Positions 1 through 64,000 of a stretch of 64,000 bases of DNA are shown in pieces. Location of the stretch: positions 43,092,001-43,156,000 of the forward strand of contig NC_086097.1 of NCBI RefSeq assembly GCF_963921235.1, given 5' to 3'. Position 1 is the first letter of the stretch. Each line of letters opens with the position of its first letter. The DNA is from Mobula hypostoma (taxonomy: Eukaryota). Both the position numbers and the translations under genes were made by a program. The notes under the pieces are model-generated. The model was not told the DNA's origin. It made no database searches and saw nothing but the letters and a program-made list of their open reading frames with translations.

Positions 1-300
1 TCGTAAGATCATTTTCATCCTTGGAATCAACCTAGGTATCTTCTCCAAAATAACTAATGCAACTCCATCCTTTCTTAAATTAGACCAAAACTGCGTGCAG
101 AGCCATATATTATCTCAGTAAAATTCTGCACAGTTTTGACAAGGCTCCTTTACATTTTCACTTCTATCTCTCATAATCAAGACAACATTCCATTTGTTTT
201 TTTTATACTTGCTGTATTTCATTGCCAGTTTTGAATTTAAAGAAAGAAGACATCAAAATCTTTTGAACAGCAGCATTCTTTTGTCCATCTTCACTTAAAC
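1..300 (-). mobile_element. Degraded CR1 LINE RT fragment
   Basis: Antisense CR1 ORF2 C-terminal signature (gaccaaaactgcgtgcag = C-x-Q-F-W-S on the minus strand). Confidence 0.55.
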
Positions 301-334
301 AGTGGCTAGCCTCTGATTTCCTCACGCTACACTT

Positions 335-707
335 AGAGCCACACAGTTAGTGGGGCCTGTGCAGCATTAAAGACCCTCAATTGGGTTCAATCCTGACCTT
401 GGATGCCATCTGTATGCACTTTGCATATTTTCTATAATCACATGCTACAAGCTCCCTCCAGGTTTGGTTTCCTCCCACATCACAAAAGCATGCAGGTTAG
501 ATGGTTAATTTGTCATTGAACAATATCTGAGTGTGTAAGATAATTGGCAAGATCTCGGCGGGATGGGGAGGGGGAAATGGTGGCATTGATAATACAGGGA
601 GAATAATTTAAAAAGGGGTGATTAATGTATATTTACTGTAACTGGGTGGTTGATAATCCGTATTGAGTTGGTAGACTAAAGGACCTGTTCTCTGCTGTAT
701 TTCTGAC
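335..707 (+). mobile_element. V-SINE (HE1-like elasmobranch SINE), degraded
   Basis: B-box-like GGTTCAATCC. V-domain-like TTTGCATATTTTCT...GGTTTCCTCCCACATCACAAAAGCATGCAGGTTAG. CR1-type tail AAAGGACCTGTTCTCTGCTGTA. Confidence 0.7.
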
Positions 708-1255
708 ATCATACTACGTTTTACAAATTTCTGAGCCCTCACTTAATATAGCTCTTTCTCTTAACATCCTTAATGACAGTCTCAGATTTGCTTTGCCAAC
801 TATTATTGCAAAGTTAGCTATACTACATGTGATTCCTTCATCTAGTTGCAATCTGGCAATGTAAAAATTACCTGTTTATCCTGACTCTTTCTTGGCTCTG
901 TGAGCCTCCAGAGGTCAACGTGCAATTGGAAAACCTCTAACCATTTGGTAAGCTTGGGACTTCCGTGTTCACATATGCATCTGCAGAAATCCTGAAATTG
1001 TTGGCACTTGGCCTGGGAACTGCTAGTAGTTTCCTAAAGCCTAAGCTCAGTTGTCTTTTCAGAGACTTGTTAATGCAAGTATTACCATTAAGCCAAACCA
1101 TGACATTAGAAAGTGGAATGTAGCAATCCATCTATTCAGATGTAATACAAGGAAACTTGGAAAAATGTGGAGGCTATCACGATGAAAGTAATTGTTGCCA
1201 AAATTCTTGGAATGTTATTTTGCTATGTCATCTTTTATTGCATTCTTCAATACAG

Positions 1256-1373
1256 GCAGAGGCAACCAATGAAGGGAGACCTTCCTCGTCCAATGTCAGG
1301 AAGCTGTGCAGCTTGTCTAAATGGGATCATGTACATTTTTGGAGGATACGATGATCTTGGATATAGTAATGAA
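1256..1373 (+). CDS. KLHDC1: KLHDC1 coding exon (orthologous to exon 3), 118 bp
   Basis: tacag|G...GAA|gtacgt. Translates QRQPMKGDLPRPMSGSCAACLNGIMYIFGGYDDLGYSNE, matching KLHDC1 ..MEGELPASMSGSCGACINGKLYIFGGYDDKGYSN (recalled human sequence). Confidence 0.95.
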
Positions 1374-1899
1374 GTACGTCTTGTCTAATGCTTTTTCCTT
1401 CTTTGTTGTGTCATCTGCTGTATTTAAGCTTTCAAGCTAGAGAACACTTTTTCAAAATGCTTCATCTCGTCTTCAATAAACACTGTTTAATGCAATATTG
1501 TTCAAAATTCATAGGCTCAATAGGAATGCTAAGTGGATAAGCAGTAAGTGCGTTATACTCCATCTACATTAGTACCAATTTTAAATTTATTTTTTATTTC
1601 ATGTTGCAGTGCTAACCTCTTATAATTTATTTTAATTTCCTCCTGTTATTTTCCTTTTTGCTGCTTCCCACTAGACCTTTCTTTTCCTGAAAATGCTGGT
1701 CTATTTTTCAGAGCTTTATTGGTGCTGGTCCTGAATGACTGTAGATAAATTGCAAAATCAAAATTCTTTCAAGCGCAGATATTCCCCAGGAAAACTGATT
1801 CACCTGTGGCTGATCAGAGAAATTAAAGTTGTGTTAATTCCAAGAAAATAGCTTCTAAATTTGGAGTAATAACAGTAGGGGCAAACCGTTCCACAACAT

Positions 1900-3560
1900 T
1901 TCAAGCAGGCATAAAATTTGGGGACATTTTAGAACTTGACAAAGGAGGATCAAGAATTTGTTAAAGGAAGTTGAGATGGAATATGAGAGTCAGCTGGAAA
2001 TAAACATAAAAACTGAATGTAAGAGCTTGTATACGTATGTAAAAGACAAAAGGCTAGTGAAAGCAAATGTTGGACATCTTACAAACTAAGGCAGGAGAAT
2101 TTATAATAGGGATTAGTGAAATGGCAGGGGGTTTAACTGATTATTTTTTTGAGTGTGTTCATTGTAGAAGACAAAACCTGTCACATATATCAGAGAATTG
2201 AAGTTCCAGAAAGATGGAGGAACTAGTTAACAGTTTAAAAAATGACACTTCAGAATTTGTTGAAGTTGTTGAACTTCATAACAAATAAATGCCAAGGACC
2301 TGATGACTTGCATCCCATAAGTCTGAAAGAAATTACTTCAGAGACGGTGAATTTTCTGGCATTCATCTTTCTAAGTTCTGACTTGTTCCTGTGGTTTATA
2401 GGATATTGCATGTAATCACTTTTTGGAACAACATACTTGAAATTAGTAAAGAAATCTATAAAAATATGTAGTAAATACCTTGGAAAGAATCGAGTTAAGG
2501 TCAGCATGGAATTGTGAAAGCGAGTCATGTTTGACATCTACTGGAATTCTTTGAGGAAGTGCCTCGTAAAATAGGTAAGGAGGAACCAGTGGACGGAGTG
2601 TGTTTGAGTTTTCTTTTTGGAAGTGGCTTGATCAGGTTCCATATAAAAGTATGTTCAATGAGTTTAGAATATGTGGAACTGGTGGTAATACACTGATGAG
2701 GGTTATTGGAAATGAATCATTCTCAGTTTGAGAGTCTTTGACTAGTGGAGTACCACGGGGATTGGTGTTTAGACACAAGCTATTCACAACCATTTGGGTG
2801 AGTGGATAAAATGTTATATTTCCAGAACAAGAAGCTAGAATCTAAAACAATGCAGAACTAATCTAAGTTCTGAACTTGAAACATTGATTTAATCTTTTGT
2901 CTCCCAGATGCTGCTTGGCCAACTGAGTTCTTCCAGTGTCCTGTTTTTTTCTTCGTAATTCCAACTTCGTTGTTGATACTAAATTAGAAGGGATTGTGTG
3001 TACAGAAAACGATATAAGAAACTTTCAAGGGATTTGTGAGCAGGCTAGGTGAGTGGGCAAGATCATGAGCAATAGAATATTAAGTGGGAAAATGTGAAGT
3101 ATTTATCAAGTGGTGAGAGATTGTGCAGTGTTGAAGTTCAAAGAAACCTCTGCTTTTACAAAAATCACTGCAGGTATAGTAAAAGATTAAGATGAAGAAA
3201 TGGGATGATGCTATTATAACAAAAGGATTTCAATATAAGGGTATAGACGTCATTGCAGTTGGATAGGATAGTGATAAAACACAGCTGGAATATTGCATAC
3301 AGTTTTGATCTCTTAAAGTAGGTTGGAAGAAAGGGAGCAGATCACATCAAAATATAAAAATGTTCTTAAATGCCTTAATAGATTGTTTGTAGGTCAGTTG
3401 TTTCACCTGACAAGGGAGTCTACAGCAGGAGCAAAATTTCAGAATAAGGAGTAAGCCATTCAGGACTGAATTCTCTCCCTAAAATGCCTGTGGGGGGACG
3501 GGGTGATCAGTTGTTGTACTTACATAAGGCGGTTCAGTGGATTTTTAAATATTATGAAAA
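1900..3560 (+). mobile_element. Old fragmented CR1 LINE (ORF2), with a small Penelope-type insertion near 2830-2960
   Basis: Remnants resembling PGPDxxHP, QHG, LEFFEE, TSGVPQG and LEYCIQF that parallel the CR1 at 26047-27357. Many stops and indels. Confidence 0.7.
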
Positions 3561-3939
3561 TCAAACTAGAGAATGAACTCTAATTTCACGAATAGTAGAT
3601 TAGCATGAAGATCCACCATTTGTTACTCCTGCTTGTATCTCCGTAACAAAGTTCAGCAGTCCTATTTGAATAAATACCACCTTGAGCTGACTGGCCAGAC
3701 AGAGGCAAAATGTATCCAACTGTTCAGCCCAGCACAATTGAGAACTGCTCCTACATCCAGTGCTGACATCTGACCATCTCTTGTTTAGTTCTTCTATGCT
3801 GGAATACATAAAAATAGCCTTTTCATCTGGTTCCCTTCTGATATCTGTCATGAAAGTGTAATAGTGAGTCAGACAGGTTGCATCAAATATGCGAAGTGCC
3901 AAAGTTATATTGTGCTGCTACAGTAAATAATGATATTGT

Positions 3940-4090
3940 TAGCAAAAACACAAAATGCCAAGATGAAACTTCTCGGCCCAAAATGCTGACTTTTTATTCC
4001 CCTCTATAGATGCTATCTGAATTGCTGAGTTCTTCCTGAATTTTCTGTGTTACTCAAGATTTCTAGCATTTGCAGAATCTCTTGTGTTTA
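3940..4090 (+). mobile_element. Penelope-like terminal repeat fragment (decayed hammerhead)
   Basis: TCTCGGCCCAAAATGCTGACT...ATAGATGCTATCTGAATTGCTGAGTTCTTCC...TGCAGAATCTCTTGTGTTT, homologous to the copies at 18228-18359 and 52213-52350. Confidence 0.7.
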
Positions 4091-4339
4091 TGATTTCCTT
4101 TGGGGGGGAAAAATTCTATTTAGTATAATTGCATTTCCAAAGGTTAGAGGTTTATTATTTTCCTAGTCAATTTTCAGAACGGTGGCATCAGTTACCAGAT
4201 TTGTATCTCTCATCCACTATATTCCAACTAAAGGAGTAGGAAATGGATCTTTTCCAACATTTCCCAGCTTAGTGGGAACCAACAGTAATGTTATTGTTTT
4301 TGCATAAAACTGAAATATAAGATAAAAATACTTCAAAAT

Positions 4340-4830
4340 TAAAAGTTAATTTATTACCAAATGCAAATGTCGCCATATACAACCCTGAGATTAGTTCTCT
4401 TGTGGGTATACACAGTAAGTCCAAGAAACGTAATAGAATCGATGAAAGAACATACCCAACAGGATGGACAAACGACCAATTTGCAAAAGACAACAAATTG
4501 TGCAAACACAGAAGAAGTAGTAAATATCAAGAACATGAGTTGAAGAGTCCTTGAAAATGAGTCTATAGGTTGTGGGAACAGTTCGGAGATGGGGTGAGTG
4601 AAGTTGAGTAAAGTTAACCCCACTGATTCAAGAGCCTGGGGTTTCAGGGGTAATAATTGTGCCTGAACCTGGTGGTGTGGGTCCTGAGGCTCCTGTAGCA
4701 CCTTCCCAATGACAGCAATGAGAAGAGAGCACTGCCTGGTGGTGGAAGTCCATGATGATAGATGCTGCTTTGCTGCAACAGCACTCCTTATAGATGTGCT
4801 GAATAGTGGAGAGACTTAACTGTGATAGAC
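4340..4830 (-). mobile_element. Rex1/Babar LINE 3' fragment
   Basis: CCTGAACCTGGTGGTGTGGGTCCTGAGGCTCCTGTA...AATGAGAAGAGAGC, the reverse complement of the Rex1 C-terminal LFSLLPSGRRYRSL motif region. Confidence 0.7.
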
Positions 4831-5050
4831 AGCTTAGGTGATATCGGTGGAGAGAGTAATAGTGTTAACATTTCAGGTCAATGATGTTCAACTGAAAAAG
4901 TTGTGCTATGGATATTGCAGAAAGAAAATTATTAATTGTAGTTCCTGTGGATGATTTTCAAAATTACTTGTGAACCAATTAATAAATTATGACTTTCCAT
5001 GTGGGTTGACATTAGAACAAAATTGATGCATTGTTTTATGTTTTATACAG

Positions 5051-5169
5051 CTCTATTGTGTTAATTTAGAAGTACACAATGATGTGTTTACTTGGAAGAA
5101 GATCTGTAATTTCCAAGGAAATCCTCCTACTCCAAGAGATAAACTTTCTTGCTGGGTATATAAAGACAA
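5051..5169 (+). CDS. KLHDC1: KLHDC1 coding exon 4, 119 bp
   Basis: tacag|CTC...GACAA|gtaagt. LYCVNLEVHNDVFTWKKICNFQGNPPTPRDKLSCWVYKD contains the KLHDC1 PPTPRDKLSCWVYKD motif. Phase is continuous with the neighbouring exons. Confidence 0.95.
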
Positions 5170-5279
5170 GTAAGTTGCTAAACCTTAAACATTGATATAA
5201 TTGATGTTCTAGTTATTCTTTTAAATTACCTCATGGTTATAAGTATTATGTAGTGAATAGATACATATTGATGCTCACA

Positions 5280-8170
5280 GAATCAACATCAGGTTTAATC
5301 TCACTGGCAATTTTTCATGAAATTTGTTGATTGCAGCAGCAGTACATCGCAGTACTTCAGCCAGATGGTGATAAACACATGGAGTTCATTGTTATAGGAG
5401 GCTAGGTTATTGGGTTTACTTAAGGCAGAGATTGATGGGTTCTTGATTAGTTAGGGTGTTATAGGTTGTGGGGAGAAGGCAGAAGGATGTATTGAGAGAG
5501 AACTGGATCAGCCATGATGAAATGGAAGAGTCGACTTGATGGGCTGCATGGCCTAATTCTGCTCCGATGTCATAATAATAACTTATAAATTACCATAATT
5601 ATGTATATGAATTAAATTAAACGAAGTAGTGCAAAAAAACATTTTAAAAAAGTGAGGTAGTGTTCATGGGTTCATTGTCCATTCAGAAATCAACTAGCAG
5701 AAGCTGTTACTGAAAAGTTGAGTGTGTCTCTTCGTGCTCCTGTACCACCTCTTGATGGCAGCAATGAGAAGAGGGTACATCCTGGGTGGTGGGAGTCCTT
5801 AATGATGGATTCCGCCTTCCTGAGGCAATGCCTTTTGAAGGTGTCCTGGATGCTGGGGACACTAGTGCCTGTGATGGAGTTGGCTGAGTTGCAACTTTCT
5901 GCAGCTTTTTCTATTCCTTTGCAGTGGCCTCTCCATAGCAGACAGAGTTGCAACCAGAATACTCCCCACAGTACATTTGTAGAAATTTGTGAGAATCTTT
6001 GGTGATATAACAAGTCTCCTCAAACTCCTAACTGTTATGCCTTTTTTGTAATTGCATCAATATGTTAGGCCCAGGATAGATCTTCAGAGATGTTGACACC
6101 TGGGAACTTGAAACTGCTCCCCCTTTCCAATGCTGATCCCTTGATGAGGACTGGTGTGTGTTCCCTTGTCTTACCTTCCTGAAGTCCACAATCAATTCCT
6201 TAGTCTTACTGACATTGAGTTCAAGGTTATTGAACTCATCCACTCAGCCAGCTGATCTGTCTCACTCTTGTATGACTCCTCGTTACCAGCTGAAATACTG
6301 CCAACAACAGTCATCATTGTCAAATTTATAGATGGCATTTGAGCTCTGTCTAGTATTGATGCAAGTAGAGTAGAGCTGTGGACTAACCACGTGTCCTTGA
6401 GGTGTGCCAGCATTGATTGTCAGCAAGGAGGAATGTTATTACTGATCTGCACTGACTGTAGTCTCCCAGTGAGGAAGACACTGATCCAGTGGCAGAGGGA
6501 GGTACAGGGGATCAGGTTTTGGAGCTAGTTGGTTAGACCCAAGGGTATGATTTTGTTGAATGCAACTGTAATCAATAAACAGCAAGCTGATATAGGTATT
6601 GCTATTGTCCAGGTGATCCAAGGCAAGTGGAGAGCCAGTAAGATTCCATATGCTAAAGTCCTATTGTGGCAATGGGCAAATTGCAGCAGGTCCAGGTTCT
6701 TACTTGGGCAGGAGTTGATTCTGGTCCTGACCAACCTCTCAAAGCACTTCATCCCGGTAGATATGAGTGCACTAGGTGATAGTTGTTGAGGCTTCTCACT
6801 CTGCTTTTCTTGAACACTGGTATGATTGCCACCCTTTTTGAAGCAGTTAGGAACTTCTAACTGCAGCAGTGAGAGATTTGAAGATGTCGTTGAATTCTCC
6901 TGCCAGCTGTCTGGCACAGGTTTTTGTTGCCCTACCAGCTATACCATCAGGGCCTAACACCTTGCGAGAGCTTACCCTCTTGAAAGATGTTCTGATGTCA
7001 GCTTCCAAGACAAAGATTACAAGGTCAGGGATTCGCACGGATGTAGTTCTATTCTCCCTTTCAAGTTGTGCATAGATGGTATAGAGCTCATAACACCAAT
7101 CGTGATGTCAGGTTTCACTTTGCAGGAAGTAATGGCTCGCAAACCTTGTCAGAGCTGACGTGCATCTGATTCCATCTCTAACTTCAATCAATTTTTTAAA
7201 TTTTGCTTTGAAAATAGTCTTTAATATATCGTACCTGGACTTGTATAGTTGTGGATCACTGGTCGAGAATGTCACAAATCTAGCCCTCAGCAGACTACAC
7301 ATCTAGTTCATCCACGGCTTTTGGTTTGGGTTTGTCTGGTATGTTCTTTAAGGCACACAGGTCTTGATGAAGTTGATGACAACTGTGGCATATTCATTAT
7401 GATTTGAAGATAAGGGAACGTCGACTCAGACCATGAGAGGCTTGCGTTGGGCATTTTCATGCCTTACAAGGCGCAGATTAGAAGATAAATATCTGGATAT
7501 TGTCCAGTCCAGCAAGTCAAAGCAGTCCTGTAAGCACGTCTCCATCTCCCTTGACTTCTTGATCACTGGTGCTGTGTTCTTTATTCTCTGCCTATACTCT
7601 GGGAGTAGAAGTACAGCCAGGTGAGTGGGCTTTCCAAAGTGTGAACATGGGACGATACAGTAAACATTCTTGATGGTTCTATAACAGTAGATAAGTGTAT
7701 TAGCTCTGGAGCCACAGGTGATCTGTTAGTGGTAGTTGTTCAGAGACTAATTCAAACTGGCCTGGTTGAAATCTCCTGTAACAATAGGGAAGGCATATGG
7801 GTGTGTTGTTTCCTGACTGCTGATCATGGAGCTCAGCTCCTCTGTGCCTTCTTGATATTAGCTTGAGGTAGAATGTACCCCGCAGGATGGTGTCAGAAAA
7901 CTCCCTTGGCAGATAAAATGGACGTCATTTGATTGCTATACGTTTCAGGTTGGCTGAGCAGGATTGAGACAGAATTGCCACGTCTGTGTACCATGAGTAG
8001 TTAATCATAAAGCATACTCCACCTCCTGTCCATTTAAATGACTCAGTTGTCCTGTATTTACTGAGAATGGTTAAGTTGTTAGGCTGCAGTGCAGTGTCCA
8101 AAATGATAGGTTTTAGCCATGTTTCCATGAAGTACATAGCAGTATTTGGTGTGTACTTGTTATATGACAT
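5280..8170 (-). mobile_element. Rex1/Babar LINE, long degraded copy (APE + RT), with a CR1 3' fragment inserted at ~5375-5570
   Basis: Minus-strand ORF pieces ETWL..GGGVCFMIN, GPDGIAGR, MKCFERLV, LLFIDYS/AFNKIIP, LNVSKTKELIVDFRK, HPG..LFSLLPS. Confidence 0.88.
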
Positions 8171-9759
8171 CATGGGGGTGGGGGAAGATGGGACGTGTTA
8201 ATGTCTTGTTCGAGAAGCAATGTGGAGTAGTTGATAACATAATCCCATGGCTACATTGAAAGTTTAGTTTAGCTTATGTGTTTGTATAGGCAATCCCCTG
8301 TATTGCAATTGTTTGGTATTGGAAATTCACCCTCAGAAAATTCACAATTTGCAACTCAAAATTTTGAGATTTTGAATAAAATTTGCTATCATGGCATTTA
8401 TGTGAGGGTATGGGGTGGGGGTGGGTGGGTGTGGAATAGAAGTATATAAATGTTTTAATCCATATAATCCACTGTTCATGTTTTTATAATGGGGGAAGGA
8501 TTTAGTGCAATGAGAACTGGGTAACAAAAGGAAAAATATATGATCATGAGCATATTTTCTGAATATGGATACAGATTTATAATCTGAGCACAGTTGATTT
8601 ATCCTGATTCATGGGATCAGTCTAGAACAAAGTCTATAATGAAGGATTCTTTTATTTGAAAGTGAAATATGATGAATATTTTGCTCAGTACTGAGTCTTA
8701 TGAAAGTAGCCAAACATTTCTTGTACATTTTCAGGACTAAGCAATTTAGCTTTTGTTAGGATTTCATCTGATTATTTTCAATTTTAAAGATTGTCCTTTT
8801 TCATAATTTGTTTAAAATCCTTAACCTCCGAATGTTTACATGAATGACCCAAAGGCACAGACTTGCTTGGGATTTGCTTCCAAATCTTAAAAGTATTTTT
8901 CCAAATTAGTGATAGCAAAAACTACAAATATGTTTGATTGTGAGGCTTATTGTACACAGGACTAATTCTAAATTCATCACATAAATCCAGGTAATATGGC
9001 GGTATTCCCAGACACATTGGCCTCTATATGGACAAAAGGTGTTTGCTTTTTTAAATGTCTATTTTATGATCACCAAGCTCTACCGGACATTAAGAACTTA
9101 AGTACTGCAGGTCTACCTCACCCTGGCTCATTTAGTAGAGGAACTGGACTTGGTATGAATCATGTTGCAATCTGTTACAGAGAGCCATTGGGGCTGGTAC
9201 ACAAAGCTAGTGTGTAGTCCAACAGTGAGTGACTATCTTAAACATTTTTCTTGTGATCGCAAGACCTTATTGGACATTGATAATGTGGAATACTCCAAGT
9301 CCAGTTCACTGGTTTATTGGTGGGACTGACAGTGGGGGAGCCACATGGCCTTAGTTGTGGCACTGAGTAGGCCTCATGATGCAGGTTTGTCTTTCGCAGT
9401 CGCCTAGGAGAGATGATGTGGCGCAGTATCCATGCTGGTGTCAGTGCTGCTCTCCAGTGTTCGCTCAGTGGAAGACGAGCTGAATTCCGTTAATATGCAG
9501 ACTGCTGCAAACTTTTTCTTGCCAACATCCATGGACTGAGGGACTTGCGCTATATTACATATTATTGTGTGGTTGTATGTTTACTATCTTAAACATGCTA
9601 TATATGCCTTGTGCTGTGTATGGCTGCTGGGACTGTAATTTGCATCTCTGCACCCGGAGGAATGCTATTTTGTTTGGTGGTATTCATGTATGGTTGAATG
9701 TCAGTTGAGCTTAAACTTGATCTTGCAGCAGCCTCAGATAGTCAAGCAGCTTGAAAATG

Positions 9760-10990
9760 GCCCTATGCCTGACTTGTCGAAGCTGTTGAGATGCTTATAT
9801 GTGCTTAAGCCATTTTCCTGTATTTGGCCCATATCCCTATGTTCCTTTCTTGTCATGTACCTGTCCAATGATTGTTAAATGCTGTGATTGTATCTGCCTC
9901 TACCATGTGCTCCAGCAGCTCATTCCATGTACCCAACATCTTCTGTGTGCAAAAGATTATTCTTTGACTCTCCTTTAAATATTTCCCTCTCACTTTGAGC
10001 CTATTTACTTTGGTTTTAGACTCCACAACCCTTGGAAAAAGATTGTGACTCTCTACCCTATCTATGTCCCTCATAATTTTATAAACATCTATAAAGTCAT
10101 TTCTTAGCTTCCTGCACTCCAGTGAGAACAATCCCAGACTATTCAATCCGTTGTTGCCAAAACTCTCTATTCTAGGTATCTTGGTGAATCTTTTCTGCAT
10201 ACTTCAGTGTTTTAATATCCTATTTGTATTGTGACTAGAACTGTGTACGCTATTCCAAGTTTAGCCTAACAGTTGTCTTCTACAGTTGCAGCATATAACC
10301 GTATAACAATTACAGCACGGAAACAGGCCATCTCGGCCCTTCTTGTTCATGCCGACCTCTTACTCTCACCTAGTCCCACTGATCTGCACTCAGCCCATAA
10401 CCCTCCATTCCTTTCCTGTCCATATATCTATTCAATTTAAATGACAACATCAAACATGCCTCAACCACTTCTGCTGGAAGCTCGTTCCACACTGCTACCA
10501 CTCTCTGAGTAAAGAAGTTCCCCCTCATGTTACCCCTAAACTTTTGCCCTTTAACTCTCAACTCATGTCCTCTTGTTTGAATCTCCCCCCACTCTCAACA
10601 GAAAAAGCCTATCCACATCAATTCTATCTATCCCCCTCATAATTTTAAATACCTTTATCAAATCCCCCCTCAACCTTCTACGCTCCAAAGAATAAATTTC
10701 TAACTTGTTCAACCTTTCTCCGTAACTTAGGAGATGAAACCCAGGCAACATTTTAGTAAAGCTCCTCTCAATTTTATTGACATCATTCTTATAATTCGGT
10801 GACCAGAACTGTACACAATACTCCAAATTTGGCCTTACCAATGCCTTATACAAATTCAGCATTACATGATGGCACAGACAGGGGTACTCTTACACTCAGT
10901 ACCTCTGACTGTGAGCAGTGACTTCTTCGGTACGCTACCCACCTGTGACACTATATTCAGGAAGCTATGAACTTGCATTGTAAGGTCTCT
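9760..10990 (-). mobile_element. Nested CR1 3' fragments (younger copy ~10295-10865 inside an older copy)
   Basis: Minus ORFs LYKALVRPNLEYCVQFWSP...LERRRLRGDLI and FFTQRVVAVWNELP. A second set LGLFSLE..WNELL lies at 9853-10200. Confidence 0.88.
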
Positions 10991-11638
10991 CTGGGCATGC
11001 TGTTTTGGTGCTGGAATGTGTGGCGACTCTTGTGGGCTGCTGCCAGAACATCCGTGGGTTGTGTTGGTTGTTAATGCATTAATAATTGCATTGTGGGGTG
11101 TTTTCTAGGAATGTACTCAACCTCCACCCCAATGCACAGTACACAATTTCACCTGTAATCAAGTGTTTGGGGTAGGATATTGACCCATTGACCTCTGATT
11201 CAGAGCCAAGTTTGCTAACAATGAATTGACTGTTGTACATACTATTTATTTAAAATAACTATAAATTGCACATTGCACATTTAGACAGAGATGTAATGTA
11301 AAGATTTTTACAACTCATGTATACGAAGGATGTAAGTAATAAAGTCAATTCATTCATTCACTAAATGATATCGAGATTTGTGTTGTAACTGACCTTTTTA
11401 ATTTTCTGAATGAGTCTTGTACCTTTTCATTCCAGTTAAAATGAGCTATGCATATGTTAGAAAATTAATTTTAGTTTGGCCTTTGAATATTTTGCCATTA
11501 ATTGAGAATGTGTAGGAATTTTTTTCTTGTTTATTATTAATGAGTTAAATGGAGCTTACTAAGATGTGTCAATCAAGTATTAAATCAATATGGGTAATTT
11601 TTTTCTTGTTTTTTTAAATATAATAAATACTTTGACAG

Positions 11639-11717
11639 GTTGATTTACTTTGGAGGCTATGGGTGCAAGAAAATAACTGAACTAAACGATTCATTCGATG
11701 TGAATGAAGCATCCTGG
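11639..11717 (+). CDS. KLHDC1: KLHDC1 coding exon 5, 79 bp
   Basis: gacag|G...TGG|gtaaga. LIYFGGYGCKKITELNDSFDVNEASW. Confidence 0.95.
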
Positions 11718-12396
11718 GTAAGAGCTTGAAATTTCAATAATGGTTTATCTATTTGGTAATCCTCTTGCATTTCTTGAGAATTGTTATAAACCATTGTTAT
11801 TCAGTGTAAATTTCTGACTTGCAGCAAAATTTTTTAGTTAATTTGTTGTAGAAAATGCTTAGGATACAAAATAAATGTTATAGGTCAGAACTAAAATGAG
11901 ATTTATTATCACTGATATATGACATGAAATTGCAAATGCTAGAAATTTGAAATGGTTGAAAATACTCAGCTGGTCAGACAGCATTTGTTAATTTTTCAGG
12001 TCATCGTCAGTTATATTTTGACCATTTAGTTTAGCCGTAGTTCAGAGTGGATTAGAGTTGAACTGGAGTTTATTTATCATTGTTCTGCATGTTCACATTA
12101 TGTATTGTTTTTGTCAGTATTCCCTACTATTCTAATGAAAAGTCAAAGACCAGAATCATTATCTCAGTGTGATGCTACTTAACCTGATGCTACTTATTTC
12201 CAGTATTTTCTGTTTTTATATCTATTGACTGAAGCTAGTGGAATTGAAAAAAGATGATTGACCAGGCTAGGAAATTAGCTGAGTAGGAGGGAGCAGTAGA
12301 AGCAATAAAAGGTATTTAGATTGACAGAATGTACACGTGGTCTCCCACAAGCAGCCTTGTTGGAAAGTTATCAGTTCAGCCCAGTATTCAGTGTAG

Positions 12397-12987
12397 GTTC
12401 CTAAGGTTGTCATAGCCAGGGATGGTAGTGGGGATACACTCCCACTACCTATAAAGTGTTCTAAATGGTGTGCGTCTCTAACAGCCTCTGATAACCAAGT
12501 CCAACTCTCGGCCTTCAGGTGTGGCTTAGCTACTAGGCCTGGCGGAACTTTTTCTACTGACAAGAGAAGGGGCAAAGGCGGACCACTGGCGCCTCAAAAC
12601 CAGTTGTTTTGGGAAGGTAGGGCTCGTCAGCCCACTTAGGAGGAGGAAAACTCTGATTTTAAACCTCTGCTGCCTTGCGGCCATACCCACCCATGGGAAA
12701 GCCTTCGGGAGTAAACTCCAAGGAAGAAATCCAGAGCCGGGGTCCTTAAGGCAGTTTGATGTTGTTTATAACTTCACTCTGCCAACCTCTGCTACGACAC
12801 TGGTGCCAAGCTGTATTGGCGCTTGCTCTTCCCTTGGACTACATCAGTGATGTTGAGAGGGGATCCCGCAGCATGGGCAACAGCCAGTTCTTCAAATTTT
12901 CCCGCCCAGGCTTGCGCCCTGGAGAGGACACAGTCCACCAGAGGTGCAAACCCATGATCCCCAGGATTGATGGCTGCCTACTACTAC
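12397..12987 (+). mobile_element. Non-autonomous non-LTR retroelement (RTE-related) with (TAC)n tail and TSD
   Basis: Flanked by the direct repeat TTCAGTGTAG (12387-12396 and 12990-12999). Ends GCCTACTACTACT. The internal GGAGGAGGAAAACTCTGATTTTAAACC motif resembles RTE 5' UTRs. No RT ORF. Confidence 0.7.
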
Positions 12988-13418
12988 TGTTCAGTGTAGA
13001 AGCAAACCAGTGCTTCATTCATCTGCTTTCTGGAAGATGGAAGTCCACCTGCAATATCACAATAGTGACCTAAGATTACAAGAGCAGAGTTAATTGAAAA
13101 CGGCATTATAGATAGACAGGTAGGGTTTGGACTTGGAGGGATATGAGCTGAATAGACGAAATTGTGACTATCTGAGAGTGGACTCTTTGGACCATAAGCC
13201 TGTGACTATATTGCTCTATGTATATATAGTATATAATACACTTGCAGTTCTTAATGTCTTGTCATATTTTTGCATGACTTGTCTTGATAATCAAAACTGA
13301 TAAGCAAAACTGTCTTGATAATCTTGATAACAGTGTTGAACCCAATAGAATTACTACCAGACTTACATTTTTTAAACATCCTTAAAATTAATCTTTGTAA
13401 CATTTATTTCTTTTCAAG

Positions 13419-13502
13419 GAAGAAGAGATGTTCTGGGGTTGGAATTATGACATCCATGTCTTTGAACCCAGTATGAATATCTGGTACCAGCCAACAATTA
13501 AG
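13419..13502 (+). CDS. KLHDC1: KLHDC1 coding exon 6, 84 bp
   Basis: ttcaag|GAA...AAG|gtattt. EEEMFWGWNYDIHVFEPSMNIWYQPTIK. Confidence 0.94.
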
Positions 13503-13851
13503 GTATTTTGAAACTAAAATTTCATTTCATTATATTTGAGTTTTGTACTGTGTAATAAAAGAGTAAATTCAGGTTTTCAAATAATTGAAAAATGTGAGTT
13601 TCCTGTTCAGATTTTATGCTCATAAAATGCAGCTTTGTATGTATAGCATCTATTCATATGTTAAAAATCTGGGAAACTGTTCAGATTTAGACAGATATTT
13701 AATAGATGATGCGTTCAGTACAATTGATTTCCTCATGTTTAACTGACCCATGTGAGGCAAGATGATGCGATTTCAGCCATATGGAAGAATGCCTTTATTT
13801 ACATTTTATCTGAATAATTATGACATAACTTGAACATTTATTGTTTGATAG

Positions 13852-13932
13852 GGCACATCTCCCCGACCTCGAGCAGCTCATGCGTGTGCCACAATAGGAA
13901 ATAAGGGTTATTTATTTGGAGGAAGGATACTG
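13852..13932 (+). CDS. KLHDC1: KLHDC1 coding exon 7, 81 bp
   Basis: gatag|GGC...CTG|gtgagt. GTSPRPRAAHACATIGNKGYLFGGRIL (kelch repeat). Confidence 0.95.
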
Positions 13933-14059
13933 GTGAGTTGCTTGGTTTCAACTACCCTAATATGGTAAACATTAATGACACACAATTAAGGTATATTATT
14001 GATAGTGAAGAAGGTTATCATAGATTACCGGGGGTGGGTTAGTGATCAGATAGGGAAGT

Positions 14060-14810
14060 GGACCGAGGACTGGCAGATACGTGTGAGGTAATGGATTTTG
14101 GAAAGTCAAACCTCTGAATGGTAGGGCACCAGGGAGTGGAATGGAACAGGAGACAAAAGGAGTACAAGTACATAGTTTGTTGAAAGTGGCGTCGCTGGTT
14201 GACAGTGATGAAAAAGGCATTTAGCACATTGGCCTTAATTGGTCAGGGCATTGGATATAGGAATTGGGACATTATGTTATATTTGTAGAGGTCATTGGTG
14301 AGGCTGCACTTGGAGTATAATCTACAGTTTTGGGCACCCTATTGTAGAAAAGATTTAGTTAAACTGGAAAGAGTGCAGAGAAGATTTAGGAGTACGTTGC
14401 CAGTGCCAGAAGGCTTGAGTTATAGAGAGAGGTTGGCCAGATTAAGTTTTTATTCCTTGGAACGTAGAATATTGAGGGAAAACATTTAAAATTATGAAGC
14501 ACAGACGAGGTGGGTAATAATAGTCTTTTCCACAGAGTATGATATCCCAAAACTAGGGGTATAGATTTAGGATGAGAGAAAAAAGATTTCAAAGGACCTG
14601 AGGGGCAACTGTTTCATGCAGAGGATGGTGAGTATAGAATAAGCTGCCAAAGAGCATTATTGCGACAGGTACAATAATATAATTTAAGAAGCACTTAGAT
14701 GGGTACATGGAGCGACTGGCCTTGGAAGGATATGGGGCGAATGCAGGAAATTGGGATTAGCTGAGTAGGCAGTGTAGTTATTCCGTGCTGTGTTGCTCTG
14801 TGACTCTTCA
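14060..14810 (+). mobile_element. CR1 LINE 3' fragment
   Basis: VRLHLEYNLQFWAPY...LERVQRRF...SLERR, followed by a CR1 3' UTR tail. Confidence 0.85.
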
Positions 14811-15749
14811 AGTCCTGGTATGTGAAACTTGGATGTTTATGAAAAAGAAAGTTACAATTGAAAGAATATATATTTTCAGGTATAATTTTTATGTCTGTTA
14901 ATGATTATGACTATAAATATACCAAAGTCACATCAGAATAGACAATGTTCTTTTGGGAACGTGTTACTATATTGGTATACTTTTCTAGGCAGTTACAAAA
15001 AAAGAAAGTATTCATTAATGAAGTAAATAGCATATCATGATGTAGGCAAGTAGGGCTAGATTCATGGGCACCATAGTTGGCATGGACAAATTGGACTGAA
15101 GTGCTTATTTCCATGCTGTATTAATCTGTGAATCACTTTGTAATCATGGTCTGAATCCTTCTATTAGATGACTAAACTTCCACATCTTTCTGCCATTTGT
15201 GAGGACCCTTGGTGTCATTCGTAACTAGTTCCTGCTTACCTAGCACAAATTATACATTGGTAATATTCTTCAGCTACACTATAAACTTGACCAGTGTGGA
15301 GCATTAGCATCGACATCTACCTACAATGTAAGCTTGTGTTTGTTAACTGTAGAAAGGGCTCTGTATCCAGATTTGAATACCTGAAAACCAAAACTTGTAT
15401 GAAGGGTACTAGATGACATTATACCTTAGAGCTGTCTGTTGCACAATGGCAAGATGGTCCAAGATTATTGGAGAGTAAGTTCTGTGTGGACGTTAACCAA
15501 AACACATTGACATGCCTGTGTACACCTGTTTTGTGTCTCTAACTTTCCCAACTGCCATCACCTTCCTCCACTTCAGCCCTAAGAAGAACTTAAATTTTTT
15601 TTTTGTTGTCCATCAGTTTATTTGGTCAAACGTTAAGAAAGATTTCCGATTGCAGTTAGATTTTGCCATATGTTGGTTAAGTACCTTCTATCCCAAACTG
15701 TGATGTCACCCATATTTAAGAAATCGTACACAAACATCATCCATTCCTC

Positions 15750-16445
15750 AATGCTGAATTCAGCCCCTGAAATGTTTAGGGATTCGTAGGCAACCTCTGT
15801 CATGGCAGACCTGAACCTAACTTTACCAGTGATGTCTGATTACGTTATTCAAATAGTGATGTTACTAAGCTAAGTGACACACTACAAGCAATGGATTCTC
15901 ACTTGAAAGAAAAAGGATGGTCAAGAATTTAGATAGAAACCCTGTTCCTCTCTCAGATGCTGCTTGGCCCACTGAATTCTTCTATCTGATTGTTTGTTGT
16001 TCCAGATTCCAGTATCTGTAATCTCTTGCATCTTTCAAAGAAAAAGATGATCCATACATTTGATCAGGATTGCTTTTTTCAAAAGATAACTTTTTTCCTG
16101 CACCAAAAGTGTCCAGGATGCTTTTTGTCCCATTGTTTTATTCCGTGGGATATACAGGTGTTTCATAACCCACCTGCTCGGTACTTCATTATTTTCATCA
16201 GCCCAGTCCCAAAATGAAACCGAAAACTCTGCTATAGGAAAATTAATATTGGAGATTTCAAAAGTTGTACAAAGAAAATTGTTTTTTTTCGACGTACCTC
16301 AGAAAATCTGCTAACTCTTGAACAACAGGAGTTGTGTGTTCCCAGTGTCGAGGCAACATTGAGGTCCACCAGGATTACTACCTCTGAAACAATTCTTGGT
16401 TTCTGTATCAGAAAACACCTAAACTGGTTTGATGAAAGTCTTGGA
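15750..16445 (+). mobile_element. Very old RTE-clade LINE remnant (with a small Penelope-type insertion at ~15900-16035)
   Basis: TILGFCIRKHLNWFDES resembles RTE ..ILG..RKHQDWFDEN. Upstream SW...DYVI resembles the RTE endonuclease end. Confidence 0.45.
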
Positions 16446-18074
16446 TTAAAATCTCCATCACATCTTTGCCTTTTAGGGTGGGGGGTGGGGAAATGGTGTC
16501 TGGAGATAGAAAGCATAGCTTTTACAGGCCTCTGAAGGCTGTAGTCTTTTTAAACAAAACTTTTGGGCTAAAGAACAGGTGGAGGGTGGTGTGGGGTTAC
16601 AGTGTTTTTTTTATAGCATTCAAAATGTTGATGCAGCTGGTATAAAGTATGTTATGACAGAACAAAAACTTTTGCCCCGTTGAGGAAGTCAACCTGATGG
16701 AAGTACAAATAAATATAAGCGGCTCATTGGAACGTTCTCTTGAAGATGTCATCGTTTGCTGAGACTTGTAGAATTGCAGTAATCTCCATTTTAAACAAAT
16801 ACATTGGAAAAGCTCCAGAGAAGAAAATAAGGGAATTGCTACAGCACTAAAAAATATAAAAAGAGCTATAAGCTTATTTCCAAACCAATTACCTCTGCAA
16901 GAATGCAAAAACAAATGTTTTTTAGCAGATGACAGAAGAGGAAATATGGCTTCTAGTGATATTTTTTGGAGGTGTATAACATCAGTTGATTGAATTAAAG
17001 AGATCTTCTTTAATGGTGGGGCACTTACCAGAAGCAAGGTTTCATCTCCAATTTGTCAAATAGTAATAACAGACTATTTGTACTTTGGTCAAGGAAATGC
17101 TTATTTTTTCATGACCTTAGATTAGTTACAGAGGTCACATGAAGCCATGTTTAGGATATAACAATCAGTGAATTAGTTGTTATTTTACATCATCCTGAAG
17201 CACTCTGAGTGACTTCTTTGTATATACTCAAACCTCCAGAATTCCATTATACAAGTGTCCTATCCGAATCAGGTTTATTATTACCAGCATGTTATGTGAA
17301 ATTTGTTACCTTAGCAGCAGCAGTTCAATGCAATACATAATATAGAAGAGGAAAAAAAAAATAAAATAAAAAATAATAAATCAATCAATTACAGTATATG
17401 TATATTGAATAGATTAAAAAACATAAAAAATACTGTATATTTTAAAAACATGAGGTACTGTTCACAGGTTCAATGTCTATTTAGGAATCGGATGGCAGAA
17501 GGGAAGAAGCTGTTTCTGAATCGCTGAGTGTGTGCCTTAAGGCTTCTGTACCTCCTACCTGATGGTAGGAGGTACCAACCAGTTGCTCTAACATTGAACA
17601 TGAAATGCTTCAAGAGATTGGTAATGGAGCACTTAAGTGCCAATCTCCAAAATAATTTAGTTCCCCTGTAATTTTGCATACAGAAAAAATAGATCCACAG
17701 GGGACACCATCTCTCTCACACTTCATTCAGCTCTGGATCACCTTGATATTAAGAATACGTATGTCAGGATTCGACTTACTGATTACATTGGGGAACAAAT
17801 TTTTCAGAAGCCTTGCTTCTTCAGAATTTTGTTTTGTTTATGATAGCCTCCTTGAAGCTGAACACCAATGTAATTTCAGACTACTTGTATCATGTAGGAA
17901 TTTGGAGAAACAAATTAATTTTTGTTGAATATAATGCATGTAATTGCATAATGGTGCTGATGCTTTGCAAAAGTTTAACTAAGGTAAAAATGTTTTGTTG
18001 ATGATTTTCATTTGTACTCAGTGTCTGAGGCTTCTGGCTTAGCTGTCCAACAATAATCAGCCAGCATTGATGGA

Positions 18075-18359
18075 ACACACATAAAAGTTGCTGGTGAACG
18101 CAGCAGGCCAGGCAGCATCTATAGGAAGAGGTCTAGTCAACGTTTCGGGCCGAGACCCTTCGTCAGGACTAACTGAAAGAAGAGCTAGTAAGAGGTTTGA
18201 AATCCCTTACTAACTCTTCTTTCAGCTAGTCCTGACAAAGGGTCTCAGCCCAAAACGTCGACTGTACCTCTTCCTATAGATGCTGCCTGGCTTGCTGCGT
18301 TCACCAGCAACTTTTATGTGTGTTGCTTGAAATTCCAGCATCTGCAGATTTCCTCGTGT
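18075..18359. mobile_element. Penelope-like inverted terminal-repeat insertion with two hammerhead motifs and 13-bp TSD
   Basis: Arms ~18075-18195 and ~18205-18325 are reverse complements. Flanked by CAGCATTGATGGA at 18062-18074 and 18360-18372. Confidence 0.88.
18135..18170 (-). ncRNA. Minimal type I hammerhead ribozyme motif (Penelope-associated), core intact
   Basis: Minus strand reads AGUC-CUGACGA-A-GGGUCUCGGCCC-GAAA-CGUU-GACU: stem I AGUC/GACU, conserved CUGANGA and GAAA, palindromic ACGU helix III. Confidence 0.7.
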
Positions 18360-21129
18360 CAGCATTGATGGATTCCAGTTGCCCTAATACTGTTTCTCCA
18401 TGACTGCAATGTCCTGGTGAAACCTTTCACCATGCCTATCACTGACAGTGCTAAGATTTTCAGGGAAGAAGTCTAAATGGGAATGCAGAAAATGAATGTT
18501 TAGTGACATGTCATACTTCATGGTTTTGTATGCTTGAAGCATGTTGTCAACCAGCCGCACATAGTTTGGTTCTCTGTAGTTGCCAAGAATATTTTCAACA
18601 ACATCCTTGAATGATTTTCCTCTGGTCCCACTGGAAGTTCTTCAAATTGCCTGTCATCGATGACCTGTTTGATTTGTGGACCAACAAAAATGCTTTCCTT
18701 AATTTGGCATCAGTTATTCTGACTTGGATTATGGATTGAAATAACAAATATAGGCAATTTGAAAAATAAATGGTGCATGATTCGGTAATTTCATGGTGAT
18801 TTTCATGATCAGCAGCCCAAAATCCACAAGATATACCGAAGAGTATTCAGGAAGCTCTGCTTTCAACACTATAATACCCACAAGGCTCATCTCTAAGCTC
18901 TTGCACCTTGGCCTTGGTGGTGGTGGTTTGGGATGGTTGGGTTGGGTGGGTATGTGTTGGATGGTGGTCAGCATCTGCATCTGGTTTCTATACTTTCTAA
19001 CCAGTGGATCTCATTTGAATAGAATTTGGACATAGCATTTCATCCAACCTGACCATTGACACTGGTGTTTCCCACACCTGTTGTGTACTCAGTCTCCAGA
19101 TTTCTACCCATGGCTGTGTGGAGAGATAAAGTGCCAGCTCGGTTGGCAATGATGCCACTATTGTAAGCTGGATTGACAACAGTGATGACATAGAGGGCAG
19201 GAGCTTGCAAAACTTGTGTCATGTCAGCATGACAACTTAGCCCTTAATATCAGCAAGAATTAAGAGCTCATTGTTGATCCAAGGAAGTGGGTGTATGAAT
19301 AGCATCTTGTCCTCCTGAATGGAGCCGTTGTAGAGATGGTTGATACCTTCAAGTACTTTGGCATCCATATCACCAACAGCCTCACTTAGGTCCTCTATAT
19401 TGATGTGAAAATTAAGCACATCAGCATGTGTACTTCCTTAGGCATTTGAGAAGATACAACTTGTCACAAGGATTTTCTTGTATTTCTGGCCTGCAGAAAT
19501 TGATGGATTGGGCAGCATTTACCACAGACTCATCACATCCTTTCTTCCAGTCGTCATCATGGTGCTTAACCTCTGGATTGTTATAGTATTGTCAAGGGTA
19601 CCTGCCACCCTGGCCATTTCCTTTTATCTCTTTCACTTCCAAGTATTTCATGTACATTTTCCCATTTCACTTCCCATTCCCAGTTGAGCTACCACATTCT
19701 TGGGCTTTTAATTCTACACCTTTCCAATATTTTGTTTGTTTCTTCAAATTCATCTTTGATCTAATACTACTAACTGCACCCTTTCCACTAATTGCTTGGA
19801 TTCTATAATTTTTAACCAACAAACTTGTTTCTTATTAGGAGAAATAAAAAAAAATAAATTTCAATCAATGAGAATTTGATTTTTAGAACACCAGAAAAAT
19901 GGGGATTGTTGCATTGACTTTCAAAAGCTTTCCTTGTTTCATAGTATTTAATGTCCATCTTTTATTGCATTTTCTGTCACTATTGAAGCCAGAAAGACCA
20001 AAAGTTATTAAAGTAAATTTGTATCAAAGTGATATATATATCAGAATTAGTGAAAAGCTACAGACAAATAATCAATGTGCAGAAGACAAACTGATAGTTG
20101 AAGGGTAATAACTGTTTTTGAACCTGGTGGTGAAGGACCTAAGGCACCTGAGTCTATGCAACAAATGGGGCAGGGGAAAGAGAAAGGAGATTGAGATGGC
20201 CGCATTGCTGATGGTTCACACATCCTTTGTAAGCCACAAATTTTCATCGGTGTAAAAAGGAATGTTGTTTTAACAGCAACAGGATCCACAGCATGTGGTA
20301 GATTTTCAAGGTTCCTCTGATTAGCAAGGTGGATGTGCTTTGTTTGGTGACTTGACTGAGCAAAGTGAAATTCAGTATTCATCTGAGTACCTAGAGTACA
20401 TAAATTTGAGAATAGCAGCCTGTAGTGTCTTCACATCAGCATCTGCAAGCTTACTAATTAGATTGATTTGTATTTTGCTTAGGCCATGAATTTCAGTAGG
20501 TGGTCATGATAGTTCATAACAGGGTTTGCTGACATTGAATTGTGGTGGATATACTTTCCAGAGAATTTAAAGTGGAGGTGTTGTGGTTGTCAGGTAGTTT
20601 GTGAAGAGGAATATTGTGATGAATGGAGGCCTAGCCATAGCCTCCACTTCTGGGCATCCACTATAGTTGGATATGTGGTCAGGGGTTTTGCCAGATCCCT
20701 GAAACTATTTCCTGTGTTACAATTGTCACATCAGTATAGGCAGATTTCTTCAATGATACAGTAGTCAAATTATCTGATTAGATTTAATGCAAATGTAATC
20801 CTCCTCAGTATGTGCATGTAATAATTTGGATCAAACGATGGAAGAATACTAACCCAGTTTGAAACCGATTCCATCTCTGAAAATGCCATCTGACAGTTTA
20901 TGAATTGTGAATTCAGTTTCCTGTACCACCCATGTGGATAATGATTACAATACGTGAAGGAAATGAGAGTGTTATTTACAAATGACTGAATTATGTGGTT
21001 GTGCTGCTTCTGTATCTTATTGGTGTGATTGGCAATTAGTAATTTCCTAGTAAAATTGTGACTATATCTCACAGATTTAAGTTGATATGCAAGGTATTTC
21101 TGTTTAACTCAATTTATTTGATTTTTTAG

Positions 21130-21188
21130 GAAACAAGAGTTGATGATTTACATTGTTTGGACTTGGACACATGGACATGGTCTGGAGA
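21130..21188 (+). CDS. KLHDC1: KLHDC1 coding exon 8, 59 bp
   Basis: tttag|GAA...GGAGA|gtaagt. ETRVDDLHCLDLDTWTWSG. Confidence 0.95.
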
Positions 21189-21389
21189 GTAAGTAGTTTC
21201 ATAAAATGCATGCCAAGTGCAATAGCAGTGAACCTTTTTAAGATTACTTTTGTTCCTATTGTTGCCAGAGCTGATGACTTAACTTTGTTCTTAAAATAAT
21301 TTATTATCCTGTATTTGACGCTGAGAAAAGAAATTGAGTATGATGGTCCATATGCTCTTACTCTGTTTTGGATTGTCTACTTTTGTCTA

Positions 21390-21705
21390 CCTAGGACGAG
21401 AGGGCATTGCCTCTGGATAGAGGGGCACCCTTTCAAAACAGAGATGCGGAGAAATTTTTTTAGCCAAAGAGTGGTGAATTTGTGGAATTTGTTTCCACAT
21501 GCAACTCTGGAGGCCAGATTGTTGGGTGTATTTAAGGCAGAGATTGATAGGTTCTTGATTGGACATGACATCAAAGATTATGGGGAGAAGGCCAGGAACT
21601 GGGGTTGAGGAGGAGATAGAAAAAAAGGATCAGCCATGATCGAATGGCAGAGCAGTCTCGATGGGCCAGATGGTCTAATTCTGCTCCAATGCCTTATGGT
21701 CTTAA
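21390..21705 (+). mobile_element. CR1 LINE 3' end fragment
   Basis: RTRGHCL..FKTEMRRNFFSQRVVNLWN...FKAEIDRFL, then tail GATGGGCCAGATGGTCTAATTCTGCTCC..TTATGGTCTT. Confidence 0.88.
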
Positions 21706-21996
21706 TCAAATCTGTTTCTAATTTTTGAATACACGGACATTTTTAATGCTTCCCTCATTCTATTGTAATTGGTATGGTATTTTTCATTCTGAAGTTTAAT
21801 ATATTCCTAATATTTTTGAGTCAATTTGTCTTAAAAACATAAGCTCTTTTATCATTTCTCATATTTTTTGCTGATTTCTGTTTAGCTATTTAAAAGCAAT
21901 CTAGGATGGCTGGATGGAAGTCTGATCAAATGTGTGCTGCCTACATAAACTTATTCTAGTGTACTGTATTTTAGAAAGAAATGATTAAAGTATATA

Positions 21997-22660
21997 GGAG
22001 GAGGAGAAGATGGTGCGACGCAGCGCGCGCGGCCTCTCTGGTGAATAATATCTGTAATCTGTCAAGTAGGGGACCATGCACAATTCTGATTTGATGGAGA
22101 CAGACGTGAGAGTATGGAGGAACATCTGGAGAAACTTCTGAAATGCCTGCTTCGCTGCTGCTGCTACTGTGTGGTAATCTCCGGAGCAGAAGGCCCCGAA
22201 TCCTCAGCTTTGCTTGTTTAGGCGGCTGGGGATAGGTTGAAGGCGCTCGACAGAGGATGGCGCGCGGGAGGCTGTATCGGAGGGGCTGCTCAGAGGCTCG
22301 AAGTTTTCGGATGGACAGACTCAGTGTCGGCTGCTTGCAAGGCATTGGCAAGTTGATGGTGCCTGGAGGTTTATGGCAGGGAGTTTCTCCCTTTTGCCGC
22401 CAGCTATCAGGGACTCGGGAGTCGATCGGGACTTGAGACTTTTTTTTTACCGTGCCCATGGCCTGTTCTTTATCAAATTATGGTATTGTTTTGCACTGCT
22501 GTAACTATGTTATAATTATGTGGTTCTGTCAGTGTTAGTCTTTGGTTTGTCCTGTTTTCTGTGACATCACTCTGGAGGAACATTGTATCAATTCTTAATG
22601 CATGTATGCATTTCTAAATGACAATAGAAAGAGGACTGAGTGTTCTCATAATCTAATTTA
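21997..22660 (+). mobile_element. Non-autonomous SINE-like retroelement (unclassified)
   Basis: CpG-rich block starting GGAGGAGGAGAAGATGGTGCG (YY1-like), ending in an AATAGAAAG...ATAATCTAAT tail, sharply bounded by AT-rich intron. No coding motif. Confidence 0.5.
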
Positions 22661-22765
22661 ATAGTTAAATAAAATGTGTAATTGCAGCTGTAATATTGCT
22701 GGAGTAAGACTCAAATGGAATTGATGGGACAAATCAAGGCAGAAACAAAGGTTGGATTATGATTA

Positions 22766-23108
22766 ACGCAAACACGAGGAAATCTGCAGATGCTGGAAAT
22801 TCAAGCAAAACACACAAAATGCTGGTGGAACGCTGCAGGCCAGACAGCATCCGTAGGAAGAAGCCCCTCACCCTTTCTCCCTAGGCCTCCCGTCCCATGA
22901 GCCTCTCCCTTCTCCAGCCTTGTATCCCTTTTGTCAATCAACTTCCCAGTTCTTAGCTTTATCCCTCCCCCTCCTGTCTTCTCCTATCATTTCAGATCTC
23001 CCCCTCCCACTTTCAAATCTCTTACTATCTCTTCTTTCAGTTAGTCTTGACGAAGGGTCTCAGCCCAAAACGTCAACTGTGCTTCTTCCTATGGATGCTG
23101 TCTGGCCT
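22766..23108. mobile_element. Penelope-like insertion (partial inverted structure) with 15-bp TSD
   Basis: Flanked by GTTGGATTATGATTA at 22751-22765 and 23109-23123. CAGGCCAGACAGCATCCGTAGGAAGAAGC is inverted against GCTTCTTCCTATGGATGCTGTCTGGCCTG. Mutated hammerhead at 23043-23078. Confidence 0.85.
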
Positions 23109-23576
23109 GTTGGATTATGATTATGCAGTCTGCATCAAAGTCTTTCCAAGTTCACGAGAGGTAACAGAACCCTTACCTTTGTAAATTTTTGTGCAAGTGT
23201 TAGTGCAGCTCCTGTTTGGTGCTGTAGGTACATGTAAAACCAATCAAGAATAGAAGGCAACCAGAGGCAGGAGGCCAGTCCTGAATCTTAAAAAACAACC
23301 ACGCTAAATCATTTCTCTTTGCAAAGCAGCTGAGAAGAAGGGAGTGAAGAAATCGGGTAGAAAAAGTCATTTTTTTTAAAACACTGCTCGGGGAGAAGGG
23401 TCTGCACTGCGCAGGCGTGTGACGTAGCGTGCCAAGGTTTAAAAGCAGACCACCATATACAGCGGCCATCGTTGTAGCGGCCATCATCGGAGTGGACTGA
23501 GTCAGAGTGGGACGACTTTGGCTCAGCAGGCTTCGGCGAGAACAGGCAGAGGCCAGGGTAGGTTCCGGTAAGTTTT

Positions 23577-24539
23577 TTGTTCAGATTGCTTAGAGTAGAG
23601 AGAACGCCAGGCAGGATGTTGGAATGTTCCTCTTGCAGGATGTGGGAAGTCAGGGAGCCCTCCGGTGTCCCTGACAACGACACCTGCAAGAAGTGCTTCC
23701 AGCTGCAGCTCCTAACAAACAGAGTTAGGGAACTGGAGCAGGAGCTGGATGACCTGCGGATCATTCGGGAGAATGAGGAGATTATAGATAGTAGCTACAG
23801 GGAGGTAGTTACACCAAAGGAGCAGAGGACAGGAAATTGGGTCACTGTCAGGCGAGGGAAGAGGAAAGGGCAGACAGAGCATGGTTCCCCTGTGGCCATT
23901 CCCCTCAACAACAAGTATACCGCATTGGATACTGTTGGGGGGGATGACTTACCTGGGACAAGCTGCAGTAACCGGATCTCTGGCATTGAGTCTGGCTCTG
24001 CAGTGCAGAAGGGAGGGTGGGAAAAGAGGAGAGCGGTAGTGATAGGGGACTCGATAGTTAGAGGTGCAGATAGGAGGTTCTGTGGTCATGACAGAGAATC
24101 CAGGCTGGTTTGTTGCCTCCCGGGTGCCAGGGTCAAAGATGTCTCTGATCGCTGGCAGGACATTCTGAAGTGGGAGGGTGATCAGCCAGATGTCGTGGTG
24201 CACATCGGTATCAATGACATAGCAAGGAAGAGTGAGGAGGTCCTGGAGAATGAGTATAGAGAGCTTGGTAGGAAGTTGAAAAGTAGGACCTCAAGGGTGG
24301 TAATCTCAGGATTGCTACCTATGCTACGTGCCAGTGAGGATAAGAATAGGATGCTCTGGAGGATGAACAAGTGGCTGAGGAACTGGTGTAGGGGGCAGCG
24401 TTTCAGATTTCAGGATCATTGGGACCTCTTCTGGGGCAGGTGGGACCTGTACAAGAGAGACGGGTTACACTTGAACTACAGGGGGACCAATATCCTTTCA
24501 GGGAGGTTTGTTAGTGCTATTGGGGAGGCTTTAAACTAA
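23577..24539 (+). CDS. CR1 ORF1p: Zn-finger/coiled-coil plus SGNH (GDSL) esterase domain, uninterrupted
   Basis: CSSC...CKKC followed by a heptad region. Esterase blocks VIGDSIVR, LPGA, HIGIND and DGLHLN. The first ATG lies about 40 nt inside the listed ORF. Confidence 0.85.
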   Translation: MFRLLRVERTPGRMLECSSCRMWEVREPSGVPDNDTCKKCFQLQLLTNRVRELEQELDDLRIIRENEEIIDSSYREVVTPKEQRTGNWVTVRRGKRKGQTEHGSPVAIPLNNKYTALDTVGGDDLPGTSCSNRISGIESGSAVQKGGWEKRRAVVIGDSIVRGADRRFCGHDRESRLVCCLPGARVKDVSDRWQDILKWEGDQPDVVVHIGINDIARKSEEVLENEYRELGRKLKSRTSRVVISGLLPMLRASEDKNRMLWRMNKWLRNWCRGQRFRFQDHWDLFWGRWDLYKRDGLHLNYRGTNILSGRFVSAIGEALN

Positions 24540-24541
24540 AT

Positions 24542-27380
24542 TTGCAGGGGGATGAGACCCAGAGTGCCAGAGCTGACAGTGTGGCTGGGGTGAAAATAAA
24601 TGATGTTAAAAGTTCAAGCAAATCCGCTAATAGAAAGGTTGTGAGTGATGGTAAAAATCTTCTGAGGTGTATATATTTCAATGCTAGGAGTATTGCAGGG
24701 AAGACGGATGAGTTGAGGGTGTGGATTGACACGTGGAATTATGACGTTATAGCAATTAGTGAAACTTGGCTACAGGAGGGGCAGGACTGGCAGCTTAATA
24801 TTCCAGGGTTCCGATGTTTCAGATGTGATCGAGGCAGAGGAATGAAAGGTGGGGGAGTAGCATTGCTTGTTAGGGAAAATATTACAGCAGTGCTCAGGCA
24901 GGACAGATTAGAGGGCTTGTCTACTGAGTCCTTATGGGTGGAGCTGAGAAACAGGAAAGGTAATGGCCTCATTAGTGGGATTGTATTACAGACCATCCAA
25001 TAGTCAATGAGAATTAGAAGAGCAAATCTGCGGAGAGATAGCAGGCAACATAAAGTTGTGGTAGGGGATTTTAATTTTCCATATATTGATTGGGACTCCC
25101 ATACTGTTAGGGGTGTAGATGGTTTAGAGTTTGTAAAATGTGTTCAGGAAAGTTTTCTAAATCAATATATAGAGGGACCAACTAGAGGGGATGCAATATT
25201 GGATCTCCTGTTAGGAAACGAGTTAGGACAAGTGATGGAAGTCTGTGTAGGGGAGCACTTTGGTTCCAGTGATCATAACACCATTAGTTTCTACTTGATC
25301 GTGGACAAGGATAGATCTGGTCCTAGGGTTGAGGTTCTGAACTGGAAGAAGGCCAAATTTGAAGAAATGAGAAAGGATCTAAAAAGCGTGGATTGGGACA
25401 GGTTGTTCTCTGGCAAAGATGTGATCGGTAGGTGGGAAGCCTTTAAGGGAGAAATTTTGAGAGTGCAGAGTTTGTATGTTCCTGTCAGGATGAAAGGCAA
25501 AGTGAATAGAAATAAGGAACCTTGGTTCTCAAGGGATATTGCAACTCTGATAAAGAAGAGAGAGTTGTATGACATGTATAGGAAACAGGGAGTAAATAAG
25601 GTGCTTGAAGAGTATAAGAAGTGCAAGAAAATACTTAAGAAAGAAATCAGGAGGGCTAAAAGAAGACATGATGTTGCCTTGGCAGTCAAAGTGAAGGATA
25701 ATCCAAAGAGCTTTTACAGGTATATTAAGAGCAAAAGGATTGTAAGGGATAAAATTGGTCCTCTTGAAGATCAGAGTGGTCGGCTATGTGTGGAACCAAA
25801 GGAAATGGGGGAGATCTTAAAAAGGTTTTTTTGCATCTGTATTTACTAAGGAAACTGGCATGAAGTCTATGAAATTAAGGGAAATAAGTAGTGAGATCAT
25901 GGAAACTGTACAGATTGAAAAGGAGAAGGTGCTTGCTGTCTTGAGGAAAATTAGTGGATAAATCCCCGGGACCTGACAGGGTGTTCCCTCGGACCTTGAA
26001 GGAGACTAGTGTTGAAATTGCAGGGGCCCTGGCAGAAATATTTTAAATGTCGCTGTCTACAGGTGAGGTGCCGGAGGATTGGAGAGTGGCTCATATTGTT
26101 CTGTTGTTTAAAAAAGGATCAAAAAGTAATCCGGGAAATTATAGGCCAGTAAGTTTAACGTCGGTAGTAGGTAAGTTATTGGAGGGAGTACTAAGAGACA
26201 GCATCTACAAGCATTTGGATAGACAGGGACTTATTAGGGAGAGTCAACATGGCTTTGTGCGTGGTAGGTTATGTTTGACCAATCTATTGGAGTTTTTCGA
26301 GGAGGTTACCAGGAAAGTGGATGAAGGGAAGGCAGTGGATATTGTCTACATGGACTTCAGTAAGGCCTTTGACAAGGTCCCGCATGGGAGGTTAGTTAGG
26401 AAAATTCAGTCGCTAGGTATACATGGAGAGGTGGTAAATTGGATTAGATATTGGCTCAATGGAAGAAGCCAAAGAGTGGTAGTAGAGAATTGCTTCTCCG
26501 AGTGGAAGCCTGTGACTAGTGGTGTGCCACAGGGATCAGTGCTGGGTCCATTGTTATTTGTCATCTATATCAATGATCTGGATGATAATGTGGTAAATTG
26601 GATCAGCAAATTTGCTGATGGTACAAAGATTGGAGGTGTAGTAGACAGTGAGGAAGGTTTTCAGAGCCTGCAGAGGGACTTGGACCAGCTGGAAAAATGG
26701 GCTGAAAAATGGCAGATGGAGTTTAATACAGACAAGTGTAAGGTATTGATCGTTGGAAGGACAAACCAAGGTAGAATATACAGGGTTAATGGTAAGGCAC
26801 TGAGGAGTGCAGTGGAACAGAGGGATCTGGGAGTACAGATAGAAAATTCCCTAAAAGAGGCATCACAGAAAGATAGGGTCGTAAAGAGAGCTTTTGGTAC
26901 GTTGGCCTTTATTAATCAAGGTATTGAGTATAAGAGCTGGAATGTTATGATGAGGTTGTATAAGGCATTGGTGAGGCCGAATCTGGAGTATTGTGTTCAG
27001 TTTTGGTCACCAAATTACAGGAAGGATATAAATAAGGTTGAAAGAGTGCAGAGAAGGTTTACAAGGATGTTGCCGGGACTTGAGAAACTCAGTTACAGAG
27101 AAAGGTTGAATAGGTTAGGACTTTATTCCCTGGAGCGTAGAAGAATGAGGGGAGATTTGATAGAGGTATATAAAATTATGATGGGTATAGATAGAGTGAA
27201 TGCAAGCAGGCTTTTTCCACTGACGCAAGGGGAGGAAAAAAACCAGAGGACATGGGTTAAGGGTGAGGGGGGGGAAAGTTTAAAGGGAACATTAGGGGGG
27301 GCTTCTTCACATAGAGAGTGGTGGGAGTATGGAATGAGCTGCCAGAGGAGATGGTAAATGCGGGTTCTTTTTTAACATTT
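24542..27380 (+). pseudogene. CR1 ORF2 (APE endonuclease + reverse transcriptase), frameshifted
   Basis: YFNARSI, ISETWL, GGGVALLV, VGDFN, SDHN, NYRPVSLTS, DFSKAFDKV, GVPQGSVLGP, FADG (YADD position degenerate). Broken into at least four frames. Confidence 0.92.
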
Positions 27381-28325
27381 AAGAATAAATTGGACAGATA
27401 CATGGATTGGAGTGATATGGTCCGTGTGCAGGTCACTGGGACTAGACAGAAAATGATTTGGCACAGCCAAGAAGGGCCAAAAGGCCTGTTTCTGTGCTGT
27501 AGTTTTTCTGTGGTTTCTCTGGTTTCTAAATAGGACCATCTGCTTAAAGATTACTTTCCTGGGTATACTCACTCCCAGGTTTATTGGCTGTGAAAGGTTT
27601 TCAGGGTCAGGCTTCCAAACCATGTTCTTCTGAAGCCTAGATGATTTTCCAACATGGGCATTGATCATGCATGTACAGAGTCAGCAAGAAGGGCATTTTG
27701 CAATCAGCTTAGACTGTTTTTCATGTTAATTTGTTCAAGGAACATGGATGTCTCTGGCGATATTGACATTTATTGTCTATTTAAATTGACGAAGAATCAA
27801 CAACAGTGGTGAATCTGATATAGGTCGGTTGGGCAAGGTTAGCAGATTCCCTTCTCTGAAGGCCTTTGCTGAATAAGGTTTTATTTTCGTATACTTCAAT
27901 TTTATTTTAATCATTCAATTCCTATTCCCTGGCTACCTTGGTGGGACTCGAACTACTGTTTCAGATCAGTCGTTAAGAAATAAAGGCAGAAAACTATGGA
28001 ATGATAACTAGTCATTGACCTGATATGTTAATTCTTATTTCTTGCTGCACAGTGAGCTGCTGAGTATTTTCAGTTTTTATTTCAGATTTCCAGGTTCTGC
28101 AATTTGTTTGCTTCTTGGGTTCAGAGCACAAGTTGACAGAATCTACTGTACAGTACCAAGTGCTAATCTTGTGCAATTGGCCAGTATAATCGGTTCAAAT
28201 TGAGCAAAAACTTGAGTAGGCCTTTTGCTTGACTGAGTTAATGTGTTTTATTACTTCAATTAATCAGTCACTCTGTTTGTAATGGTGTGCTGCTAAACCA
28301 CAATTGTATTTTTTTAACCCCTTAG

Positions 28326-28438
28326 AATCATGGTTAAAGGAATACGTCCACAGGGGCGCTCATGGCATACACTGACTTCTGTAACAGATGATCAGCTTTT
28401 CGTTTTTGGTGGATTAAGTGCAGAAAGTCAACCTCTTA
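28326..28438 (+). CDS. KLHDC1: KLHDC1 coding exon 9, 113 bp
   Basis: cttag|A...CTTA|gtaagt. IMVKGIRPQGRSWHTLTSVTDDQLFVFGGLSAESQPL. Confidence 0.95.
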
Positions 28439-28649
28439 GTAAGTGCTTAAACAATTTTTCTGAGTTATCCTTAATGCAGACAGATTTACTTTCTGTTATT
28501 TTTCCTGAGGCATTTCATGAACATTAAATTCCTCCCAAATTTCTTTACCTTTTCCTACACCCTTCTCATCATCTGAGGTTCTTCATTCTCTACGTCACCT
28601 CTCTCTTGATCTCCATCTCTCTTACAACACTGGAACTCGGAATATAACG

Positions 28650-29504
28650 TGTACGGGGTCTTTCTTTTTGTTAAATTTAAAATGACTTCTCTTGTTATGT
28701 TATACTGAGGAATGCTGAGACAGTCTCTAACTAGACAGTTGCTTGGGTTATTAGAGATAGCAGGGTGCTATTATCCAATGGGTGGTCATGTATCGTTTTG
28801 TTTTCGGATACAATGCTGTATCATATGACTGTGGATGGGGTTTTTGGGGGGGAGTCGGAGGAGAGACGGAGAGGACGGTGGACGGGGTTTTGGTGGGGAG
28901 TCGGAGGAGAGGCGGAGAGGACGGTGGACGGGGTTTTTGACGGGGAGTCGGAGGAGAGACAGAGAGGACGGTGGACAGGGTTTTTGGGGGGAGACGGGGA
29001 GGACGGTGGACGGGGTTTTGGTGGGGAGTCGGAGGAGAGGTGGAGAGGACGGTGGACGGGGTTTTTGACGGGGAGTCGGAGTAGAGACGGAGAGGACGGT
29101 GGACAGGGTTTTTGGGGGGAGTCGGAGGAGAGATGGGGAGGACGGCAGACGTGCAGAAAGGCTCCAGTTGATCACTCCGGGTGGTACTGAGCCGTGAGTC
29201 GACAGGATCCGGGTGGTCGTCAGGAATCGATTGAGCTCCAACGGTAGCACGCGAAGAACTTGGACTTGGATAAGTGTTGGCACCTTTTTTTTTCATTACT
29301 TTCCTCTCTGTATCGAATTTATATTAATGTCATAGAATTAGTAATATCTATAAAGTGTACTTGTTAAAATTTACTGGGTGTGCTGGCTGATGATTGATGT
29401 TTGGGATTGATTCGGGCGGTGACCGACACTGTGGGGAGTGTTGAGGCAGGTGCTGGGTGGGATTTCCCCTAGACATATACGAGCCAATATAACGGAACGT
29501 TACA
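28650..29504 (+). repeat. 5' LTR (855 bp)
   Basis: TGTACGGGGTCTTTC...AACGGAACGTTACA, a direct repeat of 35351-36011. Confidence 0.95.
28831..29145 (+). repeat. G-rich 46-47 bp minisatellite inside the 5' LTR (~7 units)
   Basis: Unit GGGGAGTCGGAGGAGAGACGGAGAGGACGGTGGACGGGGTTTTTGAC. GAGTCGG recurs at 28852, 28898, 28945, 29026, 29073 and 29119, plus one shortened unit. Confidence 0.92.
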
Positions 29505-29506
29505 AG

Positions 29507-29527
29507 TGGGGGCTACTGTCCTGGATT
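29507..29527 (+). other. Primer binding site, tRNA-Pro type (degenerate)
   Basis: TGGGGGCTACTGTCCTGGATT, 2 nt after the LTR, versus the canonical tRNA-Pro PBS TGGGGGCTCGTCCGGGAT. Confidence 0.75.
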
Positions 29528-29575
29528 TGGATTTTCGGTAAAGCTGTAATAGTTGTCGCATTAAGTGGTGTGAAG

Positions 29576-30900
29576 ATGGATCGAGATAAGATTGTAAGTT
29601 GGTGTGAATTGGAGGAGGTACCGGTGAATCATGCTTGCGTGCTAAGTGGGGTCAATTATCGCATTCCGGCAGATGTACTGGTGCGAGGGTTTAGTTTGAT
29701 TAAAGGTATCGGGCAGGTAGAATTTATGGCTAGAAGGTGTGGGAAAGAACTGGAGTCCAGCTGGATGTTGGTGCGGATGAGTGCCAACGTCATGATGTTG
29801 GAGCTACCAGCGACAGTCCACGTCCAGGGGGAGGCAGGGCCGTGGGGTCTCCACACCCTCCTGGAGGACGAAAGTGAGGAGGTGCCAGAGGAGGAGCTAG
29901 ATAAGGCCCCAGGGGAGGAGGGGAGGTGCTAGTAGCCAGAGGTGGAGGTGTGGAGTGGGAAGGCTTGGCCAGGCCCCGTCCCCCAGTTAGGGCTGAGACC
30001 TCCGAGTTATTGGCTGCCATTACCTCCCTGGCGAGAAGGGTTGAGGGGCCCCGCCCGAAGCTGAGAATTTTCTCGGGAGCCAGGCCCACCCCGGAAGGGG
30101 AGGATGAATATGAGACCTGGGTTGAGGATACATCCCAGTTGTTAGAGGTGTGGCCAGTTTCAGATGAGGAAAAGAGACAGCGATTGGTGGAAAGCTTAAG
30201 GGGTGGGGCAGCCCGTGTGGTCTGCGAGTTAAGAGCGGAACACCCTTTGGCTTTCCTGTCGGAGTGTTTGGACACTTTGGAGGAAGTGTTTGGACTGTCA
30301 GGAGATCCCTGGCAACATTTAGCGGAGTTTCAAGGGATGGGGCAGAGAAGAGGGGAAAAGCTCTCAGAATACGTTTTCCGGCTGGAAGGGAAGCTTACGG
30401 GGCTGCGGCACCAAAGGGTAGTGAGGGCAGACGAAGTGGCGAAGTTGAGGATGAGCCAGATATGTAGAGGTTCCCGGGAGGATGACAGGGTGGCTTGGAG
30501 TATCCAGCAGTCATATAAGAGGAGCCCCCCTCCATCATTCGGGCAGCTGATTAGAGAGGTACGGGTGGAGGAGAGTGCTTCGGGCCGACCAGGGGGCTCG
30601 AACCCCCGGGGACGGTCTTCAGCGGTTCAGGAGATGGTAGCCGGGGTGAGATCAGAGAAATCCAAGGGGTCCCCGGGGGGGGGAGGCCTACCGGGAGGAG
30701 AGAGGCGGCGGGTAGCGGGTGCTATAACTGGGAGAGAGGGGCATTTCCAGCAGGAATGTGAGTGGCCGGGGGTGTGCTACAGCTGTGGGGAAGCGGGTCA
30801 CTTGCGGAGGGATTGTGAGAGACGAGATGCTCCGAGGGGGGAGGGCTCCCGGGCCACTAAGAAGGGAGAGCTGTCGGGAAACTTAGGAGAGGCTCAGTGA
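29576..30900 (+). pseudogene. Gypsy gag, PNMA/Ma-like capsid plus CCHC knuckle, one frameshift near 29925
   Basis: MDRDKIVSWC... N-terminus. KLRIFSGARPTPEGEDEYETWVE...WPVSDEEKRQRLVESLRG (PNMA signature), Q..GEKLSEYVFRLE, CYSCGEAGHLRRDC. Confidence 0.88.
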
Positions 30901-30936
30901 GGGAACGGACTGGAGTCTCGGAAGGAACACGTTCCC
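30876..30936 (+). other. Programmed -1 ribosomal frameshift signal (slippery heptamer + pseudoknot)
   Basis: G GGA AAC in the gag frame at 30876-30882. Stem 1 GAGGCTCAGT/ACT(G)GAGTCTC. Loop GGGAACG pairs with CGTTCCC (30930-30936). The protease ORF is in the -1 frame. Confidence 0.8.
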
Positions 30937-33900
30937 AGAAAACAGCTATGGAACCCCAGAAAGTACAAGCCCAAATTCTGGATGGACTGGTGGGACCCTG
31001 TTCCAGTGTGTCCCTACGGATAGAGGGAATCTTTGCGAAAGCCATCCTTGACACCGGGTCACAGGTTACCTTACTGTACCAGTCGTTCTACAACAAATAT
31101 CTGAAGCGTTTGCTAGTAACTCCGTTTAATGCACTGGAGATTTGGGGCATAACTGATGGTGATTACCCGTACGATGGGTACCTGTCAGTGAGATTGGAAT
31201 TTTCGGAGGGAGATGTGGGAGTGTCGGAAGCCTTGCAGACGCTGGTGTTGGTCTGTCTGGACCCGGTGGAAACTGGTGGTGCTGCCCTCTAGTGGGGACT
31301 AACTCCCCTCTGGTGTGACGGCTCTTGGGAGCCGTTAAGAAGAAGGCGGGGGAGAACTTTCTGGAGACCCTCTCGGTACACCCAGTGTTCCGAGCGGTGT
31401 ACGAAGGAGTGGGTGACCCTCAGGGGCTGGATCCTGAGTGCAAACGAGGGACGGTGTGGTGCACTCAGGCGAGGCCTAAGGTGATATGGCCAGGGGAGGC
31501 GGCATTAGTGATGGGGACCCCCAGATTCCCCAGAGTACCGGCGGGCGAGGCCCTGCTAGTAGACGCCCCAGACGACCTGGAAGGGGAGTTCCAGTTCCCG
31601 GCTGGGGCGCTGGTGAGACCTGAATTGCGGAGGCCCTCAGTTGTACAGGCACGGCGGATGGGGGTGATGGTAAGGAACATAACGGAGCGGGATCACTTTT
31701 AACTGCGGGATGCCCCTCGCGCTCTTGTTCCCGGTGACGGTGATGTCCAGCGCCCCCGTGAAGCCCACTGGAGGAAAACTATTGGAGAACGGGGGGCGGC
31801 TGACCGAGGAGGCCTTTAATTTTGAAGACTCCCCTGTACCGCCAGCGTATAAAAGCAGGCTGGTGGAGAAGATGCTGAAGTTAGGGAATGTCTTTTCCCA
31901 GGGCGAGTTTGATGTGGGATGTTCCAAGAGCGCTCGGCACACTATCCGGGTGACAGATGACACCCCGTTTAGAGAGAGGTCGCGGCGGTTAGCCCCAGCA
32001 GATGTGGAAGATGTGCGTCAGTTGAAGGATGCAGGGAATATCGCGGAGTCCCGAAGCCCCTATGCATCCCCCATAGTGGTGGCAAGGAAGAAACATGGGA
32101 AGGTACGCACGTGCGTGGACTGCAGGACCCTGAACCGGCGCACTGTTCCTGACCAATATACGGTCCCAAGGGTGGAAGATGCCTTGGCCTGTCTGAGTGG
32201 TGCACAGTGGTTCAGTGTATTGGATTTGCGGAGTGGGTATTACCAGATTCCGATGAGTGAGACCGATATAGAGAAGACGGCCTTTATCTGCCCCCTGGGA
32301 TTTTTCCAGTTCAAACGAATGCCCCAAGGCGTCTCGGGGGCCCCAGCCACCTTCCAGCGGCTCATGGAGCGGACAGTGGGGGACATGAACCTGCTGGAGG
32401 TATTGGTGTACCTGGACGACCTGATAGTGTTTGGATCTACGTTGGAGGAACATGAGGAGCGGCTGCTGAAGGTGCTGAGTCGGCTGAAGGAGGAAGGGTT
32501 AAAACTTTCCCTGGGTAAATGTCAGTTCTGTAAGACGTCGGTCAGTTATGTCGGGCACATAATCTCGCGAAATGGAGTGGCCACTGATCCGGGTAAGATA
32601 GCCACAGTAACCACCTGGCCGAGACCTCAGAAGGTGAGCGCCTTACGCTCGTTTTTGGGGTTTTGCAGTTATTACCAGCGATTCGTGAAAGGATATGCGA
32701 AAATGAGTCATCCATTGAACCAGCTGTTGTGTGGTTATCCACCTGTGGGGAGGAAGAGGAAGGGAGACCGAGGGCCAGAGGTAAGAGGATACTTGAACCC
32801 AGGGGAGCCTTTTGGATTGAGGTGGAATGCTCAATGTGAGGAGGCGTTCCAATCTCTGAACAGGGCGCTGACACAGGCCCTGGTGTTGGCTTTTGCTGAT
32901 CCCCGGAAGCCATATGTTCTATACACTGATGCCAGTCACGAGGGTCTGGGGGCTGTCCTGTACCAGTAACAGGGCAACGGATTGAGGCCGGTGGCGTTTG
33001 TCAGCCGGAGCTTGTCGCCATCTGAGAGAAACTATCCCACTCACAAGCTGGAGTTCTTGGCGCTGAAATGGGCGGTGGTGGACAAGTTGAGTGACTACCT
33101 ATACGGGGCCCAGTTTGAGGTAAGAACTGACAGCAACCCCCTCACTTATATCCTGACCTCGGCAAAGCTAGATGCTACTGGGCACCGGTGGATAGCAGCC
33201 TTGTCTGCCTATGAGTTCAGCCTGAAGTACCGCCCGGGGAGTCGGAACATCGATGCAGATGCCCTGTCTCGTCGGGCGCACGAGGAGTCAGGCACGGCTG
33301 AGGAGTGGAAGAGTGTCCCTGCCCCGGGAGTAAAGGCCATGTGTCAAGTTGGGAGCGACAGGGAAGTAGTAGCACAGATGGGAATGGATCGGGCAGTAGG
33401 TCAATTGGGGGTTGACGATGATGTGCTACCCACTGTTTACTGTAATTTGACTGCTCTGAGGAACAGGCAGCTGCCGGAGTTGAGCCCCCAGGAAGTGGAG
33501 GCGGCTCAGCGTGATGACCCGAGCATTGGCACTATCTGGTACGCGGTTAGCCAGGGTGATATGGGGCAGGTGGAGAAGGCGAAGCATGCCTCCGTTCCCC
33601 TACTACTGAAGGAGTGGCCTCGGTTGAAGCTGAAGAACCACGTCTTGTACCGGGTCACGTCGCCTCCGGACCACCCCCGGCGCTGGCAGCTGGTCATGCC
33701 TGAGAAGTATTGGAAGACTGTGCTCCAGGCACTGCAAGATGATTCCAGGCACTTAGGGGTAGAGAAGACCTATGGATTAGTCAAGGACCGGTTTTACTGG
33801 CCCCAGATGAGGGGGGAGGTGGAAGAATACTGTAAGACCTGTAGTCGTTGCATCCGGAGGAAGACCTTACCTGTGCAGGCGGCTCCTTTGTCCCACTTGC

Positions 33901-35069
33901 AGAGTGCAGGACCCATGGACCTGGTATGTATGGATTTCCTGTCTATTGAGCCAGACACCAGCAACACCACCAATGTCTTGGTCCTCACAGATCACGACAC
34001 GAGATATGCGCAGGCTTTTCCTACTAAGGATCAGAAAGCGACTACAGTGGCGAAGGTGTTATTGGGAGAAGTACTTTGTTCATTATGGCCTTCCCCGGCG
34101 GATCCATAGTTGTCAGGGACGGGACTTCGAGAGCAGGCTTATCCATGAATTACTGGGTATGCTTGGGGTTGAGAAATCCAGAACCACCCCTTATCACCCG
34201 CAGGGTGATCCTCAGCCCCAGAGGTTTAACCGAACCCTGCTGGACATGCTCGGCACTTTGGAGATTGGACAGAAGAGTAAGTGGAGTCAGCACATTTCCC
34301 ATTTGGTTCACTGTTACAATTGTACTCACAATGATGCTACGGGGTACTCGCTCTACTATCTGATGTTCGGACGGGAAGCGAGGTTGCCCATTGATCTGTG
34401 TTTTGGGACTGAAGTGGGTGAAATACCTTCGAAGCCATGTCTGAAGTACATGTCTGATATGAGGAGAGAGTTGAGAAGGGCGTATGAGTTGGCTGAGGCG
34501 GCAGCCACCAAGCAGAACCAGCGGAATAAGAAGAGGTATGATCAGAAAGTAAAGTTCGTCCAGCTATTGCCGGGAGACCGAGTCCTTATCCGGAATTTAG
34601 GACTACCTGGAAAGCACAAGTTGGCGGACCGTTGGGCAGCCACCCCCTATGTGGTGGAGAGTCAGATGCCGAATCTCCCTGTTTACCGGGTGAGACCTGA
34701 GGACGGGAAGGGGCCTGTCAAGGTACTCCATCGGAACCACCTATATTGCCTCTGAGTCGAGAGGTGAAGGTAGACCCAGAGCCTGAATGGGAGTTTACGC
34801 CTAGTACGAGGACTCTGCGAGGGCGCAGGGCGAGGGAAGAGCCCGCTGCGAAGAAGACGGGGCCGGTCCCCACCTTGCGAAGGGATACGTCATCGGAAGA
34901 TGATTCCGACGTGTGGTACCTGTTTCCGTTCGCTGATTCCCCGGTGCCGGGAGAAGAGGCTCCTGGCCCTTCCATCACTGAGTTAGGGGAACCGAGGGAG
35001 GGTGTTGCAGAGTCGCCTGTATTACAGCCGGAATTGGGGGAGGAGAAGGTGGAGCCAGAATCTGAATGA
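30880..35069 (+). pseudogene. Gypsy pol (protease, RT, RNase H, integrase), disrupted
   Basis: ILDTGSQV; DLRSGYYQI, RMPQG, YLDD (32409-32420); YTDAS, SERNY..KLEFLAL; HLG..KT..C..C, CMDF, GRDFES, RTTPYHPQG. Stops at 31290 and 32967 and frameshifts near 31700, 34065 and 34745. Confidence 0.93.
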
Positions 35070-35337
35070 GGGGTCCCAGTGAGGGGGAGGGTCCGACAGA
35101 TAGGCCCGGGGGGTCACCTGGGGTGTCTGAACAGGGAGAGTTGGCAGAGGAAGTCCAGAGGCCTCAGAGGAGTAGGCGTCCCCCGGAGAGACTAACTTAT
35201 ACAGCTCTGGGAGAACAGGGTGTGATCTCTACTGCCCTAGAAAGTTATGTCACTGCTTTATGCACCTGGGTTGGGTTTTGTGTTTTACAAGGAGCACTGG
35301 TGAACTCTGTTAACGTCATGAGGGCATGACTTTTATT

Positions 35338-35350
35338 GGTGGGGGGAGAG
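35338..35350 (+). other. Polypurine tract
   Basis: GGTGGGGGGAGAG immediately before the 3' LTR TG. Confidence 0.85.
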
Positions 35351-36011
35351 TGTACGGGGTCTTTCTTTTTGTTAAATTTAAAATGACTTCTCTTGTTATG
35401 TTATGCTGAGGAATGCTGAGACGGTCTCTAACTAGACAATTGCGTGGGTTATTAGAGATAGCAGGGTGCTATTAACCAATGGGTGGTCATGTACCGTTTT
35501 GTTTTCGGATACAATGCTGTATCATATGACTGTGGCCGGGGTTTTGGCGAGGAGTCGGAGGAGAGACGGAGAGGACGGTGGACGGGTTTTTTGACGGGGA
35601 GGACGGTGGACGGGTTTTTTGACGGGGAGTCGGAGGAGAGACGGGGAGGACGGCGGCCGTGCGGAGAGGCTCTGGTCGATCACTCCGGGTGGTCCCGAGC
35701 CGTGAGTGGACAGGATCTGGGTGGTCGTCAGGAATCGATTGAGCTCCAACGGTTGTGCACGAAGAACTTGGACTTTGATAAATGTTGGCGCCTTTTTTTT
35801 CATTACTTCCCTCTCTTTATTGAATTTATATTAATGTCATAGAATTAATAATATCTATAAAGTGTACTTGTTAAAATTTACTGGGTGTGCTGACTGATGA
35901 TTGATGTTTGGGATTGATTCGGGCTGCGACTGACCCTGTGGGGAGCGTTGAGGTAGGTGCTCGGTGGGATTTCCCCTAGACATATATGAGCCAATATAAC
36001 GGAACGTTACA
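35351..36011 (+). repeat. 3' LTR (661 bp)
   Basis: Same termini as the 5' LTR. Carries only about 2.5 minisatellite units. Confidence 0.95.
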
Positions 36012-36295
36012 AATGCAAATCTCTCCTGGTCTGTTACCAATATTATTCTGTTTCCTGCACCATTTGAAGGGATTCAGGATAATCTGGGAGGCTTGATGAT
36101 CTTTTTGAGGTTTTTAAATGATAAGGTAGATCAGGAAATCTGTAGCAGTATTTTTGATTCAGAGCTGCAGGAACCAGTTACTGACTTTCAATATTTTTTG
36201 TTTTATTGCAAGATTAAGTGACTTGGCGCAGACTTTCTTCTATGTCAACTGACCTACAAGTCCACAGAGGCAGTTTCATTCACTAAGCCCCTCTA

Positions 36296-39200
36296 TTCAA
36301 AGTTCAAAGTAAATGATGGATGCTGCTTTCCTACAACAGCACTCCTTGTAGATGTACTCAATGGTGGTGAGGGCTTTACCTGTGAACTGGACTGTATCCA
36401 CTACTTTTTGTAGGCTTTTCCATTGAAGGGTATTGGTGTTTCCATACCAGGACTTGATGAAATCAGTCAGTATAATCTCCACTGCACATCTACAGAAGTT
36501 TGTCAAAGTTTAAGATGACATGCCAAATCTTCACAAACTTCTAAGAAAATAGAGGTGCTGCTGTTCTTGCTTTATAATGGCACTTAAGTGCAGGTCCCAA
36601 GACAGATCCTCTGAAATGAAAGCACTGAGGAATTTAAAATTTCTGACCCTCTCCACCTCTGATCCCCAATGAAGATTGGCTCATGGATCTCCGGTTTTTT
36701 CCTCCTGAAGTAAATAATCAACTCTTTGGTCTTGCTGACATTGAGTGAGAGGTGGTTGTTTTAGCACTGCTCAGCCAGATTTTCAGTCACTCTCCTCCAT
36801 GCTGATTCCTCACCTGCTTTGATACAGCTAACGGCAGTGGTGTCATCAAGAAATTTTAAAATGGCATTGGAGCTGTGCTTAGCCTCACAGTCATAAGTGT
36901 AAAGTGAGTAGAGCAGGGGACTAAGCACACAGCTTTGTGGTGAACGAGTGCTGAAGGTGACTGGAGAGTATGTTGCTGCCAATCTGATCTGACTCATGTC
37001 TGCAAGTAAGGAAGTCAAGGATCCAGATGCACAAGGAGATTTGAGGCCTAGATATTGAAGCTTATTGGTTAGCTTTGACGGGATGATGGTATTTAATACC
37101 GAGTTGTAGACACTGAAGACCATCCTGATGTATGCATCTTCATTGCCAGATGTGCCAAGGTTGAGCGAAGTGCAAATAAAATGACATCTGCTGTTGATTT
37201 GTTGTGACAGTAGGCAAGTTCAAAGTACATTTATTATCAAAGTATGTATACTATATACACCTTGATATTCATCTCCTTATAGGCAGCCACAAAACAAAGA
37301 AACCCAATAGAACCCTTTCTTTAAAAAGAAGTCATATAGCCAATGTGCAGAAAAAAACAAATTGTGCGAACAATAGAAGTAAGCAAATAACATTCAGAAC
37401 TGAAGTTCCCAAAAGTGAGTTCACAGCCACAAAACCAGTTACAGTCAATCCAGGAGACCCTTAGTTGCAGGTCACTACCTCAGTTCACTACAAAGATCGG
37501 CTAGAACACTGGCCCATCTCTCTCCTCTGGGCCTGATACCCTGACCCTTTCAATCTGGCCTGGTGCTTAAATTGGCCAAACATCAGGTGGTTCCTTGTTC
37601 TTGGTCCTGGGCCCCGCCACCTCAATTCAGCCAGTTCCCAATCTTTCCCCTCTGGTGTGGCTCCTGTGTAAGTCAAACATCGACTTGTTCCTTGCTCTCG
37701 GGCCCTGCAGCCTCTACTCTTCCTCGTCTCGGTTTAGCAGCTTTGAGTTGCCTCCAAGTTTGCTCCAGCAACAGCCAAACATTGGCCTGGGTCCTGCTGC
37801 TTCGATTTGACCTGTACATCCATACCACGACCATTCTGCAACTCAGAGACTCCAGTTCACACCACAGAATGCCAGGTTGTACAAGCTGTCCAAAAGCTCA
37901 ACTCTGAAAGGGCAGTTGCAGGCAATTGATTGCAATAATAGTTTTTGAGGAAAAAGTGCAATGAAGTAATTCGTATTTCTGCTGCCAGCAACACATCACT
38001 GTGCTTCATGTTAAACAGAAATTGGACTGGATCCAGGTCGCTTCTCAGGCAGGAGTTAATATGTTTCATCACCAACTTCTCAAAGCACTGTATGTGTTAC
38101 TGGACGATAGTCATTGAGGCAGGTTACTATGTTCTTCTTGAGTACCGATATAATTGAAGCCTGCTTGAAGCAGGTGGGTACCACAGACTGCTGAAGCAAG
38201 AGTTAAAGATATACTGATATCTTTAATTGACCATTCCAACCAGTTAATCAGCGCAGGTCTTTACTACTCAGCCTGTCTGAGCCGGATTCTTTCCATGGGT
38301 TAACCCTCTTGAAAAATCCTCCCACATCAGCCTCAGAGACTGTAATCACAGGGTCATTGGTGAATGTGGGAGTATGTGAAGGTGCCTCCATGTTTTGATG
38401 GTCAAAACTAGCATAAAAGGCGTTGAGCTCATCTGGATGTGAAACCTGTGTTGCTTGGGTTCACTTTGTTGGAAGTGAAAGAATTCAAGTGCTGCCCTAG
38501 CTGTCAAGCATCCTTCAGTGATTGAAGTTTAGTCTAGAGATGCTACTTAGTACGTGAGGTGGTTTTCTGGCGGTTGTACCTGGACCTCTTGTATTTTACT
38601 TGGTCGCCAGACTTGAATGCCACTTATCTGGCCCTCAGCAGACTGTGGATCTCATGATACATACAGAACTTCTGGTTAGGGATGACTCTGAATGATTTTG
38701 TGGGGACACATTCATTTTTATAAAACGAGTTTTCATAAGGTCCGTGATAACCATGGCGTATTCATTCAGATCCTCTGAGTCCTTGAATATGGCCCAGTCC
38801 ATCCAGTAGCCACTCCTTTGCCTCCTGCAACTACCCCTTTGTTGTCCTTACTTCTAAATTCTTGCTCTTTATCCTCTACCTGTATGCAGGTAGGAGGACA
38901 GCCAGATGATGGGATCAGAATCAAGTTTATTATCACTAGCATATGTTGTGAACTTTGTTAACTTTACAGCAGCAGTACAATGCGATACATGATAAGTATA
39001 GAAAAAAACGGAGTTACGTAATATATATGTATATTAGTTAATTGAAGGTAAGTAGTGCATAAACAGAAATTTTAAGTAGTGAGGTAGTGTTCATGGGTTC
39101 AATGTCCATTTAGAAAGCAGATGGCAGAGGGGAGGAAGCTGTTCCTGAGTGCAGGCTTTCAGGCAACAATGAGAAGTGGGCATGTCCTGGGTGGTGGGGG

Positions 39201-40410
39201 TCCTTGATGATGGAAGCTACTTTTCTGAGGCATCGCTCCTTGAAGAACTCTTGGATACCACGGTTGCTAGTACCCATGCATGGAGCTGACTAATTTTACA
39301 ACTCTCTGCAGCTTACATTGACCCTATGCAGTAGCACCCACCCCCCCCACGCATACCAGACAGTGATGCAGTCAGTCAGAATGCTCTCCACGATACATCT
39401 GTAGAAGTTATTGAGTGTTTTAGGTGACAAATCAAATCTCCTCAATCTCCTGATAAAATACTCCCTCCACTTCTGATCCCTCTGAGGATTGGTTTGTGTT
39501 CTCTTGTCTTTCCCTTTCTGAAGTTCACAATCTGCTCTTTTGTCTTACTGATATTGAGTACAAGGTTGTCACTGAAACACCACTCAACTAGTTGGTATAT
39601 CTTGCTCCTGTACACCCTCTCATCACCATCTGAAATTCTGTCAGATACAACGATGGTTGTATCATTAGCATTTTTATAGATGGTATTTAAGTTATGTCTA
39701 GCCACACAGATTTCTTGAAATGCAGTCAAGGAATCGAAGAATAGGCATTCCTAATCGAAGTATAACAGTGGTCAAGTGTGTTGGGGTCTGTTATACTGCA
39801 GGTGACATGTTGATGATAATTGGCCAGAGATTTCTTCAAACAACCCTGATTGAAGTCCTCAGTAATGATTTGAAAGGCATCGGGGTAGGCTGTTTCTTGT
39901 TTGCTGATCATGACACTCAGTATGTCTAGTACATTGGCCTTTGGCGGTACATAAACTGCGGTTAGGATCACAGAGGAGAACTCACGCGGTAAGTAGAATT
40001 GTCAGCACTTCCCCCGTCTTTTGCCTTCTCAGATTCAGCAGTCCAGTCCATCCAGTATATGAAGAAACCCTTGGATCTTACCAACATGCCCGAGGTCAGC
40101 CATGTCCCTGTGAAACACAGAACCCAGCTATCCCTCATTTACTTCCAATGCAGCAAATCTTGCTCTTCGGTCCTCCACCTTATTCTCCAATGACTGTGTA
40201 CATTTGCTGACAAGATACCAGGTAGAGGAGGCTTCATACTCCGACGTTTTCATCTGACTTAGAGTTTTCCCCTCCCCCTTCTCTTCCAGCTGTAGTAGTG
40301 CACCAGTGATGGCAAGATGGTACTGATAAAACACAGCGACGCTTTGTGGGCAGCTTATAAAACTTATAAATTTACTTCTGAACTATTCTCAGTGCAATCT
40401 GCAGCCTGTA
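36296..40410 (-). mobile_element. Rex1/Babar LINE cluster with nested insertions (~37217-37940 non-coding retroelement; ~38915-39718 Rex1 3' pieces)
   Basis: Minus ORFs LTAVYVPPKAN..DFNQ..NTLDHCY, VMKHINSCL..DLDP, CVLSPLLYSLYTYDC..KFLDDTT, KSWYGN..LQKVV. Confidence 0.85.
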
Positions 40411-40958
40411 ATTTCCCTCTATTGAAATGAATGAGAAATCATTCGAAAATTGGGTTATTAAAGAAACTGACTCATTAGACATCAATTCTGACAGAACTGT
40501 TGCAGAAAGATCTCAGTAAACAGCTGCCAGAGATTTGCTGCTTCCATGTTCACGCACACCACATGCTTGTTAGTTATGCTTGCCATCTTGTTAGTTATAC
40601 ACTTTGCTGGCATTTTTCAGCAGCCATAGATAATTCTGAGAAGAACGGCAGAACTTTTAAAAATAATTATTTAACGGCTCAACAGAATTAAGTAGTTAGC
40701 TCGTAATCAATTGTCTTGAGGTTATTCCTCCATATTCTAATTTGGGAAAGTACTAGGTTCATGTACTAATTTAGATTACCTGGTTATGTTTCTTGTCTTT
40801 TAACATATAAAATCTAATTCTAACGATTAAACAATAACTTTCAGTCTGATGTAGAGAATGTCTTTGTTCAACTTTTGTGCATTATTAATTATGATGGTGA
40901 CCTCAGTTTCATTAGAGGCTTAAATTAGTCAACAGTGTTTCCCTTTATCTCTTCCTAG

Positions 40959-41031
40959 GTGATGCATGGATATATAATGTTGGAGCTAGTGAATGGAGGC
41001 AACTGGAGCATTGTCCTAAGAATAGACCCAG
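40959..41031 (+). CDS. KLHDC1: KLHDC1 coding exon 10, 73 bp
   Basis: cctag|GT...CCCAG|gtataa. DAWIYNVGASEWRQLEHCPKNRP. Confidence 0.94.
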
Positions 41032-41409
41032 GTATAAACAAAGGAAATTTCTGCTGAAGAATGCAACTTTTTTTGTGTACATAAAAAATCAGTAATTATT
41101 ATTTGAGAGGACTCACAAAATTCGCCATATTTCAGTATTTAGACAGTGGGCAGGGTAAAAGAAGACAACGAAGGTAAACTTAAAGTGAACTTGTGTATGT
41201 GGTAACAAATTGGAAATTCTGTTTAAATCATTGATTTGATCCTGTGCAGAATTTGAAATACCAAAGTTGCATTGTCCAATTCTAAACAGTTTGCCTAAAA
41301 TAAATATTCATTAGTTATTAAATAATTACTATAATTTTTAAACTTAAAACCATCTATTTTGGGGAAAAATAAAAATGCAGCAATTAAATAAATTAAATTA
41401 ACAAAGCTG

Positions 41410-42755
41410 ATTAAAGACTTGTAACTGTAGACCTGTGACTCTTAACATCATTGGTAGGGAAGATGTCGGAAAAATATTCTTAGGAAAAGAAATTGGAAAG
41501 GCAAGGACGAATCAATGCCAGCCAACCTGACTTTGTCAAGGGCAGATCCTGTCAGACTAATTTGATTGAAATCTTTGAAGCGGTAACAAAGTGTATTAAA
41601 AAGGGCAGGGTAATATAATTTACATAAACTTTAGTAAAGCCTTTGACAAGGGCCCTCATGGGAGATTGGCTTGCCAAGTAAGGGCTCATGGAATCCAGGG
41701 CAAGTTGGTAAACTGTATTCAAAACAGACTTGGAATAGCAAACCTCGGGTGATGCCAGAGGGTTGTTTTTACAATCAGATACCTGTGACTAGTAGCGTAC
41801 CACAAGGATTGGTGCTGGGACTCTTGCTCTTTGTAATGTACGTGAATGACTTTGATATGGGAGGCATGATCAATAACTTTGTGGATGACATGAAGTGGTG
41901 TTTGGTAGTATAGAATGTAGTCTTCGGCCACGGAGATCATTGTTTTGGCGAAATAGGCTGAATTTGATGGTGATTAATTGAGACAAATGTAAGATGATGG
42001 TTTGCAGGAGAACTAATGAGGTTGCAGTAATGTAGATATACACAATGAATGTTAGGGTCTTGGGAGGTATTACAGAACAGTAAATTATAGTAAAATTTCA
42101 TAGATATTTGAAGGTGGCAATCAGATATACAACATAGGAAGGCATATGGGATATTGTCCTTAATTAATTGGGCCATTGAGTACAGAAGTAAGGAGGTTAT
42201 GCTCCAACTTTATGAAATTTTGGCCAGACTTCAGTTGGAATAGTGTTGCAATTCTGCTCACCAAGGAAGGATGTGGTAGCACTGGACAGTGTGTAAAGGA
42301 GATTAACCAGGATGTTGCTTGGGGTGAAGTAGTTCAATTATGAGGAGGAACCGGAGTAGTATTTTTTTACCCCCCTGGGAGCAGAAATTGTTACGGGGAG
42401 ACATTCTGAAGTGTATAAAACTGAGGGTATAGATGGGTAGACTGCAGGAAACTTTCATACATATCAGAGGAAGGTAAAACTAGAGGTTTAAGGTAAGGAG
42501 GAAGAGTGGATTTGAGGAGGAGATTCTTCAACCTGAGGGAGCAAGCAATTGGAATATAGAGGTACGTACTCTGGATAGAGTGGTTGAAGCTGGGTTGCTG
42601 ATAACATTTATTAAGTGTATGGATGAGCACTTCAATCATTTGGACAAAGATGGCAATGGACCAGGTATGGGGAATGGGGTTAATATGGAAGGGTATCCAA
42701 TGCTTAGCATGGACAAGTTGGGCCAATTGGCCTGTTTCCATGCTGCATGGATTTC
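41410..42755 (+). mobile_element. Degraded CR1 RT/3' fragment
   Basis: FSKAFDK, PVTSSVPQGLVLGLLLFVMYVND..FVDD, followed by a CR1 tail. Confidence 0.85.
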
Positions 42756-43619
42756 TGAGAATATCAATGTGGTGCTATACACTTAACTTGTATCTACTGT
42801 TTCCTGCAAGCAAGGTTTCCATTTTTAAATGAAATTTTGTTTTAAAAAAAGTTGATATTTCTCCACAGGGAATTAGGAATGGGAATTGAAAAAATATTGC
42901 TTCCACTCTCAGGGCTGTACTCTCTAGTGCAAAAAATTAGGTTATATGCTAACTAGTACAGTATATGATTTTTTTTTTAAAAAGAACAAATGTGCAACTT
43001 GTGAGTTACATGCTCAACTTCAGTTGATAAAATTTTCTTATTGAATAGTTGCAGCACTCAGTCCATAGAATTCTTATGTAGCTCTTCACAAGAGCAATCC
43101 AGGTCATCACATCTCCCTTTTCTTTCCCAGAGACCCTGTTTTTATTTTCTAAGTATCAAACAAATTCTGGATAGGTTTGATTCTTCTTCCTCTATTTTCA
43201 GATAATGAATTGTAGATACTGACTACTTGCAACACAGGATCCAGTACTGGTTGTAACGCTGTATTCCATAATACAGCTTCAGATATTTGAGCACTTTTGT
43301 GTCCCTGCGTTTCTGTTCTAGTGTCCTCTTCAGAACTGTCCGTTTCTTATTCCTTTACATTTTCTTCTTCATAGTAAAGTCTATTACTTTACTCTTCTTG
43401 ACAGTACAGTGATAAAAAAGGTATTTAGCCAAGACGTTAATCCTGTTTCTTTCTTCACAGATGCTGCATGGCCTTCTAGGTATTTCCCACATTTTCTGTT
43501 TTCAATACTTCATTTCAGCCCCTAGAATGAATTAATTGCCAGCTGAATTTTAGCTGAATAATTTATTGTTATGCTTTAAATGCTTTTTGAAAGTCCACAA
43601 TTTAACAGCATTGTCCTCA

Positions 43620-45060
43620 TTAAGATAGAACATAGAGCAGTGCAGCACAGTACAGCCCCACAGCCTACGATATTGTACCAACCTTTTAACTTACTCCAAG
43701 ATCAGTGTAACCCTTTCCCTCCCATAGTCCTCCATCTTTGTTTCATTTAGTTGTCTATTGAAGATGTTTTAAATGTCTTTTGTGTATCTGCCTCTTCCAC
43801 CATCAATGCCAGTATGTTCCATACACTTGCCACTCTGTTTTTTTTAAAAAAAACAAAACAACCTCTAACTTCCCCAAACCCACACTTCCCTCCAATCACC
43901 TTAAAATTTTGCCCTTTTGTATTAACCATTGCTACTCTGTAGAAAAAGGTACTGGCTGTCTTATACACCTCTATCAAGTCACATCTCATTCTCCTTTGCA
44001 CCAAAGGGGGGGGGGATCTAAGTTCACTCAACCTTTTAAGACATGTTCTCTGATCTAGCCAGGATCCTAGTAAATCTCCTCTGCACCCTCTCTAAAGCTT
44101 CCATCTCCTTCCTATAATGAGGCAACCAGAAGGGAATACAATATACTTGTAGTCTCTGTGGAGTTTTATAGAGCTGCTGTATTACCTCACGGTTCTTAAA
44201 CTCAATCCCCTTACAAATGAAGGCCAATACACCATATGCCTACTTGACAACTTGTGTGTCAACTTTGAGGGATCTATGAACAATGACTCAAGATCCCTCT
44301 GTTCCTCCACATTACCAAGAATCCTCGTTTAATTTGCACACTGCCTTCAAGTGCAACCTTCTAATGTGAATTACTTCACACTTTTCTGGGTTGAACTCCA
44401 TCTGCCACTTCTCAGCACAGCACTTCATCGTATCAGTGTCACGTTGTAACTTATGACAACCTTCGTGTCATCTTCAAACTTACTAATCCACCCTTCCACT
44501 TCCTCTAAGTCATTTATAAAAGTCACAAAGAGCAGGGGTCCCAGAACGGATGCCTGTGGAACACTACTCATCGTAGACCTCCAGGCAGAATACAGTCCAT
44601 CAATTATCACCCTCTGCCTTCTTGGGGCAAATAAATTCCCAATCCATAAATTTCCCTGACTCGCATGCTTTCTAATGAGCCTACAAAGGAACCTTGTTGA
44701 ATACCTTACTCAGATGCATATATACCACATCCACTAGTCTACCTTCATCAGTTTGTTTTAAATGAAGTAGCTATCAGCATACTATGAGCCTTCACCCTGT
44801 CTAACTGTTACCACTTCCGGGGCACCACATACTTCTATCCATAGCTTTCTCTTGAGATGCACTATCATTCATTGTGCAAGTAATACCTGGTTTAACTCCC
44901 AAAATGCATTATTTTGCACTTAGCTGAGTTGAATTCCCATCTGTCATCCCTTTTCCTAGTTCAGCTAAATTCCACTTTTACAAAAAACAATAACCTTCAC
45001 TGTCCACAATACCATCAATATTGATATCATCTACAAACTTGCTGATTATGCCACCTACCA
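43620..45060 (-). mobile_element. CR1 RT/3' fragments
   Basis: Minus ORFs VPQASVLGPLLFVTFINDL..KFEDDTK, LERVQRRFTR, RRMRCDLIEVYK. Tail ATAGAACATAGAGCAGTGCAGCACAG. Confidence 0.85.
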
Positions 45061-48000
45061 TTTGATTAATTTAGAGTTAATGCATTAATTAGATTAATTC
45101 ACTTTTAGTTGTGGCATGTGTTAGAATCTCAAGGACAATGCTATGTTTTATTTTATGATGTTTGTTCACATGCATAATTTCATAGTATGAAGAACTAATA
45201 AACAGACAATTCCCACATTGGAAAACCAACATATGAAGGCATGTTATGACCAAAGTCTTCAAGTACATTATGTAGCACTACTTTCAATGGAAATGTTAAG
45301 TCCTGGAACAGACAACTCAGTTGTCCCCTTAGCTACAAGTTCAAGTTTGGGTAGGCAAATTGAGAAATAGTTTCAGAAATTTAGTTTGGTCTTGAGTAGA
45401 TAGTTTCTGTGTTCCAGGTATCTGTGCATCATTACCTCATTAATCTGCTACCTATTTTGAAAACATTAAAGTAAATGGTTTCATCAAATTTCTCGTGAAA
45501 GAAATTTTATTTTTCACAGTGTGTCATTATACCTAAAATGGTTAAAGAATCTTTGCATGGTACATTTACAAAGTGACTATGTAAAGAATTGTTAGTGGAT
45601 CTTGTATCTTGGTGTCAGATCCTTGAGCACTATTTACATCAATTTAGAAATTTTGATTTTTGCTGTGTATTTCACGAATTGCTAATTAGGCTTCCAACCT
45701 GTGAAACAAAGGAAATTACCAGAACTGCTATTATATTTTAATTATGTTGTAAATACTTTATTTCATGATAGGTGTGCTATTAGGTTAGAACTAAGTTTCC
45801 ATATCATGCCCTAATCTTTTCAAAATACATTGACTTAAATTTTGTTATTGAACTATGGCCTAATGTCTCTAATTGGAGATTTTCCCATTTAGGGACTCAC
45901 TAATAAAGATTTTAAATTCATTTTAATTGTAGGTATTTTTAAATTTAAAAAAGATGTTATAGCCTCTTTAATTTTCAGAGGAGTTTTAATGTTAGATTAG
46001 GTTAGATCATGCAAAAAATTGCTTAGCATTGGTACAAATGCAAATTATATTTAAATTATCTATTAAATTTCAAAATTGTATTCCCTGTTTAAAAAAATTG
46101 TACAAGATATTTGTGGATTGGGCTTTTAAATTTTGTATGATGAGCTGTACACATACAGTTTGAATGATTTCCATATTGCTGTTTAATGTAGATATAGGGA
46201 TTTGTTTATTTTTCTGGTTTTGATAATTACTGTTGTAAAATAATCCTAATATTTCACATTTTGTAACTGTGCTTTTTAGTTGTAGTTTGTTTCATTTTTT
46301 AAGTCTCCCATTTTCATTCTGTATATATTATGAATAAATAATTGAAACATTCTGTAATAGAATTTATACTAGTTATGGCAGTGACGTTTTGCACCGTTTT
46401 AGATTAGCAGCAACCAAGCGTAATAGAGCACTGTTACAGTCTGTACAAAAAAAAGGATCAGGTTGCAAGCTAGGATTTCAACATGTTCGAGTCAGGAAAG
46501 TCTACTCCATGTTCTACGGTGAAGCAGCCCAGGCAGGAGTTTACCAACAGCAAGTCATGAGGCAAAGGTTTTGATGAGGTGAGGAAAGCAAAGGCAGATG
46601 CAGAGTGCAGGGCAAGGAAATGTAGACTGCTTCTTAGTTCAACACAGGTGGGAAAAAATTATTTATATTAATATTGTCTAGTTAAAGTAGGGTGATTATT
46701 GTAGCAGATCAGTTAAGAGTACAATACATGATTTCAAGATTATATTGTTTAGATTACTTTCCATTGCCAGATTATTAGAAATAAGTTCCAGAAGTCTACA
46801 CTGGATTCAGCTCGGAATACAGAGGGGAAGTTTCATAAACTAGAACTAGTTTGTAATAAGAAAGGCATGTCCTGCATGTTTTGTGCCCTTTTACATGCCT
46901 TTATTTAAAAACCCATGTAAATATAAAACTGAAAATTATTCTTTTTTGGCAATAAAATGTTGAAACTTATTATCAATTTAATATCTTGATGCATAGACTT
47001 GTGTTTTAGAATATACGTATAAAGGTTCGACATTCAACTGCGTAATTTATTTATACTGAACAAATTATAGATGAGTTTAGCATTAAGATGGGTATCTGCC
47101 ATTTTAAAGAATTTTAACACCACAACAGAATTTTTTCCTTTTTATATTTATAAATTCATATTCCCAAATCAGCTATCTTATTTTCTACTGCTGGTGCTGT
47201 TGTGAATGGTTATATACTATTAATATTTTTTATTGTTGAGAGAAGCTTTATTGTAGCAGTGAATTAATTTTTACTGCTGATTTAGCCATTTATCTTTTGG
47301 GTATCTTTCTGCATTGTATCATTTATTGCAGATTCCAGGCTAAAGTTTAGAAATCACCAGAGGTATTTTTGAGTGTCTCTCAATTTGTTTGTTGCTTTCC
47401 TTTCATCAGCTGTGAATTTTGATCAGAGTTCTAATTGTAATGAACAGGACCATGGACATCAGTGCAGTAATATCTTGAATTATTAGCACTTAATGCAATA
47501 CAGATTTGAATCCTGTATAAATTAGTAGAGGAAAAGATTGCATATCCTCCTCCCAGTTTGCTTTTCTTGGCAAGAAGCATCTTATCTGAAGTATTTCACC
47601 ATTTGCATATCTGATTAATGCTGCAGCACTGCTTTCTCTAAAAACTAAAATCTGTATCTTCCTAAAATTCTCTAAAACAATTTATCATTAGAACTTTCCA
47701 CAAATCCAAACATGCTCAGCAGTATATTGTGGATTGCCAGGTGACTTTCAATGCAGATATCTGTATTGACTTCCTTTGTTATGTTTTGTATATCAGTTCT
47801 GAAACAACATTTGGATAATACTAAAGAAGTAACTGTCTTCCATTGTACATTGGTAGAACAAATAACACTTTTAATCAGATTTTGTAATCTGATATCTTGA
47901 CAATTCACCATTCATGCAAATCACTATGGAGGCAGTAGTAACTCAATATGTAAAGAAAACAAGTACATTTGGATAGTTTTTTTATTTTGTGGATTTTATA

Positions 48001-48139
48001 TTAAATTTTGTTTGAGAGCAGTTGAACATGGCTAATTAAAGACATTCTTAAATTTTAGATCTAGTTTCAAACTACTGATAAATAACTCGGGAAGGAAGGA
48101 TACAACAAAGCACTTCAATTTGATTTCCTACTGCAACAC

Positions 48140-48450
48140 AGAAAAGGCCATTTTACCTGTATATGCTGGCTCCTGGCAGAGCAATCCCATCTGTCCCAAA
48201 TATTTATCCCCTGTTGTCCTGTAACATTCTCTTTTGATTTGTTTACCACTTGCGTATCTACATTAGGAGTAATTTTCAGAAACCAGCTAAACCACAAAAT
48301 ATGCTTTTGAGATGTGAGAGAAAACTGGTGAATGCAGCGGAAACCATCTAGTCATGGGGAGAATATGCAAACTTCAGAAGGAATACAAATCAGAACAAAC
48401 CCAGATCCTTTGAGCTGTGAGACAACAATACCAACTTGAGCACTGCCATA
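48140..48450 (-). mobile_element. V-SINE (HE1-like), degraded
   Basis: Reverse V-domain TTTTGAGATGTGAGAGAAAACTGG..GGAAACC..CATGGGGAGAATATGCAAACT. CR1-type tail at the left end. Confidence 0.65.
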
Positions 48451-49231
48451 TGGTCCTTAACTTTATCGCTTTCCTTGATTCTTTCTTGTTTAGAAAACCT
48501 TATACAAAATTTGTTCAGAGTGGACCCACTCTGAATAGGGATCTTTTGGTCTCCTTTAGAGCAGCTTTCTTCCTTGACATTTCCTAGATGGTCTTTATTA
48601 CCATTTTCCATCTTATATAGTTGAAGGTATTGACTGCCACTCAAGAGGCATTGGTTAATTATGATCAAACCAAATTAAAAGCTTTCAAAATCTAGACAGT
48701 TTTAATTACTAAACATGGCAAATAGTTTTACATTAGTATAGGTTTTGAAGGTGAGTAAGCAACTTTTATTTAAAAGATTAATTTCTACTCTTATAAATCA
48801 AAATATACATGCTCTCTCAAGATAAATATTCTATGAACTTTTCATGCTAAATTTTATCAATGTTATGTATTTCATTTGATAAACTTGAACAAAGTACGTG
48901 GTGTACAAATTTTAAACACTAACAGGATACCTATTACATCCACATTGAATGGAAAGAATTCTGGTGAAAAATAAAAGGGAAGGGCATTTTAATACTTTCT
49001 GAGAAAGCAGTTGTGCAAAGATATGGTATTGATTATGTCTTCATTCAACGTTTAGAAAAAATTAGCACTGACAGCTCTCAACCTTAAATTGTCTATGATT
49101 GCACAATTTAAAGAAGATAAATCATAGTTGCATATTAACATTTACTGTTATGTATTAGAAAAAAGGAAATAAAACCTTTGGCATTCATAACAAATATATT
49201 TTAATCTATTTAACATTGAAAACATCTGCAG

Positions 49232-49316
49232 GTTGTGGCATACAGCCTGTTTGGGGAAGGAGCATGAAGTGATGGTGTTTGGTGGGAGTAAAGATGACCT
49301 GCTGTCCTTCGATTCT
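49232..49316 (+). CDS. KLHDC1: KLHDC1 coding exon 11, 85 bp
   Basis: tgcag|G...TCT|gtgagt. LWHTACLGKEHEVMVFGGSKDDLLSFDS, near-identical to KLHDC1 LWHTACLGKENEIMVFGGSKDDLL. Confidence 0.96.
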
Positions 49317-49559
49317 GTGAGTACATTTTTTCGAAATGATTTGTCTTTGTAATAGTAAATCAAGATTGGAGAACAAGTGTGTTAGTTAAAATAGTTTCTA
49401 GTTTTTCTTTAAACTCACAATCTCTGGTTCTTGAACTATAAACATTTTTCATTATTGATACTTGCTAATTTTTAATCACTTAAGTAAAGTGAGAAGGAAG
49501 AATTAAATGACAGAAGAGTTAAGAAAGTTAAGTGAAAATGCAGTTTTTAGAAATGCATA

Positions 49560-50820
49560 TGTCATAGTCATACTTTATTGATCCCAAGGGAAATTGGTTT
49601 TCGTTACAGTTGCACCATAAATAATAAATAGTGATATGTAAATTATGCCAGTAAATAAGTTCAGGACCAGCCTATTGGCTCAGGGTGTCTGACCCTCCAA
49701 GGGAGGAGTTGTAAAGTTTGATGGCCACAGGCAGGAATGACTTCCTGTGACGCTCAGTGCTGCATCTCGGTGGAATGAGTCTCTGGCTGAATGTACTCCT
49801 GTGCCCACACAGTACATTATGTAGTGGATGGAAGACATTGTCCAAGATGGCATGCAACTTGGACAGCATCCTCTTTTCAGACACCACCGTCAGAGAGTCC
49901 AGTTCCATCCCCACAACATCACTGGCCTTACGAATGAGTTTGTTGATTCTGCCAGCCAATCAAAGAAATTAAAGATAACAATCTGCTGGATGTGTGTATC
50001 TTTCATCGAAATCTGTTCCAGATTGGATAAATTCTTTCCTTCACACTATGCACTTCCTGAGTTGACTTTACTTTATTACTTACATCTTTCATATACATGA
50101 GGAGTAAAAATCTTTTATGTTATGTCTCCGTCTAAATGTGCAATGTGCAATTTATAGTAATTTGTAATAAATAGTATGTACAACAGGACAGTCGGTATGA
50201 CATAGAAATACAATTGTATCAGTATGAATTAATCCGTCTGATGGTCTGGTGGGAGAAGCTGTCCCAGAGCCTGTTGGTTCTGGCTTTTATACTGCGGTAC
50301 AGTTTCCTGGATGGTAGCAACTGGAACAGTTTGTGGTTGGGGTGACTTGGGTCTCCAATGATTCTTCGGGCCCTTCTTACACACCTGTCTTTGTAAGTGT
50401 CCTGAATAGTGGGAAGTTTACATCTATAGATGTGCTGGGCTGTTCACACCACTTTCGGCAGAGTCCTGCGATTGAGGGAAGTACAGTTCCCATACCAGGC
50501 AGTGATGCAGCTGGTCAGGATGCTCTCAGTTGTGCCCCTGTAGAAAATTCTTAGGATTTGGGGGCCCATACCAAACTTGTCTGAGGTGAAAGAGGTGCTG
50601 TTGTGCCTTTTTCACCACGTAGCCGGTATGTACAGACCATGTGAGATAGTTGGTGATCTGTATGCCAAGGAACTTAAAGCTGTTCACCCTCTCAACCCCA
50701 GATCTATTGATATCAATAAGTGTTAGCCTGTCTCCATTCCTCCTGTAGTTTTTGCGACATTGAGGGAGAGGTTGTTTTCTTGACACCACTGTGTCAGGGT
50801 GATGACTTCATCACTGTAGG
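49560..50820 (-). mobile_element. Two Rex1/Babar 3' fragments (49560-49955 and 50065-50820)
   Basis: RINKLIRKA...HPLH...TERHRKSFLPVAIKLYN; VERVNSFKFLGIQI..LTWSVHT..VVKKAQQ. Microsatellite tails. Confidence 0.85.
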
Positions 50821-51844
50821 CTGTAGCTTTATATCAAAACAAAACTTAATACAGATTATTCAGATTATAGATTGTTCAACATAATATATTCTTTGTTAAG
50901 AGAATAGCTAGAAAGTACCTTGGCCATCTCTGACATCAAAAATGATGAAGCTCTGCGTAACTTCTTGTTCAGTAGAGTTACTTAAGGAAAGTTTACAGTA
51001 ATGTAAGTTTATATTTGTACAGGTGTCCCCTGCGTTTCGAACGTTCACTTTACGAAACCTCACTGTTATGAAAGACCTACGTTAGTACCCTGTTTTCGCT
51101 TTCAGGAGGTGTTTTCACTGTTACGAAGAAAGGTAGCGTGCGATAAAAAATCAGCGCGTGAAAAAAACCAGCGCGCACCCCGAGCAGCCGCTCTCCCCCG
51201 GATTCTCGCTGCTTAAACACGCTGCACTGAGCAGCCATTAGCAAGATGAGTTCTAAGGTGTCGGAAAAGCCTGAAAGATTTCGTAAGGGTGTTACACTTA
51301 GCGTAAAACTAGACATAATTAAGCATTTCAATTGTGGTGAACGAAGCAAGGACAAAGTGAGTTTGGCTTGTGGAAGCTGACGAAGATGATGTTGAAGAGG
51401 TTTTGGCATCCCATGACCAAGAACTGATAGATGAAGAGCTGATGCAATTGGAAGAGGAGAGGATAACAATAGAAACCGAATGCAGTAGCGAAAGTGAAGT
51501 TGTCCAGGAACTGAACGTGAAGCAACTGCGTGAGATTTTCGCTGCAATGATAAAGTACGACTTTAATTTTGAAAGGGTACGTAGGTTTAGGGGATATTTT
51601 TGAGGATGTTTTGAGTCCTTACAAAGAACTGTGTGATAGAAAAATGCTCGAGGATCAGCAGTCAAGCAAGCCTTCCACATCAGCCACAGCAGACGACGAA
51701 CCTTGACCTTCAACATCGAGGCGGGCAGTCATAGGAGAAGATGAACTGCCTGCCCTGATCGACGATGAGATGACACCCCTGTGGCCCACCACCCCAAACC
51801 CCAGGCCTGGGACAGATACTGTACAGATTTGCAGAGAATGCAGC

Positions 51845-52060
51845 AGTAGCCAGGAGACACACACCACATTTTTAAGAAAAAAGCCGAAATAAACATGCTA
51901 ATTAATTAGGTGCTGCCTAGCACGTAATTGTCAGCCCAGATCAGTGCTGACGCAATCGCCTCTGATCTGCACCGACATTTACGTGCTGGGCAGCACCTGA
52001 TTAATTAGCATGTTTATTTCGGCCTTTTTCTTAAAGATGTGCTGTGTGCCTCCCAGCTAC
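51845..52060. repeat. Long internal palindrome (~100-bp arms) within the Tigger
   Basis: AAGAAAAAAGCCGAAATAAACATGCTAATTAATTAGGTGCTGCCTAGCACGTAA... inverted to ...TTACGTGCTGGGCAGCACCTGATTAATTAGCATGTTTATTTCGGCCTTTTTCTT. Confidence 0.9.
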
Positions 52061-52212
52061 TCCTGCGTGCTTCGCGGCAATGTATCAGTCGGCAGCCTGG
52101 AGGGTGGGGGCCACTGCACCACCCCAACCTGCGACGACTCAGTCTAACACAACATCATCAGTGTGCTCGATGTCTTCCCAATTCCAGTAAATGATACTAC
52201 ACTGTACATACA

Positions 52213-53231
52213 CTAAAACACAAGGAATTCTGCGGATGCTGGAAATTCAAGCGACACACATCAAAGTTGCTAGTGAACGCAGCAGGCCAGGTAGCATCTC
52301 TAGGAAGAGGTACTGTCAATATTTCAGGCCGAGACCCTTCGTCAGGACTAACTGAAGAAAGAGCTAGTAAGAGATTTAAAAGTGGAAGGGGGAGATCCAA
52401 AATGATAGGAGAAGACAGGAGGTGGAGGGATGGAGCCAAGAGCTGGACAGGTGATTGGTAAAAGGGATATGAGAGGATCATGGGACAGGTGGCCCAGGGA
52501 GAAGGAAAAGGGGGAGGGGGGAAAAGCCCAGAGGATGGGCAAGGGTTATAGTCAGAGGGACAGAGGGAGAAAAAGGAGAGTGAGAGAACAAATGTGTATA
52601 TATAAATAACGGATGGGATACGAGGGAGGTGGGGCATTAGGGGAAGTTAGAGAAGTCAATGTTCATGCCATCAGGTTGGAGGCTACCCAGACGGAATATA
52701 AGGTGTTGTTCCTCCAACCTGAGTGTGGCTTCATATTTACAGTTGAGGAGGCCGTGGATAGACATGTCAGAATGGGAATGGGATGTGGCATTAAAATGTG
52801 TGACCACTGGGAGATCCTGCTTTCTCTGGTGGACAGAGCATAGGTGTTCAGCGAAACAATCTCCCAGTCTGTGTCGGGTCTCACCAATATATAAAAGGCC
52901 ACATCGGGAGCACTGGACGCAGTATATCACTCCAGCCGACTCACAGGTGAAGTGTTGCCTCACCTGGAAGGACTGTTTGGGGCCCTGAATGCTGGTAAGG
53001 GCGGAAGTGTAAGGGTATGTGTAGCACTTGTTCCGCTTACAAGGATAAGTGCCAGGAGGGAGATCAGTGGGGAGGGATGGGGGGGGGATGAATGGACAAG
53101 GGAGTCGCGTAGGGAGCAATCCTTGTGGAAAGCAGTCGGGGGGGGGAGGGAAAGATATGCTTGGAGGTGGCGGAAGTTACGGAGAATAATATGTTGGACC
53201 CGGAGGCTGGTGGGGTGGTAGGTAAGGACCA
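52213..53231 (-). mobile_element. Penelope-like element 3' part: GIY-YIG endonuclease plus terminal repeat with hammerhead
   Basis: ORF 52637-53119 (-): FTCESAGVIYCVQCSRCGLLYIGETRHRL..FAEH..HFN..RLEEQHLIFRLGSLQPDGMN. TSD GTACATACA at 52204-52212 and 53232-53240. Hammerhead at 52314-52349. Confidence 0.92.
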
Positions 53232-54589
53232 GTACATACATTATTTCTACTTTATATAGGCTGTGTATTTTTATGTGTTATTTGGCAGCTTCATAGTTTA
53301 AAGGTTACTGGAGAGCGCGTTTATGCCAACAGCACTTGCGTGAGATTTTCTGCCGAGAGCGCTTGCATGAGATTTTCGCTATGGAGATCTGTGCAGGCAT
53401 TCATTGTAGAGAAGTATTTCTACTTTATATAGGCTGTGTATTTATCATATCATTCCTGCTTTAACTATATGTTACTGTTATTTTAGGTTTTATGTGTTAT
53501 TTGGCATGATTTGGTAGGTTATTTTTGGGTCTGCAAACGCTCACAAAATTTTCCTATATAAATGGTAATTGCTTCTTCGCTTTACGACATTTCGGCTTAT
53601 GAACCGTTTCATGGAAACGCTCTACCTTCGGATGGCGGGGGAAACCTGTATTCTGAGATACTGGCGACTTTATTGATGGGCTCACAAGAACATTAGAGGT
53701 CATCCATTAATGAAGTTTCCGATTCTCTTAAAAACTCCAAAACTGTTGAATGTTTTGCATCTTTCAAATGCAGCTGGTTGTTCTGTTGCTGTGTTTGAAA
53801 GAGTAAAAGGGGGAAAGAATTTATTTTCTATCATCTTTTGATTTTTCATTGTCCTTTCTGCAAAGGATTTAGAAATGACATATTTAAATATTATAAAACA
53901 AAGTGATGTTGCTTTTGTTTAGTAGTTACCAAACATTGAAGTTGAATATGAAAGCTCAATGAAAGGGTGTAGAACTTTTGCTTTTTGTGGGAGAAAACAG
54001 GGGAATAAATGTAAAAGTCACTTGGGTATGTGGATAAGAAAGGGTTAGAAGGATCTGGGCCAATGTGGGCAGATGGGATTAACTTGTCTATGCCATCCAA
54101 TGTAGTTAAGTTGGGCCAAAGGGCTGTTTCTGTTTCTGGCACTTTGACCCAACTTGTTTTAATGAGTCTTTTGCAGGCCCTTGAAGTTGATCTGCAAGAT
54201 TATCAAAGATGGTTTATTAAAGCTGTCAGCAGTAAGATGAGAACAAGTTTGTTTTATTGATGGACCTGCTGATAAATCAATGAAAGAAAAGAACTAGGGA
54301 CAGATTTTTCACTTTGTTGATTTATAGAATGAACATGAAGACTAAAACATTGTAATAGCTGTCTAACAGTATAGAGAAAGCCTGGCCTTGAAACAAATCT
54401 TAGTCCAAGTGCCAAGTATCAGAATCAGAAGGTTGCAATTAAATTGCCTTGTTAGTGATTGACTATTTCAATTTTTGTGAGGATTTGATGTTGAAAATAA
54501 AATATGCAATATTGACTTGTGTTTCTGTTTTTTTTTATAAGTCATCAACATGGTCATTATCTTAGCTTGATGCATATCAATCCTTTGGG

Positions 54590-54895
54590 TTAGAGTCATA
54601 GCGTCATACAGCATAGAAACAGGCCTTTCAGCATAGTTGGTCCATGCCAAACAAGATGCCTGTCCAAGCTATTCTATTTTGCCAACATTTGGCCCATAAT
54701 CTTTTAAACCATTCCAATCCATGTACCTGTCCAACTGTCTTTTTAATATTATTGTAAATGCCTCAACCACTACCTCTGACAGTTACCACTCTTATGTTTT
54801 AAAACAAAATTTCCTCAAGTTCCTATTAAATATTTTTCTTCTCACCTTAAAGTTGTGTCCTGTAGGTCTTCATTCCCCAGCCCTGGGAAAAAGTT
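54590..54895 (-). mobile_element. CR1 3' end fragment
   Basis: TACAGCATAGAAACAGGCCTTTCAGC tail and CCATGTACCTGTCCAACT (LDRYMD on the minus strand). Confidence 0.75.
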
Positions 54896-55392
54896 GAAAA
54901 ACTGGAATACAATCTATTGTTTGAAAATTTCTAACATTACGTTTATCATTGAGATTTGATGAAGAAATAGAATAGTAATAGCTGACAAATAGAAATTGTG
55001 AAGAATTAATGAAAAGATCTATTTAAATATATAAAAAGCATTCAAGTATCACCTTGCTTCTGCCTTTCAACACTATTTCTTAATGAAAATTTGCTAGCTC
55101 TTCGTGCAGATTGTTTAAATAAAACTGAAAATTAATTAATTTATCTCTTATGGAATCAGAAGTAATTCTCAACAACATCTGACCAAGATGAACTTTAAAA
55201 CCTGAATAGTATTTCAGAAGAAATGTGGTTAGATAGAATATTTCTGAAGAAATATGGATAATGCATATTTAGTACAGATGTAGAATCCTTTTGTGAGAAG
55301 CTACAGTTGAACAATTTGATAACTCATTATTGCAAGTCATTGGCAAGCGATTTGAAGTATTAACACAATTTGTCTGCTGTTCTTTTAATTAG

Positions 55393-55445
55393 GGTCACTG
55401 TAATGATGTCCTGATCTTTCAGACACAGCCATATTCACTGTTCAG
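55393..55445 (+). CDS. KLHDC1: KLHDC1 coding exon 12, 53 bp
   Basis: attag|GGT...TTCAG|gtaact. GHCNDVLIFQTQPYSLF, the start of the BC-box. Confidence 0.95.
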
Positions 55446-56289
55446 GTAACTTTTCCATTTTCCATTTGATGGAGAACTTGATTAAAATGATTTTACGAGC
55501 TATGAACGGAAATAGTGATTTGCATATCTTTCAAAACAGCACCCTTGAAAAATGAAGGATAACTTGTTTGTAATCTTCTTTGTTACAAGCATTGAAATTA
55601 AAATTCTGCTATTTTGGATAATTTTTATTTGGTAAACTTTTTACCCTTTTGCTGTCTTAATGTTGGAGTTACCAAATATCTGGCTTGAGAATAAAATCAA
55701 GCATGGAGATGTAGCGGTTTTAGTGATTTATTTAATTACACCGCTCGTGCAGTCTATGGAGCATTTGGAATGGGAGCTGGTGCTGACTTGGATCAATAAT
55801 GTAATGATGCTAGATCCTGCCAGAAATAGATGGGGTAGTTTTTTAAAAATTTCAAATTATGGATCAGTGGATTGAACATAGATCGTGGTTCTTCACCCAC
55901 TATTTTGTGCCAATCTTTTAACCTACTCCATGATCAATCTAATCCTTGTCTCACACTTAATCCCCCATTTTTCTTTCATCCATGTGGATTGTAGAAATAT
56001 GATTTTAAATTTCTCGGTCTTTTAATGTTTTCTTAACACTCTGGTTAGCTACAGTATAAATTGTTTTCTTCTCTCAAGTGTGAGGGCTAGGTAATGCCTG
56101 TTGAGCTAAAATAGGGGCATCTGTAAAATATTTACTGAAATCTTATATTTGCTTAACACACAGGAAAAAATCTGTTGGAGTGGACTTTAGGAAAATGCTA
56201 ATAAGATCAGACATTCTCAACTTGGTTTCTGAGCATGGGAGGTTCTCGTAGAAATTAATGTGGAGGATTTTAACAGCCTTGGGTGGTGG

Positions 56290-56630
56290 GGTGGAAATGC
56301 CTCTCTACCAAAGGAGGTGTAAGGCACTTTTTCCCTCCACTAGCCTAAGGTGTAGCACCTGCTTAGTCCCGGTCTTGTGAAGCCATGAGAGCGGGTGGTA
56401 GATGATCATATGAGTAGCTGGTACATATCACGCCCTGGTTATGCAACCACTGACTGCAGGCAAACAATCTCTGATAAGTATTGACAATGGATGAGGTCAC
56501 ACATCTTGTAAAGACACTGCCCAGAAAAAGGCAATAGCAAACTATTTCTGTAGAAAAATGTGTCAAGAATAATCGTGGTCAATAGACCATGATTGTCTAC
56601 ATCATATGACATGGCACATGATGATGACAA
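56290..56630 (+). mobile_element. RTE-related SINE-like element
   Basis: AGAAAAAGGCAATAGCAAACTA motif (like RTE/Sauria-type GAAGAAGGCAATGGCAAACCA) and a (TGA)n tail. Confidence 0.5.
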
Positions 56631-56849
56631 ACAATAATTCTTGAATACAATAGTGTAAGTAAACCTAGATAATGAGTGGCCGTTACTCATTATCCTGTTG
56701 TTTGCATAGTTGAGTTTCACAATAATAGTCACTGAATTGAAGATCAGAAGGTTAGCGCTGGCTCTAGCAGAAGAAACCAGAGTTAACTTCATTAAAGATC
56801 ATACTTTTCAAACTAAATGTACACCATGCCATACTTGTGATATATTTAG

Positions 56850-57290
56850 AGTTAGATTTGGCTCACTGGTGCTCCTTCCTGAATAAGGAGGTGAGTATTT
56901 AGTGTACTCTTTCGGATAAGACATTAAACCCTGGCTTTTTACAGAGATAGACATAGGATCCTATGGCACTAGAGTTGGGAATGATCCCTGATCTCCTGGT
57001 TAATATTTATTTCTAGCTCAACATTTATGCCAAAAATTAAAATAATTGATCATTATAGTAGTTTTGCTCTTTATGGAAGTCTTGTGTGCACCCATTGTTT
57101 GTCACATTTTCTATGCTCTAATAGCATCTACAGTTCCAAAGTAAAACCACCAAACTTGACATGACCACACGAGTATTTTCAGCATTCCAAATTTCTAGAA
57201 TTTAGTTTTTAAAAAAATTACAAATCAAAAATGCTTCATTTGGTATGAAGTTTTTTGGGGATGTGTGAAAAAGAGGCATGAGGGGTGCAG
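56850..57290 (+). mobile_element. Deu-domain SINE (SacSINE1/AmnSINE1-like), old
   Basis: TCTTTCGGATAAGACATTAAACC...GATCCTATGGCACTA...TCCTGGTTAATATTTAT...TTGCTCTTTATGGAAGTCTTGTGTGCAC...CTTCATTTGGTATGAAG matches my recollection of the DeuSINE consensus, in the same order. Confidence 0.7.
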
Positions 57291-57362
57291 ACATATAGGA
57301 AATATAGGATAATCTTCATGTGGTTTACATGCATTGTGTGATTTTCTTTTAATACTTTATAG

Positions 57363-57495
57363 GTTGTGCTTAGACTGCATTGCTAAGAGTTCCACGGTGT
57401 TACAGAGTCAGCTTCCATGGTTGCCTCGTCAATTGCTTTCGCAAGTCAAGAAAAAAATCACTTTCTGGGTTTTAGCTGGACGCCAAAAAAAATGA
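57363..57495 (+). CDS. KLHDC1: KLHDC1 terminal coding exon 13 (BC-box/cullin-box region, stop TGA)
   Basis: tatag|G TTG TGC... LCLDCIAKSSTVLQSQLPWLPRQLLSQVKKKITFWVLAGRQKK*. Matches KLHDC1 CLDCI...LP..LL.QV.KKITFW. Confidence 0.93.
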
Positions 57496-57716
57496 AAATA
57501 TTTTGAACAGTTTGAATTAACGTTTGTATATATCACATTGAATTGATACATTGTAAGAACTATGCCATTATGATAGGCAAATGTAATATTTGAAATGTAC
57601 AAACCCAAATTGGGTTGATAAAAAAAAGTGATTGTTAAGTTTTATTATATTAATTTTGTAGACTGATTAACATAGATATGTTAATTCATTTTATATCATC
57701 CTGGTCCAGATTCTGA

Positions 57717-57769
57717 AATAAATTGTTTTGAGTAAAAATACCAGTTGTGATGGCTTTTTCATCAATAAA
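57717..57769 (+). promoter_or_regulatory. Candidate polyadenylation signals of KLHDC1
   Basis: AATAAA at 57717-57722 and 57764-57769, about 220-270 nt after the stop, in an AT-rich 3' UTR-like stretch. Confidence 0.45.
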
Positions 57770-58131
57770 TATAAACTGGTAAATCATATTATTAAGAAAA
57801 ATTATGATATTAGGTAATTACAAAGTGCCTTTTTCTTTAATTTTCACTAATCATTAACTCATCATTCATTGTTGTTCACAAATTACTAGATTATCCTTAG
57901 CAGTGTAAGATTGCTTTATGTTGAATTTAAGGTAATTCACTTTTATTGATTGCTGGAGACTTTGGAATTGTTATCATTCAGGCTAATTGAGAAAGTTTTT
58001 TTCTTTTTATTCCTGATATATAGTTATTTATTGTAATTAGGAAATACCTGTTTTGATTGTTAATAGATTGAGCAACAACGTAAGGGTAGAAAGATGTATA
58101 ACAAAGTAACTATTATTGGGATATTCTAAAC

Positions 58132-58211
58132 CAGGAGTTCCCAACCTGGGGTCCATGGACCCCCCAGTTAATGGTAGGGGTGCATGGCACAAATAAGGTT
58201 GGAAATCCCTG
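58132..58211. mobile_element. 80-bp hAT (Charlie-like) MITE
   Basis: TIRs CAGGAGTTCCCAACCT / AGGTTGGAAATCCCTG. 8-bp TSD TTCTAAAC / CTCTAAAC. Confidence 0.85.
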
Positions 58212-58566
58212 CTCTAAACTTTGGGATTTGTTCATGTTTCAACTGAATGTGCTTCAAATACACTTTGATTCACCATTAAATGTTAATCTCATATTTAAAT
58301 CCTTAAATTGCATTGGTATTGTGCACATTTAAAAAAACTTTGGTGTCAGTTTTGTAATCAGTTAATGTTAGAATATAAAAAGGATGTTACGTTGTTCTTA
58401 ATTTTGGGGAAAATGCCAAAAGGCTCATTGAAAGATGCATGGATATATTGCTTTTCAGAAAAGTGACAATGCTTTTCATAGTAACAGAATGTACATCTAT
58501 ACCTGTTCTTTTTGAGTTTATTTAATGTGGCCTGTAACCAAACTTCACAAAGTTAAATTTTGAGTC

Positions 58567-58870
58567 TCAAACACGAGAAAATCTGCCAGTGCTGGAAATC
58601 CAAAACAACACACACAAAATGCTGGAGGAACTGAGCAGGTCAGGTAGCATACAGAAAAGAGTAAACAGTCGATGTTTCGGGCCAAGACCCTTCTTCAGGA
58701 AAGGAAGGAGATTAATTGACAACTGTAAATTGCTCTGAGTATGCAGGTGAGTGGTAAAAACCTGTGGAGAGAATAAAGATTTGGGGATTATTGTAAATGT
58801 GTACAGTTGAAGATTGGTATGGACTTGGTGAGTTGAATGGGCTAATTCTGTGCAGAATCTCTCTATGTTG
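58567..58870. mobile_element. Penelope terminal repeat (minus, hammerhead 58667-58700) abutting the 3' half of a V-SINE (plus)
   Basis: AAACACGAGAAAATCTGC...TTTCGGGCCAAGACCCTTCTTCAGGA, then TTAATTGACAACTGTAAATTGC...GGGCTAATTCTGTGC. Confidence 0.7.
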
Positions 58871-59084
58871 AGACTGGAGGAGAGGGGCCCAAAAAAGTGC
58901 TGCTGTTCTGTGAGACCAACCAGCAGATCCACTGGAATGATCATTTCTTTCCACCTCTGTTGGATAGTAAATAGCAGCTTTTAAACATTTCCTAATGATT
59001 GTTTATGTTCAAATTAAACTACAGTAGCATGGTGAAGCACAATACCTTATATAAATAAAAGACTGGATTTAATAATTAATTTCA

Positions 59085-61710
59085 AGTTAAAGTTCAAGTT
59101 TGTCATCTGACTGTGCATATCCAACCAAAATAAACAACATTCCTCTGGACCACGGTGCACCCACAAAAACATAACACACAGCACATAAACCAAAAAATTA
59201 CCATAAATAAGTTAATAAAATATAATTCAAAATGCATGCAGCACAGGATGCAGTAAACAAAAAGCTTGCTGACCTAGTTGTATTCATTAGTCTCACAGCC
59301 TGAGGGAAGAAGCTGTTATACAGTCTGACAGTCCTAGGCTTCATGCTTCTGCATCTCCTTCCTGATGGTAGAGATAGTGGAATGGGTGGTGGGGATCCTC
59401 AACAATGCTGTGAGCCCTTGTCTACAACACTCCTGGTAAATGTCACAAATAGGGGAATGGGCAACTCTGGTGATCTTCAGTAGATTTTATTATCTTCTGT
59501 AAGGCCTTGAGGTCTGATGTCTTGCAGCCTCCATACCACACAAAGGTGCAGCCAGACAGGTGCTCTGTAGAAAGTTATTGAATAGGGGTGGGGAGCCTTG
59601 CACATCTGTTTCCTCAGTGTCTATACAGCGATCTGATTTTGAATAGTGATGAAGTATTGTGGGTTCAGGTTAGATTGTCCATTATGTGTACTTCCTAACC
59701 GGAAGACAAAATCTGTGCAGATTGGTGATAATATCTCCTTGCTGACAATACTGGCGCACCTTGGGTGTGTGCTTTGACCACTGCTCTACTCCCTTTATAC
59801 CCATGACTGTGTGGCTAGGTATAACTCAAATACCATCTAGCTATTTGCTGATAGACCTTTGTTGATAGAATTTCAGATGGAGATGAGAGGGTGCACAGGA
59901 GTGAGATAGTGGAGTGGTGTCGCAGCAACAACCTTGCACTCAATGTCAGTAAGACAAAAGAGCTGATTGTGGTCTTCAGAAAGGGTAAAACAAGGGAACA
60001 CGAACCAATCCTCATAAGAGGGATCAGAAGTGAAGAGAGTGAGCAATTTCAACTTTCTGGGTGTCAAGACCTCCGAGGATCTAACCTGGTCCCAACATAT
60101 TAATGCAACTATAGTGAGGGCAAGACAATGGCTATATTTCATTAGGATTTTGAAGAGATTTGGTTTGTCACCTAAAACATTCAAACTTCTGTAAACGCAC
60201 CGTGGAGAGCATTCTGACAGGCTGCATCACTGCCTGGTATGGGGGGGAAGGGCACTACTGCACAGGACCAAAAGAAGCTACAGAAACTTGTAAAATTAGT
60301 CAACTGCATCTTGGGTACTAGTCTCTGTGGTATCCAAGACATCTTCAAGAAGCAGTGCCTCAGAAAGGTGACGTCCATTATTAAGGACCCCCATCACCCA
60401 GGGCATGCCCTCTTATTGTTACTGTCAGGAAGTACAGAAGCCTGATGAGGCACACTCAGCAGTTCAGGAACAGCTTTTTCAATTCAATTCAATTCAAAAA
60501 ACTTTATTGTCATTCAAACCATACATCAGCTCTGCAGGGCAGAATGAGATAGCGTTTCCCAGGAGAAGTGCAATCATAACAAATGCAACACTAAATAATA
60601 AACATAACAATAAATAGTAAAACACAACAGCCACATGTCGGTTAAAGTCAAGTCCAAAGCAGAATCAGGTAGAGCAGCTATTTAGCAGTCTGACTGCCTG
60701 TGGGAGGAAGCTGTTTAGTAGCCTTGTGGTTTTAGTTTTGATGCTTCTGTAATGTTTGCCTGATGGCAGAAGAACAAACAGTTCATGGAGAGGGTGTGAG
60801 GAGTCTTTAATGATGTACCGTGTCTTCTGGAGGCATCGACTCTGAAAGTCTTGCACAGAAGGTAGGGAGACCCCAATAACCTCTGCTCCCCTAACCACCC
60901 TCTGCAAGGCTTTTTTGTCGACAGCACTGCAGCTGGAGTACCAGGTTGTGATGCTAAAGGTCAGCACACTTCTCTGCCATCAGATTCCTAAATGGATGTT
61001 GAATTTGTGAACATTACCTCACTTTTTAAAATATAATTTTTGTTTTTGCACTATTTTTAATCTATTTAATATACATAACTAATTTACTTTTTTTCTTTTT
61101 ATTGTAATACCCTGGGAAAGGTTTCACTGCTAATGTAATGGTCTTTCTGTACCAGCAGTGTTTGGGTTATGATTAGAGATAATGGGTGCTTTGGAATGTG
61201 AGCCATCCTACGAGGGGAGTGTTTTTTCTGGCTGTGTGCCTGGCTGGGTGATATGGGTCTTTTGTTCAGCAGAAGGAGGAGAGGTCATAGACACCAGAAA
61301 GGAGTGGACTTGGAGTGGGGTCGGGAGTCGATGAAGGACCAGCAGAAGGGAAGCCATAAACTCCAACTTGTGTAGATTTGACTGTTTTATTAAAGTGGGC
61401 CCATTTTTTTTTCTGTTTTATTTTACCAACCCTTTAGTCAAATTAAGAATTATAAAGCTAAATCGTTTAATTGCACATGGTGTGCTGTCTGTTATTTCAT
61501 GTTACTGATTTGTAACAGGGTAACACATCATACAGCAGCCACACAAACAGGAGGTTTGCACATCAGGTTCCTGGGTTTGGTGGGGCCAGAGACTGTCTTC
61601 CCTAGACTTATGCAGCCAACAGAACCTGAGGGTTACATTATATTATCTTATTACTGCTGCTAATTTAACAAATTTCATGATAAATACTGGTGATAATAAA
61701 TCTGGTTCTG
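59085..61710. mobile_element. Rex1/Babar cluster: minus 3' fragment (59085-59700) and plus RT fragment (59710-61710), interrupted by a minus copy with (TTCAA)n tail (60480-60968) and a solo LTR
   Basis: WCRSNNLALNVSKTKELIVVFRK, LQKLVK..IIKDPHHPGH; minus ITTWYSSC..LQRVV..LLPSGKHYRS..NSFLPQAVRLLN. Confidence 0.85.
61103..61637 (+). mobile_element. Solo Gypsy LTR (535 bp)
   Basis: TGTAATACCCT...AGGGTTACA with perfect 4-bp TSD TTAT. Shares motifs with the 28650 LTR (TTAGAGATA..GGGTGCT, TATAAAG, TTCCC(C)TAGAC). Confidence 0.85.
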
Positions 61711-61711
61711 A

Positions 61712-64000
61712 AGTGCACACCAAGGAACTTTGTGCTCCTCTCTCTCTCCACAAAAGAGCCATTGATGTGCAATGGAGAGCGGTTGACCTGTGTCTTCCTG
61801 AAGTCCACAATCATCTCTTTTGTCTTGTCCATGTTGAGACGCATTTGACAAGCCCCTCAATCTCATCTCTGTATGCCGACTCAACATTGTTGCTGATGAG
61901 GCCAACCACTGTGGTATCGTAAGTGAACTTCCTCCGATTTGAGCTGAATTGGGCAGTGCAGTGGGATGAGCACAAAGGACTGGGGGCACCAGTGCTTAGT
62001 ATGATGGAGCTAGAGATGTAGCTGCCAACTTGGACTGACTCAGGTTGTTCCATTAAGAAGTCCAAGATCCAGTTACAAGAGGGGCATTGAGTCCCAACAA
62101 GGACATTTACCTACTAACCTCTGAGGGATGATTGTGTTAAAGCCAAGCTGAAGTTGAAAGTTGGTGGGACAGGATAGAGTGGAGAGCCAAGGCTGTGGTA
62201 TCATTAGAGCAGTGGTTTGAATGGAAGGCAAACTGGAAAGGGTCCAATGTAGCTGGAAGGTGGCATTTCTACGATCCATTAGCAGCTGTTGAAAGCACTT
62301 CATGATCATTGAAGTCAGTGCCATTGGATGGTAATTGATTAGGCCATTTACCATTGGTCTCTTGGGCATCAGAAAGATGGTGGCTGCCTTGAAGCCTGCA
62401 GGATCAATGGACTGTTTCAGAGGTGTTAAAGATGTCTGTCAAGACCTTTCTTAGCTGTAGCTCTGTCAGCATCCAACCAGGTATGTTGTCTGGCCCCGCA
62501 ATTTTGCTTGGGTACACCCTGGCTAGGATCCTCCTCCTCTTGGCTGCAGCCAGAGAGGGTGCCTGAGGGAGAGGGAGAGGACGCTTTCCTCAATGTCACA
62601 TCATTCAATGCATCAATCAAATCGTGCATAGAAGACATTCAATCTATCAGAAAGGGAGGTGTTGCTGTCAATACATAGGGTGGCCACAAACACGAGGAAA
62701 TCTGTAGCTGCTGGAATTTCAAGCAACACACATAAAAATTGCTGGTGAACACAGCAGGCCAGGCAGCATCTCTAGGAAGAGGTACAGTCGACATTTCGGG
62801 CCAAGACCCTTCGTCAGGACTAACTGAAAGAAGAGCTAGTAAGAGATCTGAAAGTGGGAGGGGGAGGGGGAGATCCGAAATGATAGGAGAAGACAGGAGG
62901 GGGAGGGATGGAGCCAAGAGCTGGACAGTTGATTGGCAAAAGGGATCTGAGAGGATCATGGGACAGGAGAATGGACTTGTCATCTGTTAAGGTTTGAATA
63001 CCCTGCCACATGTGCTACATGTCCCTCTGTCACAAAAGTGTTTGTGAATTTTCTGTGCATAGTCATACTTTGCCTTCCTGTTGGCATGGGAGAGCACGGC
63101 TCTTGCTGACTTTGGAGATGTCCAGTCCCCCAGTCTGAAGTCAGTGTCCCTAACCGTAAGCAGGGCACTCTGCAGTCATCCACGGTTTCTGGTTTGCCCT
63201 GGCAGTGCAGTGTTTAACCACGGTAAAATCCTCAATACATTTTCCTATGTAGCCAGTCACTGATCCCACATATTCATTGTTGATGTGATGATCATAAATA
63301 GCTACCTCCTTGAATATGATCCAGTCTGAGCTTTCAAAGCACTCCTGCAATGCTGAGGTGGCACCTTCTGGCCAGGTCCTGATCCCCCTCTAAACTGGTC
63401 CTACTTATTTAACCAAGGATTAGCAATATGGATATGTGATCTGAGTATCTGACAGCCTTTTAGGCTCCATTAACACTGATTTAAACCAGGTTTAATATAT
63501 TGCCATCTCTGGTCACAAAGTTGACATGTTGGTAGAACTTTGGCAGGACTGTTTTCAAGTTAGCATGATTGAAGTCACCAGCAACAACGAAGACACCATC
63601 TGGGTGAGTGGCTTCGATGTTGCAGATGGCACTGTAGAACTCCTGCAATGCTCCCCCAGCACTAGCACAGGGAGGGACGTAGACAGCAATAATCACAATT
63701 TCAGTGAACTCCCTTGGTAAATAGAAGGGTATGCACTTCACTATGAAAAAAACTCTATCTGGAGTGAGCAGTGGGCTGTTACTACTGATGTATTCATACT
63801 CCAGTTCTTACTGATGTGGGCACAAAAGCTGTGACCTTCTCCAGCAGTCTTGCCAGAGGTTGCAAAACTTCTGTTCACCCAAAAGGAGATTAGGCCTTCT
63901 AGGTGGATGGCCAAGTCCAGAGTGGTGCCCTGAAATCACATTTCTGTCAGGACAAGTGTACAACAATTTTAATTCCCATTGGCTCGGACAGAGATGAATG
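61712..64000 (-). mobile_element. Rex1/Babar LINE (APE + RT), degraded, with a Penelope repeat inserted at ~62687-62970
   Basis: PFYLPREFT..IAVYVPP..AGDFNHANL, CFESSDW, NQKPWMT, YHPMALTSMIMKCF, KFTYDTTVVGLIS. Confidence 0.87.
62687..62970 (-). mobile_element. Penelope-like terminal repeat with hammerhead motif (62786-62821)
   Basis: Near-identical to 52213-52490. Minus strand AGUC-CUGACGA-A-GGGUCUUGGCCC-GAAA-UGUC-GACU. Confidence 0.85.

What the first reader, a model, noticed from the sequence alone, without database searches (positions are those of the whole stretch)
30876..30936. Intact -1 frameshift cassette (G GGA AAC + H-type pseudoknot) in a PNMA-like Gypsy element
Seen: gag ends ...TCG GGA AAC TTA GGA GAG GCT CAG TGA, so the X XXY YYZ heptamer is in the gag frame. 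The protease ORF (30897-31292) is exactly -1 and open from the slip site. After a 6-nt spacer, GAGGCTC-AGT (30889-30898) pairs with ACT-g-GAGTCTC (30909-30919), and loop GGGAACG (30901-30907) is perfectly complementary to CGTTCCC (30930-30936). Known: the domesticated Gypsy genes PEG10 and PNMA3 use GGGAAAC plus a pseudoknot. Inference: this is a retrotransposon-stage version of the PNMA recoding signal, and it survives although pol is broken further downstream.
Basis: partly seen in the sequence, partly recalled or inferred. Interest (0 to 1): 0.7.

Follow-up and report, generated by a model that had tools for sequence, protein, structure and literature searches.

The report
Gag-pol frameshift signal in dead retrotransposon
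This is the ordinary 'slip back one base' signal that a family of fish and ray jumping genes uses to join its capsid and enzyme genes, left intact by chance in a broken copy; the human PNMA3 gene carries the same slip site at the same place, inherited from a cousin lineage.

Summary
It sits in a 7.4-kb PNMA-type Ty3/Gypsy LTR element, most likely of a ray. The signal is a family trait. G-N (GGA AAY) follows the zinc knuckle in 48 of 63 related Gags (shuffles: mean 8.7), including human PNMA3. A distant relative (L001) keeps the heptamer and the stem-2 core, with a compensatory pair in stem 1. Gag is also broken upstream of the slip site, so the signal cannot work in this copy, and its survival is expected by chance (P about 0.2-0.4). 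PNMA3 groups with turtle elements, not with this branch. Stem 2 is less secure than stem 1: a competing hairpin is as stable or more so. -1 frameshifting between gag and pol is common in animal LTR elements. Real, well supported, new member of a known kind.

The parts
28650..29504 (+). 5' LTR (855 nt, TG...CA) with a variable array of ~46-nt repeats
   Evidence: K2P 0.070 to the 3' LTR over 661 aligned columns; flanking 4-mers AACG / AATG (target-site duplication with one mismatch)
29505..29527 (+). primer-binding-site-like stretch directly behind the 5' LTR (tRNA-Pro type by recall)
   Evidence: similar stretch behind the LTR end of L001; tRNA assignment recalled, not tested
29576..29932 (+). 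gag, N-terminal piece (ATG 29576), ends at a stop after a frame change
   Evidence: 88% identity to aa 1-114 of P0001
29905..30900 (+). gag, C-terminal piece: PNMA capsid domain, one damaged and one intact zinc knuckle, ends G-N-L-G-E-A-Q-stop
   Evidence: (PF14893 E 9e-39; zf-CCHC E 9e-06)
30876..30882 (+). slippery heptamer G_GGA_AAC in the gag frame
30883..30888 (+). 6-nt spacer (variable)
   Evidence: 2 of 6 identical to L001
30889..30919 (+). stem 1 (30889-30898 / 30909-30919), single bulge on the 3' strand; holds the gag stop (30898-30900) at its top
30901..30936 (+). stem 2 (30901-30907 / 30930-30936) and loop 3 (30920-30929); the 3' strand can alternatively pair with the start of loop 3
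30861..31292 (+). -1 frame: linker and aspartic protease (LDTGSQ motif); closes at a stop where the frame changes
   Evidence: (56-74% identity to the protease part of 16 Pol-type proteins); no Pfam hit
31289..34755 (+). rest of pol (linker, RT, RNase H, integrase) in pieces: frame changes near 31289, 31693 and 34018-34064; stops at 31316, 32967 and 34753
35338..35350 (+). purine-rich tract before the 3' LTR
   Evidence: sequence directly
35351..36011 (+). 3' LTR (661 nt)

Best explanation
The cassette is the normal gag-pro -1 programmed ribosomal frameshift signal of a PNMA-type (Barthez-like) Ty3/Gypsy retrotransposon family. In active relatives, ribosomes translating gag pause at a compact H-type pseudoknot 6 nt behind G_GGA_AAC; a minority slip back one base (tRNA-Gly and tRNA-Asn re-pair on GGG AAA) and make Gag-Pol, while the rest stop five codons later and make Gag. 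Shown: frame geometry, family-wide conservation of the slip codons, stem 1 with compensation. Inferred: stem 2 pairing in vivo, the slip itself and its rate. In this genomic copy the signal is a passenger: gag is broken upstream and pol just behind the protease, and the copy is young enough for 60 nt to be unhit by chance.
For: Geometry. Element anatomy. G-N 10-30 aa behind the last knuckle in 48 of 63 Gag tails, shuffle mean 8.7, max 17 of 2000; 25 of the 63 end five residues after G-N; 32 of 46 where the profile match ends before the G-N columns (shuffle mean 5.9); only 2 of 48 have a preceding residue whose codon cannot end in G, against 17.7% in the background. The -1 frame peptide G-K-L appears in 4 gene models of Hypanus, Serrasalmus and Metynnis. 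L001: heptamer 7/7, stem-2 strands 7/7 and 6/7 identical, against spacer 2/6, loop 1 0/2, flanks 13/30 and 11/30, and 214 of 534 synonymous third positions elsewhere in pol; stem 1 has an A-U to G-C change on both sides and a G-U to A-U change; loop 3 differs by exactly 3 nt. Outer stem-2 pair inferred from codons: G-C in 3 ray-type sequences, U-A in 6 teleost-type proteins. Laid contigs: no difference row in the heptamer among the 40 of 50 rows shown; summed depth peaks at the cassette and at the protease active site. Literature: 28 of 51 animal LTR retroelements have pol in -1, many with classic heptamers (PMC5009743, passage).
Against: No frameshift was measured. Stem 2 rests mostly on invariance; its one compensatory change is inferred from protein and is in effect one lineage event, and in L001 that pair is a G-A mismatch. 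Rough energies do not favour the pseudoknot: -18.5 against -18.0 kcal/mol nested in the window, -20.2 against -25.0 in L001 (recalled penalties, no coaxial stacking). A stem-2 breaking change at 30907 (a CpG site) has 3-9% of depth, the top pair of stem 1 is lost in 11-46%, and 10 difference rows were hidden. Part of the conservation can come from double coding (30861-30900) and from the E-R / R-S residues. Rfam has no matching family.
Confidence: 0.85

Rival explanations
1. Same slip site, but the stimulator is stem 1 alone or stem 1 plus a second nested hairpin (start of loop 3 pairing with the 3' strand of 'stem 2'), or the RNA switches between that form and the pseudoknot.
For: The nested form is as stable or more stable by rough estimate. 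A hairpin starting right behind stem 1 can be drawn in the window, in L001 and in a loose-end sequence of a divergent subfamily (12 contigs in X1, agreement 0.84).
Against: That hairpin changes register between the three, so it shows no conserved pairs. It does not explain why the loop of stem 1 stays complementary to the 3' strand (6 of 7 pairs kept in L001) or the G-C / U-A swap at the outer pair.
Confidence: 0.2
2. The cassette is kept in this copy by selection for a host function (incipient PNMA-like domestication making a Gag-protease product).
For: All paired and heptamer positions match the majority of laid contigs; the only near-private difference inside the cassette is at unpaired 30922. 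ATGs exist in the gag frame behind the break (30337, 30451, 30634).
Against: Gag is broken upstream, the first zinc knuckle is damaged, both LTRs are still present and 7% apart, and 6 of 271 positions carry near-private differences, so an unhit cassette has P = 0.23-0.40.
Confidence: 0.03
3. The -1 offset is a post-insertion mutation and the heptamer and stems are chance in a G-rich region.
For: The copy has at least four other frame changes and a strong G skew; some PNMA-type relatives carry gag and protease in one frame (11 of 78 rows).
Against: L001 has the same -1 overlap at the same heptamer with uninterrupted frames in the stretch held; 25 of 63 Gags stop five residues after G-N; shuffles give the structure in 0-1 of 1500.
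Confidence: 0.01

Closest known systems
PNMA3 (Ma3) and PNMA5 -1 frameshift signal of mammals
   Same: PNMA-type Gag; G_GGA_AAC heptamer plus H-type pseudoknot for Ma3, about 20% (PMC5009743, passage; PMC11299033, passages); G-N at 19/21 aa behind the zinc knuckle against 20 here.
   Different: Domesticated genes without LTRs or Pol; the -1 product has no recognised domain (PMC11011659, passage). The PNMA3 gag frame continues 15 codons past the first G-N, here 5. PNMA3 lies in another subclade, near turtle elements. Pseudoknot sequences were not compared: Wills et al. 2006 is not held.
PEG10 (Edr) and RTL3/ZCCHC5 gag-protease -1 frameshift
   Same: Same heptamer, H-type pseudoknot for PEG10, protease in the -1 frame.
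   Different: Chromovirus/sushi-derived, a separate domestication (PMC3670739 Table 1; PMC11011659 section 8). Parallel use of a common heptamer, not shown to be homologous.
gag-pol -1 frameshift sites of animal Ty3/Gypsy (Metaviridae) elements in general
   Same: pol in -1 frame behind a tandem-slip heptamer, as in 28 of 51 animal elements in a 2003 survey (as summarised in PMC5009743; the survey itself not read).
   Different: That survey was mostly Drosophila elements; I found no paper in the held library that describes this cassette in PNMA-type elements of rays or teleosts.
Barthez-clade / Gypsy-30_Ami-like metaviruses with RBD-CA-NC Gag
   Same: PNMA capsid domain plus zinc knuckle, long N-terminal Gag domain, LTR-gag-PR-RT-RH-INT order; such elements are reported from fish, amphibians and reptiles (PMC11011659, passage).
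   Different: Clade membership by RT tree was not tested; no cartilaginous fish is named among the genomes searched in the passages read.

Membership tests
eukaryotic -1 PRF signal (heptamer + spacer + stimulator) | X_XXY_YYZ heptamer in the zero frame | tested here: met
   conserved in L001 and as G-N in 48 of 63 Gag tails
eukaryotic -1 PRF signal (heptamer + spacer + stimulator) | structure starting 5-8 nt behind the heptamer | tested here: met
   stem 1 starts after 6 nt (5 in L001); compensatory and one-sided changes keep it; 5-8 nt range from PMC11299033
eukaryotic -1 PRF signal (heptamer + spacer + stimulator) | stimulator is an H-type pseudoknot (stem 2 forms) | tested here: inconclusive
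   7 WC pairs, 6 kept in L001, one inferred compensatory swap; competing hairpin of equal or lower energy
eukaryotic -1 PRF signal (heptamer + spacer + stimulator) | open -1 frame encoding a needed product without its own entry | tested here: met
   protease frame 30861-31292, 56-74% identical to Pol N-termini; in L001 977 aa open to the end of the locus
eukaryotic -1 PRF signal (heptamer + spacer + stimulator) | frameshifting above background in cells | not testable with these tools
   needs a reporter or ribosome profiling
Ty3/Gypsy (Metaviridae) LTR retrotransposon, PNMA-type Gag | paired TG...CA LTRs, TSD, PBS, PPT | tested here: met
   TSD has one mismatch
Ty3/Gypsy (Metaviridae) LTR retrotransposon, PNMA-type Gag | order gag-PR-RT-RNase H-integrase | tested here: met
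   (integrase core by similarity to P0022; no Pfam hit of its own)
Ty3/Gypsy (Metaviridae) LTR retrotransposon, PNMA-type Gag | PNMA capsid domain PF14893 | tested here: met
   E 9e-39
Barthez clade | RT/RNase H phylogeny with named Barthez elements | not tested
domesticated PNMA gene (PNMA3/5 type) | intact gag ORF, no LTRs, not a multicopy repeat | tested here: not met
   gag interrupted, both LTRs present, 405 and 426 contigs laid on 271 nt in X1 and X3
domesticated PNMA gene (PNMA3/5 type) | groups with mammalian PNMA in a Gag tree | tested here: not met
   (quick tree, SH-aLRT only): window Gag nests with ray and teleost elements; PNMA3 in a separate 40-row set (99)
PEG10 / sushi (Chromovirus) lineage | sushi-type Gag rather than PNMA-type Gag | tested here: not met
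   PF14893 hit and PNMA-named nearest relatives

The most novel reading that the evidence does not exclude
The G_GGA_AAC slip site about 20 codons behind the zinc knuckle is an ancestral trait of the whole PNMA-type metavirus clade, present from starfish and sea cucumber to rays, teleosts, frogs and turtles, lost in a nested teleost lineage with in-frame gag-pol, and PNMA3's frameshift of 'unclear relevance' is this same gag-pro junction inherited by descent. In the ray/teleost branch it is driven by a compact pseudoknot whose stem-1 bulge moves between lineages and whose stem 2 competes with a nested hairpin, possibly a two-state stimulator.
Probability: 0.55. Interest if true: 0.4.

Novelty: new member of a known kind. 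Interest (0 to 1): 0.27.

Why it matters
Modestly. It gives a concrete, compact frameshift cassette for an abundant vertebrate retrotransposon clade and protein-level evidence that the PNMA3 slip site is an inherited gag-pro junction rather than a mammalian invention, which specialists already assume for such genes. It also explains why gene callers label many such Gags 'paraneoplastic antigen Ma-like' ending in G-N plus five residues. It reveals no new mechanism and no function of this particular copy.

Tried and rejected
No whole genome is held for the window, so copies could not be aligned with phase. Rfam at E <= 10 on 30600-31200: 2 unrelated weak lncRNA matches. Viral contigs: 4 protein scans and 1 pattern scan gave no relative. 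Metagenome scan: 2 loci, L001 used, L002 (42% over 38 aa) dropped as a remote protease match. Pattern scan of prokaryote genomes: 2 matches (L003, L004), rejected as chance: no gag or protease similarity by tblastn. The third protein search covered only 2628-5000 aa and added nothing on the junction. Run X21 laid 0 reads, no test. No RNA holder listed. Supplement of PMC11299033 (1 file held as text) has no GGGAAAC; sequence files that I could not see may hold the PNMA3 cassette. Not held: Wills 2006, Khan 2022, Manktelow 2005; supplements and Fig. 5 of PMC11011659 were not seen and may show a frameshift in Gypsy-30_Ami. Rejected ideas: selection on this copy (chance suffices), post-insertion origin of the -1 offset, direct ancestry of PNMA3, homology to PEG10. 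No tRNA genes in the window.

Full report
Observation. The finding is in the sequence as written. A script reads 30876-30882 as GGGAAAC, in the gag frame as TCG GGA AAC TTA GGA GAG GCT CAG TGA; the protease frame is -1 and open from 30861 to 31292. Stem 1 (30889-30898 / 30909-30919) has 10 pairs with one G-U and one bulged G; stem 2 (30901-30907 / 30930-30936) has 7 Watson-Crick pairs; the loops are 2, 1 and 10 nt. With thresholds set after seeing the structure, 0 of 1500 dinucleotide shuffles of the 65 nt behind the heptamer gave a stem of 9 bp or more plus a 7-bp loop pairing (1 of 1500 at 6 bp), and 0 of 1897 other positions of the element did. Rfam has no matching family.

The element. The cassette lies in a 7.4-kb LTR element: LTRs 28650-29504 and 35351-36011, K2P distance 0.070 over 661 columns, 4-nt target-site duplication with one mismatch. 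Pfam finds the PNMA domain and a zinc knuckle in gag, then RT, RNase H and the integrase zinc finger. The protease frame has no Pfam hit but is 56-74% identical to the protease part of 16 of the 18 proteins found. The nearest named relatives are from Mobula, Hypanus and Hemitrygon, so the host is most likely a ray (inference). tblastn with relatives places the breaks: in gag a frame change at about 29917-29923 with a stop at 29930; in pol frame changes near 31289, 31693 and 34018-34064 and stops at 31290, 31316 and 32967. The first zinc knuckle is damaged.

Family conservation at protein level. Of 160 Gag-like proteins (16, 144 new), 63 had one to three zinc knuckles, under 620 aa and an 8-120 aa tail; the other 97 were left out. 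G-N occurs 10-30 aa behind the last knuckle in 48 of 63 (2000 shuffles: mean 8.7, max 17), mostly at 19-22 aa; 25 of 63 end five residues after it. The signal is not made by the search profile: 32 of 46 proteins whose profile match ends before the G-N columns have it (shuffle mean 5.9), and only 2 of 48 have a preceding residue whose codon cannot end in G, against 17.7% in the background. A few rows are near copies of each other. Named carriers include cyprinid and loach fish, Xenopus and other frogs, a turtle, a starfish, a sea cucumber and PNMA3. In the -1 frame, 4 gene models from Hypanus, Serrasalmus and Metynnis read G-K-L at the same place; G-N in one frame and G-K-L in the other require G GGA AAY.

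Family conservation at DNA level. One full relative was found, L001, 61% identical in the protease, with gag 552-1961 and a -1 frame from 1922 open to the end of the locus. Against the window: heptamer 7/7, spacer 2/6, stem-1 strands 6/10 and 7/11, loop 1 0/2, stem-2 strands 7/7 and 6/7, loop 3 10 against 13 nt, 30-nt flanks 13/30 and 11/30; synonymous third positions elsewhere in pol agree in 214 of 534. Stem 1 changes A-U to G-C on both sides at one pair and G-U to A-U at another, gains a bottom pair, loses the top pair and moves its single bulge along the 3' strand; stem 2 keeps 6 of 7 pairs, the outer one being a G-A mismatch. Codon logic adds one swap: the outer stem-2 pair is G-C where the -1 peptide reads R...Q (window, P0017, P0018) and U-A where it reads M/V...K/T (P0019, 20, 21, 24, 26, 28); 7 further proteins start too late to tell. 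That is in effect one lineage event.

Copies in sequencing runs. On 30790-31060, 405, 426 and 30 contigs of runs X1, X3 and X13 were laid; X21 gave none. Of 50 difference rows 40 were shown, unphased. None of the shown rows is in the heptamer. In stem 1, a change at 30892 (21-25% of depth) keeps its pair, one at 30894 (11-68%) is compatible with the stem if the bulge shifts (my inference), and one at 30909 (11-46%) loses the top pair. In stem 2 a change at 30907, a CpG site, breaks a pair in 3-9%. Spacer, loop 1 and loop 3 vary. Summed depth is highest at the cassette and at the protease active site (X1: 14,320 and 8,511 against 2,562 and 2,875 in the flanks; X3: 36,343-43,405 and 52,259 against 22,357 and 22,738), which suggests that divergent subfamilies align only there; this depth is no copy number. 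Six of 271 positions differ from at least 83% of depth in both X1 and X3, one of them in loop 3. At that rate 41 critical bases stay unhit with P = 0.40, at half the LTR distance with P = 0.23. The intact cassette needs no selection on this copy.

Evidence against the pseudoknot. Nearest-neighbour estimates with recalled Dirks-Pierce penalties and no coaxial stacking give -18.5 kcal/mol for the pseudoknot against -18.0 for stem 1 plus a nested hairpin in the window, and -20.2 against -25.0 in L001. The nested hairpin pairs the start of loop 3 with the 3' strand of stem 2; it can also be drawn in a loose-end sequence of a divergent subfamily, but in a different register each time. Stem 2 is therefore probable, not proven; a two-state structure remains open.

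Relation to PNMA3 and PEG10. Human PNMA3 has G-N 19 and 21 aa behind its knuckle, the window 20. In a quick maximum-likelihood tree of 78 Gags (SH-aLRT only, midpoint root) the window nests with ray and teleost elements whose Gag ends five residues after G-N; PNMA3 lies in another set (99) with two turtle proteins and a marsupial one (96; names). G-N is spread over the large 69-row group; 11 rows have gag and protease in one frame without it, 5 of them in one nested teleost set, though some may be gene-model joins. So the slip site is likely shared by descent, but this element is a cousin, not a proxy for the ancestor. PEG10 is assigned to another clade (PMC3670739 Table 1).

What is known. 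PMC5009743 (passages): G_GGA_AAC is among the most shifty heptamers; Ma3 shifts at about 20% with an H-type pseudoknot; a 2003 survey found pol in -1 in 28 of 51 animal LTR elements. PMC11299033 (passages): the same heptamer in PEG10, PNMA3, PNMA5 and Rtl3. PMC11011659 (passages and part 1 of section 8): PNMA-type metaviruses are still active in fish, amphibians and reptiles; PEG10's ancestor 'almost certainly' had the frameshift; the relevance of the PNMA3/5 shift is unclear. bioRxiv 10.1101/513333 (passages) and PMC13622457 (passages) confirm activity and pseudoknot type for the human signals. Seven searches (listings only) found no description of this cassette in ray or teleost elements, but the primary papers on Ma3 and Edr are not held and the 2003 survey was not read. 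One earlier scan note (e1-7166013) also called this kind of signal ordinary for Gypsy elements; I did not test it.

Verdict. A real, conserved gag-pro -1 frameshift signal of a PNMA-type Gypsy family (about 0.85), inactive in this broken copy. New member of a known kind; interest 0.27.

Noticed in passing
window 28767-29161 and 35514-35641: Both LTRs hold a G-rich ~46-nt tandem repeat; the 5' LTR has about four more units than the 3' LTR (194 gap columns), so the array changed during or after insertion.
   Followed up: partly
window 30900: In 5-50% of laid depth the third base of the gag stop differs with no listed partner change, so some subfamilies may end Gag further downstream; 24 of 78 Gags in the tree also have longer tails behind G-N.
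   Followed up: no
proteins P0053, P0054, P0068, P0101, P0115 and P0083, P0104, P0131, P0146, P0149, P0170: PNMA-type Gag runs in one frame into the protease with no G-N: at least one nested lineage (medaka, Astyanax) seems to have dropped the frameshift. Some may be gene-model joins.
   Followed up: partly
proteins P0073, P0080, P0086: E-N stands where relatives have G-N, which would fit a G_GAA_AAC variant heptamer.
   Followed up: no
window 30912 and L001 about 1976: Stem 1 always has one extra base on its 3' strand, but the bulge sits at different positions in the window, in L001 and in a common ray variant.
   Followed up: partly
window 26047-27357: 436-aa stop-free frame that looks like a CR1-type LINE reverse transcriptase, 1.3 kb upstream of the LTR element; related fragments at 10547-10867, 14217-14478 and 41613-41856.
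   Followed up: no
window 18067-18331 and 51835-52071: Long near-perfect inverted repeats (132-nt and 110-nt arms, 1 and 17 nt apart); the first is related to repeats at 22769-23112, 52215-52489 and 62687-62967 and looks like a non-autonomous repeat family.
   Followed up: no
L003 1501-1562, L004 1393-1451: Bacterial genome matches to the cassette pattern; no gag or protease nearby, judged chance.
   Followed up: yes
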